From Bacteroidales bacterium (GTDB taxonomy: Bacteria; Bacteroidota; Bacteroidia; Bacteroidales; PUMT01): DNA of 64,000 bases. The stretch spans positions 4,241-68,240 of the forward strand of contig JAWODJ010000114.1 in the NCBI GenBank assembly GCA_046483315.1. Direction: 5' to 3'. Both the position numbers and the translations under genes were made by a program. This document shows, piece after piece, positions 1 to 64,000 of the stretch. Numbering within the stretch: the stretch's first letter is position 1; each line of letters starts with the position of its first letter. The notes under the pieces were generated by a model. It was given only the letters and a program-made list of their open reading frames with translations, made no database searches and was not told where the DNA came from.

Positions 1-465
1 GGGCGGCGGACTGTTTTGGATTTCCCGGACCATTGCTTCTATCTCAAATTCATTATTACAATATGTCTCCCAACCTACAGAAAGTGTTTTATCCCTTAAG
101 AGGAAGATATATATGGGAATAAAAAAACTGACAGGGGGAAATTTTATATAGTCCGGATGGACCGAAGAAAGTGCTTCTGTTTCATTTTTCAGGTCATAAC
201 CCAGGTGTCCGAAAATCCAGTCATCACTGTCTGATACAAATCTCTCAAGTGCAGGTAACAACTTCCCGTGTTGAGGACTGAATGTTTTCAGTGAACCAAT
301 TCCGGCAATAACATCATAGTCGTGATATGTATGATCAGATGTAAGAATGTTAGGATAATTGTTTGAATCAAGAATACATATTTCCTTGTAATTTCTGCTC
401 CACGACAACAACTTCTTGGTAAAGAGAGATACATCGTCAATATAATAGCTGCTGAATTTTCGCAT
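1..465 (-). CDS. Partial CDS (N-terminal 155 codons; runs off the left edge), aminodeoxychorismate/anthranilate synthase component I-like (PabB/TrpE family)
   Basis: Not in the ORF track because it is truncated. Reverse-strand ATG at 465-463, open in frame to position 1. Translation: MRKFSSYYIDDVSLFTKKLLSWSRNYKEICILDSNNYPN...DDWIFGHLGYDLKNETEAL. This resembles N-termini of Bacteroidota PabB-type enzymes as I remember them. The catalytic C-terminal part is outside the window. Confidence 0.5.
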   Translation of the reverse strand, partial: MRKFSSYYIDDVSLFTKKLLSWSRNYKEICILDSNNYPNILTSDHTYHDYDVIAGIGSLKTFSPQHGKLLPALERFVSDSDDWIFGHLGYDLKNETEALSSVHPDYIKFPPVSFFIPIYIFLLRDKTLSVGWETYCNNEFEIEAMVREIQNSPPP

Positions 466-782
466 ATGGTAAAAATAGAGATTGATCCTGGTTTTTTACT
501 GAATATGCCCCTGAAATATTCAATTATGGCAGAGGGGGTATCTTATGATTCCGGAACCTTGTTACCCTCAACCCCCTGTTACAGATATTTTTTACGACAA
601 TATCCGGCTGATGATATCTTTTGCTGATCGGGATGAAACGATCATACTTAAAATAATTTATACGGTCAGTGAAAAAAAACAGCCGGTCATTTTCTGTTAT
701 ACTATTTTTTTTACCTTTACCTCTTTATTCTGTGAATAATTTTATTATGTAAATATTTTTAACCTTAATTTTAAACTGGATT

Positions 783-1742
783 ATGAAAGAGTATGTAATA
801 GGTATTGACATTGGAGGTACTTTTACCAAAAGCGGTTTTGTTGATCACGAAGGTAACTGTTATGCTGAATCTGTAACTCCGACTGATGTATATGATAATG
901 TTGATGATTATCTTGAGAATCTTGTATCAGAGCTTAAAAATGCTGAAAAACAGCTTGAAGCACCATATAAGATAATTGGAGTAGGCATTGGTGCACCCAA
1001 TGGAAACTTTCATCACGGAACTATTGAAAATGCAACCAATCTCAAATGGAGGGGCGTGATCCCTTTTGCAGATATGGTTAATAAGCATTATAAAGTTCCC
1101 GTGCGACTTACCAATGATGCAAATGCCGCAGCTCTCGGGGAGATGGTCTATGGCGGAGCAAAAGGAATGAAAAATTTCATTATGATAACCCTGGGTACCG
1201 GACTGGGGAGCGGGTTAGTTGTTAACGGAGACCTCGTATACGGGCATGATGGATTTGCAGGGGAACTGGGGCATGTTAATGTTGTTGAAAACGGAAGAAA
1301 ATGCGGTTGCGGAAATTTAGGCTGCCTGGAAACGTATGTCTCTGCACCCGGAATCAAAAGAACTGTTTTTGAGATCATGGCATCTGACAGTGACGGAAGT
1401 GATCTGGTAAATTACAGCTTCAGTGAGCTTGATTCAGAAATGATATATAATGCTGCCCGGAAAGACGACCCTGTTGCACTGAAAGCCTTTGATGCCACCG
1501 GTAAAATACTTGGCAGAAAACTTGCCGATTCAGTTGCGCATACAAGTCCGGAAGCTGTTTTCCTGCTTGGTGGTCTATCCAAATCAGGCGACTATATATT
1601 CAAGCCTACCAAAAAATATTTGGAAGAGAGTGTTATGGGCACATTTAGGAACAAAGTCAGCATACTGCCCTCTCAGCTGACAGATAAGAATGCAGCGGTA
1701 CTGGGAGCCAGTGCCCTGATATGGAAAGAGGCTGATAAATAA
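783..1742 (+). CDS. ROK-family glucokinase
   Basis: 319 aa. N-terminal ATP-binding GIDIGGTFTK, DANAAALGE, and the ROK zinc motif GHxxxxxxGRKCGCGNLGCLETYVS. Confidence 0.85.
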   Translation: MKEYVIGIDIGGTFTKSGFVDHEGNCYAESVTPTDVYDNVDDYLENLVSELKNAEKQLEAPYKIIGVGIGAPNGNFHHGTIENATNLKWRGVIPFADMVNKHYKVPVRLTNDANAAALGEMVYGGAKGMKNFIMITLGTGLGSGLVVNGDLVYGHDGFAGELGHVNVVENGRKCGCGNLGCLETYVSAPGIKRTVFEIMASDSDGSDLVNYSFSELDSEMIYNAARKDDPVALKAFDATGKILGRKLADSVAHTSPEAVFLLGGLSKSGDYIFKPTKKYLEESVMGTFRNKVSILPSQLTDKNAAVLGASALIWKEADK

Positions 1743-1855
1743 TTTTGGATGTAGATCCGGTTCTGTTAGTTTATCAGGGTTTTGGAATTAATCATTAATG
1801 TATTGAATATAGGATACAGCTTAAACCAAATTGTTTAATAATTAAATCAATTACC

Positions 1856-3286
1856 ATGTCAAATCAAAACAATACACTGAGAGTGGGAATGATATTCATT
1901 TCCATGATTTATTTCATTTTCGGTTTTGTGACCACTTTTATTATAACCCTGAGTGACCCTGTGATGGAAGCTTTCGATCTGACTTACACACAGGGCTTTT
2001 TGGTTAATTCAGCATTCTTTATTTCGTATGCTGTTTTTTCAATACCTTCGGGAAGTGTGGTTAAAAGGATTGGCTATAAAAATTCCATATTTTTAGGGCT
2101 GATTCTGATGTCTTTTGCAGGATTTTTATTTTTTCCTGCTATCAGGACAGAATCATATCCCTTTTTCCTTGGAGCTATATTGCTTCTTTCCCTTGGTGTA
2201 GTTATTCTGCAGACTTCATGCAATCCTTTTGTTACAAAGCTGGGACCCCCTGAAACAGCTTCGGGAAGGCTTAATCTTACAATGGCACTTAATTCAATTG
2301 CCACCTGGTTGGCGCCTCTTATGATTGTGGGACTTATTCTTCCTGCTGCTGTTCCTCAAATCGGAGCGGCAGTTGACGGATTGGCAAGTGAGGTGATTCC
2401 CGAGGCTATTCGACCGGGCGACCTCCTTCCTCCGTTTTTAATTATAGGTGGTGTTATTTTGCTGGTAGCTATTGGCATAAGATTTATTAAACTTCCGGTA
2501 TTAAGCCAGGAAGGTCTCGGGAATTACGCGACGGTTTTTAAATACAGACACGTGCTTCTTGGGGCACTCGGAATCTTTTGTTATGTTGGAGCCGAAGTCG
2601 GTATAGGTACGGCTATATCCTCCTATGTTGTTCAGCCCGGCCTGGGAGGAGGTGTCAGCAGGGAACTGGCTCTGAAATTTGTTGGTTTGTACTGGGCAGG
2701 TGCCATGATAGGCCGTTTGTTTGCTGCGATTGCCCTTTCCGATGTTAAAAATAAGAAAATGAAACTTATTTTTGCCGGTGCTATAGTGATTTGGGCATTT
2801 ATAGTTGGTTTTGTAACACTTGAATACAGCTTGCCAATGTCACTTACTTTCCTTGGTTTTGTTGTATTGAATTATTTCCTGATGATGATTGGAAGGGGAA
2901 AGGCCAATCTTGTTCTTTCTGTTTTTGCAGTAGTTGCTATCATACTGGCAATAACTTCAATGCTCTCTACAGGAAGGGTTGCACTTTGGGCAATTGTATC
3001 AATAGGTTTGTTTAATTCTGTAATGTTCCCCAATATATATTCATTAGCAGTTAAAGGGCTTGACAGAAGCGAAGTCAGTTTGGCCACCGGAGTAATAAAT
3101 ACGTTTATAGTTGGTGGAGCAGTTATTCCCATTTTTATGGGTATGGTTGGTGATGCATTAAATATTCAATATTCATTTATCGTACCAGTGATCTGTTATC
3201 TTTATATTTTATTCTTTGCGTTGGTAGGAAGCAAGCTTCCTCCGGCGGGAGAAACTGCTGCGCCCGGTCCTGCGGCATCTGAATAA
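1856..3286 (+). CDS. MFS sugar transporter, FucP/GluP (fucose or glucose/galactose:H+ symporter) family
   Basis: 476 aa with about 12 hydrophobic segments. Overall similarity to the FHS-family MFS. Sits directly downstream of the glucokinase. Confidence 0.8.
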   Translation: MSNQNNTLRVGMIFISMIYFIFGFVTTFIITLSDPVMEAFDLTYTQGFLVNSAFFISYAVFSIPSGSVVKRIGYKNSIFLGLILMSFAGFLFFPAIRTESYPFFLGAILLLSLGVVILQTSCNPFVTKLGPPETASGRLNLTMALNSIATWLAPLMIVGLILPAAVPQIGAAVDGLASEVIPEAIRPGDLLPPFLIIGGVILLVAIGIRFIKLPVLSQEGLGNYATVFKYRHVLLGALGIFCYVGAEVGIGTAISSYVVQPGLGGGVSRELALKFVGLYWAGAMIGRLFAAIALSDVKNKKMKLIFAGAIVIWAFIVGFVTLEYSLPMSLTFLGFVVLNYFLMMIGRGKANLVLSVFAVVAIILAITSMLSTGRVALWAIVSIGLFNSVMFPNIYSLAVKGLDRSEVSLATGVINTFIVGGAVIPIFMGMVGDALNIQYSFIVPVICYLYILFFALVGSKLPPAGETAAPGPAASE

Positions 3287-3308
3287 CAGATGTAATTTAC
3301 CATTTAAT

Positions 3309-3336
3309 AAAACGAGGCTCCCGGGAGCCTCGTTTT
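3309..3336 (+). terminator. Rho-independent terminator (perfect palindrome, could act in both directions)
   Basis: AAAACGAGGCTCCCGGGAGCCTCGTTTT, 22 nt after the permease stop. GC-rich stem flanked by an A-run and a T-run. Confidence 0.7.
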
Positions 3337-3489
3337 ATTAAATGATGTGTCGTGTATGGCAGACAGCCGGGTGGTGAAAGTCCGTTACGGGGGTTTGTAG
3401 TCGCCAACCATTAGCTTAAGGCAAGGGTTTCCATTGCGGGGTGGAGTATAATAATACTTTGGGATATCTGAACTCTCTTTTATCCTGTT

Positions 3490-3609
3490 TTATTTTTCAG
3501 GTTCCTCTCTTTTTGATCTGTTACCGATTATGCCTTTAAAATAAAGAAAAACAATAATCAGGATAATAAGTGCTATGAATACCCTTGAATATGGTGCGAA
3601 TAAGTACAT
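3490..3609 (-). CDS. Possible 39-aa hydrophobic micro-protein
   Basis: Hand translation MYLFAPYSRVFIALIILIIVFLYFKGIIGNRSKREEPEK*. One predicted TM helix. Below the ORF-track size cutoff. No homology evidence. Confidence 0.25.
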   Translation of the reverse strand: MYLFAPYSRVFIALIILIIVFLYFKGIIGNRSKREEPEK

Positions 3610-3625
3610 ACCTTAACTGAGTTTG

Positions 3626-4423
3626 TTAATCAATAATATTTCTTATTACTCTCAGCTTGTGTGTATATTGTTTTAGTGCGCTGTTATATATTCCCTGGTG
3701 GTCTATCCTGTCAGTTCTTACATGTCCGGAGGCATGAACTATTTCTTGCTGGCCGGTTATTATGCCGGTATGAATGATCTCCCCCTCTTCGTTATCAAAA
3801 AATGCCAGATCGCCGGGCCTGGCTTCGTTAATAAAGTTAACAGCAGATCCTGCTTTAACCTGTTGTTTTGAATCCCTTGGAATACTCCTGCCGAATATCT
3901 TCATAACTATTTGTGTAAGGCCTGAACAGTCCATTCCAAAAGGGTTTTTCCCTCCCCATAGATAGGGGATATTTATAAATGTACGGACTGCCTGGCTGAT
4001 ATTCTCCCTGATATCTTCCTGCTGATAGAATAGTGGTTCCTGCAGGCATGAGAAGTTAAAGCCATTGAAATGAAAACTGTTGGATGCATGTTTGTATCCG
4101 TATAATGAGCTTCCTGCAGGGATATAAAAGGGCTGTCTGCCATTAACATCTGAAACCGAAAGTAAGAGACTGCCAAGTATCTGTGGAGGAGAGCTTAGCA
4201 GCTGCAATGCGGTTTCTTCATTTACGTGATGAACCATAGGGTTGTATAGCCAGCCCTGGTATCCGTCATGACATATTTCAACAAAACTCCACTTTTGCTG
4301 TTTTTCCATAATAATCACCAGCTCTCCGAAAAGAACCTGACTGGTCATCTCATCTTTTTCTGATGGCCCGGATCTTAATGGAACAACCGGCAGGACTGAT
4401 AAGGCATAATGCATAAAATTCAA
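3626..4423 (-). CDS. NlpC/P60 (C40) cell-wall peptidase with N-terminal SH3-like domain
   Basis: 265 aa. Catalytic region YLWGGKNPFGMDCSGLTQIV ... GDLAFFDNEEGEIIHTGII ... HAS is typical of the NlpC/P60 Cys-His pair. Confidence 0.8.
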   Translation of the reverse strand: MNFMHYALSVLPVVPLRSGPSEKDEMTSQVLFGELVIIMEKQQKWSFVEICHDGYQGWLYNPMVHHVNEETALQLLSSPPQILGSLLLSVSDVNGRQPFYIPAGSSLYGYKHASNSFHFNGFNFSCLQEPLFYQQEDIRENISQAVRTFINIPYLWGGKNPFGMDCSGLTQIVMKIFGRSIPRDSKQQVKAGSAVNFINEARPGDLAFFDNEEGEIIHTGIITGQQEIVHASGHVRTDRIDHQGIYNSALKQYTHKLRVIRNIID

Positions 4424-4683
4424 ATATGTATAAAATTTTGGAGCTTATTTTAAGACAAAAATCTGGTTCTTTTTTATAGGAGAAATATACATTATTAAAT
4501 TCTTTTAGCCATTTTTATCTGATGTAAAATTCATGTCTTTTTGTTCGACCTGGCATATGGATGATTCATCTGACAAATATTGCCAAAAGATTTTATATAA
4601 ACACTAAAAATCGACGAAGTCAAATTTTTTTATAATTATCAAATAACAGAGCCGGCAGGTTGGATATAGAGGAAAAAAATATG

Positions 4684-4691
4684 TAGGTTTG
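4684..4691 (+). promoter_or_regulatory. Bacteroidota-type -7 promoter box (TAnnTTTG)
   Basis: TAGGTTTG lies 38 nt upstream of the ATG at 4729. No clear -33 TTTG seen. Confidence 0.3.
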
Positions 4692-4728
4692 CTTTTTGGG
4701 AGCATAATATGTCGCTTAATCAAAATTC

Positions 4729-6873
4729 ATGGAAAGAATCCTGGAATTATTTAAAAAATACTATAACGGGATAGTTGTTATCTCACTGTTCGTGATTACT
4801 GCCCTGCTTATCTTGTATTTGCTTCCCCGGGAAGGTAAATTCAGGTATGAATATCAACGGGGTCGTCCGTGGATGCATGAAACACTGATTGCCCCCTTTA
4901 ACTTTCCCATATATAAATCCGAATCGGAACTGGAAGCTGAACGGGATAGTGTTCTGGAAGATTTCCGTCCCTATTTCCAGTATGACAGTCTGGTGTATGA
5001 TTCGATCATTAAGGCTTATAATAGTTATTTTCAGAGAAGCTGGGAAGGTTATTTTAATAATCAATCTGAATCAGGTGTTGATATGCCTGAATTTCCTGTG
5101 AGTGAGAATCCTGATTTCATGAATATTAAGGATGCTTTTATTGATTTCAGCAGTGGGTTGTTGAGAGAAGTGTATGAGCAGGGTATTCTTGACCCGGTGG
5201 AGGCTGCAGACAGGGGCTTTTCTTTAGAGGAATCAATAATAATTGTAAAAAACAATATTGGAGAGAGAACTTCCCCTGAAGAGTTCTTTACTCAGAAATC
5301 AGCATACGAACATATTACAGGAAAGATTGATGAATGGCTTTCTGCAGAACTCAGTGATAAGCCATCGTATATGGCTGAGTTTTTTAATACCCTGGAATAC
5401 AGCGACTTTGTCATGCCTAATTTGTTTTTTGATGAGGCAACAACCAACAGGGTGCGTCAGAGCCTGCTGGAAGATATTTCTCATGCCAGGGGAATGGTAC
5501 AGGCGGGAGAACGTATTGTATCCAAGGGTGATCTGATAACCGGTGATATTTTTCTGATACTTGAATCTCTCAGAAGGGAATATGAAACAAAGTTGCGTGG
5601 CGCAAATCTTAATATGATTCTTTTGGGACAGTTTATTCTTGTCTTTAGCCTGGTAATCATTCTTTACCTCTTTTTATATAACTTCAGACGTGAGATACTC
5701 CATAATATCCGTAAGACACTTTTCATTCTTTTCCTGCTGTTTATGATGGTTTTTATGTCTATAATGTTTATCAGGTTCAGCATGATCAGTTTTTATATAG
5801 TTCCTTTTGCGATCGTACCCATAATTATGAGAACTTTTTATGACGAGAGGCTTGCCCTGTTTATTCATACCATCATATTGCTGCTTGTCGGTTTCTTTGC
5901 TCCCAACAGTTTTGAATTTGTTTTTCTGAATTTTGTAATTGGTATTGTTGCAATATTCAGCCTTACTAATCTGCATCGCCGCAGCAAATTATTCTTTACC
6001 GCCGTTATAATTATCCTGTCATATTCCCTGCTGTATTTTGGAATTGCTATTATCCAGGAAAGAAGCATCGAAGCAATTGAATGGATCAATTTTGTGTGGT
6101 TTGGAGGTAATGGACTGCTTGTGCTCACTACCTATCCATTACTATATATTTTTGAAAAAACGTTTGGTTTTATATCTGATGCAACACTAATGGAGCTGTC
6201 AGATACAAATCAGCCTCTTTTACGAAAACTTGCTGAAGAAGCGCCAGGTACTTTTCAGCATTCTATCCAGGTGGCTAACCTTTCTGAGGCGGCTGTTAAT
6301 GAGATAGGAGGGAATCCTCTCCTTGTAAGGACAGGAGCTTTATATCATGATATAGGCAAGATGTCAAATCCTTTTTATTTTATTGAAAATCAGACTTCAG
6401 GTTATAATCCGCATAATTCACTCGAATTTGAAGAAAGCGCACAAATGATCATCTCGCACGTAACAAAAGGTGTTGAAATGGCAAAAAAGAATAATCTGCC
6501 TGTACAGATCATTGATTTTATCCTCACCCATCACGGAACGACCAGGGTTCAGTATTTTTACAAGTCATATCTTAACAAGTATCCTGATGATGAGGTTGAT
6601 GCTGGCAAATATACTTATCCCGGACCCAGGCCATTCTCAAAGGAGACAGCAGCACTGATGATGGCCGATTCTGTTGAGGCTGCCTCCAGAAGCCTTAAAG
6701 AGATTAATATGGAATCTATCAATGCGTTGGTTGACTCAATTATAGATAACCAGGTCAGTGAAGAGCAATTCGCAAATACTGAAATTACATTCAGGGATAT
6801 TTCAAAGATAAAGGAGGTTTATAAGAAGAAACTTCGCAATATTTATCATGCAAGGGTTGCATATCCGGAATAA
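4729..6873 (+). CDS. 7TM-receptor/HD-domain phosphohydrolase (PgpH/YqfF family, HDIG protein)
   Basis: 714 aa. Extracellular N-domain, a 7-TM block (residues about 295-470), and a C-terminal HD domain with HSIQVANL...LYHDIGK...THHG. Confidence 0.85.
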   Translation: MERILELFKKYYNGIVVISLFVITALLILYLLPREGKFRYEYQRGRPWMHETLIAPFNFPIYKSESELEAERDSVLEDFRPYFQYDSLVYDSIIKAYNSYFQRSWEGYFNNQSESGVDMPEFPVSENPDFMNIKDAFIDFSSGLLREVYEQGILDPVEAADRGFSLEESIIIVKNNIGERTSPEEFFTQKSAYEHITGKIDEWLSAELSDKPSYMAEFFNTLEYSDFVMPNLFFDEATTNRVRQSLLEDISHARGMVQAGERIVSKGDLITGDIFLILESLRREYETKLRGANLNMILLGQFILVFSLVIILYLFLYNFRREILHNIRKTLFILFLLFMMVFMSIMFIRFSMISFYIVPFAIVPIIMRTFYDERLALFIHTIILLLVGFFAPNSFEFVFLNFVIGIVAIFSLTNLHRRSKLFFTAVIIILSYSLLYFGIAIIQERSIEAIEWINFVWFGGNGLLVLTTYPLLYIFEKTFGFISDATLMELSDTNQPLLRKLAEEAPGTFQHSIQVANLSEAAVNEIGGNPLLVRTGALYHDIGKMSNPFYFIENQTSGYNPHNSLEFEESAQMIISHVTKGVEMAKKNNLPVQIIDFILTHHGTTRVQYFYKSYLNKYPDDEVDAGKYTYPGPRPFSKETAALMMADSVEAASRSLKEINMESINALVDSIIDNQVSEEQFANTEITFRDISKIKEVYKKKLRNIYHARVAYPE

Positions 6874-6881
6874 CACCATGG

Positions 6882-7529
6882 CTACCAGCGCATATCTATA
6901 ACTTCTACCCCCGGGTAATCTGATTTATTGAATAGAAAGAATGAACCGGGCAGTTCACCGGTAAAATTAAAATCATTGACTATAAGAGTATATCTGTTAC
7001 CGTCTTTTCCGGCAATTACCGCTGAATGCAGTATATGATCCTCCTGTCTTATGAAAAGTTTTACGGTATGAAAATCATGATCAAGTTCAACCGGATGCAG
7101 ATCTATCTCATAAAGCGTTATCCTTTCGTGATTTTCTTCTCCTATAAACCGGTAGCTGAACTCTTCATTGTATATGGTGAAAAGTTTTGCAGGATTAGAG
7201 ATAAGGCCGCCACTCTCTTCAGGGTCACTTATTATTACTTCGTTTACCTCCGGCATATAGGTGTATACCGATTTGCCGTCAAACCGGGTTTCTGTCTCCA
7301 TGAAACTTAACCTGTATTTATCATTGCTGATTATTATCTCTCCTTCAAACTCTTCAGGTATATCATCCCTGAGGCTTGATACAATAACCGTAAAGTCTAT
7401 TGATACAGAGGGAGCTGAAATTACCTGTTCTGAAAATTGTTCAAGAATTTTCCGGGCTTTTTCCTCCTGCTGTGTGCCTGACATATTGCCGTAACAAACA
7501 ATCAGAAGTGTGATAAGGACTATATACAT
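6882..7529 (-). CDS. lolA: LolA-like outer-membrane lipoprotein carrier protein
   Basis: 215 aa with an N-terminal signal-like segment. Directly downstream of ftsK, which is the conserved ftsK-lolA arrangement. Sequence character of a beta-rich LolA fold. Confidence 0.65.
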   Translation of the reverse strand: MYIVLITLLIVCYGNMSGTQQEEKARKILEQFSEQVISAPSVSIDFTVIVSSLRDDIPEEFEGEIIISNDKYRLSFMETETRFDGKSVYTYMPEVNEVIISDPEESGGLISNPAKLFTIYNEEFSYRFIGEENHERITLYEIDLHPVELDHDFHTVKLFIRQEDHILHSAVIAGKDGNRYTLIVNDFNFTGELPGSFFLFNKSDYPGVEVIDMRW

Positions 7530-7541
7530 TCTTTTAAGACT

Positions 7542-9920
7542 TTAATTATTCAATTCTCTCAATAACTGTTCCAAACTGTATTCGTCCTGTATTAAAACCT
7601 GCCGTGCTTTGCTGCCTTCAAAAGAACCCACTATACCGGCGGCTTCCAGCTGGTCAATTATCCGTCCGGCGCGGTTATATCCGATTGAAAACTTTCTCTG
7701 AATAAGAGAAGTTGAGCCCTGCTGGTGCTGGACAACCAGTCTGGCTGCTTCATCAAAAATATCATCCCTTTTCCTCAGATCGACTTCGGCCGTTTCCTGT
7801 CCTGAATCCCCAACATATTCAGGTAAAAGATGGGCGGTGGCATACCCTTTCTGAGATCCGATAAATTCAGTTATGCGGTCAATCTCAGGGGTATCGATAA
7901 AAGCACATTGTAATCTTATCATTTCATTTCCTGCAGTGATCAGCATATCACCCCTCCCTATGAGCTGGTTGGCACCCGGTGTATCAAGTATGGTTCTGGA
8001 ATCCATCATGGAGGTTACCCTGAAGGCTATGCGGCTTGGAAAGTTTGCCTTGATAACTCCCGTTATAATATTTGTTGTAGGACGCTGTGTTGCTATTACC
8101 AGATGAATTCCTATTGCTCTTGCCAGCTGTGCAAGTCTTGCCAGGGGAGTCTCTATTTCGCGTCCGGCAGTCATAATCAGATCTGCAAATTCATCGATTA
8201 TAACAACAATGTATGGCATATAGCGGTGGCCTTTTTCAGGGTTCAGCCGGCGTGCTGTGAATTTGGCATTATACTCCTTTATATTTCTTACATGTGCCTC
8301 CTTAAGCAGATTGTATCTCTCATCCATTTCTATGGTAAGCGACTGCAGTGTATGAATAACCTTCTCCGTATCTGTAATTATGGCTTCTTCAGTGTCGGGC
8401 AGTTTGGCAAGGTAGTGGTTCTCTATTTTTGAATAAACTGTGAGCTCCACCTTTTTGGGATCTATCAGTACAAACTTTAATTGTGCCGGATGTTTTTTAT
8501 ATAGAAGTGAAGTGAGTATGGCATTAAGGCCTACTGATTTTCCCTGTCCCGTTGCTCCGGCAATAAGAAGGTGTGGCATCCTGGTGAGATCAACGGCAAA
8601 AGTATCGTTCGATATTGTCTTGCCCAGAACTATGGGAAGCTCATATTTTGCTTCCTGGAATTTCAAAGAACTTATAACTGAGCGCATTGATACTATCTCA
8701 GGATTCTGGTTGGGAACTTCAATGCCGATGGTGCCTCTTCCCGGGATTGGTGCAATTATTCTGATTCCCAGCGCGGAGAGGCTCAAGGCAATATCATCTT
8801 CAAGATTTTTTATCTTGGAAATGCGGATACCAGGGGCAGGGACTATCTCATATAAAGTTACCGTAGGACCGATCGTAGCTGTTATTTTATCTATCTGGAT
8901 CTTGTAATTGCCAAGAGTCTCAACTATCCTGTTTTTATTGGTTAGAAGTTCCTCTTTGCTTACTGAGCTTTCGGCTGATTTGTATAGTTCAAGAAGGTTT
9001 ACGGGAGGAAATTTATAGGAGGGAAGATCAAGGGTCGGATCATAATCCTCAACAGTATGAGTATCTATAAGGTCTTCCGAAAGGCTATGATCATCAGCTT
9101 TTTTTTCTTTTACCAGCAGTCTGATGCTATCTTTATCTTCGTTTTCTTCTTCATATATACTTCCCTCATGACTTTGGCTGCCTTCATTGTCAATTTCGAA
9201 AGGTTCGTCTCTTTTAATGACATTTTCTCCGGCAATTGATTCTGCTGCTTCAGGTTGTGTCAGATTAATGTTATCGTTATTATTACTTTTTCCGGTTTCG
9301 GGGTTTCTGATATTTATCTTCCAGGCGATGTTTTTAATGATCTCAGATGAGCGTTTTACCGAGAAAAGCAATAAGAAAAAGAAAAGAAGGATTAATAGAA
9401 ATGCTGTACCCGTTTTTCCTATAAAGGCATTTAGCCATTCTGCCATAAAATATCCATGGGCGCCGCCTGGACCGCTTCCCAGAAATCCTCCGGCATCTTT
9501 GAATATGTAGCCAAGGGTTAAAGATAAAATGATAGCGCCCGCCACTGTTATCCTCAATGTCCTTCCATATGGGGCCAGTCTGATCCTTATCAGCTTAAAA
9601 CCGGTCAATATCAGAATAAGAGGTATGCAGAATGAAGCTATCCCGAACCATTTGTTAATAAATAGAGATGAGAGCCATGCCCCGGTTTTGCCTGCCCAGT
9701 TTTCAACCCTGATATCCGGATTTGAAATAATTTTTTCCCATTCAAAGCTCTGGTCGGTTTTCCATGTAAAGAAGTAGGATACAAATGATAAGGTCAGAAA
9801 TAAGGCGAAAATCAAAATAAAACTGCCAAGGGCAAGTCTGAAACGTTCATCCCTGAAAAATCCGCTTGTACCTTTTGGTTTTTTTACGGTTTGCTCTTTT
9901 TGTTCTTTTGCTGAAACCAT
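7542..9920 (-). CDS. ftsK: DNA translocase FtsK
   Basis: 792 aa. N-terminal TM segments, an acidic linker, the motor domain with Walker A GATGQGKS and Walker B VVIIDEFADL, and a C-terminal gamma winged-helix (STSLIQRKFSIGYNRAGRIIDQLE). Confidence 0.95.
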   Translation of the reverse strand: MVSAKEQKEQTVKKPKGTSGFFRDERFRLALGSFILIFALFLTLSFVSYFFTWKTDQSFEWEKIISNPDIRVENWAGKTGAWLSSLFINKWFGIASFCIPLILILTGFKLIRIRLAPYGRTLRITVAGAIILSLTLGYIFKDAGGFLGSGPGGAHGYFMAEWLNAFIGKTGTAFLLILLFFFLLLFSVKRSSEIIKNIAWKINIRNPETGKSNNNDNINLTQPEAAESIAGENVIKRDEPFEIDNEGSQSHEGSIYEEENEDKDSIRLLVKEKKADDHSLSEDLIDTHTVEDYDPTLDLPSYKFPPVNLLELYKSAESSVSKEELLTNKNRIVETLGNYKIQIDKITATIGPTVTLYEIVPAPGIRISKIKNLEDDIALSLSALGIRIIAPIPGRGTIGIEVPNQNPEIVSMRSVISSLKFQEAKYELPIVLGKTISNDTFAVDLTRMPHLLIAGATGQGKSVGLNAILTSLLYKKHPAQLKFVLIDPKKVELTVYSKIENHYLAKLPDTEEAIITDTEKVIHTLQSLTIEMDERYNLLKEAHVRNIKEYNAKFTARRLNPEKGHRYMPYIVVIIDEFADLIMTAGREIETPLARLAQLARAIGIHLVIATQRPTTNIITGVIKANFPSRIAFRVTSMMDSRTILDTPGANQLIGRGDMLITAGNEMIRLQCAFIDTPEIDRITEFIGSQKGYATAHLLPEYVGDSGQETAEVDLRKRDDIFDEAARLVVQHQQGSTSLIQRKFSIGYNRAGRIIDQLEAAGIVGSFEGSKARQVLIQDEYSLEQLLRELNN

Positions 9921-10006
9921 GATATTTTTAAGTACCTAATCCTGCCTCTTCCGGTAATTTAACCTGTCAGGTTCATTATTAAATGAAGTGCTGTCTCTTT
10001 CGCCTG

Positions 10007-10021
10007 TAAATTTGCAAATTT
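10007..10021 (+). promoter_or_regulatory. -7-like box TAAATTTG embedded in a perfect 14-bp palindrome AAATTTGCAAATTT
   Basis: Read directly from the ftsK/arcC divergent intergenic region, about 145 nt upstream of the arcC ATG. Confidence 0.25.
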
Positions 10022-10159
10022 TTATCCAAGATCCCCCTTTTTTTTAAAAATAACAAAAGCCAAATTGTTACTGTATCAATTTCAGTATGGGAATTTAATA
10101 AATATCAGAAAAATATTATAGCTTTGTATACTTAACTATGAGTTAGTAAATAACTGTAT

Positions 10160-11116
10160 ATGTGTAAATTAGCTGTAGTGGCTCTTGGGGGCAATGCATT
10201 ATTGCGCGGAGATCAGGCAGGGACAATTGATGAACAGGAACAAAATACCTCTGACACCCTTGAGAACCTGGTATTCCTGTTGAAGGAAGGTTATAATCTT
10301 GTTATAACTCACGGTAATGGCCCGCAGGTGGGAAATATCCTCATGAGAAACGATGCAGGGGAACAGAACTATGGAATACCTCAGATGCCACTGGATATTT
10401 GTGTTGCCGATTCCCAGGGAGGGATTGGTTACATGATTGAAAGAATTATGCTGAATGTTCTCAGGAAGCATAATCTGAACAGGGAAATTGTTACACTTGC
10501 CACTATGGTTGAGGTGGATAAAAATGATGAGGCATTTATGAATCCCTCCAAACGTGTTGGTAAGATTTATACTAAAGATCAGGCAGACAGGCTTTCCGGT
10601 GAAAAGGGCTGGGAATTCAGGGAAGAAGTAAAGATAAAGGATGGATGGCGCAGGGTTGTTCCTTCTCCCGGGCCAATAAGTATATTAAACGAGAATATAG
10701 TAGCAAAACTGGCTCATGAAGGCACTATTGTAATTGCAGCAGGAGGAGGGGGTGTTCCGGTTTATTATGATGATCAGGGAAATGTCAGGCCTTCTGAGGC
10801 TGTTATAGATAAGGATCTTGCAGGGTCACTGCTTGCTGCAAGGATCAAAGCAGATGAATTCTATATACTTACAGACGTTCCTTACGTTTTTATAAATTTT
10901 AATAAACCCGGCCAGCAGGCAGTTGAGTTTTTAGATAGAGCAGATACTGTTAAATACATGGAGAAGGGAATGTTTGCAGAAGGCAGCATGGCTCCCAAGA
11001 TCAGAGCATGTTTACAGTTTATAGAAAAGGGAGGAGGGAAGAGCGTTATAACCGAAGCTTTTAAATTGTCAGATAGAAAGTATGGAACCAAAATTACAAT
11101 GGAATACGAGGATTGA
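10160..11116 (+). CDS. arcC: Carbamate kinase
   Basis: 318 aa. VVALGGNALL, THGNGPQVG, IAAGGGGVP and the family-typical C-terminus. Confidence 0.9.
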   Translation: MCKLAVVALGGNALLRGDQAGTIDEQEQNTSDTLENLVFLLKEGYNLVITHGNGPQVGNILMRNDAGEQNYGIPQMPLDICVADSQGGIGYMIERIMLNVLRKHNLNREIVTLATMVEVDKNDEAFMNPSKRVGKIYTKDQADRLSGEKGWEFREEVKIKDGWRRVVPSPGPISILNENIVAKLAHEGTIVIAAGGGGVPVYYDDQGNVRPSEAVIDKDLAGSLLAARIKADEFYILTDVPYVFINFNKPGQQAVEFLDRADTVKYMEKGMFAEGSMAPKIRACLQFIEKGGGKSVITEAFKLSDRKYGTKITMEYED

Positions 11117-11221
11117 TTAATAATTACTTATGCTTTTTATCAGAGGTAATCCAATTATACGAAAAACCCTTTTAATGCAGAAAACATATCACTTATTGTT
11201 GAATTTAAATCAATACATATC

Positions 11222-12223
11222 ATGGCTTATAACATGAGAAATCGTCATTTTTTGAAATTACTTGATTTTACACCACAGGAGATAAGATACCTGCTGGATT
11301 TATCAGTCACTCTTAAATCTGCCAAATATGCAGGTACCGAACAACAAAGGCTAAAAGGCAAAAATATTGCATTGATTTTCGAGAAGACTTCAACCCGTAC
11401 CCGTTGTGCTTTTGAAGTTGCTGCATTTGATCAGGGTGCTCACGTAAGCTATCTGGGGCCAACCGGCTCACAGATAGGGCATAAGGAATCAATGAAAGAC
11501 ACGGCGCGTGTTCTGGGTCGCATGTATGATGGTATTGAGTATCGTGGTTTCGGCCAGGATATTGTTCAGGAACTTGCTGAATATGCAGGAGTGCCTGTTT
11601 GGAATGGCCTTACCAACGAATTTCATCCCACCCAGGTTCTTGCTGATCTTATGACAATGATGGAAAACTCTGATAAACCTCTTGAAAATATTGCATTTTG
11701 TTATCTCGGAGATGCAAGAAATAATATGGGCAATTCACTTATGGTAGGAGCTGCAAAGATGGGTATGGATTTCAGGGCTGCCGCACCACCTGCATGTCAG
11801 CCTGATAAAAAGCTTGTTGATAAATGCAGGCTTATCGCAAAGGAAACAGGAGCAAAAATAACTGTAACCGGCAATGTCCGGGAAGCAGTTAGTGGAGTGG
11901 ACTTTTTATATACCGATGTATGGGTATCAATGGGTGAACCCGAATCTGTATGGGAAGACCGGATAAATTTGCTCAAACCTTACCAGGTTAACAGGAAGAC
12001 CATAACCTGGTGTGGAAATCCCGGAGTGAAATTTCTGCATTGCCTTCCCGCCTTTCATAATCGTGAAACAAAAGTCGGAGAAGAAATGTATCAAAAGTTT
12101 GGTATTGAATCTATGGAAGTAACCGAAGATATTTTTGAATCCGAGCATTCTGTTGTTTTTGACCAGTCTGAAAACCGCATGCACACCATAAAAGCTGTCA
12201 TGGTTGCAACCCTGGGACAGTAA
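11222..12223 (+). CDS. argF: Ornithine carbamoyltransferase (probably catabolic, given the adjacent carbamate kinase)
   Basis: 333 aa. Carbamoyl-phosphate motif [17 protein letters not shown], ornithine motif DVWVSMGE, and HCLPAFH. Confidence 0.9.
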
Positions 12224-12249
12224 AAACATGATGTGCATATTATTACACA

Positions 12250-12291
12250 ATCCGGAACAGACTATATGAAGTTATTGTTCCGGATTTTTTT
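12250..12291 (+). terminator. Rho-independent terminator after argF
   Basis: ATCCGGAAC ... GTTCCGGAT stem followed by TTTTTT. Confidence 0.6.
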
Positions 12292-12374
12292 ACCGGGATT
12301 TTTTTTATTCAAACATTAATTCATAACTTGTTTATGATTTTATATTTATTTGTTTGGATAAAACCTTCACAGCT

Positions 12375-12626
12375 ATGACAATTTACATCGGGAATATTCC
12401 CTATTCATTAAAAGAAACCGATATCGAGCAATTATTTGCCGAATTCGGAACAGTGATGTCTGTCAAGATCATTACTGATAAATTTACTCACAGATCAAAG
12501 GGTTATGGATTTGTTGAAATGGAAAATGATTCAGAGGGGGAAAGCGCCATTGAAAATCTTAACGGCAAAGATGTACTGGGAAGGAGTTTAAAGGTTAGCA
12601 GGGCCAATCCGCGCAAAAACGGGTGA
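12375..12626 (+). CDS. RRM (RNP-1/RNP-2) RNA-binding protein
   Basis: RNP-2 IYIGNI and RNP-1 KGYGFVEM. The ORF-track start at 12354 is a TTG; the ATG at 12375 gives the family-typical MTIYIGN N-terminus. Confidence 0.85.
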   Translation: MTIYIGNIPYSLKETDIEQLFAEFGTVMSVKIITDKFTHRSKGYGFVEMENDSEGESAIENLNGKDVLGRSLKVSRANPRKNG

Positions 12627-12718
12627 CCTTTCCCGCGGGATTCCATATAAAATGTATAAGATGGGCAGGATCACATTATGCCCTTTTTTATTGGAAGGAT
12701 AAAGCAGGTTATATAAAT

Positions 12719-12750
12719 AAAAAAATGCCTTAATTATATATTTAAGGCAT
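12719..12750 (-). terminator. Terminator hairpin downstream of ssrA
   Basis: ATGCCTTAA/TTAAGGCAT stem. On the minus strand it is followed by a T-run (A-run 12719-12725 on the plus strand). Confidence 0.5.
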
Positions 12751-12764
12751 TAAGATAAAATCTG

Positions 12765-13154
12765 TGGAGCTGGAGGGAGTCGAACCCTCGTCCAAACAAG
12801 GAACCTATATGATTTCTACATGCTTAGTCTGTTATTAATTGTCGGGTTCAGGCCGGCAACAGACAGCCTAACTAAACCTTATTCCCTTATTTCTCATCAG
12901 AAGTCCGGGAAAAACTCCTGACCAGCCCTAACTTGTCGGTGCCTCTATATCAAAAACCGCAGGGCGGGGTTTTTGAGAGACAGCTTGTCTGCGATCCTTG
13001 ACCGCAGATGGAGCATAGATCTTCTTAAGATTATGCTGCAAGCGCGTAGTTATTCTCGCCGTTTAATTGTTTGCACCACAGTTTAACGAGTTGAATTGCT
13101 TTGCTCGGCATGCTTACATATCTGCTCATCTTGCTGTCAAAACCAGTCAGCCCC
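12765..13154 (-). ncRNA. ssrA: tmRNA (SsrA)
   Basis: Minus-strand 5' end GGGGCTGACTGGTTTTGACAGC. 3' tRNA-like end GGACGAGGGTTCGACTCCCTCCAGCTCCA. Internal tag reading frame GGC GAG AAT AAC TAC GCG CTT GCA GCA TAA gives GENNYALAA*. Confidence 0.9.
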
Positions 13155-13255
13155 ATGAACAATATGCAATAGTACAAAAATCCTGCCAATTATAAAACGG
13201 TGCATTGATTTAAATATTTTCACTTAAAATGATTATTTTAGTAAAAAATTCCTTT

Positions 13256-14458
13256 ATGCATATCGGAGTTCTTAAAGAGACAAAAATACCTGTTGATCGA
13301 AGAGTTGCCCTGACTCCCACAGCTGCAGTTAAATTACTGAAACTTTATCCTGAATTTGATATTTCTGTTGAAAGCAGCGAAATAAGATGTTTCAGTGATG
13401 ATGAGTACAGGGATGCCGGAATACCTGTAAAAGAGGACATTTCAGTATGCGACCTGTTTGTTGGGATTAAGGAGGTGGACATATCAACACTTCTTCCCGG
13501 GAAAACATATCTGTTTTTTTCTCATACTGCCAAAAAACAACTCTATAACCGGAAGCTTTTACAGGAGATAGTCCGGAATAAAATTACCCTTGTAGACTTC
13601 GAGTACCTTACCAGTGAAGATAATGTGAGACTGGTTGCTTTTGGCAGATGGGCAGGTATGGTAGGGGCATATAATGGTTTGCGCGGTTATGGATTACGGT
13701 ATAACCTTTTCAATCTAAAACCTGCTCATAAGTGCCATGACATGAATGAGATGATGGCTGAAGTTAAAAAAGTCGATCTTCCACCTGTTAAAATACTGAT
13801 AACCGGTGGAGGACGTGTGGCAGGCGGTGCCATGGAGACCCTTGCCAGGCTTGATTATAAGTCAGTAAAACCATACGATTTTCTTGAAAAAACATTTGAT
13901 GAACCCGTTATCTGTCAGATTGAACCATGGGATTACGTTAAACGAAAAGATGGAGAAGATTTTGATCTTCAGCATTTCTTTTATTACCCCGAAGAATATG
14001 ATTCCGTATTTCAACCTTATTCGAAAGTAACCGATCTTTTTATACCCTGTCATTACTGGGATCCCCGCTCACCTGTTTTTTTAGAGGAGAAAGATTACCG
14101 TAGTCCGCAATTTAATATCTCTGTAATTGCTGATGTGAGCTGTGATATAAGAAAGCCCATTGCATCAACCATCAGGGCTTCATCAATTGAGGAACCTTTT
14201 TACGGGTATGACCCGGTAACCGGCCTGGAGGGAGATCCATTCGACCTGAAGAATATTACTGTTATGGCAGTTGATAATCTGCCCGGTGAGCTGCCCCGGG
14301 ATGCTTCAGTTGAATTTTCGGAGAAACTTATTGAAAATGTCTTTCCTTCCTTTTTAAATGACAGGGAAGGTATCATAGAAAGGGCTACTATTGTAAGGGA
14401 GGGGGGACTAACTCGGAATTTTTCCTACCTGGAAGATTTTATTGCAGGTGCAGAATAG
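13256..14458 (+). CDS. Alanine dehydrogenase/PNT-fold oxidoreductase (saccharopine/lysine-ketoglutarate reductase-like)
   Basis: N-terminus MHIGVLKETKIPVDRRVALTP and Rossmann ILITGGGRVAGGA. The ORF-track start at 13229 adds 9 residues; either ATG is possible. Substrate not assignable by eye. Confidence 0.55.
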   Translation: MHIGVLKETKIPVDRRVALTPTAAVKLLKLYPEFDISVESSEIRCFSDDEYRDAGIPVKEDISVCDLFVGIKEVDISTLLPGKTYLFFSHTAKKQLYNRKLLQEIVRNKITLVDFEYLTSEDNVRLVAFGRWAGMVGAYNGLRGYGLRYNLFNLKPAHKCHDMNEMMAEVKKVDLPPVKILITGGGRVAGGAMETLARLDYKSVKPYDFLEKTFDEPVICQIEPWDYVKRKDGEDFDLQHFFYYPEEYDSVFQPYSKVTDLFIPCHYWDPRSPVFLEEKDYRSPQFNISVIADVSCDIRKPIASTIRASSIEEPFYGYDPVTGLEGDPFDLKNITVMAVDNLPGELPRDASVEFSEKLIENVFPSFLNDREGIIERATIVREGGLTRNFSYLEDFIAGAE

Positions 14459-14468
14459 GTTGATATAC

Positions 14469-15134
14469 TCAGGCAGTTTTTTCGGGTGAATTTTTAAGTA
14501 ACCTTATTGTTTCAGGGGGATCGTCTGATTTAAATATTGCATTCCCTGCCACAAGAACATTTGCTCCGGCTTTCACGAGATGAGGGGCATTTTTAATATC
14601 TATGCCTCCATCCACTTCAATTATTGCCGGTGATCCTGTTTCGTTTATAAGGGCTTTAAGTTTTCTTATTTTATTGTAGCTGTTCTCGATAAAAGTTTGT
14701 CCTCCGTAACCCGGATTAACAGTCATCAGCAAGACCATATCAAGATATGGAAGTATTTCTTCCAGAACTGCAACCGGGGTATGCGGATTGAGTGAAACAC
14801 CTGCTTTCATGCCAATGGATTGTATATCTGTAACGGCACTGTGAAGATGATTAACTGCTTCATAATGCAGAGTGAGGATCGATGCACCTGCCTTATGAAA
14901 ACGTTCAATGTAATTTTCAGGATTCATAATCATCAGATGAACGTCCAGTGGTTTGGATGTTTTTTTCCTTACAGCCTCCAGCACCGGAAATCCAAAACTT
15001 ATGTTTGGTACAAATACCCCGTCCATTACATCAATATGAAGCCAGTCCGCTTTACTGCCGTTGATCATCTCAATATCAGCATTAAGGTTACCGAAGTCTG
15101 CAGCAAGTAATGAAGGAGCTATCAGTGGTTGCAT
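14469..15134 (-). CDS. rpe: Ribulose-phosphate 3-epimerase
   Basis: 221 aa. IAPSLLAADF, HIDVMDGVFVPNISFG, VNPGYGGQ, EVDGGI. Confidence 0.9.
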   Translation of the reverse strand: MQPLIAPSLLAADFGNLNADIEMINGSKADWLHIDVMDGVFVPNISFGFPVLEAVRKKTSKPLDVHLMIMNPENYIERFHKAGASILTLHYEAVNHLHSAVTDIQSIGMKAGVSLNPHTPVAVLEEILPYLDMVLLMTVNPGYGGQTFIENSYNKIRKLKALINETGSPAIIEVDGGIDIKNAPHLVKAGANVLVAGNAIFKSDDPPETIRLLKNSPEKTA

Positions 15135-15178
15135 TGAGGATAAGTTTGTTTCAGAAAAGAATAAATTTTTTTCAGGGG

Positions 15179-16039
15179 TTATAAATAGGTTTTCAGGATC
15201 TTATTTCTGGTAGAATGTTTGAGGCGCTTTATTGCTTTTTCCTTAATTTGCCTGACCCTTTCTCTTGTAAGGTTAAATGCTTCGCCTATCTCTTCAAGTG
15301 TGTGAGGATGTTTGCCGTTAAGACCGAAATAGAGTCTGACAATGTTCGCCTCCCGGTATGTTAGTGTTGATAATGCTCTCTCAATTTCCTTTCTCAGTGA
15401 TTCGTTTAAAAGTCCTTTATCCGGCGAGGGCATGTTATCGGCGAGCAAAACATCATACATGTTACCTTCTTCATCGGGATTGATAGGAGCATCCATCGAT
15501 ACGTGCCGGCCTGAGGTTTTAAGTGATTCCTTTACATCTTTTGGAGCAAGCTCCAATGCCTGGGCTATTTCGAGTATTGAGGGCTCCCGTTCAAACTTCT
15601 GTTCGAGTTCCGAGAATGTCCTGTTTATCTTGTTGATATACCCTATCTTATTCAGAGGCAGGCGGACAATTCTTGCCTGTTCTGCAAGTGCCTGCAATAT
15701 TGATTGTCTGATCCACCAGACAGCATATGAAATAAATTTGAATCCCCTGGTTTCATCAAATCGTTGAGCAGCTTTTATTAGTCCCAGATTTCCTTCATTG
15801 ATAAGATCGGGCAAGCTAAGTCCTTGATTCTGATATTGCTTGGAGACAGAAACAACAAACCTTAAATTGGCCTTGATAAGAAGATCAAGTGCTTTTTCAT
15901 CACCGTTCCTGATCTTCCTGGCCAGCTCAACCTCTTCCTCGGCTGAGATGAGCTCAACTTTTGCAATTTCATGCAGGTATTTATCCAGCGAAGGAGTTTC
16001 TCTGTTGGTTACCTGTTTGATGATCTTTAATTGTCTCAT
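15179..16039 (-). CDS. rpoD: Primary RNA polymerase sigma factor (sigma-70 family, short Bacteroidota type)
   Basis: 286 aa. Region 2 ([41 protein letters not shown]) and region 4 ([23 protein letters not shown]). Lacks a long region 1.1. Confidence 0.9.
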
Positions 16040-16414
16040 TCAGCCTGTAATTTTGATTTATCTGAATAAATACGAAAACTGAAATGTAAAAGTTGCAAAC
16101 ACGGTTACATTCTTTAAGTGAGTTTAAAAGAACAGAAAGATTTTTTTTAAAATAAAAATACATTAACTTTGCAGGCAGAAGCAAACTTAAGTATAAGTTA
16201 TTGAAAACGGCAATGAGATATCGAAAAAACACAATTATTTTGGTATTTTTTGCTTATTTTCATTAAATACTTATTATTGCATTATAATTCCACATTCGTA
16301 TTGCACAACATTCTTATAATTCCCTTTGCATAAAACACCGGATTTCTTCAGTTTTCCGGCGATTATTATCATAATTACTACTTACAATTTTATTAATTAA
16401 TTCCGATCAAAAAG

Positions 16415-18124
16415 ATGTATGATATTCTTGAACTTAACAAGAAACTTGTTTCTGAGTTGCGTGATATAGCTAAAGAGCTTAAGATAAAGCGTGTAGAGTC
16501 TTTAAAAAAACAGGATTTAATTTACAGGATCCTCGATCAGCAGGCAATAAACACTTCAGAAAAAGATGCCGGAAAAAACCGGAGTGTTTCAAAAAATCAG
16601 GATCAAAGCACCGGTAAGCGTAGGGGAAGGCCCCCGTCAAAACAAAAACAGGTAAAAGAAGACCAGCCGTACAATAAAAAGCAGGATAATACCGGTACCA
16701 GACCTGAAAAAAGCCATGTTTCCCGTTACGATAAAGGTCGCGGTAATGCAACAAAGAATGAAACAGCTTCATATTCTGAAAAAACCGGCTCAGATATTAA
16801 ATCAGAAAATAAGAATGAGGGCAGGCAAAAAATGCCTCATCAGGAAATCAGTAAACAATCACAATCGGTTAATCAGGACGAAAAAAAGACACAACAGCCT
16901 TCCCATAAAAATGAAAGAAGGGCTCAACAGTCCGACAGACAGTCTAAAGAGGGATTTCATAAAAAACAATATGAAAGGAAAGGGATACCCCGTGAATATG
17001 ATTTTGATGGTATTATTTCTTCATCAGGACTTCTGGAGATTATGCCCGATGGTTACGGGTTTTTGCGTTCTTCCGACTATAACTATCTGAATTCACCGGA
17101 TGATGTATATGTTTCTCAATCGCAGATAAAGCTTTTTGGCCTTAAGACCGGAGATACAGTTCAGGGTACTATCAGACCCCCAAAGGACGGGGAAAAATAT
17201 TTTCCGCTCATTAAGGTAGAGCAGATTAACGGACGTACCCCTGATTTTATAAGAGACAGGGTTCCGTTTGACTTTCTTACACCACTGTTCCCTGATCAGA
17301 AATTTACTCTTGTAAGTGAAAAGAGCAACAGCCTTTCAGCCCGCATTGTAGATCTTTTTGCGCCTATTGGTAAGGGCCAGCGCGGTTTGATAGTGGCACA
17401 ACCGAAGACAGGTAAAACCGTGTTGCTGAAGGAAATTGCCAATTCAATTGCTGCCAATCATCCGGAGGTTTATATGATGATATTGCTTGTTGATGAACGG
17501 CCGGAAGAAGTTACTGATATGGCGCGAAGTGTCAGGGGGGAAGTAATCTCCTCAACTTTTGACGAACCGGCTGACCGGCATGTGAGGGTTGCAAATATGG
17601 TGATCGAAAAGGCAAAACGAATGGTTGAATGCGGACATGATGTTGTTATCTTACTTGATTCCATAACCCGGCTTGCAAGGGCTTTCAATACAGTTTCTCC
17701 GGCTTCCGGCAAAGTGCTTTCAGGAGGGGTTGATGCCAATGCACTTCAGAAACCAAAACGGTTTTTTGGTGCAGCAAGAAATATTGAGAACGGAGGCTCT
17801 CTTACAATATTGGCAACTGCCCTGACTGAGACTGGTTCTAAAATGGATGATGTGATCTTTGAAGAGTTTAAGGGAACCGGAAATATGGAACTGCAGCTTG
17901 ACCGTAAGCTGTCCAATAAACGGATTTATCCTTCTGTTGATGTCAATTTATCAAGTACAAGAAGAGAGGAGCTTCTTCTTGATAAAGAGATGATGAACAA
18001 GATATGGATTCTAAGAAACTATCTTTCCGATATGAATCCGGTAGAATCAATGGAATTTCTTCGTGACAGGGTTTCAAAAACCAGATCAAATGAAGAATTC
18101 CTTATCTCAATGAATAGTGAATAA
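16415..18124 (+). CDS. rho: Transcription termination factor Rho with an extended low-complexity insertion
   Basis: 569 aa. Rho_N helix bundle ([18 protein letters not shown]), a K/Q/S/N/E/R-rich stretch of about 150 aa, a CSD-like RNA-binding domain ([14 protein letters not shown]), Walker A PKTGKT, and the C-terminal ATPase. Confidence 0.95.
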
Positions 18125-18338
18125 CGGGAACGGACTTTATTAAAGGTATGCGACAATAGGTCATGATGTTATCTTTTTTTTTGATTCACCCGTATAGTGG
18201 AGTAGCATGCCGGCTATTATGAGTAATGTCATGTGATTATTTCACCGGATTTTATATTTTTGCCTCTCGCCAGAGTTTTATAGTTATTTTAAAACTCCAA
18301 ACCAGGATAAATTATTTAACCAATTAATATATTTATAT

Positions 18339-21300
18339 ATGACTAAAAAGAAAAAATTTATTACCTGTGACGGGAACCACGCGGCAGCTCATGTCGCATA
18401 TATGTTCAGTGAGGTTGCTGCTATCTATCCCATTACCCCTTCATCCAATATGGCTGAGAACGTTGACGAGTGGGCCGCTCATGGCAGAAAGAATATTTTC
18501 GGAGATAAACTGAGAGTGGTGGAGATGCAATCTGAAGGTGGTGCATCAGGAGCCGTTCATGGTTCATTGCAGGCCGGTGCACTTACGACTACATTTACTG
18601 CATCACAGGGTCTTTTACTTATGATCCCGAATATGTATAAGATTTCCGGCGAACTTCTGCCCGGGGTATTTCATGTGAGCGCAAGAAGTCTTGCCGCCCA
18701 GGCTTTGTCAATATTTGGTGACCACAGTGATGTTATGAGTACAAGACACACCGGTTTTGCCATGCTGGCAACCGGTAGTGTGCAGGAAATTATGGATATT
18801 GCCGGTGTTGCCCACCTGGCTTCAATCAAAACAAGGATTCCATTCCTTCATTTCTTTGATGGATTCCGTACTTCACATGAGATTCAGAAAGTTGAGGAAT
18901 GTGACCAGGAAGAGATGTCCAGGCTTGTTGACTTTGATGCAGTTCAGTCTTTCCGTGAACGTGCCCTTAATCCTGAGCATCCGGTTACCAGGGGAACTGC
19001 TCAGAATCCTGATATCTATTTTCAGTCGAGGGAATCAGCCAACAAGTATTATGAGGTTGTTCCTGATATTGTTGAGGAGTATATGAAGGAGATTACTAAA
19101 ATTACCGGCCGTGAGTACCATCCCTTCACATATTACGGCGCCCCGGATGCTGAGAACATTGTTGTTGCAATGGGGTCGGTTACAGAAACGATAAAAGAAA
19201 CAGTAGACTACCTTGTATCCGGGGGTGAGAAGGTTGGTCTTATCACAGTCCATTTATACAGGCCGTTCTCATCGAAATATTTTATGAAGGTACTGCCAAA
19301 ATCGGTCAAAAAGATCTCAGTCCTTGACAGGACCAAAGAACCCGGAGCAAACGGGGAACCACTCTATCTTGACATTAAGGAGCTGTTTTACGGGCAGCCT
19401 GATTCACCGGTTATAGTTGGAGGCCGATACGGACTTAGTTCAAAGGATACAACTCCTGCCATGATCAAGTCTGTTTATGATAACCTTAATATGACCGAAC
19501 CTAAGAACGGGTTTACAGTTGGTATAGTGGATGATGTAACATACCGTTCACTTCCGTTGTTGCCTGATATTGATGTTTCTCCCAAAGGTAATTATGCTGC
19601 CAAATTCTACGGTCTTGGTTCCGACGGAACAGTGGGTGCCAATAAAAATTCCATAATAATAATAGGAAATACCACAGATAAGTATGCCCAGGCATATTTT
19701 GCCTACGATTCCAAGAAATCTGGAGGTATAACAGTTTCTCATCTGCGTTTCGGTGATAAGCCGATCCGTTCACCTTATCTTGTCAATACTGCCGATTTTA
19801 TTGCCTGCCACGTACCTTCATACCTTGAAAAATATGACTTACTCAAAGGACTGAAAAAAGGCGGTACTTTTCTTCTGAACAGTATATGGGACGAGAAAGA
19901 AACCAAAAAGAAAATCCCTGCCGGGATGAAAAAATATATGGCTGAGAATGATATTCAGTTTTATATAATAAACGGTACCGAAATTGCTGAAGAAATCGGA
20001 CTTGGTAACAGAACCAATACAATTATGCAATCAGCATTTTTCAAAATTTCAAATGTAATTCCTTATGATCAGGCGATTGATGAGATGAACAAAGCTATTG
20101 TCAAGTCATTTGGGATGAAAGGCGAAGAAATAGTTGATATGAATAAGGCCGCGGTAAAACGGGGTGGAGATGTAATAAAAGTTGATATTCCTGGTGAATG
20201 GAAGGATGTTGATGACAAAGCCGTTAAGGATAACAGGGATATTCCCGATTTCATTAAGAATGTAATGGAGCCGATAATTGCGCAGAATGGTGACAGCTTG
20301 CCGGTAAGCGCTTTTGCAGGACGTGAAGATGGTACGTTTCCTTCCGGTACCACTGCCTATGAAAAACGCGGTATTGCTGTACATGTGCCTGAATGGATTC
20401 CGGATAATTGTATCCAGTGCAACCAATGTTCATATGTTTGTCCTCATGCCGTTATAAGGCCATTCCTTCTTACAGAAGAGGAGGCTGAAAATGCTCCCGA
20501 AGGTACTGTTACAATAAAAGGACTGGGAGGAACCAAAGAATACCGGTACCGGATGCAGATCAGTCCCCTGGATTGTACAGGTTGCGGCAACTGTGTGGAT
20601 GTATGCCCTGCCAAAACCAAGGCACTTGTGATGAAAACACTGGAAGAACAAATGGGGGAAGATGAGCGTTGGGATTATATGAATAGTAAGGTTGGATACA
20701 AGGATACTGTTCTGGATAAAGAAAAATCAGTTAAGAACAGTCAGTTTGCACAGCCCCTGTTTGAGTTTTCCGGTGCCTGTGCCGGTTGTGGAGAAACACC
20801 CTATATCAAGCTTATAACCCAGCTTTACGGTGATCGTATGATGATTGCCAATGCCACCGGATGCTCGTCAATTTTTGGTGGTTCGGCACCTTCCACACCT
20901 TATACCTTTAATAAAAACGGACATGGTCCTGCATGGGCTAATTCCCTGTTTGAAGACAATGCTGAGTATGGATTCGGGATGGTCCTTGGTGTGAAGCAGA
21001 TGCGTGAAAAGATTGAAGACATAATGAAAAGCGCCCTTGAAGGTAATTTATCAAAAGAGATTAAAGAAGCTTATAATGAATGGATTGATGGTAAAGACGA
21101 TGCTCAGAGGTCAAAAGATGCTTCTGCCAGAATAATAGAGTTGCTTAAGGATAAGAAAGATAATACTTCCAGGGAGATAATGAAGCTGAAGCAATATCTT
21201 GTTAAAAAATCCGTATGGGTATTCGGAGGTGACGGATGGGCTTATGATATTGGCTACGGAGGCCTTGATCACGTAATTGCTTCGGGTGAGGATATAAACC

Positions 21301-21872
21301 TGCTTGTTTTGGATACTGAGGTTTACAGTAATACCGGGGGACAGGCATCGAAGTCCACTCCGATAGGAGCTGTTGCAAAATTCGCTGCTTCCGGTAAGCG
21401 GATCAGGAAAAAAGACCTTGGTGTTATGGCTATGAGTTACGGATACGTATATATTGCCCAGGTTGCAATAGGGTCAAGCCAGGCTCAATTTCTCAAGGCA
21501 GTAAAGGAAGCAGAGTCATATCCCGGTCCTTCTGTTATTATTGCCTATTCACCATGCATAAATCATGGTCTCAGGCACGGAATGGGTAAGACTATTGAAG
21601 AGAGTAAAAGAGCTGTCGAAGCGGGTTACTGGACAAACTGGCGCTATAATCCTCTGATTGAAAATGAAGGAAAGAATCCCTTTGTGCTTGATTCCAAGGA
21701 ACCTGACTGGAGTAAGTTTCAGGATTTTCTAAAATCTGAGGTACGGTATACGTCTCTTCAGAAAGCTTTCCCGGAGGTGGCTGCTGATTTATTCAAAGCT
21801 GCTGAGGAGAATGCCAGATGGAGATACAGGAGCTATGTCAGGATGGCCTCGATGGATTTTTCCAGTGCATAG
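18339..21872 (+). CDS. nifJ: Pyruvate:ferredoxin (flavodoxin) oxidoreductase, single-polypeptide type
   Basis: 1177 aa. N-terminus [26 protein letters not shown], two ferredoxin CxxCxxCxxxCP motifs ([24 protein letters not shown]), and the TPP motif [10 protein letters not shown]. Confidence 0.95.
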   Translation: [1177 protein letters not shown]

Positions 21873-21988
21873 TACAATAATTACAGAGGGTGTTTCTCCG
21901 ACCTAAGATTTTTAAATATAAACAGATGAACCAAGTGCTGTTTTTATTGTTAAAGATTTAGATTATTGTTGAACTAAAAATTAGTAAT

Positions 21989-23002
21989 ATGGCTGATCTT
22001 AGGACCAAGTTTATGGGAATTGATGTAAAAAACCCCGTTGTTGTTGGTGCATGTAATTTATCACAGAATCCGGACACCCTTGTTCAACTTGAAAAAGCCG
22101 GGGCATCCGCAATTGTTTACAAGTCGCTTTTTGAAGAGCAGATTCAGTACGAGAAAGTTCAAATGGATGATTCAATGCACGAATTTGATGAACGTCATGC
22201 TGAAATGACCAGTATCCATCCTAAGGTGGAACATGCCGGACCTAAAGAGTATCTTATGGGGCTTAAGAGGGCAAAGGAGACATTATCCATACCCCTGATA
22301 GGAAGTTTGAATGCAGTTTATAAGGAGACATGGGTTGAATATGCACAGTTGATACAGGAAACCGGTGTTGATGGTCTGGAATTGAATTTTTATGCAGTAC
22401 CCAAAGATTTTAATTCAGATGCTGAAACCCTTGAAAATAAACAAATTGATATATTGAAAGCGGTTAAGAAAGTTGTCAGTATTCCAATTGCTGTAAAAAT
22501 AGGCCCGTTTTATTCAAATCCTTTGCATATAGCTTCAAAAATGGATGAAGCAGGAGTGAATGGTTTTGTTTTATTTAACCGTCTCTTTCAGCCTGATATC
22601 GATGTTGACAGTGAGAAGCATATATTCCCGTTTTTTCTGAGCAGGGAAGGAGATTACCGTTTATCACTCAGGTTTACCGGTATGCTCTATAAGCATGTTA
22701 AAGGAAATATTTGTGGTAATACAGGTATTTATTCAGGCAGCGATGTTGCGAAAATGATACTGGCAGGAGCTGATTCTGTTCAGATAGTTAGTGCTATATA
22801 CAAGAATAAACCCAAACATATAAGCAAAATTCTTACTGAGCTGGAATCATGGATGGATTCAAAATCCTATAATTCTATTAAGGACTTTAAAGGGAATCTT
22901 TCAAAAGCCGGTTCCACCGATCCTTTTGCTTATTCAAGAGCCCAGTATGTGGATATTATTATGAAACCCGAAGAAATAATAAAGAAATATCCTGTAGTAT
23001 AA
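21989..23002 (+). CDS. Dihydroorotate dehydrogenase-like (class 1 PyrD/PreA-like) TIM-barrel flavoprotein
   Basis: 337 aa. MGIDVKNPVVVGA..., ELNFYAVP, and an FMN-binding-type C-terminal half. Exact substrate not assignable. Confidence 0.65.
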   Translation: MADLRTKFMGIDVKNPVVVGACNLSQNPDTLVQLEKAGASAIVYKSLFEEQIQYEKVQMDDSMHEFDERHAEMTSIHPKVEHAGPKEYLMGLKRAKETLSIPLIGSLNAVYKETWVEYAQLIQETGVDGLELNFYAVPKDFNSDAETLENKQIDILKAVKKVVSIPIAVKIGPFYSNPLHIASKMDEAGVNGFVLFNRLFQPDIDVDSEKHIFPFFLSREGDYRLSLRFTGMLYKHVKGNICGNTGIYSGSDVAKMILAGADSVQIVSAIYKNKPKHISKILTELESWMDSKSYNSIKDFKGNLSKAGSTDPFAYSRAQYVDIIMKPEEIIKKYPVV

Positions 23003-23312
23003 CCTTATCTGGTTTTTTCCGTATTATAAGGGGGCATTCAGCTCCCTTTTTTGTTTTCCGGCAATAAAACTGCAGTTATGATTTACAATTCAGACTGATG
23101 TGGGGCTATAAGGGACCATAAATATAAATATCGTTTTATAATTTAAATTACTGATATATAATTGGTTAATAAAAATAATGCAAGTTAAGCGCAACGGTTA
23201 CCGCCGGTGCATACAATTTGTTTTTATGATAAACAAAAATGGATGTTTTGTCAGCATGTACAATATTCATGTTAATTTGCCTATAAACCGGTATGTGCTT
23301 TAAATATTAATA

Positions 23313-25745
23313 ATGAGACCAGTTATACTGTTATCTGATATTAATGAAAGTAAAATGCTGCAGAAGTGTTTTGCAGACCTTTCACTAAGTTTTGATGCAA
23401 TATATGAGTATTCTGAAATAGGCAGCATTTTAAATGATTATCCGGATGCGCTTGTTATGTTTAAACCTGCCAATGGAAACCCGGATCATATTTTCAGCTT
23501 AAAATCTATATTTAATGGTACAGATGTTCACCTGATAACGCTGGTTGATGAATCTGACAGGCACTTATTCCCTGTTTTTAAAGATGAACCTTTTGCTTAC
23601 CTGAATCTTCCCCCTTCCGGACGTGAGCTTGAGTTACTTATTCAGTATTATAAACTGATGCCTTTGAGAAATGATGCCGTCGCCGGTGCACAACCGGGTA
23701 AACAGGGTCAATCCAATAATGATCAGTTTCACTTAAGAGACATGAATATGGGTGGTCAGATCCTGTATGCAGACAGTGACCAGTATCAGAAGGTATTTGA
23801 ATCAATGTCAATGGTCGCGGCTCAGGGATATAATAATAAGCGTGAGATCATTTTCTGGAATAAGGCCAGTGAGATCCTTTACGGTTATTCGCGCGAAGAG
23901 GCCCTTGGCCGGAAACTGGAAGATCTTATTATTCCTGATGAGATTAAAGATACGGTACTGGAAAGTATTTCCGGCTATACTGAAAAAAATATTCATATCC
24001 CCTCTTCAGAACTGAAGCTTAAAAAAAAGGATGGAAGCAGTGTACATGTTTTTTGCTCTCATATTATGTTTGTCAATAACATGGGAGAAAAGGAATTCTA
24101 CTCTGTTGACCTTGATCTTACCCAGATAAGAAGACATCAGCTCATACATGAGGTATTAAGTGAAATTGCCACTTTGACAAATGAAAGTGATGACCTGTAT
24201 GACTTTCTCCAGTCTCTGAAAGACTCTATGTCCAGGCTTATTAATACAAGGAATTTCTTTGTAGCCCTGTATAATGAGGAGGATAATTCTCTTTCATTGC
24301 CGATATTTATCGATGATGTTGATCAGTTCAGAACTTTCCCTGCCGGAAGGACATTAACAGCCTATATGATAAGCATGAATAAGCCTTTGCTGCTTAAAGA
24401 AGAAGAGATGGCTGCACTTGAGGATCAGGATATCATAGACAGGGTGGGTTCTCCGTGTAAGATATGGCTGGGAGTGCCACTAAGGAGAGGCGAAAGGGTT
24501 ACCGGGGCAATTGTTTTACAATCTTACACCGATGATACGTTCTATGATGAAACGGATATGCGTACATTGCAGATTGTGGCTGAGCAGATATCAATAGCAA
24601 TTGAAAGGAAGACCAGGCTGGAACAGCTCAGGGAAAGCGAAAGGGCGATGAAAACACTGATATCCAATCTTCCCGGTATAGCATACAGGTGTAATTTTGA
24701 CAGGTCATGGACTATGGAGTTTTTATCGGATGGTTTTTCAATACTTACCGGTTATCAGGCAGAGGATTTTATTTCAAATAAAGAATTTTCCTATAGTGAT
24801 ATTATCCATCCTGATGACAGGGAAGAGGTATGGAGTCAGGTAAATAAAGCAATAGAAGAGAATCAGCCCTATTACCTTGTTTACAGAATCATATCCAGTG
24901 GGGGGGTGGTTAAATGGGTATGGGAGAAGGGAAGAGCTGTTTCCGGCGAAAAAAATCACATTATTGCACTGGAAGGTTTTATTATTGATATCACTGACCG
25001 GATTGAGATGGAAGAACAGGTAATCCTTGCGAAGGAAAAGGCTGAGGAGTCAGACAGGCTCAAGTCGGCCTTTTTAGCTAATTTGTCTCATGAAATCCGG
25101 TCACCTATGAACAGTATTGTTGGATTCAGTCAGTTATTGAGATCTGAGAATGTAGGTGAACCTTCATTGCAATACACTGAGATTATTTTTCAGAGCTCAC
25201 GGAAATTACTTAACGTGATAAACGATATTGTTGATATGGCAAAGATTGATTCCGGCCAGATGCTTATAAAGATAAAGGAGTTTAATCCCGGTGAACTGAT
25301 TAATAGTATGAAAAATTATGCTGAGGAGCAGTTGCAGTTGTATTCAGGCAAGGGAATAAAAATTGAAGTGACAGATGTGATGTCATTTAACAATAAGACG
25401 ATAACTTCTGATGAAATACTTATACGAAAGGTTCTGATGCATTTTATAAATAATGCTGTAAAATTTACTGACAGGGGGAAGGTTGAGATTGGTTATCAAC
25501 ATAACGGGCAGGGTTCCGTTAGATTTTATGTAAAAGATACCGGCATCGGGATATCTCCCGAAGATCATGAACTTGTTTTTGAGCGTTTCAGACAGGTGGA
25601 CGAGAGAGTTGCCAGAAACTTTGACGGTACAGGGCTTGGTCTGTCTATTTCAAAAGGCATAGCCGGCCTGTTGGGTGGTGATATTCTGGTAGAAAGTGCT
25701 GAAGGAGAAGGAGCTGCCTTTTATTTTACAATTCCTGTTAAATAA
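23313..25745 (+). CDS. Multi-domain sensor histidine kinase (degenerate receiver - PAS - GAF - PAS - HisKA - HATPase)
   Basis: 810 aa. H-box FLANLSHEIRSPMNSI, N-box INNAVKFT, G-boxes VKDTGIGI and GTGLGLSI. Two PAS-like blocks and one GAF-like block upstream. Confidence 0.85.
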   Translation: MRPVILLSDINESKMLQKCFADLSLSFDAIYEYSEIGSILNDYPDALVMFKPANGNPDHIFSLKSIFNGTDVHLITLVDESDRHLFPVFKDEPFAYLNLPPSGRELELLIQYYKLMPLRNDAVAGAQPGKQGQSNNDQFHLRDMNMGGQILYADSDQYQKVFESMSMVAAQGYNNKREIIFWNKASEILYGYSREEALGRKLEDLIIPDEIKDTVLESISGYTEKNIHIPSSELKLKKKDGSSVHVFCSHIMFVNNMGEKEFYSVDLDLTQIRRHQLIHEVLSEIATLTNESDDLYDFLQSLKDSMSRLINTRNFFVALYNEEDNSLSLPIFIDDVDQFRTFPAGRTLTAYMISMNKPLLLKEEEMAALEDQDIIDRVGSPCKIWLGVPLRRGERVTGAIVLQSYTDDTFYDETDMRTLQIVAEQISIAIERKTRLEQLRESERAMKTLISNLPGIAYRCNFDRSWTMEFLSDGFSILTGYQAEDFISNKEFSYSDIIHPDDREEVWSQVNKAIEENQPYYLVYRIISSGGVVKWVWEKGRAVSGEKNHIIALEGFIIDITDRIEMEEQVILAKEKAEESDRLKSAFLANLSHEIRSPMNSIVGFSQLLRSENVGEPSLQYTEIIFQSSRKLLNVINDIVDMAKIDSGQMLIKIKEFNPGELINSMKNYAEEQLQLYSGKGIKIEVTDVMSFNNKTITSDEILIRKVLMHFINNAVKFTDRGKVEIGYQHNGQGSVRFYVKDTGIGISPEDHELVFERFRQVDERVARNFDGTGLGLSISKGIAGLLGGDILVESAEGEGAAFYFTIPVK

Positions 25746-25783
25746 TTTGTATTTTTGCAGAAGTTTATTTTAATTCTTGCTCT

Positions 25784-26200
25784 ATGGGCAGGGTAATGGG
25801 AATTGATGTTGGACAAAAGAGGATCGGACTGGCCGTGACTGATCCTTTGCAAATTTTTGCCACCGGCCTGGATACTGTGCCTGTATCCGGTATATTCGAT
25901 TATCTTATTGAATATACAGAGAAGGAAGCTGTTGAACTTTTCGTTGTGGGATCTCCGGTTCAGATGAACAATAAACCCTCGGAATCTGTTAAATATACAG
26001 AACCATTTGTAAAAAAGCTGACAAAGGTGTTCCCGGATATTCCTGTCAGGCGTATTGACGAACGTTTTACCTCCAAAATTGCAAAACAGGTTATGATTTC
26101 CGCCGGCACCGGCAGGGAGGCAAGGCGTAACAAAGCATTGGTGGATAAAATAAGTGCAGTTATTATGTTACAATCATATATTGACCAGGATAAATTTTAG
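25784..26200 (+). CDS. ruvX: Holliday-junction resolvase-like nuclease RuvX (YqgF)
   Basis: 138 aa. GIDVGQKRIGLAVTD and DERFTS motifs. Confidence 0.85.
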   Translation: MGRVMGIDVGQKRIGLAVTDPLQIFATGLDTVPVSGIFDYLIEYTEKEAVELFVVGSPVQMNNKPSESVKYTEPFVKKLTKVFPDIPVRRIDERFTSKIAKQVMISAGTGREARRNKALVDKISAVIMLQSYIDQDKF

Positions 26201-26204
26201 ATCA

Positions 26205-26756
26205 ATGATATTACCTGTCTTTTTATACGGATCACCTGTTTTGAGGAAAATTTCTGCTGAAGTTCCGGACAATTATCCGGAACTGGATATGTTTATAGAA
26301 AGTCTGTTTGAAACCATGTACCAAAGTGATGGAATCGGCCTGGCAGCCCCCCAGGTCGGGCAGTCCCTTAGAATATTTGTTATTGATGCATCATCTCTGG
26401 AAGAGGATGATGCATCACTGAAGGACTTCAAAAAGGTATTTATTAATCCCCGGATAACGTCCTATGAAGGAGAGCTAAGCACATATAATGAAGGTTGTCT
26501 GAGTATACCCGATATAAGGGAAGATGTTGAAAGAGAATCTGCAGTAAGCATAAGCTATTATGACAGGGATTTCCGTTATAAAGAAGAGTATTACGAGGGA
26601 ATTGCGGCAAGGATAATTCAGCATGAATATGATCACCTTGAAGGCAGACTTTTCACGGACCTGATTTCCCCTCTTAAGAAACGGCTTTTAAAAAGTAAAC
26701 TGACATCAATCAGCAAGGGTAAAGTAGATGTCAAATACCGCGTTAAACATATCTGA
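26205..26756 (+). CDS. def: Peptide deformylase
   Basis: Motifs GIGLAAPQVG, EGCLS, QHEYDHLEG. The ORF-track start at 26154 is a GTG inside ruvX. The ATG at 26205 (MILPVFLYGSPVLRK) follows the ruvX stop by 4 nt. Confidence 0.9.
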   Translation: MILPVFLYGSPVLRKISAEVPDNYPELDMFIESLFETMYQSDGIGLAAPQVGQSLRIFVIDASSLEEDDASLKDFKKVFINPRITSYEGELSTYNEGCLSIPDIREDVERESAVSISYYDRDFRYKEEYYEGIAARIIQHEYDHLEGRLFTDLISPLKKRLLKSKLTSISKGKVDVKYRVKHI

Positions 26757-26866
26757 ATAATATTTTTTTTCTTGAATAACTTTTTACGTTAAGGTTTGCC
26801 TTTTCGTTGATATAGTCGTTGGTTTTCATTAACTTTAATAAGGGATGAACGCCAAATGACAAACAA

Positions 26867-28999
26867 ATGGGTATTGAGTGTTTAAAAAGGATGCCAATGC
26901 TCCGCCTGCTTATACCTGTTATAACGGGTATTACAGTTCAGTATTATTTTAATATTCCTTTATATTTTGTAGTACCGGCCTGTGTCATTCTTTTTTTTCT
27001 GCTCCTGTTGGTTTTGATAATTGATGCACCCGGATATTTCAATATTCGCTGGTTGTACGGGTTGATAATCAGTTGTTTTCTCTTTGCTTTCTCAATCTAC
27101 CTTTCGGGGAAAAATTTGCAGAGGCCTTCACTTGATGATTATACTTCCAAAGAAGGTCTGCTCTTTGCCAGGGTAATTGAATTACCACAGGAAAGAGAAA
27201 AAAGTTACAGGACACTCATTGAACCTTATGCTTTTTTTTCATTTGATGGAACTGAGAAGATCTCCGGCCGGATCATCGGATGGTTTGAAAAAGATAGTTG
27301 TGCCGGCATGCTGAAAGTCGGCGACCTGATTGTTATTCCCAATAACCTCCGGAAGATCAGTAATCCCGGTAATCCTTTTGAATTTGATTTTATTAAGTAC
27401 TGGCGAATGCGTGGCATATCTTATGAAGCTTATGTGCCAATCAATCAATGGTTTATAGGTGGCACTAAAGGTGGTATTCCCGAAAGTCTTCTGATCATGT
27501 CCGGACGATTAAGGAAATATCTCCTGGGTGTTCTTAAAAACAACGGCATAGAGGGAAAGGAATATGCTGTTGCCGGTGCTCTGCTACTGGGGTACAGGGA
27601 AGCACTGGACCGGGAGCTGAAGCAGTCATATTCTGAATCAGGTGCCATGCACATTCTGGCCGTATCAGGTTTGCACGTAGGTATTCTTTATATTTTTCTT
27701 CACTGGGTATTTGGATTTATGAATAAAACCAGGTATTCTTATTTTATAAAACTTTTTATTATACTGGTTATCATCTGGTTCTATGCATTGCTAACCGGTT
27801 TATCACCTTCGGTAACCCGCGCTGCAACAATGTTCTCTTTTCTTTCGGTCTCAAGATCACTTAACATGTCCTCAAATATCTTTAATACACTGGCAGCTGC
27901 GGCATTTGTTCAGCTAATCGCAGAACCTTTTGCACTCTTTCTGGTCGGATTTCAGCTTTCATACCTTGCTGTTACAGGTATTGCGTTCTATCAGCCTGTT
28001 TTTTATTCTGTATTTAAGTTCAAAAATATGGTTTTTGATAAAATATGGACACTTATCACCGTTTCCCTGGCAGCACAAATGTTTATTTTTCCCCTTATAG
28101 TCTTTTATTTTAATCAGTTCCCAAATTACTTCCTGTTGACAAATATATTTGCAGTGCCCCTGGCTATGACCATTTTATATGCCGGCATTATGTTGTTTGC
28201 AACCTCTTTCATTCCTTCCCTGGCAGCTGTTTTTGCCTTTATTCTGAAATGTCTCCTTTCTTTTCTGAACTTTATTATTGATACAATCAATCATCTGCCC
28301 TATTCACATACTCCGGATATTGTTATCGGAAAACCTTTGCTTCTGGTCATCTACGGGATAATTATCTCCGGTTCACTCTTTTTTATCATAAAGAAATCCT
28401 GGTTGCTTAATTGTGCCATAATCCTTACCATTACAGGGTTGATAATAAGGGCTGACCATAAAATAAAAACTTCCGGCCAGAATATTTTTGTTGTATATAA
28501 TACATCCGGACTTTCATTGTATAATTTTATAAGCGGGAAGGATAATCTTATCATTACAGGAAACGGTAACGGGCAGTTTTCAGGATCTTTACCTTATGAA
28601 GCTGAGAGAGCCGCTGTATATCTGAATACCGGGAATGAAGCAAGGGTCATTTCTGCCGGCGATATTTTTTCTCCCCGTCAGGGGAAAGTGAATCATCCCA
28701 TGTTTTCTTTTGGTAGTTTTGCAGTGTTTAACGGACATCATATTTATTTTTCCTGCAGTGATGAATTAAGGTACATTCAACCAGGCAAAATGGTTTATGT
28801 TGATCTGCTTGTAATTTCTTCAGGTTCTTCAGCAGATATAATGGAATTGAGCAATTTTATTATTCCGGGTATAGTGATTATTGATTCTTCGGTGCCGTTC
28901 AATAGCCGGCAGAAATTTATTCGGCAGTGCAGGGAAGCCGGACTTGACTATCATGACGTAAATACGTCGGGAGCTTTTTATTATGCAATCAGAGATTGA
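26867..28999 (+). CDS. comEC: ComEC/Rec2-family DNA internalisation channel protein
   Basis: 710 aa. N-terminal OB/DUF4131-like part and a polytopic competence domain (GAMHILAVSGLHVG). Confidence 0.8.
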   Translation: MGIECLKRMPMLRLLIPVITGITVQYYFNIPLYFVVPACVILFFLLLLVLIIDAPGYFNIRWLYGLIISCFLFAFSIYLSGKNLQRPSLDDYTSKEGLLFARVIELPQEREKSYRTLIEPYAFFSFDGTEKISGRIIGWFEKDSCAGMLKVGDLIVIPNNLRKISNPGNPFEFDFIKYWRMRGISYEAYVPINQWFIGGTKGGIPESLLIMSGRLRKYLLGVLKNNGIEGKEYAVAGALLLGYREALDRELKQSYSESGAMHILAVSGLHVGILYIFLHWVFGFMNKTRYSYFIKLFIILVIIWFYALLTGLSPSVTRAATMFSFLSVSRSLNMSSNIFNTLAAAAFVQLIAEPFALFLVGFQLSYLAVTGIAFYQPVFYSVFKFKNMVFDKIWTLITVSLAAQMFIFPLIVFYFNQFPNYFLLTNIFAVPLAMTILYAGIMLFATSFIPSLAAVFAFILKCLLSFLNFIIDTINHLPYSHTPDIVIGKPLLLVIYGIIISGSLFFIIKKSWLLNCAIILTITGLIIRADHKIKTSGQNIFVVYNTSGLSLYNFISGKDNLIITGNGNGQFSGSLPYEAERAAVYLNTGNEARVISAGDIFSPRQGKVNHPMFSFGSFAVFNGHHIYFSCSDELRYIQPGKMVYVDLLVISSGSSADIMELSNFIIPGIVIIDSSVPFNSRQKFIRQCREAGLDYHDVNTSGAFYYAIRD

Positions 29000-29027
29000 C
29001 AGTGATTATTTTTTTTATCTGACTGTG

Positions 29028-29097
29028 GAATTTTTTTCATTCGTATGTGTATAAATTGGCTGAAAAAATTTTCATGTATATTTCTCCTGTAAAAAAG
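29028..29097 (+). repeat. Copy A of a duplicated ~60-nt intergenic element upstream of trkA
   Basis: GAATTTTTTTCATTCGTATGTGTATAAATTGGCTGAAAAAATTTTCATGTATATTTCTCC. By hand alignment, 45 of 60 ungapped positions are identical to copy B. Confidence 0.6.
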
Positions 29098-29227
29098 CCA
29101 AAATTTTGTTTTAAAAAAGTTACAAAATTTTAACCTGCGGTTGATTATACATGCTATTATTAGTTCTATTTTTAATATTTATCAGATGTATAATTGACTT
29201 ACAGTCGGAACCGCTGCGCTTTCCCAT

Positions 29228-29288
29228 GAATTTTTTTCATCCGTCTGTATGTAATTTCGGATTAAAAAAATTCATGTACATTTGTCGG
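29228..29288 (+). repeat. Copy B of the duplicated element, containing a -7-like box TACATTTG (29277-29284)
   Basis: GAATTTTTTTCATCCGTCTGTATGTAATTTCGGATTAAAAAAATTCATGTACATTTGTCGG. Starts exactly 200 nt after copy A. Contains a perfect 12-bp inverted repeat ATGAATTTTTTT/AAAAAAATTCAT (29226-29237 and 29264-29275). Confidence 0.6.
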
Positions 29289-29490
29289 CATAGTTATTTT
29301 TTTCTTATTAATTTACTATGTACTTTGTGACGCGGAAATGCATGTATAAACTCAATGGGTGATCCATAAACTGATAAGAAGTATAACAATTTTATGAATT
29401 CGCAGCACATTATTATATATCCTGATAACCTTAATTTGTACAGATTAATTATCATGCAGGGAAAGGGTATTTATATAAAATAAGCCGGAG

Positions 29491-30831
29491 ATGAAGATCA
29501 TTATTGCAGGTGCAGGAGAGGTTGGCACTCATCTTGCCAAAATGCTCAGCAACGAGAAACATGACATAGTTGTCATAGACCCCGATACAATGAAACTTGG
29601 GTTTATTGAACAAAATTATGATCTGCTGACTGTTCGGGGATCTACTACCTCATTTGAAGTTCTCAGAGATGCAAATATTAAAAAATGTGATCTTTTTATA
29701 TCAGTGGCACCCTCTGAAGAGACCAATATAACGGGGGCCATACTGGCAAAAAAACTGGGAGCAAAAAAAACTATTGCACGTATAGACAGCTCTGAATATC
29801 TGATTGGTCAGAACAGGGAGTATTTTACTTCTCTTGGGATTGATTCCATGATCTATCCTGAGCGCTTGGTATCACGAGAGATTATAACATTACTGAATAA
29901 GACATCGACAACTGATTTTGTTGATTATGCCGGAGGTAAATTGTCGCTATATGTAATAAAACTCGATGAGAATGCACCTGTAATCAGTAAATCCCTTCTG
30001 GACATAGCCAAGAAGAACATCAGGCTTGAGTACCGGGCAGTGGCTATAACGAGGAATGGCGAAACAATTATTCCCAGGGGGTGCGACCAGTTCCTCCGCG
30101 ATGATCTTGTTTATGTAATCACCGGTCCGTCAGGAATAAATGAAATAATGAAATACAGCGGTAAACAGGATATCCGTGTAAAGAATATAATGATTCTTGG
30201 GGGTAGCAAAACAGGCATACGAACTGCCCTTGATTTTGAACACAACAGCAATATTAAACTTATAGAGATTGATAAAGAAAAATGTAATAAGATAGCTGAA
30301 CTGGTTGATGACACTCTTATTATCAACGGAGATGGCAGAAATATTGATTTTCTGAAAGAATCGGGTGCCGGTAGCATGGATGCCTTTATAGCAGTGACCG
30401 GCAGTGCAGAAATAAATATTCTCTCCTGTATAATAGCTAAAAAACTTGGTGTTAAAAAGATTATTTGTGAGGTGGAAAACTTTGATTACATCTCAATAGC
30501 AGAGAATATGGGTCTGGATACCATTATTAATAAGAAAGTAAGCACCGCCAGCAGGATATTCCGTTATACAATGGATGATGAGGTTTCTTCAATAAAATGC
30601 CTGACAGGTACAGATGCAGAGATACTTGAGTATGTTGCCAAACCAGGCAGTATTATTACCAGAGCTCCGGTTAAAGCCATTGATATTCCGAAAGATGCAA
30701 TAATAGGCGGTGTTATACGAGGAAAATCAAGCTTTATTGCTCACGGGAATACCCAGATAAAATCCGGGGATACAGTAATTGTATTCGCACTTCCTTCGGC
30801 AATATATAAAGTCGGAAGGTTTTTTAAGTAA
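29491..30831 (+). CDS. trkA: Trk potassium-uptake system NAD-binding subunit TrkA
   Basis: 446 aa. Two RCK/KTN halves, each starting with a Rossmann motif (IIIAGAGEVG; IMILGGSKTG). Confidence 0.9.
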   Translation: MKIIIAGAGEVGTHLAKMLSNEKHDIVVIDPDTMKLGFIEQNYDLLTVRGSTTSFEVLRDANIKKCDLFISVAPSEETNITGAILAKKLGAKKTIARIDSSEYLIGQNREYFTSLGIDSMIYPERLVSREIITLLNKTSTTDFVDYAGGKLSLYVIKLDENAPVISKSLLDIAKKNIRLEYRAVAITRNGETIIPRGCDQFLRDDLVYVITGPSGINEIMKYSGKQDIRVKNIMILGGSKTGIRTALDFEHNSNIKLIEIDKEKCNKIAELVDDTLIINGDGRNIDFLKESGAGSMDAFIAVTGSAEINILSCIIAKKLGVKKIICEVENFDYISIAENMGLDTIINKKVSTASRIFRYTMDDEVSSIKCLTGTDAEILEYVAKPGSIITRAPVKAIDIPKDAIIGGVIRGKSSFIAHGNTQIKSGDTVIVFALPSAIYKVGRFFK

Positions 30832-30835
30832 TAAA

Positions 30836-32284
30836 ATGATCAATTCAAAGAGAATAGCTAATATTCTGGGTCTTCTTGTTATTATTGAGGGTTTTTTTAT
30901 TTTACTCTGTCTTCCCGTAGCCTTTTTTTATGACGACGGAGATTTCAGTGCATTTCTTATTACTGCCGGTATTGTTTTTACAACTGGCATTATTATCTGG
31001 TATTTTACACGGGATTCAAATGGATCAGTAGGAAAAAGGGAGGGGTTTATTATTGTAAGCCTGGTATGGGTGGTGTTTTCTCTTTTCGGCTGCCTTCCTT
31101 TCTGGATAAGCGGTAGCATACCTTCATTCAGTGATTCCTTTTTTGAGACCATATCGGGTTTTACAACAACAGGTGCCTCCGTTATTGATGATATAGAGGC
31201 TATGCCACATGGTTTGCTTTTTTGGAGGAGTCTGACACAATGGATGGGTGGCATGGGGATAATAGTATTATCACTTGCCATACTGCCTGTTCTGGGAATA
31301 GGCGGCATGCAGTTGTTTATTGCTGAGGTTCCGGGCCCTACAAAGGAGAAGCTTCACCCCAGGGTTAAGCAAACAGCTCAGCGCTTATGGGGCATATATA
31401 TAGTTTTTACAGTTCTTGAAATTCTTTTGCTTCTTGCCGGGGGGATGAACCTTTTTGATTCAGTATGTCATTCCTTTACAACCATGGCCACAGGTGGTTA
31501 TTCAACAAAACAGGCCAGTATCGGCCATTTTGATTCTGCCTATATCCATTATGTTATAACTATATTCATGATGATTGCAGGAACGAACTTTATTCTTTCC
31601 TATTTTGCCATTCATCTGCAATTTAATAAAATATGGAAAAATGAAGAGTTCAGGTTTTATCTCGGTTTTATCCTTGTTTTTTCTCTTATCATAAGTGTCG
31701 GGTTGCTTCTTACAGGGGATAATACTGCCGAAGAATCTTTCAGGCTGGCCTTATTTCAGGTTGTTTCAATAATGACTACCACCGGATTTGTCACCGCTGA
31801 TTATTTATTATGGATGCCTTTGCTTTCCGTTATGATATTTGTTCTTATGTTTTTTGGAGGTTCAGCAGGCTCAACCGGGGGCGGGGTGAAAATAATCAGG
31901 GTTTTGTTGATAATGAAAAACACATATCTGGAAATAAAGCGTTTGATATATCCTAATGCTGTAATACCTGTTAAGTTGAACCACCGGCCTGTATCGCTGC
32001 ACATTATAAGCAATGTAATGGCTTTTGTGTTTATTTATATACTGATAATTGTTACCAGTGTAGTTGTAATATCCTCATTTGGTTATGATATGGAAACCTC
32101 CTTCGGTGCTGCAGCGGCAACCCTTGGAAATATCGGGCCGGGAACAGGTATGGTGGGTCCGGTGGAAAATTATGCCCATTTTACTGATTTTGGAAAATGG
32201 TTTTTGTCATTTCTTATGCTGCTTGGCAGGCTTGAACTATTTACGATACTTGCTCTTTTCGCACCCTCTTTCTGGAAGAAATAG
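30836..32284 (+). CDS. trkH: Trk potassium-uptake system membrane subunit TrkH
   Basis: Polytopic, with repeated selectivity-filter-like TTTG/TGG motifs (SGFTTTGAS, TTMATGGYS, MTTTGFV). The ORF-track start at 30779 lies inside trkA. The ATG at 30836 follows the trkA stop by 4 nt. Confidence 0.9.
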   Translation: MINSKRIANILGLLVIIEGFFILLCLPVAFFYDDGDFSAFLITAGIVFTTGIIIWYFTRDSNGSVGKREGFIIVSLVWVVFSLFGCLPFWISGSIPSFSDSFFETISGFTTTGASVIDDIEAMPHGLLFWRSLTQWMGGMGIIVLSLAILPVLGIGGMQLFIAEVPGPTKEKLHPRVKQTAQRLWGIYIVFTVLEILLLLAGGMNLFDSVCHSFTTMATGGYSTKQASIGHFDSAYIHYVITIFMMIAGTNFILSYFAIHLQFNKIWKNEEFRFYLGFILVFSLIISVGLLLTGDNTAEESFRLALFQVVSIMTTTGFVTADYLLWMPLLSVMIFVLMFFGGSAGSTGGGVKIIRVLLIMKNTYLEIKRLIYPNAVIPVKLNHRPVSLHIISNVMAFVFIYILIIVTSVVVISSFGYDMETSFGAAAATLGNIGPGTGMVGPVENYAHFTDFGKWFLSFLMLLGRLELFTILALFAPSFWKK

Positions 32285-32339
32285 TAGTTATCAGTAAGGA
32301 ATTAATTTTACGTTTTTTCCCCGGAGCTTTTTGCCGGCT

Positions 32340-32954
32340 TTATAATTTAAGTTCTCCCATACCCTGCCGGACAATAAGGGGATCGTGGTCAGTACAATCA
32401 ACCACTGTTGATGGTATGTTATTACCGTAGCCACCGTCAATCACTACATCAACCTGTTGCTTAAATTTTTCATGAATAAGTTCAGGGTCTGTTGTGTATT
32501 CCAGAACCTCGTCTTCATCATGAATTGATGTTGTAAGAATAGGCCGTCCTAAATTCTTTACAATTTCCAGGATGATATTATTCTCCGGAATTCTGATGCC
32601 GACGGTTTTCTTTTTGTTTTTAAAAAGCCCGGGAACTTTATTGCTTGCCGGCAGGATAAATGTGAAAGGTCCCGGAAGGTTTTTTCTGATCAGCTTGAAA
32701 TGGGAACTGCCGATCGGTCTTGTATAATCTGCAAGATGAGAAAAATCGTGACAAATGAAGGAGAAGTCGGCATTCTTAGTACTCACTCCTTTTAACCTGG
32801 CAACTTTTTCAACTGCTTTTGTGTTGAAAATATCGCATCCCAGACCGTAAACAGTGTCGGTGGGATAAATAACCAGTCCGCCGTCATCAAGTATCTCAAC
32901 CACTTTTTGGATTGATCGCTGGCTGGGGTTTGCAGGGTGGATTTTCAGTAACAA
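32340..32954 (-). CDS. tsaC: L-threonylcarbamoyladenylate synthase (TsaC/YrdC/Sua5 family)
   Basis: 204 aa. VIYPTDTVYGLGCD and the family-typical KxR...SxN-type core. Confidence 0.85.
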   Translation of the reverse strand: MLLKIHPANPSQRSIQKVVEILDDGGLVIYPTDTVYGLGCDIFNTKAVEKVARLKGVSTKNADFSFICHDFSHLADYTRPIGSSHFKLIRKNLPGPFTFILPASNKVPGLFKNKKKTVGIRIPENNIILEIVKNLGRPILTTSIHDEDEVLEYTTDPELIHEKFKQQVDVVIDGGYGNNIPSTVVDCTDHDPLIVRQGMGELKL

Positions 32955-32965
32955 AATTAAATATT

Positions 32966-33622
32966 TTATTTATTCAGTTTTCTATGATCTGCCAGGAACT
33001 TCTCCAGTCCTGCATCGGTAAGGGGATGGTTCAGCAATCCCTTTATTGCATCAAGAGGACAGGTTGCCACATCAGCTCCTGCTTCCATACACTGAAGGAT
33101 ATGGCTGGTATTTCTTATTGACGCTGCAATAATTTCTGTTTCAATTCCGTACAATTCAAAGATATGCACCAGCTGATGAATAAGTTCAATACCATCCTGC
33201 CCGATATCGTCAAGCCTCCCTATAAAAGGGGAAACGTAAGCCGCACCTGCCTTGGCTGCCAGTAAAGCCTGTCCAGGATTGAAAATAAGTGTGCAGTTGG
33301 TTCTTATATCTTCACCGGATAAATATTTAATTGCCCTGATACCATCAGCAATAACCGGTATCTTCACTACAATCTGGTTATGCAGTGCCGCCAGTCTTTT
33401 TCCTTCACTGATCATGCCTTTGAAGTCGGTTGATATTACTTCTGCACTTACATCTCCGTCAACTGTTTCACAAATTTTCACATAATGGTCCAGGATATTT
33501 TTTTCACCTTTCACGCCTTCTTTTGCCATCAATGAAGGATTTGTGGTGACACCATCAATGATGCCCATTTCATGAGCCGTTTTGATCTGTTCAAGATTCG
33601 CTGTATCCAGGAAAAATTTCAT
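32966..33622 (-). CDS. tal: Short-type transaldolase / fructose-6-phosphate aldolase
   Basis: 218 aa. MKFFLDTANLEQI, GVTTNPSL, and the Schiff-base lysine context VVKIP. Confidence 0.9.
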   Translation of the reverse strand: MKFFLDTANLEQIKTAHEMGIIDGVTTNPSLMAKEGVKGEKNILDHYVKICETVDGDVSAEVISTDFKGMISEGKRLAALHNQIVVKIPVIADGIRAIKYLSGEDIRTNCTLIFNPGQALLAAKAGAAYVSPFIGRLDDIGQDGIELIHQLVHIFELYGIETEIIAASIRNTSHILQCMEAGADVATCPLDAIKGLLNHPLTDAGLEKFLADHRKLNK

Positions 33623-33725
33623 ATTGTTGATTTATTAAGGGTATTAATTTACAAAATTAAAATAATATGTGTACAATGAGGAATCAAATTTTGTAATACC
33701 ATATTTATAGTATGTAATAAAAAGT

Positions 33726-33822
33726 GGGTAAGCTACTTATATCGCACCGCTACAACCGTCTACCCTTGCTTCCTTCCGGATCTGGGGGAGTTCAACGGGA
33801 GCTGGTCGTATAAGACTTACCC
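33726..33822 (-). ncRNA. ffs: Signal recognition particle RNA (small bacterial 4.5S type)
   Basis: The minus strand reads GGGTAAGTCTTATACGACCAGCTCCCGTTGAACTCCCCCAGATCCGGAAGGAAGCAAGGGTAGACGG...AGCTTACCC. It has the conserved domain IV motif TCCGGAAGGAAGCA, and the terminal GGGTAAG/CTTACCC helix closes the molecule. Confidence 0.85.
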
Positions 33823-33956
33823 GTCTGCAAAGGTAGTAAAATCATGATATAATTCCAATTTTAAATGTTTCCGTTATCTAAAAAATCAATATATTTATCT
33901 TTTAAAGAAGAGTAGAAATTTAATTAAATTTACCGATAACACTTAATTCAAGAGAA

Positions 33957-34493
33957 ATGGAAAAAAACAAACAATCATCGTTGCTTAAGAGTACAATGAA
34001 TTATGGCGCAATGCTTGGGCTAGCACTGATAATTTACAGTCTTCTGTTGTGGATGATGGATGCTACAACAAACAAATATCTGGGTTACGTTTCATCTTTG
34101 ATAACTATAGCCGGCATTGTGCTGGCAACCAGGGCTTTTCGTGATCAGGAGCAGGGAGGGTTCATTACTTATGGCCGTGCACTGGCTGTTGGTACCCTTA
34201 CATCTGTTTTTGCGGGAATCATTACTGGATTCTTTACATACCTGTTATACACGGTCATTGATCCCGGTCTGATAGATAAGACCTATGCCATTATGGAGCA
34301 GACATATTATGAAGCCGGCATGAGTGATGACCAGACAGAGGTGGCAATGAATATGGCAAAACGTTTTACAAACCCTCTGATGATGTCTTTACTTGGTCTG
34401 CTGGGCAGTGCTTTTATGGGATTTATTTTTTCACTTATCACCTCTATTTTTTTAAAAAAAGAGGCTGACCCTTTTGAAACTGACTCTGTTTAA
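33957..34493 (+). CDS. DUF4199-like four-TM membrane protein
   Basis: 178 aa with four hydrophobic helices. Has the typical Bacteroidota position just upstream of a GT2 polyprenyl-phosphate glycosyltransferase. Family call is from memory. Confidence 0.5.
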   Translation: MEKNKQSSLLKSTMNYGAMLGLALIIYSLLLWMMDATTNKYLGYVSSLITIAGIVLATRAFRDQEQGGFITYGRALAVGTLTSVFAGIITGFFTYLLYTVIDPGLIDKTYAIMEQTYYEAGMSDDQTEVAMNMAKRFTNPLMMSLLGLLGSAFMGFIFSLITSIFLKKEADPFETDSV

Positions 34494-34514
34494 CATTAGA
34501 TAAAATGTCTGTAT

Positions 34515-35468
34515 ATGGATGTTTCCGTGGTAATACCCCTTTACAACGAGGAGGAATCTGTTAAGGAGTTGGTTGATTGGATAATGAGGGTAATGAAGGA
34601 ACATTCCTTTTCATTTGAGGTTGTATTGATAGATGACGGTAGCAGTGACAAATCGTGGGAGGTTATAGAAAGCCTTATTACCACAAATAAATCAATTAAG
34701 GCCCTGAAATTCCGGAGGAATTATGGCAAGTCGGCTGCTCTTTATTCCGGATTCAAAGTTTCGGAAGGCGATGTTGTCATTACCATGGATGCCGATATGC
34801 AGGACGATCCTGAAGAGATTCCGCAGTTATATAAAATGATAAAGGCGCAGGGGTATGATCTTGTGTCGGGGTGGAAGAAGGACAGGCATGATCCTCCCGG
34901 CAAGAAGGTGCCCAGCCGGTTTTTTAATTTTACTGCAAGGCTGGTAACAGGTATAAAACTCCATGATTTTAATTGCGGACTAAAGGCTTACCGTAATGAG
35001 GTGGTAAAAAATATTGAGGTATATGGTGAGATGCACAGATATATTCCTATGCTTGTCAGGGATGCAGGATTTGCAAATATTGGCGAAAAAGTGGTTAAAC
35101 ACAGGAAACGAAAATACGGCTCAACCAAGTTTGGTATGGAGCGGTTTATAAAAGGTTTTCTTGATCTTCTGTCGCTCTCTTTTGTATCCAGGTTTGGGAA
35201 AAGGCCCATGCACCTTTTTGGTACACTTGGCACGCTTGTCTTTATTGCCGGGTTGATTTCTGCTGTTTATCTTGGCAGTATGAAGCTCCTTCATTTAAGC
35301 AGAGGGGTCAGGACTGCCCTGGTTACTGACAGTCCCTATTTTTATCTCTCCCTTACTGCAATGATAATGGGAACACTGCTGTTCCTTGCAGGATTTATCG
35401 GGGAGATGATCGCCAGGAATTCACCTTTTAAGAATTCATATGAGATTGAGAAAAAGATAAATTTATAG
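34515..35468 (+). CDS. Family 2 glycosyltransferase, polyprenyl-phosphate sugar transferase type (GtrB/ArnC/DPM1-like)
   Basis: 317 aa. VVIPLYNEEES, LIDDGSSDKS, MDADMQDDP (DXD), and two C-terminal TM helices. Confidence 0.85.
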   Translation: MDVSVVIPLYNEEESVKELVDWIMRVMKEHSFSFEVVLIDDGSSDKSWEVIESLITTNKSIKALKFRRNYGKSAALYSGFKVSEGDVVITMDADMQDDPEEIPQLYKMIKAQGYDLVSGWKKDRHDPPGKKVPSRFFNFTARLVTGIKLHDFNCGLKAYRNEVVKNIEVYGEMHRYIPMLVRDAGFANIGEKVVKHRKRKYGSTKFGMERFIKGFLDLLSLSFVSRFGKRPMHLFGTLGTLVFIAGLISAVYLGSMKLLHLSRGVRTALVTDSPYFYLSLTAMIMGTLLFLAGFIGEMIARNSPFKNSYEIEKKINL

Positions 35469-35471
35469 GTT

Positions 35472-36611
35472 TTGAAGATAAATCTTGTCGGGCCTGCTTC
35501 ACCTTTAAGAGGTGGAATTGCTAATTTCAATGATTCACTTTTTGCTGCCCTTGAAAAAAAACATGATGCCGGGATTATCGGGTTTTCATTACAATACCCT
35601 TCTGTTTTTTTCCCGGGTAAATCACAATATGAAAAGGGGGCGCCTCATGCAGGAGTCCGTCCAAAACAACTCATTAATTCAATAAACCCTTTAAGCTGGC
35701 GTAAAGCAGCTGCTGAGATAGTTAAGATGATGCCTGACTGCCTTATAGTGCACTACTGGATGCCTTTTTTTGCACCTGCGCTTGGCTCTGTAATAAGGCG
35801 TGTGAAGAAAAAACATAAAGTGTGTGTGATTGGGCTTTTACATAATTTAGAACCACATGAGAAAATGGTTGCGTCTGGAAGGCTTAACCGATACTTTCTT
35901 GAATCCTGCGATGGATTTATAACAATGTCATCAACGGTAATGAATGACCTTAAGATGACAGGTACGGTAAAGCCTGTAAAAGTTATCCCTCATCCTGTTT
36001 ACGATTTTTTTGGTGAGTCGGTATCACGCCAGGTTGCATGTGACTATCTGGGACTTGATCAGGACCAGCATCATCTGTTGTTTTTCGGCATTGTCAGGAG
36101 TTATAAGGGACTCGATCTTTTATTCAGGTCCCTGGCTAATAACAGGGTTAGTCATATTAATCTGAAATTACTGGTCGCCGGTGAGTTTTATGAAAATGAG
36201 AATAAATATCTTGATCTGGCAGAGAGACTCGGTGTGGAAAAAATGATTCTGTTTACCAACAGTTTCGTTCCTAAAGAAGATGTGGGGCATTATTTTTCAG
36301 CTTCCGATATGGTGGTTCTTCCTTATCTGACTGCTACCCAAAGTGGTGTTACACAGATTGCATATCATTTTAATAAACCTATGCTGGTTACCAATGTAGG
36401 GGGATTGAAGGATGTGGTGCCTCATGGAAGGGTAGGGTACGTATGCGAAAAGGATCCGGATGAGATTGCTGCTGCAATAGCAGACTTTTTTGATAATAAC
36501 CGTTCTGCAGATTTTATCCGGAACATTAAGTCCGAGAAGAAAAAATACTCCTGGAATTCATTTGTGAAAGGAATAGAGGAGCTGGTTAAAGAGATCAGGG
36601 AAAAGAGTTAA
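35472..36611 (+). CDS. GT-B fold glycosyltransferase (GT4/GT1-like)
   Basis: 379 aa. The start in the track is a TTG, 4 nt after the GT2 stop. The N-terminus MKINLVGPASPLRGGIA and the C-terminal half are typical of GT4 enzymes. Confidence 0.7.
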   Translation: MKINLVGPASPLRGGIANFNDSLFAALEKKHDAGIIGFSLQYPSVFFPGKSQYEKGAPHAGVRPKQLINSINPLSWRKAAAEIVKMMPDCLIVHYWMPFFAPALGSVIRRVKKKHKVCVIGLLHNLEPHEKMVASGRLNRYFLESCDGFITMSSTVMNDLKMTGTVKPVKVIPHPVYDFFGESVSRQVACDYLGLDQDQHHLLFFGIVRSYKGLDLLFRSLANNRVSHINLKLLVAGEFYENENKYLDLAERLGVEKMILFTNSFVPKEDVGHYFSASDMVVLPYLTATQSGVTQIAYHFNKPMLVTNVGGLKDVVPHGRVGYVCEKDPDEIAAAIADFFDNNRSADFIRNIKSEKKKYSWNSFVKGIEELVKEIREKS

Positions 36612-36657
36612 CTATTCACGGTAAATATATTATCTGAAAAGGTTCATCCTGCCAGGT

Positions 36658-37128
36658 TTACAACAGGCCTTCCCTGTATTGTTCCTGCAACATTCCGGCC
36701 ACAAACCTGTCGACAGGAAAGCTCAACTCTTCTGCCTTAAGCGTTTTAATATTTTGCCAGCGAAAAGACTGGCTGCCCTCTGTATCTGCAGGAAAATCGA
36801 AAGGTTTATCCGATATGTGAAATTTTATTTTCCCCGTTGGTTTAATTCTGTAATATATGCTTATTAATTGATGGCTTTGGAAAAACATGGCCTTTTGATA
36901 AAACCCGGTCGTGTAGAAATGATTTAATATCTCAACAGGCTGGCCAAATTCTTCAATTGCCTCACGACGCATACAATCCTCAGGACCCTCTCCGAATTTC
37001 ATCCCTCCGCCGGGAAATTTTGTCATACACATATTAAATCTGTATTCATCACTAAGCAAGACCCCTGCCTCATCATTTATCATGATTCCGTAAATCCTTA
37101 TTATAAATTGGTTATCCGTTTTTTGCAT
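36658..37128 (-). CDS. NUDIX hydrolase
   Basis: 156 aa. Nudix box GGGMKFGEGPEDCMRREAIEEFG. Confidence 0.8.
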   Translation of the reverse strand: MQKTDNQFIIRIYGIMINDEAGVLLSDEYRFNMCMTKFPGGGMKFGEGPEDCMRREAIEEFGQPVEILNHFYTTGFYQKAMFFQSHQLISIYYRIKPTGKIKFHISDKPFDFPADTEGSQSFRWQNIKTLKAEELSFPVDRFVAGMLQEQYREGLL

Positions 37129-37154
37129 TGGAAATGAATTAGCCGGCTACTTTT

Positions 37155-38093
37155 TTACTGCCGCTTTTTATCTGATTCTATACCGGTACGTTCTTCAATA
37201 AATTTTAGTATTCCGGCGTAATCACCGGCATGAAACCATGTGATTTCCTTGTCCCTTGCAAGCCAGGTCATTTGTCTTTTTGCGTAATGCCTGCTGTTGC
37301 GCTTAATAAGCTCCACTGCTCTCCCGAGAGTACATTTACCCTCCATGTAATCAAAAAGTTCTTTGTACCCAACTGTATTTAAGGCATTTAAATGACGATA
37401 CCGGAAAAGGTTTTCAGCCTCATTCAACAACCCCTTTTCCATCATTTTGTCCACCCGGGAGTTAATGATATTATATAATTCAGTTCTTTCACGGTTCAAC
37501 CCTATTTTGATAACAGAAAAAAAACGTTTTTTCTTGTTCCCGGTAAGAAAAGAGGAATAGGGCTTTCCTGTTATAAAACTTATTTCCAGAGCCTTAAGCA
37601 TTCGGTTGGGATTTTTCAGGTCCACCACATCATAATGTGCAGGATCTAATTTTTTTAACTGTTGTCTCAGCCAGCCAATTCCTTCTGAACGGTATTTTTC
37701 TTTGAGATCTTTTCTCAGTTTGTGGTCAACATCAGGCAGGTCGTCAATCCCACGGCATATTGCATCTATATAAAGCCCTGATCCTCCGGTCATGAAAACC
37801 ACTTCTGTTTTTGTGAATAACTTTTCAGTCAGGGCAAGGGATTCCATTTCAAACATACTTGCGTTGTAGTATTCATGAATGGAAAGGTTCCCGATAAAAT
37901 AATGTTTTGCTTTTTTCATCTGATCGGTCGAGGGGGGTGCCGTACCTATTCTCATTTCACGATACATCTGGCGGGAATCAGAAGATATTACAGGGGCATT
38001 AAAAACTGCTGCAAGGTCTGCGCAAAGCTTTGTCTTGCCAACTCCTGTGGGGCCGGTTATTACAACAAGATATGGCCGGTAGGTATTAAGCAA
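37155..38093 (-). CDS. miaA: tRNA dimethylallyltransferase
   Basis: 312 aa. P-loop ITGPTGVGKT, SSDSRQMYREMRIGTA, and YAKRQMTW. Confidence 0.9.
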   Translation of the reverse strand: MLNTYRPYLVVITGPTGVGKTKLCADLAAVFNAPVISSDSRQMYREMRIGTAPPSTDQMKKAKHYFIGNLSIHEYYNASMFEMESLALTEKLFTKTEVVFMTGGSGLYIDAICRGIDDLPDVDHKLRKDLKEKYRSEGIGWLRQQLKKLDPAHYDVVDLKNPNRMLKALEISFITGKPYSSFLTGNKKKRFFSVIKIGLNRERTELYNIINSRVDKMMEKGLLNEAENLFRYRHLNALNTVGYKELFDYMEGKCTLGRAVELIKRNSRHYAKRQMTWLARDKEITWFHAGDYAGILKFIEERTGIESDKKRQ

Positions 38094-38119
38094 CTGGTTT
38101 ACCTGGGTTATTAAAAATA

Positions 38120-38557
38120 TCAGATATCTGTAAGATCAGGGTCTTCTATAATTATTTGTTCAGGAGGCCTGCCTTTGCCGGATGAACAGAAAGGATAATT
38201 CTTGTTTTTATCCTCCGTGATGATAGAGAGCAATTCAATAAAAAAGGCCCGGTCTGAAAAAAAGTCAAAGAGATAAAGAAGGCGTTGTTTCTCTTCTTTT
38301 ATTAAGTCACACAGACGGGTCTTATCCATTATAATAACGGGGGTATGGCTGTCTTCTGCCATATCAAATAAATTAATTTCCAGCCCTTTTTCCCATTTAT
38401 TATTTGCGAGAAAAAATGAAGCCATCTGTTTTTTGTCATATCCCAATTCATCCTGAATTGCATTATGAAGATCAAAAAAGGTGTGGTTTTCTCTTATTTC
38501 AATATCCCTGTAGAATGGCTCTTTACCTGTACCAATCAGCCTGAATTTAAAAATCAT
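38120..38557 (-). CDS. MM3350-like / plasmid pRiA4b ORF-3-like domain protein
   Basis: 145 aa. FKFRL...FYRDIEI..NHTFFDLHNAIQDELGYD...ASFF ... YLFDFFSDRAFFIEL ... GKGRPPE follows the pattern of that family as I recall it. Function unknown. Confidence 0.45.
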   Translation of the reverse strand: MIFKFRLIGTGKEPFYRDIEIRENHTFFDLHNAIQDELGYDKKQMASFFLANNKWEKGLEINLFDMAEDSHTPVIIMDKTRLCDLIKEEKQRLLYLFDFFSDRAFFIELLSIITEDKNKNYPFCSSGKGRPPEQIIIEDPDLTDI

Positions 38558-38563
38558 AAACTG

Positions 38564-39643
38564 CTAAAGATTAAGTAAGAATTCCATTGTGTCAATGTTG
38601 TCGGCATAATCTTTGAGACCGGGTTCCTGTGTTTTACCAAAGGGAACCAGATTCTCTGATATATTTTGATTTCCTGCAATGCATTGAATTTTTCCGGAAT
38701 TATTATTTGTCAGCTCAAGTGCAGAACCGGTGCTGCCTACTTTCTCATAATTCAGCACAGATATAGGTGAAGCCAGTGCATTTTCCTCCCTGATAAGAAG
38801 AAAACCTGTATCAAGATGCGGTATCCTGTCAATAAGATGAATGGCTTTCTGGTATTCATAATTATTTGCCCATTGATTGTGATCAATAATATAGCTGTAT
38901 CCTGCGAAAGCCTCCGCAAGCAATGAAAAATCATAATTCAGGGGAACAAATATTTTTGACACACTCCTGCAACCCAGTCCGAAATACCTTAAAACATCAT
39001 CAGCTAAACCTTCAAGATCTTCTTTTGTTTCACTTCCATCCAGAATTGCTGCCGAATTTCTGTTTTTCCTTATGATATGGGGATATTTCTCGAAATAGTA
39101 CTCGAAATACCTGGATGTATTGTCACTGCCCGTTGCAATAATGGCATCAAAATTATTCAGCCTGTCCTCCTCAAATGCTACAAGATCTTCAAATTCACTG
39201 TTTATTGAGATCAGTATTGCAGAAATCATTTTAAGCAACTGATCATCTTTGTACGAAAGTTTGGCAGTGAGTTTATGACCCGAGATTATTACACACAGCA
39301 TATCATGAAAACCAGCCAGGGGGATGTTACCAGCCATGACTACGGCAACTGTCTTTGGATCTGTTCTGCGGCCCGGAATATCATAACAGCTGAGCCAGGA
39401 AACGATATCTTCACTTTTAAGCATCCTGCCGGTATTTCCCGCTGCAAAACGAAGGTTGGTCTCAGTGAACCAGGGATTACTGACATGGCTGTTTTTTATA
39501 AGTGACTCCATGGGCCGGAAGAACCTGTCATTGAGTTCTTCCAGCCATGGCATCATTATCCCGCTTTTATATTCAGGCTTACGGAATTGTTCGAGAAATA
39601 TTCCAAGTTTTTCAAAAGCTTTTATTGTATCCTTTAACTCCAT
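38564..39643 (-). CDS. LuxC-like acyl-CoA reductase family protein
   Basis: 359 aa. AVVMAGNIPLAGFHDMLCVIISGH and overall similarity to the Bacteroidota 'acyl-CoA reductase (LuxC)' group. No luxE-like partner in the window. Confidence 0.5.
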   Translation of the reverse strand: MELKDTIKAFEKLGIFLEQFRKPEYKSGIMMPWLEELNDRFFRPMESLIKNSHVSNPWFTETNLRFAAGNTGRMLKSEDIVSWLSCYDIPGRRTDPKTVAVVMAGNIPLAGFHDMLCVIISGHKLTAKLSYKDDQLLKMISAILISINSEFEDLVAFEEDRLNNFDAIIATGSDNTSRYFEYYFEKYPHIIRKNRNSAAILDGSETKEDLEGLADDVLRYFGLGCRSVSKIFVPLNYDFSLLAEAFAGYSYIIDHNQWANNYEYQKAIHLIDRIPHLDTGFLLIREENALASPISVLNYEKVGSTGSALELTNNNSGKIQCIAGNQNISENLVPFGKTQEPGLKDYADNIDTMEFLLNL

Positions 39644-39682
39644 AAGACCAAATACCCGGGTAAGTGTTATTTTTTCTGGATA

Positions 39683-40060
39683 TTAGAAATTAATGTTGTT
39701 GAGAATATTTTCCCAGGGGAAGAAATTCATAAAACTTGTTCCTATCAGAAGCCCGATAATAATCAGCAGCAGATATAAACCGGCCAGTATGGTTCCGATG
39801 AGGGAACAAATATAACCCGCATTGAGGTTTTTGTAGGAGGAAACTGAATATCGGTCAGGGGATTCATTGTATATCTTTTTGGATTTCACACCAAGTATAA
39901 GTCCAATAATACCCAGGATCAATCCAATTCCCCAGCAGCACCAGAAAAGAAGCGACAGGATACCTAATACCAGTACAGCAGTTGCATTGGGGACTTGTTC
40001 CCGGACAACTACTTCTTTGTTTTCATTGGTTTCTTCAGAAGGTTGATTTATTTCAGCCAT
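39683..40060 (-). CDS. Small membrane protein with CC motif (DUF4190/CCC-motif-like)
   Basis: 125 aa. Acidic N-tail, then helices GILSLLFWCCWGIGLILGIIGLILG and SLIGTILAGLYLLLIIIGLLIG. Confidence 0.4.
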   Translation of the reverse strand: MAEINQPSEETNENKEVVVREQVPNATAVLVLGILSLLFWCCWGIGLILGIIGLILGVKSKKIYNESPDRYSVSSYKNLNAGYICSLIGTILAGLYLLLIIIGLLIGTSFMNFFPWENILNNINF

Positions 40061-40071
40061 AATTTAAAAAT

Positions 40072-40374
40072 TTAAGGGGTTAATATCTTATAAATATAGT
40101 TTAAAACCATTATAAAGGCATTTATTATGAATAAAATTTTAATAAAAAGAGCTCCTCTCTGCAATTTAAATATTAAATGAACAACAAGTAAAACAATAAG
40201 TAAAATACCGGGTAACAGGGCGGGGTAGAGTATAAGTGATTCACGGAAATTGCCTCTTATTAATTCGATAAAAGCTCGTTGCATGCCGCATCCCGGACAT
40301 TCAACGCCCAGAAAGGAGGAATAGAAACAGGGTTGCGCAATTGATTCCAGCCAGTCTGCAAGTTTTTCCAGCAT
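40072..40374 (-). CDS. DUF2752-family small membrane protein
   Basis: 100 aa. N-terminal CxxC-type CPGCGMQRAF followed by two TM helices. Confidence 0.55.
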   Translation of the reverse strand: MLEKLADWLESIAQPCFYSSFLGVECPGCGMQRAFIELIRGNFRESLILYPALLPGILLIVLLVVHLIFKLQRGALFIKILFIINAFIMVLNYIYKILTP

Positions 40375-40582
40375 TTCCCGGTTTTTTACGGAAAAGTATA
40401 TAATAATCCGGGAAAAAAAAATCTTCGAAAAGAATATTTTCGAAGATTTTAATATTGTTATTACCTGGACGTCCGGTTATCCGGTATAGCCTGCAGGTTT
40501 GCCTGAAGGTGCCTGCAGACAGTTTTCCTGTATGAAGGCACATTGATGAGTTGGTTTGCCGGTTTTAAATTTAAGTGTATGA

Positions 40583-41884
40583 TTAATTCAGCACAAAGTT
40601 AATCGGGAAAGTGAATGCAACATTCACTGCTTCCCCTCTCTGTTTTCCCGGGGTCCAGTCGGGCGAGGCCATTACAACCCTCATCGCTTCCCTGTCAAGT
40701 GCCGGATCAACTCCTCTTACTACCTTTGCATTAGCTACACTGCCGTCTGCCTTAACCACAAACTGTATAAATACCCGCCCTTCTATGCCATTCTCAGCTG
40801 CAATCTGCGGATAACGCAGGTTTTCGGCAATGTACTTCCTGAACTCATCCTGTTTGCCACCCTGGAAACCTGGCATCTCTTCTACCACGAAGAAAACTTC
40901 ACCCAGTTCTTCATCGGTGATACCTGATTCAGTTCCGTCTCCGGGGTTAGATCTTAATATCCCATCTTCAGAGACAGATGCCCTGGTGGGTATTTTGAGC
41001 TCTGTTGTGGTTACAGCCGATTTTTCCTCTTCGTTTTTCGTGCACATTAATACCAGTAGCATCAATGCGGGCAGCAGTAAAAAGAAATTTATCTTTTTCC
41101 ATGCTGCAGGTTTGATTGTTGTCATCATTTTAATACGGTTTAGTGTTAAGGATTTATTGAAATTGCTGGCAGGAGAGAAGAACTCCCTTCCCATCTGTAA
41201 GTTCATTAGCATAGATTGGTAAAAGTGGACGCTTGTACCTCTTTTAATCACTTCCTCATCTGCAAGGTACTCGTGAATTTCAAGCATTGAACGCCTGTAT
41301 AGCCATGCAACCGGGTTAAACCATTGTATAGTGGTAAGCAGCTCCAGAAGGAGTAGATCAAGCGTGTGGTACTGGTTGATATGTACCAGCTCATGTTCTA
41401 TTATTTTCTGTTTTTCCTCTTCCCTGTACAGGGTTTCATTAATAAATATATTATCAAGGAATGAAAAAGGAGCAGTCTCTGAGCCCAGGCTGATGATGCG
41501 GGCCCCACTGACTTTTCTTCTGTTGCTTCGGGAGGCCAGGAAATATAACTGTAAAAGCCTTATTGCCAGTCTCATACCCAGAAGTCCGGCACCCGTCAGG
41601 TAAATGATCATAATTACCCTGCTTACTGTAACCGGAGAACCTGCTTCAGGGAGTTGTTCACCCTGTGATTGCCCGGTTACTGTAATTTCAGGAATCAGAT
41701 AGGAGTAATCTGCAACGCTGACCGGAGGGGTAAAGTTGATATGCGGCAGCAAAAGGGAAAACAGAATTGCCGTAAGAAGGTAGTACCTGTTGGCACTGAA
41801 AAAGGTAACCCTTTTGAGGAATAAAAAATATGCAAGGTAAAACAGGATGAGGCTTATTGCAGGTTCAATTATCCAGGCTAACAT
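40583..41884 (-). CDS. BlaR1/M56-family membrane metalloprotease fused to a TonB C-terminal domain
   Basis: 433 aa. N-terminal TM helices, HELVHINQYH (HExxH), and a C-terminal TonB_C-like block (FFVVEEMPGFQGG...YPQIAAENGIEGRVFIQFVV...G). Confidence 0.8.
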   Translation of the reverse strand: MLAWIIEPAISLILFYLAYFLFLKRVTFFSANRYYLLTAILFSLLLPHINFTPPVSVADYSYLIPEITVTGQSQGEQLPEAGSPVTVSRVIMIIYLTGAGLLGMRLAIRLLQLYFLASRSNRRKVSGARIISLGSETAPFSFLDNIFINETLYREEEKQKIIEHELVHINQYHTLDLLLLELLTTIQWFNPVAWLYRRSMLEIHEYLADEEVIKRGTSVHFYQSMLMNLQMGREFFSPASNFNKSLTLNRIKMMTTIKPAAWKKINFFLLLPALMLLVLMCTKNEEEKSAVTTTELKIPTRASVSEDGILRSNPGDGTESGITDEELGEVFFVVEEMPGFQGGKQDEFRKYIAENLRYPQIAAENGIEGRVFIQFVVKADGSVANAKVVRGVDPALDREAMRVVMASPDWTPGKQRGEAVNVAFTFPINFVLN

Positions 41885-41912
41885 GATCTCATGGTTTTTA
41901 ATGGGTTTAATA

Positions 41913-42293
41913 TTATTGTTTTTGTTTTTGTTTTTCGATCTCTTCCTCTATCATTCTGCGCATCTCTTCCATCTCTGATATACTCAGGTTTTCCTGTTTG
42001 GCAAAAAACGAGACCATTTGTTTATATGAATTACTGAAGTAGTTTTTGACAAAATTTCTCAGATACTTCTGTGTGTATTCAGGTTTATCTATAAGGGGGT
42101 AATATTCATGTGTTTTTCCGTAAGCTTTATATCCGACAAAACCTTTTTTCTCCAGTATTCTTATTATTGTTGAAACAGTGTTGTAAGCGGGTTTGGGATC
42201 AGGCAGGTGCACTATAATATCTTTGACAAATGCCTTTTCCAGTTTCCATAATACTTGCATAATCTGCTCTTCTGCCCTTGTAAGTTGCTTCAT
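41913..42293 (-). CDS. BlaI/MecI/CopY-family winged-helix repressor
   Basis: 126 aa. LTRAEEQIMQVLW ... AYNTVSTIIRILEKKGFV. Confidence 0.85.
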   Translation of the reverse strand: MKQLTRAEEQIMQVLWKLEKAFVKDIIVHLPDPKPAYNTVSTIIRILEKKGFVGYKAYGKTHEYYPLIDKPEYTQKYLRNFVKNYFSNSYKQMVSFFAKQENLSISEMEEMRRMIEEEIEKQKQKQ

Positions 42294-42330
42294 CTTTTTG
42301 TGTTTTTTATTTGAATGCTTTTACAAATAT

Positions 42331-42350
42331 AAAACTAATAAATTAGTTTT
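42331..42350. promoter_or_regulatory. Perfect palindrome AAAACTAAT-AA-ATTAGTTTT, candidate BlaI-family operator
   Basis: Read directly, 38 nt upstream of the blaI-like start codon (42293, minus strand). Confidence 0.4.
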
Positions 42351-42666
42351 GCAACTATTTTCTTAGTATTTTTTATATTTTTTCAGATTTAATACTTAAT
42401 TTAGTTGACTTGCAGGTCAAACCCTCATCCTTTATTGATTTTCGGTTGAACTCACATGATATCATAAACTTTTGGCATTATTATTCAGATGGGACAATAA
42501 TGTGACCTTGATTAAAAAATTATAGGAAATCAGAATTAATTATTTAACAGTTTGATTTAAATACATAAAATAGGATAATCAAAATATGAAGGAATTTGAA
42601 CAAATAAGTTAATTTTGTTGGCTGGATGCTCTTGTTTGATTATTTTTATTTTATACTTTTAAGATT

Positions 42667-43923
42667 ATGGACAGTTTTTTAAGGCTTGTATCTTTATTTC
42701 GGGAGAATATGCGTATTTCTTTCCAGTCAATACTTGCAAGCAGATTGCGAACAGTCCTTACAATATTTATAATAGCCTTTGGCATAATGGCTCTTGTCGG
42801 CATACTTACAGCGATTGATGCCGTGAAGTCCTCAATAAGCACCTCCTTTATGAGTATGGGGGCCAATACCTTTCTCATAGAGGGGCGTACCATAACAACC
42901 GTTTCGCCTGACAGGCAACCGGCAAGAAACTATGCTCATATAAATTTCAGGGAGGCCAACACATTTAAGGATAATTTTGACTTTCCGGCCAGTATTTCAA
43001 TATTTTCAAATGCCTCCGGTAATGCAGCTGTAAGTTATGGTTCAAAAAAGAGTAATCCCAATGTAACTGTGGTTGGTGCAGATGAGGAATATATTTTAAC
43101 TGCAGGCTATCAGATAGCCAGGGGAAGGAATTTCTCTGCGGGTGATATTGAGATGAGCCGTCATCAGGTAATTATTGGCAGGGAAGTCGTCCGGAATATC
43201 TTTGATACCGGTGTGGACCCCCTGGATAAGATCATTACTGTTGGAAGCGGCAAATACAGGGTTATTGGCATATTGGAGGAAAAAGGCACAAGCTTTGGTG
43301 GCGGGGGGGATAATATTTGCATCCTTCCGATCACAAATGTCCGGCAGTATTTTTCCCGCCCGGGAATGAATTTCCGAATAAACGTTATGCCTGAAGGTGC
43401 ACAACTGCTTGAAATAGCTGTCAGTGAAGCCGAGGGTATATTTCGTCAGGTAAGAGGACTCCGGCCGGGAGACGAATCGGATTTCAGGATAACCAAGAGT
43501 GATAACCTTGCAAATATGGTAATTGAGAACCTCAGGTATGTTACTATAGCCGCCACACTAATTGGTATCATAACTCTGTTTGGTGCTGCCGTGGGACTGA
43601 TGAACATAATGCTTGTGTCGGTTACCGAACGGACAAGGGAAATAGGTATAAGGAAGGCTTTGGGAGCCAAAAGCACCTATATTAAACACCAGTTTTTATT
43701 CGAAGCTGTTATTATAGGTCAATTGGGAGGTTTTGTAGGTATATTTCTTGGTATATTGATAGGTAATCTTGTATCTCTTGTTACCGGTTCACCTTTTGTG
43801 ATACCGTGGCTCTGGATTATTTCAGGAGTAGTCCTTTGTTTTGCTGTCGGACTCTCATCGGGTTATTTTCCCGCGGTAAAAGCCTCAAGGCTTGATCCGA
43901 TTGTTGCACTCAGATATGAATAA
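42667..43923 (+). CDS. FtsX/MacB-type ABC transporter permease
   Basis: 418 aa. N-terminal TM, large periplasmic MacB_PCD-like domain, and a C-terminal FtsX 3-TM bundle ([11 protein letters not shown]). No ATPase gene adjacent. Confidence 0.85.
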
Positions 43924-43940
43924 AATTATAATCAGATTCT

Positions 43941-44327
43941 ATGCATATGGAAGTTCTTAGAATTGAAAAAGACTTAAAAACGCCTTTTATTGAGCTGGAT
44001 CCGGACAAAGGGGTGTTGACTATGGAAGGAAGGTCGATTCCGGAAGACCCGGAATCATTTTACAGTGTTGTCTATTCTTCAATGGTAGATTATTATAAAT
44101 CACCACAGAAGTTAACAACTTTCCACTTCCAGTTTGAATATATTAACTCCGGTTCATCAAAGTTTATTCTGAGGTTTTTTCACCTTCTGAAAAAACAGTA
44201 TGATTCCGGGAATGACTGTATAGTTAACTGGTACTATGAGGAAGATGACGAAAATATACTGGATCTCGGTAAGCACTATAAGAATACATTTAAACTGCCA
44301 TTTAAATTTATAGAGATTTATGGTTAG
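43941..44327 (+). CDS. DUF1987 (SiaC-like) protein
   Basis: 128 aa. KTPFIELDPDKGVLTMEGRSIPEDPESFY and INSGSSKFI match the DUF1987 pattern as I recall it. Confidence 0.55.
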   Translation: MHMEVLRIEKDLKTPFIELDPDKGVLTMEGRSIPEDPESFYSVVYSSMVDYYKSPQKLTTFHFQFEYINSGSSKFILRFFHLLKKQYDSGNDCIVNWYYEEDDENILDLGKHYKNTFKLPFKFIEIYG

Positions 44328-44362
44328 AGATTAATAATTTTACCCTTTTAGCTGATAAAATT

Positions 44363-44395
44363 AAAGAGGCTGCCTTTTAATAAGACAGCCTCTTT
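44363..44395. terminator. Bidirectional terminator hairpin between the convergent DUF1987 gene and gap
   Basis: AAAGAGGCTG ... CAGCCTCTTT, a 10-bp perfect stem with A/T-rich flanks. Confidence 0.7.
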
Positions 44396-44463
44396 AATGT
44401 GAACTGATATTTATGCCTGTTTACCGATACTTTTGGTTAAAGTGCCACGGGACAGGATGTGAA

Positions 44464-45486
<1,023 letters not shown>

Positions 45487-45727
45487 TTAGATGAATAATA
45501 TTTAAGGTTGGTTAAACCGCATGCAAAAGTAATCATAAAAAAGGAAATTCTCAAAAAAAGTTGCCACAGATGATGATTGCGGCAGATTGAAAGTAGAGTG
45601 CAGTGGCTGCTGTATTTTGATAAAAGGTTTATCAGGACTATAGATCAGCCGGGCCGGAATTACCAGTGCGAGGTGACTGTAAAAATACAGAAATCTCTTA
45701 ATATGTAAACTCTATAACAGAGTTTTA

Positions 45728-45853
45728 TCAGCTTTTCTCCTCGGTTTGTTCGGTTTCATGAATGGCATAAGCAGGGCACTTTTTGGCCGAACAGGAACTC
45801 ATTACAACTGATGTGAAAAAGATGACTGCCAGAAGGTAAAAAATTCGTTTCAT
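45728..45853 (-). CDS. Possible 41-aa lipoprotein
   Basis: Hand translation MKRIFYLLAVIFFTSVVMSSCSAKKCPAYAIHETEQTEEKS*. Signal peptide plus a lipobox-like SSC. Below the ORF-track cutoff. Confidence 0.35.
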   Translation of the reverse strand: MKRIFYLLAVIFFTSVVMSSCSAKKCPAYAIHETEQTEEKS

Positions 45854-46122
45854 TTTGTATTGGTATAGTTAGTAATTCATTATCAATGTCTCACTTAGAT
45901 GCAATTTATAAAAGATAGCTTTTCAGGGTCATGCAGCATCCCTGTTTTTAAATATTTATTTTGTGTACTCCCGTTTACAGGGTTTCAATTAATTGATTAT
46001 TTTAGGGCTTTATTAAAAAAAGATCCTTTTTCCCGGCTTTAAATATACAAGAATTATTTTTAAAATAAAAAATCATCTGTATTTCGGATATAAACAAATT
46101 ATTAAATAACACTAATATATTA

Positions 46123-49100
46123 ATGATGAATCGTTTGTGTAGCTTTATCCTGTTGCTTGCCTTTATTGGCAATACCGGGGTGATGGGGCAGACAGCTCCT
46201 TCAACTGGTCTTAGAGATAACACCCCGGCAGTATATGCCTTTATAAATGCAAAAATTATTGCAGCTCCCGGTAAATCATATGAGCCTGGTATAATGGTAA
46301 TCCGCGAGGGAATTATTGAATCTGCCGGTACAGATATTCAGCCTCCTGCTGATGCGTGGATCATTGATATGAAAGGTAAGACCATCTATCCGGGATTTAT
46401 TGATTTATGGGCAGAAACGGGTTTTACTGATCCTGATGAATCAGTCAGAAGACAACTCAATAACCTGAATATTCCCCCTGAATATGCTGAAATGGCTGCA
46501 CAGTTTTTGATGACCGAAACAGATTCTCCGGCATCTGCAGGGGCGCTTCATTATAATCCGCAGGTTCGTTCATGGTTTGATGTTGCCTCAGGTTACAGTC
46601 ACGATAGCGATAAAGCTGAAAAAATGCGGGGCCAGGGATTCGTACTTGCAAATGTTGTGTACCCGGCGGGAATATTCAGGGGCAAAACGGCTTTGGTTAG
46701 CCTTGGAGAAGAGGATAATAACATGCTGGTTGTGAAATCAAATGTGTCACAGGCCATGAGTTTTGAGCGCTCTGGCGGACTGGGGGGCAGGTACCCTACA
46801 TCCCTGATGGGTGTTATTTCTTTAATAAGGCAGACTTTTATTGACACCGAATGGTACGGGAGAGCTCGCGAGGCTTATAATGAAAGTGGTCGCGGACTGG
46901 CAAGGCCGGAAATGAACCTTGCACTTGAGTCGCTGCTTGAGGCCGGAAGCGGAAGGCAACCGGTGTTATTTGAAGTCCGTGATGAGATTGATTTCATCAG
47001 GGCAGGAAATATTGCTTCAGAGTTTGGATTGGATATGTGGATCAGGGGAAGCGGACATGAATACCGCCGGTTGAATGTTATTAAAGATTCGGGCATACCC
47101 CTGGTGCTGCCGCTTAATTTTCCGAAAACGCCAGACATAGTGACTCCGGAAGATGCAATGAGCGTATCGCTGGAGACATTGAGACACTGGGATTTTGCAC
47201 CTGAAAATCCCGGGAGGCTCAATGATGCAGGTATAAGTTTTGCCCTGACAGCCAGTGGTCTGAGAGATGATGTATCTTTTCTTGAGCAGCTTCGCCTTGC
47301 AGTGAAACGGGGACTGGAGGAGGAGGCGGCGCTGGCAGCACTGACTGAAGTGCCTGCAGGAATGCTGGGGCTTGAAAATAAATACGGATCGCTTGAAAAG
47401 GGCAAAGTAGCCAGCTTCGTGGTGACAGACGGCCCTGTTTTTGAATCTTCAACAAAGATAGAGGAGGTTTGGGTTGACGGTAATCCTTTTGAGGTTAATA
47501 AGCCTGCAGATCCGGATGTAAGGGGGAAATGGAAAATACAGTCCGCCGACCTTGATGATCCTGTGCTTGAGATAAAAGGTACACCCTCCCGATTAAGCGG
47601 ATCGGTGGAAAAGGATGAAAAAAGGGTAAGCCTTATTTCAGTAAAATATGACGGTTACAGGCTGCAGCTGGTTTTTCCGGGTGACTCACTGGAAATGAAA
47701 GGGGTAATACGCCTTTCTGCTTCTGCTTCTGCCAGTGAACTTTTCGGTATTGGCGAGCTGGCTGACGGGACTTTTATAAACTGGAAAGCGGAAAGATTAT
47801 CTGCTGCAGCTGACACCGAAGATAATAATGCTGAAAAGATGCCGGGAATGTCAGAAGGCAGGATGCTTTTTCCTTCAATGGAATATGGACTGGAGAACAT
47901 ACCAGCGATGCCTTCCGGCTTGCTGGTGAAGAATGCCACTGTATGGACGCAGGGCCCCCGGGGCAGGATAGAAAATGCCGGTATATATGTAAGTAACGGT
48001 AAAATACAGGAGGTAGGTACAGATATAGAGGTGCCGGATGGAGTTTTTGTTATTGATGCAACAGGAAAACATGTTACTCCCGGACTGGTGGATCCGCATT
48101 TGCACACCAGCATAAAAGGAGGCGTTAACGAGACTGGCAACAATATGACTCCCGAGACAAGGATAGAGGATGTTATTGAGTCTGACAATATATGGATATA
48201 CAGGCTCCTTGCAGGAGGAATGACAACAGCAAACCTTCTTCACGGATCAGCCAATCCGGTTGGCGGTCAGGATGCGGTTATCAAGATGCGGTGGGGATTG
48301 TTGCCTGATGAAATGATCCTGCAGGGTGCAAAACCGGGGTTGAAACTTGCCCTGGGCGAAAATGTGGTTCGTAACAGCAACCAGTACCCGAACACCAGGA
48401 TGGGAGCGGAGCAGATCATCAAAGATGCCTTCCGGTCGGCACTTGATTACATTGAAGAGTGGAATAGCTGGCAGAAATCCAGTACGGGCATACCACCGCG
48501 CAGAGATCTTCAAAAAGAGGCGATGGCAGAGGTGTTAAAGGGAGAAAGGATCATTCACGCTCATGCTTACCGTCAGGATGAGATGCAAATGCTTATGAGA
48601 CTGGCTGAGGATATGGGCATTCAAATAGCCTCTTTTGAACATACCGTTGAGGGTTATAAGATTGCAGATATACTCAGGGAACATGGTGCAGGTGCCATTA
48701 TATGGACAGACTGGAGTTCATTCAAGGTTGAATCGGCCGATGGCATCCTCTATAATGCCAAAACACTGATTGACCAGGGAGTGCTTACTTCCCTTCATTC
48801 TGATAATACGCAACTTTCAACAAGGATGAACTGGGAGGCAGGCAAGATGCTGGCAACAGGTATTGATGAGATAACGGCAATGGATCTTATAACAATAAAT
48901 CCGGCCAGGATAATCGGTGCTGATAAAATTGTTGGCTCGCTTGAGCCTGGTAAGGATGCTGACTTTGTTATCTGGAGCGGGCATCCTCTTTCCGGATTCA
49001 CCCATGCCGAGCAAACCTGGATTGATGGAAGGAAATATTTTGACAGGGAGGAGGATATGCTTAAAAGAACAGAAGTCATTGAGGAGCGTGCCATCCTGAT

Positions 49101-49203
49101 ACAAAAAGCGGCAGGCAGGAAAAATGAAATAAAACAAAAGTCCGGCAGCCGGAACTCTTCCGGCATGAACAGCCGGGTAAACAGTATATCCGATATTAAA
49201 TAA
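46123..49203 (+). CDS. Large secreted amidohydrolase-superfamily protein (two amidohydrolase-like halves)
   Basis: 1026 aa with a signal peptide. Metal-binding HxH context (PGLVDPHLHTS) in the second half. C-terminal GSLEPGKDADFVIW is typical of the superfamily, and a similar GSLEKGKVASFVV occurs at the end of the first half. Confidence 0.8.
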   Translation: MMNRLCSFILLLAFIGNTGVMGQTAPSTGLRDNTPAVYAFINAKIIAAPGKSYEPGIMVIREGIIESAGTDIQPPADAWIIDMKGKTIYPGFIDLWAETGFTDPDESVRRQLNNLNIPPEYAEMAAQFLMTETDSPASAGALHYNPQVRSWFDVASGYSHDSDKAEKMRGQGFVLANVVYPAGIFRGKTALVSLGEEDNNMLVVKSNVSQAMSFERSGGLGGRYPTSLMGVISLIRQTFIDTEWYGRAREAYNESGRGLARPEMNLALESLLEAGSGRQPVLFEVRDEIDFIRAGNIASEFGLDMWIRGSGHEYRRLNVIKDSGIPLVLPLNFPKTPDIVTPEDAMSVSLETLRHWDFAPENPGRLNDAGISFALTASGLRDDVSFLEQLRLAVKRGLEEEAALAALTEVPAGMLGLENKYGSLEKGKVASFVVTDGPVFESSTKIEEVWVDGNPFEVNKPADPDVRGKWKIQSADLDDPVLEIKGTPSRLSGSVEKDEKRVSLISVKYDGYRLQLVFPGDSLEMKGVIRLSASASASELFGIGELADGTFINWKAERLSAAADTEDNNAEKMPGMSEGRMLFPSMEYGLENIPAMPSGLLVKNATVWTQGPRGRIENAGIYVSNGKIQEVGTDIEVPDGVFVIDATGKHVTPGLVDPHLHTSIKGGVNETGNNMTPETRIEDVIESDNIWIYRLLAGGMTTANLLHGSANPVGGQDAVIKMRWGLLPDEMILQGAKPGLKLALGENVVRNSNQYPNTRMGAEQIIKDAFRSALDYIEEWNSWQKSSTGIPPRRDLQKEAMAEVLKGERIIHAHAYRQDEMQMLMRLAEDMGIQIASFEHTVEGYKIADILREHGAGAIIWTDWSSFKVESADGILYNAKTLIDQGVLTSLHSDNTQLSTRMNWEAGKMLATGIDEITAMDLITINPARIIGADKIVGSLEPGKDADFVIWSGHPLSGFTHAEQTWIDGRKYFDREEDMLKRTEVIEERAILIQKAAGRKNEIKQKSGSRNSSGMNSRVNSISDIK

Positions 49204-49238
49204 TATTCATATCAGTCAATCATATAAAAATTACAGAA

Positions 49239-50525
49239 ATGATCTTGAGAAAACATATAATCACAGTCCTGGCCTGTCTTTTTGTTTTATCTTATAAAAC
49301 ACCTTTGCAGGCTCAAATACCGGCTTCTGACCAGGATTCACCTCTGGTGTTGCAAGGAGGCACAATTATTACAGTAACAGGTGATAATATTCCGGAAGGT
49401 ACTATTGTGTTTGAAAACGGAATAATAACTGCCGTAGGCATTGAAGCTGATATCCCTGAAGGTGCAGAGATTGTTGATGTGAGCGGAAAGTTCGTGTACC
49501 CTGCTATGATACATGCCCGCAGCTCACTTGGATTGTCGGAGATTGGAAGAGTAACTGAAACTGTCGATCTGAATGAGCACGGCAGCATTAATCCAAATGT
49601 CCGGGCATGGGTGGCGTATCATGCCGAAAGTGAACATATACCTCTTGCACGTACTCATGGTATTGCCGTTACCGTTGCAACTCCTGCAGGAGGAATTATT
49701 TCCGGGTTATCTGCTGCTATGCTGACTGACGGTTGGAACTGGGAGGAGATGACCTTAAGTTCTCCGACGGCTATGGTTATTAACTGGCCCGATATGTCGA
49801 ATGCAAGGGTAAGGGATAATGCATTAAAGGAGTTGTCTGAAGCTTTCCTTTCGGCGCGAAGATATATGACTGCAAAGAAAGCTGCCGGCAGCAGGGGAGT
49901 GCCCTATCTTAAAACGGATGTCAGGTGGGAAGCTATGATACCTGTTTTGGATGGTAGTATACCTGTTCATATATATGCCAGTGACCTGCGACAAATTCAG
50001 GCGGCAATTCACTGGGCAGAAAAGGAAAAAGTAAAGATGGTGCTTGTCGGTGCCAGGGATGCGGGATATGTTTTGCCACAGATAAAGGAAAAAAATATAC
50101 CGGTAATAGTTACTCCTGTAATTAACGGACCTTCCAGACAATGGGAAGAGTATGACAAAAGCTATACGCTGCCTTCAATGCTATATGAAGCCGGTATTGA
50201 ATATTGCATTGCAGGCGATTTTGCTGCGGCAAATGCCATAAGACTTGCACATCATCCTGCTTCCGCGGTGGCATTCGGACTGCCACAGGAGGAAGCAATA
50301 AAGACCATTACTCTCTATCCCGCCCGTATCCTTAACCTGGATGACAGGATGGGATCACTGGAGAAGGGAAAGGATGCCTCACTGATGGTGACGGACGGGA
50401 ACCTCCTTGAATTATCCACCCGTGTGGAGCAAGTCTACATACAGGGACGTCGCATTGATATGTATGATAAGCACAGACGTTTATACGACAGGTATCAGGA
50501 AAGATACGGAGAGATGAAGGATTGA
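49239..50525 (+). CDS. Secreted amidohydrolase-superfamily protein
   Basis: 428 aa with a signal peptide. GSLEKGKDASLMV C-terminal motif. Paired with the preceding gene, 35 nt apart. Confidence 0.75.
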   Translation: MILRKHIITVLACLFVLSYKTPLQAQIPASDQDSPLVLQGGTIITVTGDNIPEGTIVFENGIITAVGIEADIPEGAEIVDVSGKFVYPAMIHARSSLGLSEIGRVTETVDLNEHGSINPNVRAWVAYHAESEHIPLARTHGIAVTVATPAGGIISGLSAAMLTDGWNWEEMTLSSPTAMVINWPDMSNARVRDNALKELSEAFLSARRYMTAKKAAGSRGVPYLKTDVRWEAMIPVLDGSIPVHIYASDLRQIQAAIHWAEKEKVKMVLVGARDAGYVLPQIKEKNIPVIVTPVINGPSRQWEEYDKSYTLPSMLYEAGIEYCIAGDFAAANAIRLAHHPASAVAFGLPQEEAIKTITLYPARILNLDDRMGSLEKGKDASLMVTDGNLLELSTRVEQVYIQGRRIDMYDKHRRLYDRYQERYGEMKD

Positions 50526-50685
50526 TCTTTCCCCTGTTTTATATGGATTCTGTATTCGGCGGCTATCGGGTGCAAACTAAAGATGTGGTTATATTTCCCT
50601 TGAGGTCATACGGATGTTGACCGCGGTTGAACTTTTTTGTTTTATAAGCGTTTCCTGTTTGATTAAATTATATGATATTATTAGG

Positions 50686-51519
50686 ATGAATCTGAAAGAA
50701 AAGAATGTAATTATTACGGGAGCCACATCAGGAATAGGCAGGGAGACCGCCATAGCTCTTGCCAGGGAAAATTCCAGTATTGTAATGCCCGTAAGGGATA
50801 TTGAGAAAGGGGAACGGATTAAAAAACAGATTATCGGACGTTCGGGGAATCCCGCCATATATGTTATGGAATGTGATCTTGCTTCATTTGACTCGATAAG
50901 GAGTTTTTCTGCTGATTATAAAAAGAGGTTCGGACAGTTGCATGTGCTGATAAACAATGCGGGTATCTGGAAACAGGAAAGGGATGAGACAAGGGATGGA
51001 ATAGAGATGAATTTCGGGGTTAACCATCTTGCTCCCTTCCTTCTTACCAGCCTGCTGCTGGATGAGCTGCGTTCAGGAGCCCCGTCGCGGGTGATAAATG
51101 TCTCTTCAGAAGCACATCGCTATACAAGGATGAATTTTGATGATCCCGAAGGAAAGAAAAAATTCAGCAGTTTTCAGTCATACGGACAGTCAAAGCTGGC
51201 TAATATTTTATTTACAAGATATCTTGCCGGTATGCTCAGAAAGGATGGTGTTACTGTAAACTGCCTTCATCCGGGGGTTGTTGACACCAATCTTTTTGAA
51301 AATATGAATCCTTTGCTAAGAAAAATTTCCGGACTATTTATGACGAGTCCCCGAAAAGGAGCCGAAACCACTGTTTATCTTGCAACTTCCCCGGATATAA
51401 ACGGACAGACCGGCCGGTACTTTGTCAGGAAGAAAGATAAAAAACCATCCCGTGCCGCCCTTGATGAGAAATCCGCTGAAAAACTTTGGGAACTGAGCAT
51501 GAAATACGTCCATCCATAA
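50686..51519 (+). CDS. Short-chain dehydrogenase/reductase (classical SDR, retinol-dehydrogenase-like)
   Basis: TGATSGIGR, NNAG, YGQSK. The ATG at 50686 (MNLKEKNVIITGA) is preferred over the track start at 50614, which adds an atypical hydrophobic extension. Confidence 0.85.
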   Translation: MNLKEKNVIITGATSGIGRETAIALARENSSIVMPVRDIEKGERIKKQIIGRSGNPAIYVMECDLASFDSIRSFSADYKKRFGQLHVLINNAGIWKQERDETRDGIEMNFGVNHLAPFLLTSLLLDELRSGAPSRVINVSSEAHRYTRMNFDDPEGKKKFSSFQSYGQSKLANILFTRYLAGMLRKDGVTVNCLHPGVVDTNLFENMNPLLRKISGLFMTSPRKGAETTVYLATSPDINGQTGRYFVRKKDKKPSRAALDEKSAEKLWELSMKYVHP

Positions 51520-51563
51520 AATACTTTTTAGGCCACGAGCATTTTTTTGCAAAGATCTTTATC

Positions 51564-52064
51564 ATGGAACAAAGAGGTGACAAAAAGGTGTATCAGATAT
51601 TAAGTGAGCTTGAAATTGAATATGATTACCATGAGCATCCTGCAGTACCCACTGTTGACGAGGCATCTAAATACTGGCAAAATATTGAGTCGACACACTG
51701 TAAAAACCTCTTTTTTCGCAATCACAAAGGGAACAGACATTACCTGGTTATTTTAGAGTATTCCAATTCATTGAATATAAAAGATCTGGAGCACAGACTG
51801 AAACAGGGAAAACTTTCATTAGGCTCACCCCGCAGGTTGATGAGGTATCTGAAACTGCAGCCGGGGTCTGTTTCTCCTTTCGGACTGATACATGATACGG
51901 AAAATCATGTGCATGTTTTTCTCGATGAGAACCTGAGGAGATCCGAAAGGATAAGTTTTCATCCGAACCTTAACACTGCATCGCTGATAATTTCATATGC
52001 TGACTTTGAGAAGTTTATGCTATGGACAGGGAATACTATTGAATACGTCAGGTTGTATGACTGA
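51564..52064 (+). CDS. YbaK/ProX-type aminoacyl-tRNA editing domain protein
   Basis: 166 aa from the ATG at 51564. HCKNLFFRN ... YLVIL ... GSVSPFGL. The track start at 51486 overlaps the SDR gene. Confidence 0.7.
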   Translation: MEQRGDKKVYQILSELEIEYDYHEHPAVPTVDEASKYWQNIESTHCKNLFFRNHKGNRHYLVILEYSNSLNIKDLEHRLKQGKLSLGSPRRLMRYLKLQPGSVSPFGLIHDTENHVHVFLDENLRRSERISFHPNLNTASLIISYADFEKFMLWTGNTIEYVRLYD

Positions 52065-52191
52065 TCATATCCCGTTTGAAAAGCCTGTTAAACCGTTCTT
52101 TTCCCCGAAAGTGATATGAACGGACTATTGATCGTTTTTTGGGAGACGCAGTAACATAAGGGATTTATTTGTTTGAGTGGTTTCTGGGCAG

Positions 52192-53376
52192 CTATATGTA
52201 TTCAATGATGACCTCTTTCAGGAATTTCTCTTCCAGCTTGCGTGCGATCCGTTTCAGTACCGTTCGTCTTATCTCAAGCTCTACCGGAAGGTTAGGGTCC
52301 TGGTGTGCAATATTTATCTTTGTTCCGATAATTATTTTTATCTCATCACTCTCCAGCAGCAGTCTTACTATCTGATCAGCCGGCCCCTTACCGGGCACGT
52401 AATTCTGGTTGTACTCATTAAGTATTTTTGAGACTTTACTGAGCGTCAGTATACCTTCGGTTACAAGATCAATGCCTTCCATATATGAAACGGGCGGCAG
52501 TTCGGGGTCATGGAACTCAAAGGTGTCTTTTATGCTGATGTTGAATTCCCGGGCAACAATATCGCCGGTGGTGCCGCCCGACAGGATCTTCTTTCCCTGA
52601 AATTCCTTTACTATTGCAGCCAGTTTACTGTCATTATCCTCATCAAAGGGCGGACCGCTGCAGAGAAGAAGTTTCCTGGGCTGGCGGAAATACAGGACGG
52701 CACATGATGTATCATCCTGGGCATTGTAATTGTCGTTTTTGAATGCAGCATTGAGTATTCTTGCGGCAAGTTTCTGTGCCGAAATATCGGACTGTTGTTC
52801 AATTATATCTGCTATAAACTTGTGTACATTTTCCCATCCCCACCCGAAAGGGTATTTTCGGGATCCCATGCCCGACTGGGTGATCCCATCAGAGCAGATA
52901 ATGATCCTGTCTTCCTTGCGGGGATGAAAATGGCAGCTTTTTATCTCTTTCCCTTTGTTTTTTTCTGAGCTGAGTATAAGGCAGTTCCATTCGGCATCAA
53001 GAGGCTTGCTTCCTCTCATAAGAAAAGAGCCCGGGTTGTCATATTCCAGTATGCTGGTTCTTGCACTCATCTCTATATCTACAGCGGTAAAGGTGGAATA
53101 ACTTATTTTTCTTACACTGCAGACCGGGAGAGTGTTCATTATGATCTCAGATATACGGGTTACATCTTTGTGTTCCCTGGTGAAATTCATTGCCATTGAT
53201 GCGGTAAGGGTCGCCAGGATATTAGCTTTCACCCCGTGTCCCATGCCATCTGAAAGAACGGCGACAATCCTGTTCTCCTCCTTTATTCTCTGTGACAGGA
53301 AAACATCACCGCAGATCCTCTCTTTACCGTGATTTTTTTGCTGGTACCCCACTTCCACATAGAAGTTATTATCCAT
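52192..53376 (-). CDS. PP2C/SpoIIE-type serine phosphatase with an unassigned ~160-aa C-terminal domain
   Basis: 394 aa. Metal-binding motifs CGDVF, LSDGMGHG, CSDGI, DDTSCAVL in residues 1-230. C-terminal part (ILSGGTTGDIVAREF...) unassigned. The start overlaps the upstream sensor gene's stop by 8 nt. Confidence 0.75.
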   Translation of the reverse strand: MDNNFYVEVGYQQKNHGKERICGDVFLSQRIKEENRIVAVLSDGMGHGVKANILATLTASMAMNFTREHKDVTRISEIIMNTLPVCSVRKISYSTFTAVDIEMSARTSILEYDNPGSFLMRGSKPLDAEWNCLILSSEKNKGKEIKSCHFHPRKEDRIIICSDGITQSGMGSRKYPFGWGWENVHKFIADIIEQQSDISAQKLAARILNAAFKNDNYNAQDDTSCAVLYFRQPRKLLLCSGPPFDEDNDSKLAAIVKEFQGKKILSGGTTGDIVAREFNISIKDTFEFHDPELPPVSYMEGIDLVTEGILTLSKVSKILNEYNQNYVPGKGPADQIVRLLLESDEIKIIIGTKINIAHQDPNLPVELEIRRTVLKRIARKLEEKFLKEVIIEYI

Positions 53377-55237
53377 TCTTTTCCGGTTTTTGAGGCATTT
53401 GATAAGATTCTATAATGCTGTTAAGCATAGCTTCGGTCTCTGAGGCACCTTCGCCCAGAAGGAATCCTATCTTCTGGACCAGTTCAAGGTTTTTGTCAAT
53501 TACATCGGTAACCCTTTTTATTACCTCTTCCTTTCTTACTTCCGGTACATAGAGATCTCTTATAACGGCACCGACAATCTTGTTTTTCCTTATGGTGAAT
53601 ATTGAAACATTATAGAGAATATCATTGAAATGGACATCACGGTTAACAATATTGTCATCATTTGTCAGGACATATGAGAAAAGGTTGTGGAAGTTGTACG
53701 GCAGAAGGGTTTTTAGGTCAGCGCCCTCGAGTCCGGGAATTACATCCTCAATCATTTTCACCTCTTCGTCCAGGATATTTATAAAGCTTTTGTTGGCCTG
53801 GATCACCTTCAGTTCATTATCAACCAATACTATGCTTGACGGGAGTTTCTCAAGCATTGTACGGGTGGTTTCAAAAGATTCTCTTGCAAGCTGCTGGTCA
53901 CGCCTTGCATTTTTTTCCGATTTTTTAAGTGCTGCCTGGGTTTCAGCCAGTTTCTGGTTGGTATCCCTGAGAGTCTTTATGTAGTCATGACGGTTTTTAA
54001 GGGTGAAGGTGAGGCACATTTCCGTTTTTGCAAGTCCCTGTGCCACTGCTACCGCGAAATCCCTGCAGGAAGTGTAACCACAGGATGCGCAGCCTATCTC
54101 ATCAACGTTGTGTTCTTTGCCAATAATCTGCAGTATCTCCTGAATCTTGTCTTCATCCGGGTATGGCAGTCTCTGATCATCCTTCTTAAATTTTCTTGAC
54201 AGGTCAAGATTGCTGAATTCATCCATCGCTGCTTCCCATTCCTTCATATCAAAGTCCGAAAGCCTTTTTTTAGCATAATCCACAACAAGGGCGTGACGCA
54301 GGTATTTATCACCTCCTCCTGAGGTGCCGGGTCCCATAATGCATCCTTCATTGTAAAACAGGTTGAAATGCTTTTTGATTGAATCGATATGTTTTTCAAA
54401 TTGTCTGACCGCTTCAAGCATGTTGTTTCTTCCCTCTGCAGTGATTACATTACCGGAGAGCAGATTCTGATCTATGCCGGAAGCTTCCAGTATGCCCGTA
54501 CTTATGGGGTAAATGGAACCCTTATAGCCTATCGGAGGATCAAAATCCGATAACTCCACTTTCTTTTCAGTGATCTTGAATTCGGCGAAAAGTTCCCGTA
54601 ATTCGGAAAAGGTGAGAACTGAATCAATTCTGCCGTCATCACGGTATTTTTTTCCCTCTTTTTTGGTTTCAATACAGGGTCCTATATACACAACCTTTAG
54701 GTCCTTTCCGTATTTTTTTCTTGCCACTTTTGCTGTGGCTCCCATGGGAGACACTATGGGAGCAAGATTTTCGGTCAGCTCAGGATGGAATTTTTCTATG
54801 TAGGAAACCACCGACGGACAGTTGGCACTAATGTAATATTTACCTTTGAATCCTGTGAACAGCTCATGATATTTTCTGGCCACCAGATCTACTCCGAAAG
54901 AGGCTTCAAGCACGTAATCAAAGCCAAGTGCCCTTATCATTTCCACAAATTTCCTGTAATCGGTTATGTCATGGAACTCTCCTGATATACTGGGTCCGCA
55001 GATTGCAGCAACCTTGTTTTTTGAATTTAGCAGGGTTTTTGTTTCCTCTCTGGAATCGCTGTAGCTTATTGCCCCGGGAGAGCAAACTTTCAGGCAGTGA
55101 CCGCAACCAATGCATGTATTGGATATTACCTCCGGATAATCCTGGTGAGCCTCAACTTTTATAGCATTTACCGGACATATTCTGACGCAGGCATATGAAA
55201 GGTTACATTTTTCTTTGTCAATATTTATAAGGGCCAT
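53369..55237 (-). CDS. Sensory-type [FeFe]-hydrogenase-like protein with C-terminal PAS domain (HydS-like, phosphatase-linked class)
   Basis: 622 aa. N-terminal 2x ferredoxin motifs, then a Fe-hydrogenase large-subunit-like domain (ISANCPSVV, YIGPCIETKKE, NEGCIMGPG). Extra Cys motif CASCGYTSCx16C, a coiled region, and a PAS-like block (LPSSIVLVDNELKVIQANKSF...). Confidence 0.8.
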   Translation of the reverse strand: MALINIDKEKCNLSYACVRICPVNAIKVEAHQDYPEVISNTCIGCGHCLKVCSPGAISYSDSREETKTLLNSKNKVAAICGPSISGEFHDITDYRKFVEMIRALGFDYVLEASFGVDLVARKYHELFTGFKGKYYISANCPSVVSYIEKFHPELTENLAPIVSPMGATAKVARKKYGKDLKVVYIGPCIETKKEGKKYRDDGRIDSVLTFSELRELFAEFKITEKKVELSDFDPPIGYKGSIYPISTGILEASGIDQNLLSGNVITAEGRNNMLEAVRQFEKHIDSIKKHFNLFYNEGCIMGPGTSGGGDKYLRHALVVDYAKKRLSDFDMKEWEAAMDEFSNLDLSRKFKKDDQRLPYPDEDKIQEILQIIGKEHNVDEIGCASCGYTSCRDFAVAVAQGLAKTEMCLTFTLKNRHDYIKTLRDTNQKLAETQAALKKSEKNARRDQQLARESFETTRTMLEKLPSSIVLVDNELKVIQANKSFINILDEEVKMIEDVIPGLEGADLKTLLPYNFHNLFSYVLTNDDNIVNRDVHFNDILYNVSIFTIRKNKIVGAVIRDLYVPEVRKEEVIKRVTDVIDKNLELVQKIGFLLGEGASETEAMLNSIIESYQMPQKPEKNG

Positions 55238-55242
55238 ATTAT

Positions 55243-55494
55243 TTATCTTATACTTAACGATTGTGTAAGTATTTTAACTACCTCTTCCGGTTTGACTCCT
55301 TCAAAAATTTTATCTCCTATTTTCAGAACAGGGCCTTTCTCACATCTGTCAAAGCAACGGCTTCCGTGAAAGAAAAATTTATCTTCCAGGTTGTGATCTT
55401 TAAGAAATTTTTCAATAATGCCCATACAAATCCTGTTTCCTCTTGAGAAGCATGAACTGCCAAGGCAGATAACTATTTCCTGTTTGTCCTGCAT
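55243..55494 (-). CDS. Thioredoxin-like [2Fe-2S] ferredoxin
   Basis: 83 aa from the internal ATG (MQDKQEIVICLGSSCFSRGN...GSRCFDRCEKGPV), with four Cys in the NuoE/Trx-like ferredoxin pattern. The track start at 55584 adds 30 hydrophobic residues, abuts the operator palindrome and contains a -7 box, so the shorter form is preferred. Confidence 0.6.
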   Translation of the reverse strand: MQDKQEIVICLGSSCFSRGNRICMGIIEKFLKDHNLEDKFFFHGSRCFDRCEKGPVLKIGDKIFEGVKPEEVVKILTQSLSIR

Positions 55495-55548
55495 TAATCG
55501 CGGGTTGATTTTTTTAGTAAGTAAGACAACAAATACCTGACATGTAAG

Positions 55549-55556
55549 CAAAAGTA
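55549..55556 (-). promoter_or_regulatory. -7 box TACTTTTG (minus strand) for the sensor/phosphatase operon
   Basis: Plus-strand CAAAAGTA. About 55 nt upstream of the ATG at 55494. Confidence 0.3.
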
Positions 55557-55585
55557 ATAAATATTTTAAAGAAATACATGTCATT

Positions 55586-55613
55586 AAACATTGTTAAATT
55601 TGTAACAATGTTT
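55586..55613. promoter_or_regulatory. Candidate Rex operator: AAACATTGTTA-AATTTG-TAACAATGTTT
   Basis: Perfect 11-bp inverted arms. The core TTGTTA-N6-TAACAA has the same half-sites and spacing as the TTGTTAAnnnnTTAACAA variant of the Rex box. The spacer carries TAAATTTG, a plus-strand -7 box (55595-55602). rex lies at the end of the same cluster. Confidence 0.55.
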
Positions 55614-55632
55614 GCATAATAACAATAAATTT

Positions 55633-55653
55633 TTGTAAAATTGTGTTTTACAA
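55633..55653. promoter_or_regulatory. Second palindrome TTGTAAAA-TTGTG-TTTTACAA
   Basis: 8-bp perfect arms, 39 nt upstream of the hydC ATG. Half-sites are Rex-like (TTGTnAA) but the spacing is 3 nt longer than the consensus. Confidence 0.3.
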
Positions 55654-55691
55654 GTAATATTTTCAATTATTCCGGTTAATAATAATTCATT

Positions 55692-56156
55692 ATGGATGAA
55701 AGGACATCCCTTATTCTTTCGCATTATCCGAAGGGACACCGTGATTTTTTAATACCAATATTGCAGGATATTCAGGAGCAATATGGTTATTTATCAGAAT
55801 CCTCCGTCATTGAAGTAGGTAATTACCTCGATCTTCCTTCAAGTAAGATATTTGGTCTGGCTACCTTTTATAACCAGTTCCGTTTTGAACCCAGGGGACG
55901 TTTTCACATACGTCTCTGTCACGGGACCACCTGTCATGTAAATAATTCCGGTAACATTCTGAAGGAGCTGAAAAAGATATTAGGGATCAATCCGGGCGAG
56001 ACCACAAGGGACGGAATGTACAGCCTGGAAATTGCAGCTTGTATGGGAGCATGTCATTTGTCTCCGCTAATTCAGGTAAACGATCAGTATCATACAAAAA
56101 TTGAACCTGAAAGTATCAGGGATATATTGGATTCTTATACAGAAGGGGAAGAATAG
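55692..56156 (+). CDS. hydC: [FeFe]-hydrogenase NuoE-like [2Fe-2S] subunit (HydC)
   Basis: 154 aa. LCHGTTCH ... CMGACHLSP cysteine pattern of the NuoE/HydC family. Confidence 0.85.
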   Translation: MDERTSLILSHYPKGHRDFLIPILQDIQEQYGYLSESSVIEVGNYLDLPSSKIFGLATFYNQFRFEPRGRFHIRLCHGTTCHVNNSGNILKELKKILGINPGETTRDGMYSLEIAACMGACHLSPLIQVNDQYHTKIEPESIRDILDSYTEGEE

Positions 56157-56158
56157 CT

Positions 56159-58111
56159 ATGTCTGCAAAAATCCATATACCGGTAGATAAGGATTATTTT
56201 GTTACAAATGTCCTTATGAACGAGTCGGTTGAGCTTCCTGCTGATGTGGAAAAGACCCTTGAATATGTGCGAAGGGATAGAGTTAAATATCCCGTGATCT
56301 TTGTTGGTACAGGAAGTTGCGGAATAATATCGGGTGCAGGGGAAACTCTTGATGAAACAAACAGATATTTGACTGAAAGAAACATAAAAGCTGATGTTGT
56401 TGAGACAGGCTGTACAGGTTTTTGTTCCATGGAACCGTTGGTGGAAGTTCAGTTACCCGGAAAAACAAGAGTGGCGTTCAGCCATGTTACCGCCGATAAA
56501 CTTCCCTATATACTTGACGGTATGTTCAACAGTATTGTACCCGGGGAATTTGTTTTAGGGCAGCATAAAAGTTCATCGGTGGAATTATGGAAAGATGTGC
56601 CTTTTATCGATGAGTTGCCTTTTTATTCCTTGCAATACAGGAACCTTATGAAAAACTGGGGCCGCATAAGTCCTTTCTCAATAGAAGAATACATTGCAAC
56701 AGGAGGTTACAGGTCATATATAAAAACAATAAGGAACTATACACACGAGGAGGCCTGCGATATTGTTGAAAAAAGCGGTCTTCTGGGCAGAGGCGGTGGC
56801 GGGTTTCTTACGGGAAAAAAGTGGAAGGTGGCACATTCTGTAATGACAGATCAGCGCTACCTGTTGTGCAATGCAAATGAAAGCGACCCCGGGGGATTTG
56901 CCAACAGGGCACTTATTGAAAGTGATCCACACAGACTTATTGAAGGGGTTATTATAGCTGCATATGCAATAGGCACATCCAAAGCCTATATTTATATCCG
57001 CAATGATTACATAACAGCAATTGCCAGGCTGGAGGAAGCCATAGAACAGGCAAAGGATTACGGGTTGCTCGGACATAATGTATACGGCAGCGGTGTTAAT
57101 ATTGATATTATTGTAAGAAAAGGTCCGGGTGCATTTGTTTGCGGTGAAGAAACTGCCATGATCAGCAGTATAGAAGGCAAACGTGGCATGCCCGGTCCAA
57201 AACCCCCTTATCCTGCTGTTTCTGGGTTGTTTGGCAAACCCACCGTGGTGAATAATGTAGAAACGCTGTCAAATGTTCCTTCGATCTTTGAAAACGGCCC
57301 GGACTGGTTTATGTCTGTTGGCAGTGAGTCATCAAAGGGGACCAAGATACTGGTGCTATCCGGAAGAGTTCATAATCAGGGTATAATAGAGGTGCCTCTC
57401 GGAACAAAAGTGAAGGATCTTATATTTTATGCAGGAGGGGGGGTGCCCGGCAGGAAAAGTTTCAAAGCCGTGCAGATTGGCGGGCCTTCAGGTGGATTTC
57501 TGACAGGAGAAAACATTGATATACCCTATGACTTTGAATCACTTGCGGGAGAGGACGTCTATATGGGATCGGGTGGGATGATTGTGCTTGATGAAGATTG
57601 CTGTATAATTGATACGGTAAAATACTTTATGGATTTCATCCAGAATGAAAGCTGTGGTAAATGCATTCCCTGCCGGGAAGGGACTCGCCGGATGCTGGAG
57701 GTCTATGAAAATATTACAAAACGGCCGGTAGACGAAAACGGACATTCCACACTTGAGCGGTTTAAGGGTGTAATGCAACTTGAAAGCCTGGCCGGTGTTA
57801 TTAAAGATACTTCTTTGTGCGGACTCGGACAGAAGGCACCGAACCCGGTTATCAGTTCACTTAAGTATTTCCGGAGTGAATATGAAGAGCATATTTTTGA
57901 CCGCAAATGCAGTGCAGGCGTATGCACTGAACTCAGATTGTTTTATATTGATGTGGATAAATGTACCGGTTGTACAGCTTGTGCAACAAAATGCCCTGTT
58001 TCTGCAATAATTGGTACAAAGCATCACCCTTTCTTCATTGTAGAGGAAAAGTGCATTGGCTGTGGCATATGTTATGATGTTTGCAAGTTCAGCGCCATTG
58101 GATTTAAATAA
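56159..58111 (+). CDS. hydB: [FeFe]-hydrogenase NuoF-like flavoprotein subunit (HydB)
   Basis: 650 aa. N-terminal Trx-like 2Fe-2S domain, FMN/NADH site GRGGGGFLTGKKW, 4Fe-4S ESCGKCIPCREG, and C-terminal 2x ferredoxin motifs (CTGCTACATKCP, CIGCGICYDVC). Confidence 0.9.
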   Translation: MSAKIHIPVDKDYFVTNVLMNESVELPADVEKTLEYVRRDRVKYPVIFVGTGSCGIISGAGETLDETNRYLTERNIKADVVETGCTGFCSMEPLVEVQLPGKTRVAFSHVTADKLPYILDGMFNSIVPGEFVLGQHKSSSVELWKDVPFIDELPFYSLQYRNLMKNWGRISPFSIEEYIATGGYRSYIKTIRNYTHEEACDIVEKSGLLGRGGGGFLTGKKWKVAHSVMTDQRYLLCNANESDPGGFANRALIESDPHRLIEGVIIAAYAIGTSKAYIYIRNDYITAIARLEEAIEQAKDYGLLGHNVYGSGVNIDIIVRKGPGAFVCGEETAMISSIEGKRGMPGPKPPYPAVSGLFGKPTVVNNVETLSNVPSIFENGPDWFMSVGSESSKGTKILVLSGRVHNQGIIEVPLGTKVKDLIFYAGGGVPGRKSFKAVQIGGPSGGFLTGENIDIPYDFESLAGEDVYMGSGGMIVLDEDCCIIDTVKYFMDFIQNESCGKCIPCREGTRRMLEVYENITKRPVDENGHSTLERFKGVMQLESLAGVIKDTSLCGLGQKAPNPVISSLKYFRSEYEEHIFDRKCSAGVCTELRLFYIDVDKCTGCTACATKCPVSAIIGTKHHPFFIVEEKCIGCGICYDVCKFSAIGFK

Positions 58112-58138
58112 TTTCGGGGAACTGCTAATAATTGAGTA

Positions 58139-59863
58139 ATGATTGTTAAGATTGAAGTCAATAACAGAGTAATAAAGGCTAAAAAGGGAGAAACCATTAT
58201 GTCTGCCCTCAGTGCAAACGGAATAAAGATACCTTCAATCTGCGCCATGAAGGATTTCTCCCCAACCGGTGCATGCAGAATGTGTGTTGTGGAGATTGAA
58301 GGCAGGCAGGGCCTTGTACCTTCCTGTTCCCAGCCGGTTAATGAGTGGATGAAGATCCGGACACATTCTCCCCGTGTTATTAAATCCAGAAAGACCATTG
58401 TGGAGCTGCTTCTTTCCAATCATCCTGATGATTGTCTCTATTGTGTCAGGAATGGCAAATGTGAGCTTCAGGATCTGGCAGAGGAACTTGGTGTAAGAGA
58501 GCGCCGCATAACGGGAAAAAAGAATAAATACAAACTTGACCATTCCAGTCCCTCAATTGTGCGTGATCCCGCCAAATGTATACTTTGCGGACGATGTGTA
58601 CGTGTTTGTGAGGATAAGTTATCAGTATCCGCAATTGATTTTGTTAATCGCGGAAACAATGCAATCATAGGTACGGCATATAATAAAGACCTTAATTTTT
58701 CCAGTTGTATAAACTGCGGGCAGTGCATTATGGTTTGCCCTACGGGGGCCCTTTATGAAAAAGACAGTCTTCCGGAACTTGAAGATGCCCTCAATAACCC
58801 GGATAAGTATGTGATAGCGCAATATGCCCCTTCGGTTACCGTCACACTGGCCGAGGAATTCGGGATCAAACCCGGAAAGGATGTCGGTGGATTGATAAAC
58901 GCTGCGCTGAGGAAGATCGGGTTTAACCGGATTTTTGATACCTCTTTTGCAGCTGACCTGACTGTAATGGAGATGTCGCATGAACTTCTTAAAAGAAACG
59001 ACCAGAAAGAAAAATATCCTCTGATTTCCGGATGCTGTCCCGCATGGGTAAAATTTGCCGAGCAATGGTACCCTGATCTTTTGCCGGCCGTTTCCTCCTG
59101 TAAATCACCGCAACAAATGCTGGGTGCGGTTTTAAAGGCCTATTATCCTGAAATGTCTGATATTGATTCAGACAATATCTTTTCAGTTGCAGTGGCTCCG
59201 TGTACGGCCAAAAAGTTTGAAGCCCAGAGAGAAGAGATGACCAAAAAGGGGTTGTCAGATATTGATGCCGTGCTTACAACCAGGGAACTTGCCAGACTGA
59301 TAAGGCTTTATGGTATCGATATGAATCAGATTGAACCGGAAGCAACCGATGAACCCTTCGGAATGAGAAGTTCGGCCGGAAAATTGTTCGGTGCAGCCGG
59401 GGGCATGACCGAGGCCCTTATGCGGACTCTGCCTTATGTTGCAGGATCAAAAGATCTTTCCCGGGTTAAGTTTCAGGAATTGCGCGGTGCAAAGGCGCTG
59501 AAGAAGGCAGATATTAAGATTGGCAGGAACTGTTTCAGTTTTGCTGTTGTAAGTGGAATGTCAAATGCCATAGCACTGCTTGAAGAGATAAGGGAAGGTA
59601 AAAGTGAGTACGATTTTATTGAAATTATGGCTTGTGCAGGAGGTTGCATTAATGGCGGAGGACAGCCCATAGGAGCGGATGAACATGCCGTACGGGCAAG
59701 GATGAAGGCTTTGTACGGCATTGATGACCAGGAGGCCATAAGGTATTCCCATAAGAATCAGGGAGTTGCTGAATTATATAAAAATTATCTTGGCCGGCCC
59801 ATGGGGGATGATTGTAAACAATTACTGCATACCAGTTATTCAGAAAGAAAAGTTCTGTTATAG
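58139..59863 (+). CDS. hydA: [FeFe]-hydrogenase catalytic subunit (HydA, multimeric NuoG-like N-terminus type)
   Basis: 574 aa. N-terminal 2Fe-2S, a His-ligated cluster motif (HPDDCLYCVRNGKCELQ), and two ferredoxin clusters. H-cluster motifs SGCCPAW, APCTAKKFEA, EIMACAGGCINGGGQP. Confidence 0.9.
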   Translation: MIVKIEVNNRVIKAKKGETIMSALSANGIKIPSICAMKDFSPTGACRMCVVEIEGRQGLVPSCSQPVNEWMKIRTHSPRVIKSRKTIVELLLSNHPDDCLYCVRNGKCELQDLAEELGVRERRITGKKNKYKLDHSSPSIVRDPAKCILCGRCVRVCEDKLSVSAIDFVNRGNNAIIGTAYNKDLNFSSCINCGQCIMVCPTGALYEKDSLPELEDALNNPDKYVIAQYAPSVTVTLAEEFGIKPGKDVGGLINAALRKIGFNRIFDTSFAADLTVMEMSHELLKRNDQKEKYPLISGCCPAWVKFAEQWYPDLLPAVSSCKSPQQMLGAVLKAYYPEMSDIDSDNIFSVAVAPCTAKKFEAQREEMTKKGLSDIDAVLTTRELARLIRLYGIDMNQIEPEATDEPFGMRSSAGKLFGAAGGMTEALMRTLPYVAGSKDLSRVKFQELRGAKALKKADIKIGRNCFSFAVVSGMSNAIALLEEIREGKSEYDFIEIMACAGGCINGGGQPIGADEHAVRARMKALYGIDDQEAIRYSHKNQGVAELYKNYLGRPMGDDCKQLLHTSYSERKVLL

Positions 59864-59907
59864 CCGGAAACCTGAAAAAAGAATCCCGTCTGTCTTAATT
59901 ATAATTT

Positions 59908-61899
59908 ATGTATTCTTCACATGATCATAAAAAACTTCTAATAACCCTCAAGGACCGGTGCCGGGTATGTTATACATGTGTGCGTGAGTGCCCTGCCAGG
60001 GCAATAAAGATAATTAACGGTCAGGCAGAGGTGCTGAATGAACGTTGTATAGGATGTGGTAACTGTACCCGTGTATGCAGTCAGGGTGCCAAGGTTTACA
60101 GCCGGTCGGGACCGGAGGTTACCGGTTTACTGGAATCTCCGGGAAGGGTTGCAGCAATTGTAGCACCCAGTTTTCCTGCCGAATTCACAGAAATTGAAGA
60201 TTACCGGCAATTTGTCGGTATGATGAGAAAACTTGGATTTGACAATGTTTATGAGGTTGGTTTCGGGGCGGACCTTGTTGCACTGGAATATAAAAAAATA
60301 CTTGAGGAAAAAGGTAATAAAAGGTATATATCATCTGACTGTCCGGCTATTGTAAATTATATAAGGCAATACCACCCTGACCTTGTTCCTTCACTGGCAG
60401 GTATAGTTTCTCCAATGGTGGCAATGAGCAGGGTTGTCAGGAAAAAACTCGGGAATGATATTAAAATTGTTTTCACCGGACCATGTGTTGCCAAAAAGGA
60501 AGAGTCGGATGAAGTTGATGAAGTGCTTACATTTGCCGAGCTGAGAGAGATGTTCAGTAAAAGGGATATTGCCCCCGCCGGTATCAGTTCGTCCGAATTC
60601 GATCCTCCGGCGGCAGGTAAGGGTGCTGTTTTTCCTATCAGCAGGGGACTTTTGCAGACTGTTGATATTAAAGATAATGCCTTTGAAGGGAACATAATAG
60701 TTGCCGAGGGCAGAGAAGATTTCCAGGAAGCAATAAAAGAGTTCGAAGCAGGGCTGATAGGCGGGCAACATCTGGAACTTCTTTGCTGCGAAGGCTGCAT
60801 AATGGGGCCGGGAATGTCGGAGGGAGGCAGGCATTATGTAAGAAGATCTGTTGTAAGCAATTATGTAAGAGAAAAGATAAAGAATTATGACAGGGCAGAA
60901 TGGCAAAAAAGCATTGATGAATTCGGGAGGTTAGACCTGAGATGTAAATTTGAACCTGATGATCAAAGGTTGCCTGTTCCTTCGGTGGCAGAGATTAAGA
61001 AGGAGCTTGAGAAGATGGGTAAGTTTGATGCCAGGGATTTTCTGAATTGCGGTGCATGTGGTTATGAAACCTGTGAAGAGCATGCAATAGCTATAATAGA
61101 GGGACTGGCAGAGGTTGAAATGTGTCTGCCCATGACAATAGATAAACTTCACAATTCGGTTAATGACCTGGCCGTCACCAATGAAAAGCTTGTTTCAGTT
61201 CAGCAGGCACTTAAGCAGTCAGAGAAAATGGCCAGCATGGGTCAGTTATCGGCCGGCATAGCTCATGAGTTGAATAACCCTCTTGGCGTGGTAATAATGT
61301 ATTCCAATATTATGCTTGATGAGCTGCCAAAGAATTCGGAGGCATATCCTGATTTGAAGCTCATCGTTGAGCAGGCCAACAGGTGTAAGAAGATTGTTGG
61401 CGGATTGCTGAATTTTGCCCGTAAAAACCAGGTAAATCCTGCTGATGTTGACCTGGAGAGACTTGTGAGGCAGGCATTGGATGCCATTATTATTCCGCGT
61501 AATATAAAGGTTGAAATTGATCCGGACGGAATAAATAAGAAAACTGCCCGGCTTGATTCGGAACAGATAATACAGGCCCTGACCAATTTGTTTAAGAATG
61601 CTCTTGAGGCTATGCCTGATGGTGGGGAGCTCAGAGTGGATATAAAGGATGATAACGGAAAGACAGAGTTCCATATATCTGATACAGGAACCGGTATCAG
61701 GGAAGAGGACAGGGAGAAAATATTTGAACCCTTTTATACCACAAAGGGTATTGGTAAAGGAACCGGACTGGGTCTGGCAACGACATACGGGATAGTTAAA
61801 ATGCATAACGGGCAGATCAGTGTAATATCCAATGCGGATCCGGAAAAGGGACAGACAGGGACAAAGTTCATTGTCACACTTCCTGATAACAATGTTTAA
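59908..61899 (+). CDS. Hydrogenase-like sensor domain fused to a histidine kinase (HydS-like, histidine-kinase-linked class)
   Basis: 663 aa. 2x CxxCxxCxxxC ferredoxin motifs, H-domain-like motifs ISSDCPAIV, TGPCVAKKEE, LLCCEGCIMGPG, and extra CGACGYETCx16C. Then HisKA H-box SAGIAHELNNPLG, N-box LFKNALEAM, G-boxes ISDTGTGI and GTGLGLA. Confidence 0.8.
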   Translation: MYSSHDHKKLLITLKDRCRVCYTCVRECPARAIKIINGQAEVLNERCIGCGNCTRVCSQGAKVYSRSGPEVTGLLESPGRVAAIVAPSFPAEFTEIEDYRQFVGMMRKLGFDNVYEVGFGADLVALEYKKILEEKGNKRYISSDCPAIVNYIRQYHPDLVPSLAGIVSPMVAMSRVVRKKLGNDIKIVFTGPCVAKKEESDEVDEVLTFAELREMFSKRDIAPAGISSSEFDPPAAGKGAVFPISRGLLQTVDIKDNAFEGNIIVAEGREDFQEAIKEFEAGLIGGQHLELLCCEGCIMGPGMSEGGRHYVRRSVVSNYVREKIKNYDRAEWQKSIDEFGRLDLRCKFEPDDQRLPVPSVAEIKKELEKMGKFDARDFLNCGACGYETCEEHAIAIIEGLAEVEMCLPMTIDKLHNSVNDLAVTNEKLVSVQQALKQSEKMASMGQLSAGIAHELNNPLGVVIMYSNIMLDELPKNSEAYPDLKLIVEQANRCKKIVGGLLNFARKNQVNPADVDLERLVRQALDAIIIPRNIKVEIDPDGINKKTARLDSEQIIQALTNLFKNALEAMPDGGELRVDIKDDNGKTEFHISDTGTGIREEDREKIFEPFYTTKGIGKGTGLGLATTYGIVKMHNGQISVISNADPEKGQTGTKFIVTLPDNNV

Positions 61900-61917
61900 C
61901 TATTATAATAATCAGAA

Positions 61918-62316
61918 ATGATGAATGATCACAAAAGGACAATTCTTCTGGTAGATGATGATGAGGATTATCTTTTTCAGACCAAACTTAATATCGAACA
62001 GTTTGGTTTCAGGGTCGTAACAGCTGAAAGCCAGGCAGAGGCTGAAAAACTGCTGGAGGCATTAAAGCCCGATCTTGCAATACTTGATCTGATGATGGAG
62101 AATGAGGACAGCGGTTTTATACTTGCTTTCAAAATGAAAAAAAGGTATCCCGATGTTCCGGTTATCATTGCAACAGCCGTAACTGCTGAAACAGGAATCT
62201 CCTTTGGGGTCAGTTCGGAGGAGGAAAGGAAATGGATCAGAGCCGACAAGTATATAGAAAAGGGGATAAGAGCCGATCAGCTTCATAAAGAGATCATTAA
62301 ACTGTTAAAGATTTAG
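61918..62316 (+). CDS. Stand-alone response-regulator receiver (CheY-like)
   Basis: 132 aa. LLVDDDED, acceptor context DLAILDLMM, IIATAV, and a conserved Lys region YIEKG. No output domain. Confidence 0.85.
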   Translation: MMNDHKRTILLVDDDEDYLFQTKLNIEQFGFRVVTAESQAEAEKLLEALKPDLAILDLMMENEDSGFILAFKMKKRYPDVPVIIATAVTAETGISFGVSSEEERKWIRADKYIEKGIRADQLHKEIIKLLKI

Positions 62317-62317
62317 G

Positions 62318-63436
62318 ATGGAAAAGCTTCATGTACTTGTGGTGGATGATGAGCCGGGAATATGTTCCGGCATAAGCAGGATATTGACAAAATATTCGGT
62401 GGGTTTTCCCTTTATGGATGAAAATATCGGCTTTGAAATCCAGGAAACATTTACCGGTGAGGACGCTATTAAGATAATTGACAGTAAGGCGCCTGATATT
62501 GTTCTTCTGGACAATAAGCTGCCTGGAATACTTGGAATAGATGTGCTTGAGTATATTAATAAAAAACGTCTTGAGTCGGTGGTATTGATGATAACATCGT
62601 ATGCATCTCTCGAATTGGCTGTAAAGGCCACTAATCAGGGTGCACATGATTTTATTCCCAAACCGTTCACACCCCAGGAACTCAGGTCGGCCATTGAAAA
62701 TGTCACCAAGCATATTTTCCTGAAAAGGATGACAAAAAAGCTTAACAGGGAAGGCAAACAGATCAGATTCCAGTTTCTGTCGGTACTTTCACATGAGCTG
62801 AAAGCACCACTGAATGCCATTGAAGGTTATCTCAGAATCATGCAGGACAGGCAGGCAGGAAATGATCTGGATGCTTACACAAAGATAATTGAACGTTCGC
62901 TTGTGCGTGTAAAGGGCATGAGAAACCTGATAATGGACCTGCTCGATATTACAAAGATAGAATCCGGTAAAAAGAGAAGGATGGTAGTACCTGTAAATAT
63001 TACCGGGATTGCTAAAATTTCAATAGACACAATGGGGCCGATATCAATCCAGAAAGATGTGAAAATATACCTGGATGCTCCTGAAGAGGTTAGTTTTGAT
63101 GCCGATCAGGAAGAGATCGAAATCATTTTCAATAACCTGCTTTCCAATGCTATAAAATATAATATTGAAGGAGGAAAGGTTGACTTCAGAATTGAAGACA
63201 AAAAAGAGAAGATCATTGTTTCTGTCAGGGATACGGGAATTGGTATGGGGAAGGATGAGATTCCGGCACTTTTTGATGAATTTGTCCGTATCAAAAATGA
63301 GCAGACAAAGAATATTTCAGGAAGCGGACTTGGTTTGTCGATTGTGAAAAAACTGGTCCGTCTTTATAAGGGGAGAATTAATGTGGAAAGCAGGCCGGGA
63401 GAAGGAAGTATCTTTAAAATTGAGTTTCCCAGATGA
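62318..63436 (+). CDS. Receiver-histidine kinase hybrid (REC-HisKA-HATPase)
   Basis: 372 aa. VLVVDDEPG, DIVLLDNKLPG, FIPKPF. H-box LSVLSHELKAPLNAI, N-box LLSNAIKYN, G-boxes VRDTGIGM and GSGLGLSI. Starts 2 nt after the preceding stop. Confidence 0.85.
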   Translation: MEKLHVLVVDDEPGICSGISRILTKYSVGFPFMDENIGFEIQETFTGEDAIKIIDSKAPDIVLLDNKLPGILGIDVLEYINKKRLESVVLMITSYASLELAVKATNQGAHDFIPKPFTPQELRSAIENVTKHIFLKRMTKKLNREGKQIRFQFLSVLSHELKAPLNAIEGYLRIMQDRQAGNDLDAYTKIIERSLVRVKGMRNLIMDLLDITKIESGKKRRMVVPVNITGIAKISIDTMGPISIQKDVKIYLDAPEEVSFDADQEEIEIIFNNLLSNAIKYNIEGGKVDFRIEDKKEKIIVSVRDTGIGMGKDEIPALFDEFVRIKNEQTKNISGSGLGLSIVKKLVRLYKGRINVESRPGEGSIFKIEFPR

Positions 63437-63466
63437 CATATTAATAGTTAAATTAAATATTTATTG

Positions 63467-64000
63467 ATGAAGCTACCCGGAAAAACCATCGAAAGACTGA
63501 GCCAGTACAGGAGGATACTTCTGAACTGTCTCAGCATGGGTAAAACCTATATCTATTCACATGAGCTTGCAGAAATGCTAAACCTTACGGCGGTTCAGGT
63601 AAGAAGGGATATAATGTTGATGGGATACTCCACCAGTCATAAGAAAGGTTACGATATCAGTGAGCTGGTCAATGTTATAGGTTCTATCCTTGATACACGT
63701 AAAGGTCAGAATGTCGCTGTTATAGGAGTTGGCAACCTCGGCAGGGCAATAACCGGATATTTTATGGGTAAACGCTCCAGGCTTAATATCATTGCTACTT
63801 TTGATAATGATCCTGCAAAAGTTAACAGGGTTATCTCAGGTGTTAACTGTTATCCGGTCCAGCAGCTGGCTGACCGTATAAGGGAACTTAATATTACAAT
63901 TGCCATTCTTACTGTTCCCCCCGAACATGCCGCCGGTGTTGCTGAGTCTCTGGTACTGGCGGGCATAAAAGGCATCCTCAATTTCACTTCTGTCCCGCTG
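63467..64000 (+). CDS. rex: Redox-sensing transcriptional repressor Rex (partial; runs off the right edge)
   Basis: Not in the ORF track because it is truncated. Hand translation MKLPGKTIERLSQYRRILLNCLSMGKTYIYSHELAEMLNLTAVQVRRDIMLMGY...VAVIGVGNLGRAITGY...TIAILTVPPEHA...GIKGILNFTSVPL. Winged helix plus a Rossmann GxGxxG, typical of Rex. Confidence 0.85.
   Translation, partial: MKLPGKTIERLSQYRRILLNCLSMGKTYIYSHELAEMLNLTAVQVRRDIMLMGYSTSHKKGYDISELVNVIGSILDTRKGQNVAVIGVGNLGRAITGYFMGKRSRLNIIATFDNDPAKVNRVISGVNCYPVQQLADRIRELNITIAILTVPPEHAAGVAESLVLAGIKGILNFTSVPL

Follow-up and report, generated by a model that had tools for sequence, protein, structure and literature searches.

A conserved Bacteroidales block of 10-11 genes probably joins a bifurcating-type HydABC hydrogenase to three cytoplasmic regulators: Rex, a hydrogenase-like sensor fused to a histidine kinase (HydS-HK), and an arm made up of a small ferredoxin, a second hydrogenase-like sensor (HydS-PAS) and a PP2C phosphatase. 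We analysed this block in a 64-kb stretch of Bacteroidales DNA (GCA_046483315.1, contig JAWODJ010000114.1), hereafter the window, whose positions serve as coordinates throughout. The ORF list and Pfam gave ten genes: one hydABC, the two sensors, the kinase and receiver genes, the ferredoxin gene, the phosphatase gene and rex. Coordinates and domains matched those of the original prediction for all ten, and its divergent-operon arrangement and domain architecture both held.

On the minus strand, the gene for a PP2C/SpoIIE-family Ser/Thr phosphatase (52192..53376; SpoIIE, E 8e-12) shares an 8-nt overlap with the HydS-PAS gene (53369..55237), which encodes two Fer4 domains, Fe_hyd_lg_C (E 5e-40), a C-terminal FeS cluster domain and a weak PAS domain. 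The third gene of this set encodes a small thioredoxin-like [2Fe-2S] ferredoxin (55243..55494; 2Fe-2S_thioredx, E 1e-7). Its mechanical ORF extends to 55584, but orthologue lengths of 81-93 aa back the predicted start at 55494. The resulting 83-aa protein resembles the NuoE C-terminus, has four Cys and matches NCBIfam nuoE_fam partially. The intergenic region between the divergent sets (55495-55691) has a GC content of 0.34, in line with the AT-rich shared control region that had been proposed.

The plus-strand genes are separated by gaps of 1-44 nt. They begin with hydC, a NuoE-like [2Fe-2S] subunit (55692..56156; 2Fe-2S_thioredx, E 7e-48), and hydB, a NuoF-like FMN/NADH subunit whose C-terminal domain is 2x[4Fe-4S] (56159..58111; Complex1_51K, NADH_4Fe-4S, SLBB and two Fer4 domains, with NCBIfam nuoF_fam). 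The catalytic [FeFe] hydrogenase gene, hydA, is of M3 type (58139..59863; Fe_hyd_lg_C, E 3e-87, Fer2_4, NADH-G_4Fe-4S_3 and Fe_hyd_SSU). HydA carries the motifs SGCCP, APCTAKK and EIMACAGGC; it passes the NCBIfam group A cut-off (466 bits against 406) and scored 760.9 bits for A6, where the cut-off is 765. HydS-HK follows (59908..61899; Fer4, Fe_hyd_lg_C with E 2e-46, FeS, HisKA and HATPase_c), then a 132-aa single-domain receiver (61918..62316; Response_reg, E 1e-16), a receiver-HisKA-HATPase kinase assigned by Pfam (62318..63436) and the redox-sensing repressor gene rex (63467..64000; Put_DNA-bind_N and CoA_binding). As rex ends at the window edge, 178 of about 210 aa are present; its orthologues have 207-213 aa, and ribF comes after them.

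Both extra hydrogenase-like proteins were of the sensory, group C-like type that had been predicted. They matched Fe_hyd_lg_C, scored far under the NCBIfam group A and B cut-offs, and shared a substituted C299, Gly at the M353 position and the C-terminal cluster motif Cx2Cx4Cx16C, a feature of sensory subclasses M2e and M2f (PMC8163306). The two are 44% identical over residues 8-483, a region running through the coiled-coil linker. HydS-HK (motifs SSDCP, GPCVAKK and LELLCCEGC) retains four of four H-cluster Cys and a complete Cx2Cx4Cx16C motif. The Asp of SSDCP lies at C299, where C299D is the sole substitution that leaves CpI active (PMC6226526). The kinase part has the H-box AHELNNPL, and its PDB matches were ZraS and KinB.

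HydS-PAS (motifs SANCP, GPCIETKK and FYNEGC) runs from the two Fer4 domains through the H-domain, Cx2Cx4Cx16C cluster and coiled coil to the PAS domain. The claimed PAS domain was found by Pfam, but only at 19-21 bits, under the 21.8-bit cut-off. Asn296 replaces the fourth [4Fe-4S]H cysteine ligand, as it does in every relative at 72-100% identity; Thr occupies the K358 position and one N-terminal cluster motif contains Ser. With Asn at an H-cluster Cys ligand and no K358 equivalent, H2 binding by HydS-PAS of the window's clade is uncertain.

The signalling proteins have intact phospho-sites, including the HydS-HK H-box, the N and G boxes and the receiver Asp residues. The single-domain receiver has the DD, D57, T and K residues and an insertion ahead of beta5. 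In the receiver-kinase, an N-terminal receiver (D65) precedes a kinase with H-box SHELKAPL, and there is no output domain. The phosphatase joins a PP2C/SpoIIE part (aa 1-230) to a conserved alpha/beta C-terminal domain of ~165 aa. Its AF2 model (mean pLDDT 84.8) had PP2C phosphatases as best Foldseek matches (3pu9, SpoIIE, RsbU, RsbX and RssB). The C-terminal domain had no match in Pfam or the PDB; 863 cluster representatives (50% identity) matched it, and in these it is nearly always fused behind PP2C.

Searches of the window, and of 10 kb on either side in relatives, turned up no DNA-binding response regulator, no sigma-54 promoter, no STAS/anti-sigma partner and no Ser/Thr kinase, and no substrate for the phosphatase is encoded nearby. 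Both sensor arms thus lack a target encoded there. The proposal that a phosphorelay controls hydCBA was therefore not upheld, as its output is missing from the locus and from relatives.

The gene order recurs widely. A core of hydC-hydB-hydA, HydS-HK and receiver-kinase was found in about 37 related loci, three of which lack the lone receiver. HydS-HK lies immediately 3' of hydA in every locus, and the receiver-kinase lies downstream of it in about 36 of the 37, the exception (L032) being a contig that ends right after the lone receiver. At least 16 core loci add rex and the ferredoxin/HydS-PAS/PP2C arm in two arrangements: the full divergent layout (L002-L008, L024 and L050-L053) and a co-linear alternative, hydCBA-HK-REC-RECHK-rex-ribF-Fd-HydSPAS-PP2C (L022 and L025-L027). 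In L030, PP2C is placed upstream. The ferredoxin gene is always encoded upstream of HydS-PAS. Since many independent genomes repeat the order, with proteins 53-89% identical, the layout is not due to chance, and on gene order, a check that it had itself set, the original prediction stands. The presence of rex goes with that of the PP2C arm: 11 loci have both, 16 have neither and none has only one (Fisher p = 8e-8). About 16-22 related loci have no rex or PP2C arm, indicating that these parts are accessory.

A predicted tandem Rex-type operator lies ~100 nt 5' of hydC and consists of a TTGTTA-N6-TAACAA-type box repeated 17 nt apart. Operator 1 (TTGTTAAATTTGTAACAA, 55591..55608, no strand assigned) is the one site of its kind in the 64 kb; the predicted operator 2 (ATGTTTGCATAATAACAA, 55608..55625, likewise unstranded) abuts it and has a weaker left arm. 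Boxes at about -100 from hydC were found in 10 of 11 rex-carrying loci and 1 of 17 rex-less loci (Fisher p = 9e-6), against a background of 78 sites in 802 kb, and in three further rex-carrying loci (L051-L053). The 17-nt tandem spacing is kept in L002, L003, L006-L008, L022, L024, L025 and L050-L053. Of the regulatory claims, only control of the hydC promoter by Rex is well supported, by comparative inference, and the suggested NADH/NAD+ input through Rex gains support from a conserved predicted operator that tracks rex.

The Bacteroidetes -7 promoter element has the consensus TAnnTTTG. Reading the sequence suggested a candidate -7 box for the ferredoxin/HydS-PAS/PP2C operon (TACTTTTG, 55549..55556, minus strand); relatives keep the block GCAAAAGTAAT there, and the same element also lies upstream of the GAPDH gene. 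By-eye alignment of intergenic regions suggested another for hydC (TAAAATTG, 55636..55643, plus strand), at which more distant relatives have exact TAnnTTTG.

We propose that HydABC is an NADH- and ferredoxin-linked, bifurcating-type enzyme under transcriptional control by Rex, whose gene is the last regulatory one in the hydC operon. Rex would bind the tandem operator (55591-55625), which is predicted to overlap the hydC promoter or sit just upstream. At low NADH/NAD+, Rex would repress hydCBA together with the sensor genes downstream and its own gene, and NADH would lift this repression. Of the three steps, this one has the best support, which is comparative. HydS-HK, a probable sensory [FeFe] hydrogenase paralogue with a full H-cluster ligand set and Asp at the proton-relay position, may report H2, or the H2-imposed redox state of its FeS chain, to the kinase core via the shared signalling helix. 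It would phosphorylate the receiver of the adjoining receiver-kinase, and the lone receiver would be a further acceptor or a sink for phosphate; what the signal finally acts on would be encoded outside the block. The ferredoxin/HydS-PAS/PP2C operon, gained and lost with rex, would form a second arm, which might alter the phosphorylation state of some Ser/Thr-phosphorylated protein. Because the H-cluster site is non-canonical in the window's clade, the HydS-PAS signal may be redox and not H2. Regulation of bifurcating hydrogenases by Rex and HydS has been proposed elsewhere (PMC10084766, PMC6776011). Against this reading, in vivo H2 sensing is experimentally undemonstrated for any group C enzyme (PMC13104023). 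The predicted two-input circuit (H2 and NADH/NAD+) is plausible but incomplete: the Rex input is well supported, but there is no DNA-binding regulator or phosphatase substrate nearby and HydS-PAS lacks one Cys ligand.

It is possible, though we consider it unlikely, that both hydrogenase-like proteins sense redox and not H2. The H-domain would be a structural relic and the block would gauge ferredoxin redox state and NADH/NAD+, with FeS chains equilibrating with the ferredoxin pool, in HydS-PAS via the neighbouring small [2Fe-2S] ferredoxin. The loss of an H-cluster Cys (N296) and of the K358 equivalent in window-clade HydS-PAS fits this, as does its dedicated upstream ferredoxin. In a study of Hydrogenedentota, H-cluster motifs were scarcely detectable in the C1 proteins (PMC11406978), and the C-terminal cluster of TamHydS does not respond to H2 (PMC13104023). 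However, HydS-HK has all four H-cluster Cys, KK in its L2 motif and the Asp tolerated at C299 in CpI (PMC6226526), the missing cysteine is kept in 76 of 120 HydS-PAS homologues, and in vitro a functional H-cluster binds to both TmHydS and TamHydS (PMC10055695, PMC8163306).

Less probable still is that the sensor-like proteins are extra enzyme subunits ('BfuT' of BfuABCT) which tune HydABC catalysis or electron flow, the kinase and phosphatase acting on the enzyme and not on transcription. The T subunit label given to these proteins (PMC11406978) is in the literature a name only, and sequence matches to the solved HydABC structures 7p5h and 8a6t came through the HydA chain alone. The invariant position of HydS-HK directly after hydA, the co-linear ribF (FMN/FAD synthesis) and the lack of a transcription-factor output in the block would suit such subunits, but HisKA/HATPase and receiver domains with intact phospho-sites are canonical signalling parts and the PAS-type gene sits in a separate divergent operon. 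Mere juxtaposition, with the PP2C arm and two-component genes regulating unrelated processes beside hydABC, is very improbable. Neither arm has a target encoded nearby, and the PP2C arm and rex are missing from many loci; yet linkage survives rearrangement (divergent, co-linear downstream, or PP2C upstream in L030), the sensors are both paralogues of hydrogenases, gain and loss of rex go together with those of the PP2C arm, and a predicted Rex operator lies at the hydC promoter.

The reading we favour, HydABC with three regulators, has several precedents. The suggestion that such a circuit is undescribed in Bacteroidota was refuted by a 2024 paper reporting, in three isolates, one HydABC cluster with a sensory-hydrogenase gene on each side (PMC11406978). 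In Perlabentimonas gracilis, Tenuifilum thalassicum and Williamwhitmania taraxaci these lie upstream of bfuC and downstream of bfuA; PAS-type and His-kinase-type T proteins were described and their significance termed 'unclear' (PMC11406978). By the paper's description, this BfuABC system with two bfuT matches the window in phylum, in its single A3-type hydrogenase and in having sensors on both sides; unlike the window's block, it comes with no mention of Rex, PP2C phosphatase or receivers. Another Bacteroidales isolate, Petrimonas mucosa ING2-E5A, also has a histidine-kinase-linked sensor (HydDB class C1) near a bifurcating hydrogenase, beside hndABCD, but one sensor is mentioned and neither a phosphatase arm nor Rex is described there (PMC7768429).

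Outside Bacteroidota, a PAS-containing sensory [FeFe] hydrogenase adjoins a PP2C-type phosphatase in Ruminococcus albus, where H2-dependent hydrogenase regulation with Rex as co-regulator has been proposed (Zheng 2014, via PMC6776011, PMC5707799 and PMC10084766). By their description, that sensor shares a transcript with adhE and a ferredoxin-only A1 hydrogenase and not with HydABC; they describe a Ser/Thr kinase, which the window lacks, and no kinase-fused second sensor. The Firmicutes operon hfsABCD of Thermoanaerobacterium saccharolyticum and thermosaccharolyticum likewise has a hydrogenase-PAS gene (hfsB) followed by a Ser phosphatase gene (hfsC), and hfsB deletion shifts fermentation to ethanol, giving genetic evidence of a regulatory role (PMC5707799, PMC11837493). 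It differs in including a catalytic ferredoxin-linked hydrogenase (hfsD), absent from the window, and in lacking the fused histidine kinase and receivers.

Thermotoga maritima HydS (group C, M2f) and Thermoanaerobacter mathranii HydS (group D, M2e), whose genes adjoin a bifurcating hydrogenase (PMC8163306, PMC10055695), share with the window's sensors an N-terminal 2x[4Fe-4S] domain, H-domain, Cx2Cx4Cx16C, a lost C299 and, at M353, a small residue. They have Ala at C299, where the window's HK type has Asp and its PAS type Asn; unlike them, the PAS type lacks one H-cluster Cys and the HK type has a complete kinase core replacing PAS. HoxBC-HoxJ-HoxA of Cupriavidus necator (Ralstonia eutropha) works on a similar principle, with a low-activity hydrogenase module signalling through a histidine kinase to expression of energy-conserving hydrogenases (PMC5707799), but its [NiFe] sensor is non-homologous and, unlike HydS-HK, separate from the kinase. 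HoxA is described as an activator that switches on transcription of the hydrogenase genes (PMC5707799), a regulator with no counterpart encoded in the window's block. The layout is thus real and widely conserved but had been noted before in Bacteroidota; new here are the joint gain and loss of rex and the phosphatase arm, and the tandem Rex-type operator that tracks rex.

The gene-by-gene description of the block was confirmed by an ORF map together with Pfam and NCBIfam scans. The minus strand carries a small thioredoxin-like [2Fe-2S] ferredoxin (55243-55494; ORF map and Pfam), the hydrogenase-like sensor HydS-PAS (53369-55237; 622 aa) and a PP2C/SpoIIE phosphatase (52192-53376; 394 aa; Pfam SpoIIE) whose start overlaps the HydS-PAS stop by 8 nt. 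HydS-PAS comprises two ferredoxin-type cluster motifs, an H-domain, a C-terminal FeS domain and a weak PAS domain. The mechanical ORF of the ferredoxin reaches 55584; because its orthologues are 81-93 aa long, we favour the shorter form (to 55494). On the plus strand hydC, hydB, hydA, the kinase-fused sensor HydS-HK (663 aa), a lone receiver (132 aa), a receiver-HisKA-HATPase protein (REC-HK) and rex follow one another with gaps of 1-44 nt. A region of 197 bp with 34% GC separates the two divergent gene sets.

The block is real and conserved. A genome scan with HydS-HK returned 49 loci, against which all ten window proteins were compared by tblastn. The core, hydC-hydB-hydA/HydS-HK/REC-HK, was found in about 37 loci at 53-83% identity, most of them with the lone receiver between the two kinases, and its hosts are Bacteroidales, Lentimicrobiaceae, a Kapaibacterium MAG and others. 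The closest relatives (80-86% identity for HydS-HK) are Bacteroidales MAGs (L001-L009). Conservation of gene order was thus borne out, extending to the full window layout in L002-L008, L024 and L050-L053, the last four found via two other homologues; in public assemblies the source protein of L052 and L053 occurs on 184 contigs (289 index blocks).

Where a locus had sufficient flanking sequence, rex and the phosphatase arm (the ferredoxin, HydS-PAS and PP2C genes) could be scored: they occurred together in 11 loci, were both absent from 16 and never occurred singly (Fisher p = 8e-8). In four loci (L022, L025-L027) the genes are co-linear and tightly spaced, in the order hydCBA/HK/REC/REC-HK/rex/ribF/(ugd)/ferredoxin/HydS-PAS/PP2C. 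Because the linkage survives rearrangement, a shared function can be argued. Presence and absence across the loci divide the block into a conserved core and an accessory module of rex plus phosphatase arm. Loci without rex and PP2C (among L010-L039) encode an additional protein of ~165-172 aa that consists of a receiver alone. Its gene is the next one upstream of hydC, at a distance of about 100-900 nt (e.g. L011, 5244-5759), and the protein has a pre-beta5 insertion like that of the window's lone receiver. Downstream of REC-HK the rex-less loci carry the maturase genes hydG/F/E, names that rest solely on the length and N-terminal sequence of the ORFs. We also observed ribF (FAD synthetase/riboflavin kinase) directly after rex in L022, L025 and L050-L053, overlapping it in two loci; this linkage may tie flavin supply to the FMN-dependent HydB. 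The window stops short of the ribF position.

Rex was recognised by its N-terminal winged-helix domain (Put_DNA-bind_N, E 2e-14), its Rossmann NAD(H)-binding domain (CoA_binding, E 7e-21) and a GVGNLG motif, its C-terminus being cut by the window end. A Rex-type site of the form TTGTTA-N6-TAACAA, operator 1 (TTGTTAAATTTGTAACAA; 55591-55608), precedes the hydC start by 84-101 nt and is the sole such site in the 64-kb window. Abutting it is a second Rex-type operator with a weaker left arm (ATGTTTGCATAATAACAA; 55608-55625). Operator 1 differs at one position from TTGTTAA-N4-TTAACAA, a Rex-site variant of Clostridia. Three positions separate it from the Rex operator consensus TTGTGAANNNNTTCACAA (PMC6391272). 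A Rex-type site was present 60-240 nt upstream of hydC in 10/11 rex-carrying loci vs 1/17 rex-less loci (p = 9e-6), the background being 78 sites in 802 kb, and three further rex-carrying loci (L051-L053) also have Rex boxes. The tandem boxes are kept at 17-nt spacing down to 55% protein identity. The rest of the window has no Rex box (the PFOR and GAPDH genes, for instance, have none), and in the loci of co-linear layout no separate Rex box precedes the ferredoxin/HydS-PAS/PP2C genes. On these comparisons, Rex control of the hydC operon is the best-supported step of the proposed circuit.

Bacteroidetes promoters have the -7 box consensus TAnnTTTG. The candidate hydC box, TAAAATTG (55636-55643, plus strand), is an exact TAnnTTTG in more distant relatives; that of the ferredoxin operon, TACTTTTG (55549-55556, minus strand), is conserved and also occurs upstream of the GAPDH gene. 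We infer both promoter assignments from these matches. A tandem palindrome, TTGTAAAATTGTGTTTTACAA (55633-55653), was considered as the site of a second regulator and rejected, as it is not kept as a palindrome in distant relatives; it is probably better read as the -7 promoter region. Since the kinase resembles NtrB/ZraS/AtoS types, a sigma-54 promoter was also sought upstream of hydC, and GG-N10-GC matched neither the window nor any of 28 related loci. An Rfam search of 50000-64000 (E <= 0.1), which takes in the control region, gave neither structured RNAs nor riboswitches. Internal terminators and sigma-70 promoters were predicted at counts equal to those in shuffled sequence, by a tool that does not cover Bacteroidetes promoters.

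Both hydrogenase-like proteins matched Fe_hyd_lg_C (E 2e-46 for HydS-HK, 5e-40 for HydS-PAS) and Fer4 in Pfam. They are paralogues with 44% identity over a stretch that runs from the first cluster motif to the end of a coiled-coil linker common to both (...TN-KL---Q-ALK-SEK-A), beyond which a kinase follows in HydS-HK and a PAS domain in HydS-PAS. The signalling domain behind the C-terminal cluster is thus a fused HisKA and HATPase_c in the former, and a weak PAS with an overlapping PP2C gene in the latter. The PAS signal reached 19-21 bits for PAS_8 vs a 21.8-bit cut-off, with traces of PAS_9 and PAS_7. The two sensors scored 97 and 96 bits against the NCBIfam group A model (cut-off 406 bits) and 166 and 190 bits against B1 (cut-off 450 bits).

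The original assignment of the pair to sensory-type (group C) proteins was upheld by the C-terminal motif, the loss of C299 and a small residue at M353, and these low scores are compatible with it; the architecture is M2f-like. The four-cysteine motif Cx2Cx4Cx16C, a hallmark of sensory subclasses (PMC8163306), is present in HydS-HK (CGACGYETC-x16-C, 381-406) and HydS-PAS (CASCGYTSC-x16-C, 383-408), and Pfam FeS (PF04060) was significant in both. The CpI M353 position is Gly in both, and both have replaced the proton-relay Cys (CpI C299). In HydS-HK this residue is D144 (SSDCP), and Asp occupies the position in all 106 of 120 homologues with a readable motif. HydS-PAS has Asn there, its 120 homologues showing N in 84 and A in 29. 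Groups C and D mostly carry Ala at this position (PMC10407848), and C299D is the only substitution there that leaves CpI and HydA1 active (PMC6226526).

Conservation of all four H-cluster [4Fe-4S] cysteines is also used to recognise sensory-type proteins (PMC10055695), and here the sensors part. HydS-HK retains all four and, from its set of ligands and motifs, looks H-cluster-competent. HydS-PAS has N296 in place of the fourth [4Fe-4S]H cysteine (CpI C499 equivalent), so this feature of sensory-type proteins is kept in HydS-HK and lost in HydS-PAS. Asn at 296 is common to every homologue at 72-100% identity, and homologues at 60-64% identity mostly have Cys; of all 120 homologues, 76 have C here, 41 have N and 3 have D. 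The PAS-type family has Thr/Ser at the K358 equivalent throughout (T191 in the window) next to an invariant Lys, and the first N-terminal cluster motif of HydS-PAS is CxxSxxCxxxCP (S14), with Ser in 91/120 homologues.

HydABC would be of the electron-bifurcating type (group A3), judged by its subunit architecture. HydA has a 2Fe-2S/4Fe-4S/H-domain layout, HydB an FMN/NADH module with 2x[4Fe-4S] and HydC is NuoE-like, an A3-type arrangement of Pfam domains. The HydA catalytic motifs are SGCCP, APCTAKK and EIMACAGGC; the protein passes NCBIfam group A (466 vs 406 bits) and scores 760.9 bits for A6, just under the 765-bit cut-off. The C-terminal Fer4 pair of HydB lies at residues 595-647, and loss of these clusters has been linked to loss of bifurcation (PMC11406978). 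As a side observation, the motif VAPCTAKK of HydA (58139-59863) has Ala at the CpI-M353 position throughout a clade of ~83% identity (n=7 including the window), and 28 other HydA orthologues have MPC there. The window also encodes pyruvate:ferredoxin oxidoreductase (18339-21872) and GAPDH (44464-45471), neither with a Rex-type box; these two enzymes probably supply a confurcating HydABC with reduced ferredoxin and NADH.

The kinases and receivers of the block have intact signalling residues. The H-boxes AHELNNPL and SHELKAPL and the ATPase motifs DTGTGI/GTGLGL are present, as are the receiver sites DD...D57...T...K and DD...D65...T...KP. Pfam detected no output domain other than the kinase on either window receiver, and no response regulator with a DNA-binding or enzymatic output was found within +/-10 kb in L050-L053; rex-less loci contribute merely one more receiver-only protein. 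REC-HK follows HydS-HK in about 36/37 loci and the lone receiver is missing from L030, L033 and L036. Since REC-HK is near-constant and the lone receiver sometimes missing, primary phosphotransfer probably runs from HydS-HK to the receiver of REC-HK. Elsewhere the window holds two orphan signalling proteins, a cytoplasmic PAS-GAF-PAS-HisKA-HATPase kinase (23313-25745) and a 7TM receptor with an HD hydrolase domain (4729-6873), with no adjacent response regulator noted for either.

The PP2C fold of the phosphatase was recognised by Pfam (SpoIIE) and by Foldseek matches to 3pu9, 5mqh, 3ke6 and 3w40 (E 1e-12 to 1e-9). Its most conserved part is a C-terminal domain of ~165 aa (residues 228-394; window 52192-52695, minus strand) with the invariant motifs GPP, GGTT, TEGILTL, GPAD, AHQDP and ELEIRRT. 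This domain had no Pfam match even at E <= 10 and none in the PDB by sequence or profile. AF2 predicted an alpha/beta fold for it in a good MSA-based model (a single-sequence model gave pLDDT 34), and Foldseek matches with the AF2 model covered the PP2C part only, with none for the C-terminal domain. A search of 1.84 billion cluster representatives gave 863 matches, almost all of them behind PP2C. The domain may serve in docking or in regulation. The fold is common to this phosphatase and RsbU/SpoIIE partner switching, but the neighbouring STAS and anti-sigma kinase of that system were not found here. No STAS/anti-sigma pair was seen among window ORFs >=200 aa outside the block, a cut-off that would miss STAS or anti-sigma proteins of about 110-150 aa, nor among five neighbouring genes; the called genes of L050-L053 likewise include no STAS anti-anti-sigma or anti-sigma kinase. 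No Ser/Thr kinase was found near the block among window ORFs >=200 aa.

A working model can be drawn from these features. Rex would repress the hydC operon via the tandem operator and NADH would relieve this repression; the circuit would be negatively autoregulated, as rex is the last regulatory gene of the hydC operon. In the kinase arm HydS-HK would phosphorylate the REC-HK receiver, the end of the chain apparently being encoded outside the block, and in the phosphatase arm PP2C would act on a partner not found at the locus. It is conceivable, if rather unlikely, that the kinase phosphorelay and the PP2C arm meet at a protein and not at a promoter, for example through H2-dependent phosphorylation of Rex or a HydABC subunit with the PP2C C-terminal domain as docking site, so that H2, ferredoxin redox and NADH/NAD+ would jointly decide, at the post-translational level, in which direction or how strongly the hydrogenase works. 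That rex and the PP2C arm are strictly gained and lost together, and that a DNA-binding response regulator is lacking, is compatible with such convergence without proving it. Taken together, the originally proposed two-input (H2 and NADH/NAD+) circuit is partly supported: its layout is real and conserved and a Rex operator lies at the hydC promoter, but the block encodes no DNA-binding response regulator and the claim of novelty fails.

How sensory [FeFe] hydrogenases relay the H2 signal is an open question (PMC13104023), and the original view of the mechanism as unresolved was corroborated by that work, which in 2026 still describes the pathway so. The block is the most complete candidate H2-signal pathway readable from sequence, uniting a kinase-fused sensor and the receivers it probably addresses, a second sensor paired with a phosphatase, and Rex with its operator, around the presumed target enzyme. 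It lends itself well to experiments on how [FeFe] sensors signal H2. The fused kinase offers a direct in vitro read-out, autophosphorylation with vs without H2, that PAS-only model enzymes do not. The predictions are also testable because a layout with two bfuT genes has been reported in cultured Tenuifilum, Perlabentimonas and Williamwhitmania. In practical terms, the block bears on how fermenters in sediments, digesters and guts regulate the H2 they release.

HydDB lists C1 (kinase-linked), C2 and C3 (phosphatase-linked) as putative sensor subclasses (PMC5037454); kinase-fused proteins like HydS-HK have been called C1 (PMC7768429) and C3 (PMC11406978). PAS-type and kinase-type 'BfuT' proteins have been described beside BfuABC, and in three Bacteroidota isolates bfuT occurs twice, once ahead of bfuC and once downstream of bfuA, with 'implications unclear' (PMC11406978). 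In Petrimonas a C1 hydrogenase lies beside hnd genes (PMC7768429). The claim that layout and phylum were new therefore fails, since both studies already report such genes in Bacteroidota. The searched literature contained no report of a Bacteroidales hydC promoter with a Rex operator, of rex being gained and lost together with the phosphatase arm, of Asp at position 299 of kinase-linked sensors, of the HydS-PAS Cys-to-Asn change or of the phosphatase-specific C-terminal domain; absence from that literature does not prove these five details unpublished.

Among systems studied elsewhere, a HydS and phosphatase cluster, with Rex proposed as co-regulator, has been discussed for R. albus and Hnd (PMC6776011, PMC10084766), and hfsB/hfsC genetics revealed a regulatory effect in Thermoanaerobacterium (PMC5707799, PMC11837493). 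The hfsABCD operon joins a sensor hydrogenase and a phosphatase to the catalytic ferredoxin-linked hydrogenase HfsD (PMC11837493). The window lacks an HfsD-like gene after its PP2C gene, the next genes lying on the opposite strand, but HfsB-like and HfsC-like genes are common to both. The system in the window is not of a new kind; what makes it valuable are comparative details, namely the Rex operator, the co-occurrence of rex and PP2C, the Asp at C299 and the Cys-to-Asn change.

What the first reader, a model, noticed from the sequence alone, without database searches (positions are those of the whole stretch)
59908..61899. H-cluster-domain protein fused in one polypeptide to a histidine kinase, with Asp at the proton-relay cysteine position
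Seen: residues 1-60 carry two complete CxxCxxCxxxC ferredoxin motifs. Residues about 80-330 carry hydrogenase H-domain-like motifs SSDCP (nt 60331-60345), GPCVAKKEE and LLCCEGCIMGPG (Cys codons at 60784-60798). A Cx2Cx4Cx16C motif follows, then a complete HisKA/HATPase module. When I align the motifs by eye to the HydA in this same window (SGCCPAW / APCTAKKFE / MACAGGC), all four cysteines that ligate the [4Fe-4S]H subcluster are retained. The first Cys of the CCP pair, which is the proton-relay Cys299 in Clostridium pasteurianum CpI numbering, is Asp (codon GAC at 60337-60339). The Met preceding the PC motif is Gly. Loss of the relay Cys and of that Met are hallmarks reported for sensory HydS. 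An Asp at the relay position is notable because Cys-to-Asp variants of catalytic enzymes are reported to keep proton transfer. A direct H2-sensor-to-kinase fusion is a testable one-component-like H2 input into a phosphorelay.
Basis: partly seen in the sequence, partly recalled or inferred. Interest (0 to 1): 0.75.

Follow-up and report, generated by a model that had tools for sequence, protein, structure and literature searches.

The report
Hydrogen-sensor domain fused to histidine kinase
This gene encodes a hydrogenase-like iron-sulfur sensor joined directly to a histidine kinase, a computationally recognised but untested class of putative hydrogen sensors; its one new detail is an aspartate at a key active-site position, conserved across one Bacteroidota lineage.

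Summary
ORF 59908..61899 (+), 663 aa, contains two ferredoxin-type motifs, an [FeFe]-hydrogenase H-domain, a Cx2Cx4Cx16C motif and a complete HisKA/HATPase kinase with no PAS domain. Three alignments put Asp144 in the column of CpI Cys299. The four H-cluster cysteines (C145, C193, C294, C297) and Lys196 (CpI K358) are invariant among relatives.

The headline is not new. Histidine-kinase-linked putative sensory [FeFe]-hydrogenases are HydDB Group C1. Fused versions next to HydABC and Rex have been described from genomes. I found none characterised biochemically.

The Asp is a real lineage trait. It is present in 119 of the 120 closest clusters and in 37 of 39 related GTDB loci, down to 53% identity. 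It is absent from 140 full-length representatives of the wider family, which carry mostly Ala, Pro, Thr, Ser or Cys.

The rest of the canonical proton path is gone (E279 to Tyr, S319 to Ala, R286 deleted). The last two cluster cysteines are spaced Cx2C, not Cx3C as in CpI and TmHydS.

The gene sits in a conserved hydC-hydB-hydA-sensor-REC-REC/kinase array. Best reading: an H2-responsive kinase (confidence 0.6). It is a new member of a known kind, of moderate interest.

The parts
59908..61899 (+). Whole gene: HydS-type sensor domain fused to a histidine kinase (663 aa plus stop codon)
   Evidence: ORF list and translation; Pfam architecture; full-length homologues
59950..60090 (+). N-terminal 2x[4Fe-4S] ferredoxin-like domain (residues 15-61; C18/21/24/28 and C47/50/53/57)
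   Evidence: Pfam Fer4 families; motif search; all eight Cys invariant in alignment A1
60145..60810 (+). [FeFe]-hydrogenase H-domain (residues 80-301)
   Evidence: PF02906 E=1.8e-46. AF2 pLDDT is mostly about 80-96 over the H-domain, lower around residues 250-310. Foldseek top hits are HydABC, CpI and CbA5H, E about 1e-16 to 1e-18
60337..60339 (+). Asp144 codon (GAC), in the column of CpI Cys299 (proton-relay cysteine)
   Evidence: Conserved in 119/120 closest clusters and 37/39 GTDB loci, with both GAT and GAC in use
60340..60342 (+). Cys145 = CpI C300, H-cluster ligand
   Evidence: Alignments; invariant
60484..60486 (+). Cys193 = CpI C355, H-cluster ligand, within G191-P-C-V-A-K196-K-E-E199. 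Gly191 = M353 and Lys196 = K358
60787..60798 (+). Cys294-Glu-Gly-Cys297 = CpI C499...C503, with Cx2C spacing instead of Cx3C. Leu292 = M497
   Evidence: C294 and C297 invariant, C293 not; C293 is Ser in L014 and L016; 45/46 kinase-fused representatives have Cx2C
61048..61125 (+). C-terminal Cx2Cx4Cx16C motif (C381, C384, C389, C406), a putative fourth [4Fe-4S] site typical of group C/D HydS
   Evidence: PF04060; motif; literature
61126..61236 (+). Helical linker of about 37 residues between the C-terminal FeS motif and the kinase; no PAS, HAMP or GAF domain
   Evidence: No Pfam domain in this stretch. AF2 predicts helices 411-421, 425-441 and 446-472, at low confidence in the monomer model
61237..61428 (+). 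HisKA/DHp domain (residues 444-507); phospho-acceptor His453 at 61264-61266
   Evidence: PF00512; H-box HELNNP; PDB hits ZraS and KinB, E about 1e-29
61555..61887 (+). HATPase_c catalytic domain (residues 550-660) with N, G1, F and G2 boxes
   Evidence: PF02518 E=1.7e-24; motifs
55692..59863 (+). Upstream hydC (55692-56156), hydB (56159-58111) and hydA (58139-59863): group A3-type trimeric HydABC. The gap to the sensor gene is 44 nt
   Evidence: Pfam and NCBIfam; conserved synteny in about 36/39 loci
61918..62316 (+). Stand-alone receiver (REC) protein, 18 nt downstream: the probable phospho-acceptor
   Evidence: PF00072; syntenic in most loci
62318..63436 (+). REC-HisKA-HATPase hybrid kinase, 1 nt after the REC gene: a probable second tier of the relay
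   Evidence: Pfam; syntenic in 36 of 39 loci
63467..64000 (+). Rex-type redox-sensing repressor gene, cut off by the end of the window
   Evidence: Translation; Put_DNA-bind_N plus CoA_binding; syntenic in the near clade
55591..55608 (+). Rex-box-like palindrome TTGTTAAATTTGTAACAA, 84 nt upstream of hydC
   Evidence: The only match with up to 2 mismatches in 64 kb. A similar site lies upstream of the operon in 21/28 related loci. The consensus was recalled from the Clostridium Rex literature, not tested here

Best explanation
The gene encodes a cytoplasmic, one-polypeptide H2-responsive histidine kinase of the HydS type (HydDB [FeFe] Group C1).

Inferred mechanism:
1. The N-terminal part binds two ferredoxin-type [4Fe-4S] clusters.
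2. The H-domain binds an H-cluster through Cys145, Cys193, Cys294 and Cys297, installed by HydE/F/G.
3. H2 is split slowly at this site. Asp144 replaces the usual relay cysteine and most likely hydrogen-bonds to, and takes the proton from, the azadithiolate amine, as the carboxylate does in CpI C299D.
4. The downstream relay residues are missing (E279 to Tyr128, S319 to Ala164, R286 deleted). The proton therefore cannot leave quickly. Turnover is low and the reduced state is long-lived, which suits a sensor.
5. The redox or conformational change passes through the C-terminal Cx2Cx4Cx16C domain and a ~37-residue helical linker to the DHp helix. This changes autophosphorylation at His453.
6. The phosphoryl group goes to the adjacent stand-alone receiver and/or the receiver of the adjacent REC-kinase hybrid. 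These relay it to an output encoded elsewhere.

The sensor is probably co-transcribed with the bifurcating hydrogenase hydCBA, behind a Rex-box-like site. H2 pressure and NADH/NAD+ would then be read at one locus.

Shown here: domain architecture, column assignments, conservation and synteny.
Inferred: cofactor binding, H2 response, direction of kinase control and phosphotransfer partners.
For: - Architecture and intact kinase boxes.
- The H-domain fold is predicted with high confidence and matches [FeFe]-hydrogenases.
- Residues that hold the 2Fe subcluster in CpI are invariant across the clade: A86-P87-S88 (=A230/P231/S232), S168-P169 (=S323/P324), K196 (=K358), E199 (=E361) and F242 (=F417), plus the four Cys.
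- Internal control: the paralogous HydS2 in the same window has lost C499 (Asn) and K358 (Thr). These positions do drift when constraint is lifted.
- The Asp is under amino-acid-level selection: it is kept down to 53% identity with both codons in use.
- The hydC-hydB-hydA-sensor-REC-REC/HK order is conserved in about 36/39 species-level loci.
- HydG lies within 10 kb downstream in 19 loci, HydF in about 15.
- Intergenic gaps are 44, 18 and 1 nt.
- Literature: TmHydS and TamHydS, which lack C299, M353 and M497, still bind an H-cluster and react with H2 at low rates. TamHydS has Leu at 497, like this protein. In C299D the carboxylate hydrogen-bonds to the adt amine at 2.7 A.
Against: - I found no Group C1 or kinase-fused HydS that has been characterised biochemically.
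- The L3 loop is one residue shorter (Cx2C) than in CpI and TmHydS. I know of no characterised enzyme with this spacing. C297 would be the cysteine that bridges to the 2Fe site.
- In CpI the M497L variant failed to integrate the 2Fe subcluster properly.
- Authors studying Hydrogenedentota C1 proteins could hardly find the canonical H-cluster motifs.
- In TamHydS the C-terminal cluster is not reduced by H2, so the signalling route through that cluster is unsettled.
- No DNA-binding response regulator is encoded in the cluster, so the output is unknown.
- HydE/F/G are not in the window itself.
Confidence: 0.6

Rival explanations
1. It is an iron-sulfur redox-sensor kinase without a 2Fe subcluster. 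The H-domain keeps only a [4Fe-4S] cluster, as Nar1/NARF-type hydrogenase-like proteins do. The kinase reports the redox poise of the ferredoxin or electron pool, not H2.
For: The L3 spacing is non-canonical (Cx2C). M497 is Leu, which impaired 2Fe insertion in CpI. Published difficulty in finding H-cluster motifs in C1 proteins. The neighbouring paralogue HydS2 has clearly lost H-cluster ligands, so hydrogenase-like domains without a full H-cluster exist in this very locus.
Against: Residues that contact only the 2Fe subcluster in CpI, not the cubane, are invariant across 53-100% identity: K196, A86-P87-S88, S168-P169 and F242, plus a polar residue at position 299. The gene is tightly linked to hydABC and often to hydG/hydF. 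TamHydS has Leu497 and still binds the H-cluster.
Confidence: 0.15
2. It is a genuinely catalytic, slow hydrogenase whose Asp144 restores proton exchange. The kinase then responds to electron flux or to the H2/ferredoxin equilibrium. It would be a turnover-dependent sensor rather than a binding-type sensor, possibly acting as an accessory subunit of HydABC.
For: C299D is the only substitution at this position that keeps high activity in CpI and HydA1. Asp is strictly selected in this clade, while sister clades tolerate Thr, Ala or Pro. Arg246 (CpI G421) is invariant in the clade and tends to co-occur with polar residues at 299. An alternative proton path exists in TamHydS, so non-canonical paths are possible. 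Group C3 proteins have been drawn as a 'T subunit' of Bfu/HydABC.
Against: The canonical relay beyond position 299 is absent (Tyr128, Ala164, deletion at R286). No alternative path could be traced without coordinates. TmHydS A131C did not gain activity, so position 299 alone does not set the rate.
Confidence: 0.15
3. It senses another small molecule or stress (O2, CO or NO) through destruction or inhibition of its FeS or H-cluster cofactors.
For: H-clusters and [4Fe-4S] clusters are O2- and CO-reactive. TamHydS forms a distinct O2 product. The hosts are anaerobic Bacteroidota from sediments and digesters.
Against: The strictly conserved linkage is to hydABC and maturases, not to oxidative-stress genes. 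HydS-type enzymes are comparatively CO-tolerant. There is no specific evidence for this reading.
Confidence: 0.05

Closest known systems
HydDB [FeFe]-hydrogenase Group C1, 'histidine kinase-linked (putative)'. This includes the kinase-fused group C proteins described in Elusimicrobia and Hydrogenedentota, and the C1 gene next to hnd/hydABC in Petrimonas mucosa
   Same: A HydS-type H-domain associated with, or fused to, a histidine kinase. It lies next to a trimeric group A3 hydrogenase, and Rex is nearby. In my sample 46 of 150 family representatives carry a fused kinase, and 45 of those share the Cx2C L3 spacing.
   Different: This Bacteroidota lineage has Asp at the CpI C299 column. Other kinase-fused representatives have Pro, Thr, Ala, Ser, Asn or His. 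None of the papers I read mentions Asp at this position in natural enzymes.
Thermotoga maritima HydS (TmHydS; Group C, M2f), the characterised putative sensory [FeFe]-hydrogenase
   Same: N-terminal 2x[4Fe-4S] domain, H-domain with the four Cys, C-terminal Cx2Cx4Cx16C motif, M353 replaced by Gly, C299 and M497 not conserved, and a location beside HydABC.
   Different: TmHydS ends in a PAS domain, with no kinase. It has Ala131 at position 299 and Ser267 at 497. Its L3 spacing is the canonical Cx3C (primer-derived EASACYGSC). Here the corresponding features are Asp144, Leu292, Cx2C and a direct helical link to DHp.
Thermoanaerobacter mathranii HydS (TamHydS; Group D, M2e)
   Same: No PAS domain, Leu at 497, a C-terminal 4-Cys cluster, and a kinase-like ATPase gene adjacent.
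   Different: TamHydS has Ala at 299 and Ser at 353, and its kinase-like protein is a separate gene. Its proposed alternative proton path (E252/E289) is specific to group D and could not be mapped here.
Engineered C299D (CpI), C169D (CrHydA1) and C298D (CaI) variants of catalytic [FeFe]-hydrogenases
   Same: Asp at the same column. The best CpI sequence match in PDB is the C299D entry 6GLZ.
   Different: In those variants the rest of the relay (E279, S319, E282, R286) is intact, and activity stays at 30-80%. Here that relay is missing.
[NiFe] regulatory hydrogenases with their kinases (HoxBC-HoxJ-HoxA of Ralstonia/Cupriavidus; HupUV-HupT-HupR; HydDB [NiFe] Group 2b)
   Same: The functional logic is the same: a low-activity hydrogenase acts as an H2 sensor feeding a histidine kinase and a two-component relay (established knowledge).
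   Different: The metal site and fold are unrelated. Sensor and kinase are separate polypeptides joined through a PAS-containing kinase. This is an analogy, not homology.

Membership tests
[FeFe]-hydrogenase, putative sensory HydS type (Group C) | H-domain (PF02906) with the four H-cluster cysteines (CpI C300, C355, C499, C503) | tested here: met
   PF02906 E=1.8e-46. C145, C193, C294 and C297 align to these positions and are invariant. Caveat: the spacing of the last pair is Cx2C rather than Cx3C.
[FeFe]-hydrogenase, putative sensory HydS type (Group C) | [quoted passage not shown] | tested here: met
   definition from PMC8163306
[FeFe]-hydrogenase, putative sensory HydS type (Group C) | Non-conservation of C299, M353 and M497, and of the canonical proton-transfer residues | tested here: met
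   The replacements are D144, G191 and L292. E279 is Y128, S319 is A164 and R286 falls in a gap.
[FeFe]-hydrogenase, putative sensory HydS type (Group C) | PAS domain after the C-terminal cluster (M2f architecture, as in TmHydS) | tested here: not met
   No PAS hit at E<=0.01. Only about 37 residues separate C406 from the HisKA domain. This excludes M2f, but not Group C1.
[FeFe]-hydrogenase, putative sensory HydS type (Group C) | Binds an H-cluster and reacts with H2 at low turnover | not testable with these tools
   Needs expression, maturation and FTIR/EPR/activity assays.
HydDB [FeFe] Group C1 (histidine kinase-linked) | Association of the hydrogenase-like protein with a histidine kinase | tested here: met
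   HisKA and HATPase_c are fused in the same polypeptide. A second kinase gene lies 2 genes downstream.
HydDB [FeFe] Group C1 (histidine kinase-linked) | Assignment by the HydDB classifier (k-NN against reference sequences) | not tested
   HydDB is not available here. A Bacteroidales gene next to hnd was reported as C1, but I did not verify orthology with it.
HisKA-family sensor histidine kinases | H-box with phospho-acceptor His, and N, G1, F and G2 boxes | tested here: met
   H453ELNNP, N560, D592xGxG, F606xPF and G616xGxGL. PDB hits ZraS, KinB and HK853. Foldseek match to ZraS.
HisKA-family sensor histidine kinases | Autophosphorylation and transfer to a cognate receiver | not testable with these tools
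   Two receiver-containing genes are adjacent and syntenic. Partnership is inferred only.
Catalytic group A [FeFe]-hydrogenase | L1 TSCCPxW, L2 MPCxxKxxE and L3 ExMxCxxGCxxGGGQP, with an intact C299-E279-S319-E282-R286 relay | tested here: not met
   The sequence has SSDCPAI, GPCVAKKEE and ELLCCEGCIMGPG, and the relay is absent. It scores far below the NCBIfam cut-offs: TIGR02512 95.6 vs 405.95 and TIGR04105 189.8 vs 450.

The most novel reading that the evidence does not exclude
The Bacteroidota clade would be a natural 'C299D' sensor. Asp144, together with the clade-invariant Arg246 (CpI G421) and the family-wide Tyr128 (CpI E279), would form a closed proton-holding site next to the azadithiolate amine. 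This site would set the H2 threshold or the pH dependence of the signalling state. Because the sensor is fused directly to a kinase with no PAS domain, it would allow the first direct in vitro read-out (autophosphorylation) of H2 sensing by an [FeFe] site. It would also show that a Cx2C L3 loop can still carry an H-cluster.
Probability: 0.3. Interest if true: 0.6.

Novelty: new member of a known kind. Interest (0 to 1): 0.35.

Why it matters
H2 partial pressure governs fermentation balance in anoxic sediments, digesters and guts. How bacteria sense it through [FeFe]-type sensors is still unproven. Only two HydS enzymes have been studied (TmHydS and TamHydS). Neither has a built-in output whose activity can be measured.

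A kinase-fused HydS gives a simple biochemical read-out: His phosphorylation with and without H2. The natural Asp at the relay position gives a ready-made comparison with the well-studied C299D variants.

The value is as an experimental entry point to a known but untested class. It is not a new kind of system.

Tried and rejected
- Single-sequence AlphaFold2 of the full protein gave pLDDT 33 and was discarded. The run with alignment A1 was used instead.
- The sigma-70 promoter and terminator scan of 55200-64000 was at chance level, and it is not suited to Bacteroidota.
- A Rex-box search with the wrong spacer (N6) was at chance. The N4 form was then used.
- HydG and HydF were sought in the window by tblastn and not found. 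In the closest relatives hydG lies about 4 kb past the sensor gene, which would be beyond the window end.
- Greening et al. 2016 (ISME J), the source of the Group C definition, could not be retrieved.
- The sequence logo in the supplement of PMC10055695 is an image, so the published frequency of Asp at position 299 could not be read.
- A possible partner for Asp144 was sought through clade-specific columns. Arg246 and His288 stand out. The Arg also occurs with Thr, Asn and Ser in sister lineages, so the association may be phylogenetic. Without coordinates I could not test proximity.
- I asked whether C293 rather than C294 is the ligand, which would restore Cx3C. This was rejected because C293 is Ser in L014 and L016 and variable in the wider family, while C294 is invariant.
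Full report
1. WHAT IS THERE

The ORF at 59908..61899 (+) is intact and encodes 663 aa. Pfam finds, in order:
- a ferredoxin-type dicluster domain, residues 15-61
- the [FeFe]-hydrogenase large-subunit H-domain, PF02906, residues 80-301, E=1.8e-46
- the small 'FeS' domain PF04060, residues 379-408
- HisKA, residues 444-507
- HATPase_c, residues 550-660

Motif searches give two complete CxxCxxCxxxC motifs (C18-C28 and C47-C57). They also give a Cx2Cx4Cx16C motif (C381-C406) and all the kinase boxes: H453ELNNP, N560, DTGTG592, FEPF606 and GKGTGL616. There is no PAS domain. Only about 37 residues, predicted helical, separate the last cysteine from HisKA.

With a 63-sequence alignment, AlphaFold2 models most of the H-domain at pLDDT of about 80-96. 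Confidence is lower around residues 250-310. Foldseek returns HydABC, CpI and CbA5H for the N-terminal ~430 columns, and ZraS and HK853 for the C-terminal part.

2. COLUMN ASSIGNMENT

HMMER against PDB aligns 'yissDcpaiv' to CpI 'mftsCcpgwv' at maximal posterior probability. The top-scoring CpI entry is the C299D variant 6GLZ. I rebuilt CpI 138-509 from those alignments and aligned it with the window's own HydA, the second HydS-like protein and family members, using MAFFT L-INS-i (34 sequences; 154 sequences). Both runs give the same mapping.

| This protein | CpI position |
|---|---|
| D144 | C299 |
| C145 | C300 |
| G191 | M353 |
| C193 | C355 |
| K196 | K358 |
| E199 | E361 |
| F242 | F417 |
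| L292 | M497 |
| C294 | C499 |
| C297 | C503 |
| A86-P87-S88 | A230-P231-S232 |
| S168-P169 | S323-P324 |

The codon at 60337-60339 is GAC.

- The canonical relay beyond position 299 is gone. E279 is Tyr128, which is invariant. S319 is Ala164. R286 falls in a deletion. E282 is variable.
- The last two ligands are spaced Cx2C (C294-E-G-C297), whereas CpI has Cx3C. C293 cannot substitute for C294. It is Ser in two orthologues and variable in the wider family, while C294 is invariant.

3. HOW COMMON IS IT

The word-indexed search found 7577 proteins at E<=1e-20. Many of these probably match only the kinase part. The best 120 clusters (62-100% identity) are mostly labelled Bacteroidales or Bacteroidota MAGs. 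Nearly all have the same length and the same domain set. Of these, 119 carry (S/T)DCP.

A scan of GTDB species genomes found 39 loci with relatives at 53-86% identity. They come from Bacteroidales, Lentimicrobiaceae, Kapaibacteria and one bin labelled Leptospirales. Asp is seen in 37 of them. The other two are extraction artefacts. Both GAT (29) and GAC (9) codons are used.

The exhaustive search with residues 1-412 against 50%-identity representatives gave 900 proteins at E<=1e-30. Among the best 150, 46 have a fused kinase. Of the 150, 140 keep all four cysteines. None of those 140 has Asp at position 299. The counts are Ala 45, Pro 23, Thr 20, Ser 20, Cys 11, Asn 6 and others 15. The only two Asp representatives are fragments close to the query.

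The nearest non-Asp relatives are 51-53% identical and have Thr. One of them is from Caldithrix. So the kinase fusion is common and widespread. The Asp is a derived, strictly kept trait of one Bacteroidota-centred lineage.

The Cx2C spacing is shared by 45 of 46 kinase-fused representatives and by 45 others. TmHydS-like representatives have Cx3C. For TmHydS itself I derived the spacing from mutagenesis primers, which encode EAS(267)ACYGSC. The same ACYGSC motif occurs in representative P0223.

4. SURROUNDINGS

| Coordinates | Strand | Gene |
|---|---|---|
| 52192-53376 | - | PP2C/SpoIIE phosphatase |
| 53369-55237 | - | second HydS-like protein, with a PAS domain |
| 55243-55584 | - | thioredoxin-like [2Fe-2S] protein |
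| 55692-56156 | + | hydC |
| 56159-58111 | + | hydB |
| 58139-59863 | + | hydA |
| 59908-61899 | + | the sensor kinase |
| 61918-62316 | + | stand-alone REC |
| 62318-63436 | + | REC-HisKA-HATPase hybrid |
| 63467-end | + | Rex |

These assignments rest. The gaps around the target are 44, 18 and 1 nt.

The order hydC-hydB-hydA-sensor-REC-REC/HK recurs in about 36 of the 39 loci. hydG is within 10 kb downstream in 19 loci, and hydF in about 15. Neither maturase gene is in the window. In the closest relatives hydG lies about 4 kb past the sensor gene, which would be beyond the window end.

A Rex-box-like palindrome, TTGTTAAATTTGTAACAA, sits 84 nt upstream of hydC. It is the only match with up to 2 mismatches in the window. 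A similar site lies upstream of the operon in 21 of 28 loci, against 0-3 (6 in one locus) elsewhere per ~20 kb. I took the consensus from my recollection of the clostridial Rex literature, so this is a lead and not a test.

5. MECHANISM

The best reading is an H2-responsive kinase. The steps are set out under 'best explanation', with what is shown and what is inferred marked there. The main supports are these.
- Residues that contact only the 2Fe subcluster in CpI are invariant.
- The neighbouring paralogue serves as an internal control. It has lost C499 (Asn296) and K358 (Thr191), and this is shared by its orthologues down to 50% identity.
- The gene is tightly linked to hydABC and to the maturases.
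- TmHydS and TamHydS bind H-clusters despite similar substitutions, including Leu497 in TamHydS.

Asp144 most likely acts as a local hydrogen-bond partner and proton acceptor for the adt amine, as in the C299D structure (2.7 A). It is not part of a fast relay, because the relay is absent.

The route from H-cluster to kinase is uncertain. In TamHydS the C-terminal cluster is not reduced by H2. I therefore keep 'redox or conformational' open. The sign of regulation and the final output are unknown. No DNA-binding regulator is encoded in the cluster.

6. COMPARISON AND NOVELTY

HydDB defines [FeFe] Group C1 as 'histidine kinase-linked (putative)'. A Bacteroidales C1 gene next to hnd has been noted. 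Kinase-fused group C proteins have been described beside HydABC and Rex in Elusimicrobia. They have also been described in Hydrogenedentota. Metagenomic surveys routinely count C1.

The literature on position 299 in sensory enzymes lists Ala ~43%, Cys 17%, Pro ~10% and Ser ~10%, or says 'mostly alanine'. I found no mention of a natural Asp. I also found no biochemical study of any C1 protein.

The gene is therefore a new member of a known, uncharacterised kind. It adds two modest points: a lineage-specific natural 'C299D', and the Cx2C loop shared by the kinase-fused lineage.

7. VERDICT

- Observation: confirmed.
- Interpretation: partly supported.
- Interest: 0.35. A specialist would find the Asp clade a useful detail and the protein a convenient experimental handle, but not a surprise.

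Noticed in passing
window 53369..55237 (-), with 52192..53376 (-): A second HydS-like gene (622 aa, weak PAS hit) overlaps the start of a PP2C/SpoIIE phosphatase gene, in a HydDB C3-like arrangement. It has Asn at CpI C299, Thr at K358 and Asn296 at C499 (FNLFYNEGC), so one of the four H-cluster cysteines is missing. Its first ferredoxin motif is C-N-L-S-Y-A-C (Cys to Ser). Orthologues at 84-88% identity, and one at 50%, share the YNEGC loss. It is probably a hydrogenase-like sensor without a canonical H-cluster.
   Followed up: partly
window 58139..59863 (+): The catalytic A3 HydA has Met at the CpI E279 column (FAADLTVMEMSHE) and Ala at M353 (APCTAKKFE). Orthologues at 73-78% identity share E279 to Met/Leu and M353 to Ala/Thr. 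More distant ones (44-61% identity) have the canonical MEE..E and MPCTAKKFE. E278 is kept, so a one-residue shift of the relay Glu is possible.
   Followed up: partly
window 55591..55608 (+); upstream of the hyd operon in L002-L039: A Rex-box-like palindrome, TTGTTAAATTTGTAACAA, lies 84 nt upstream of hydC, and a Rex gene follows the operon at 63467 onward. A similar site occurs upstream of the operon in 21/28 related loci. This suggests NADH/NAD+ control of the whole hydCBA-sensor operon.
   Followed up: partly
L011 13593..16241 and 18 other loci: hydG (radical SAM plus BATS) and hydF follow the REC-kinase gene directly in many relatives. In the window's closest relatives hydG lies about 4 kb past the sensor gene, just beyond where the window ends.
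   Followed up: yes
window 60643..60645 (Arg246 codon): Arg246 sits at the CpI G421 column, in the FGATGGV loop near the H-cluster, and is invariant in the Asp clade. Across the family, Arg here tends to accompany polar residues at 299 (Thr, Ser, Asn, Asp), while Gly accompanies Ala or Pro. The association may be functional or merely phylogenetic.
   Followed up: partly
L011 5235..5756 and the equivalent position in L013, L014 and L016: In Lentimicrobiaceae-type and Kapaibacteria-type loci an extra receiver-domain protein (174 aa in L011) precedes hydC. There the Rex-box-like sites lie upstream of that gene instead.
   Followed up: no
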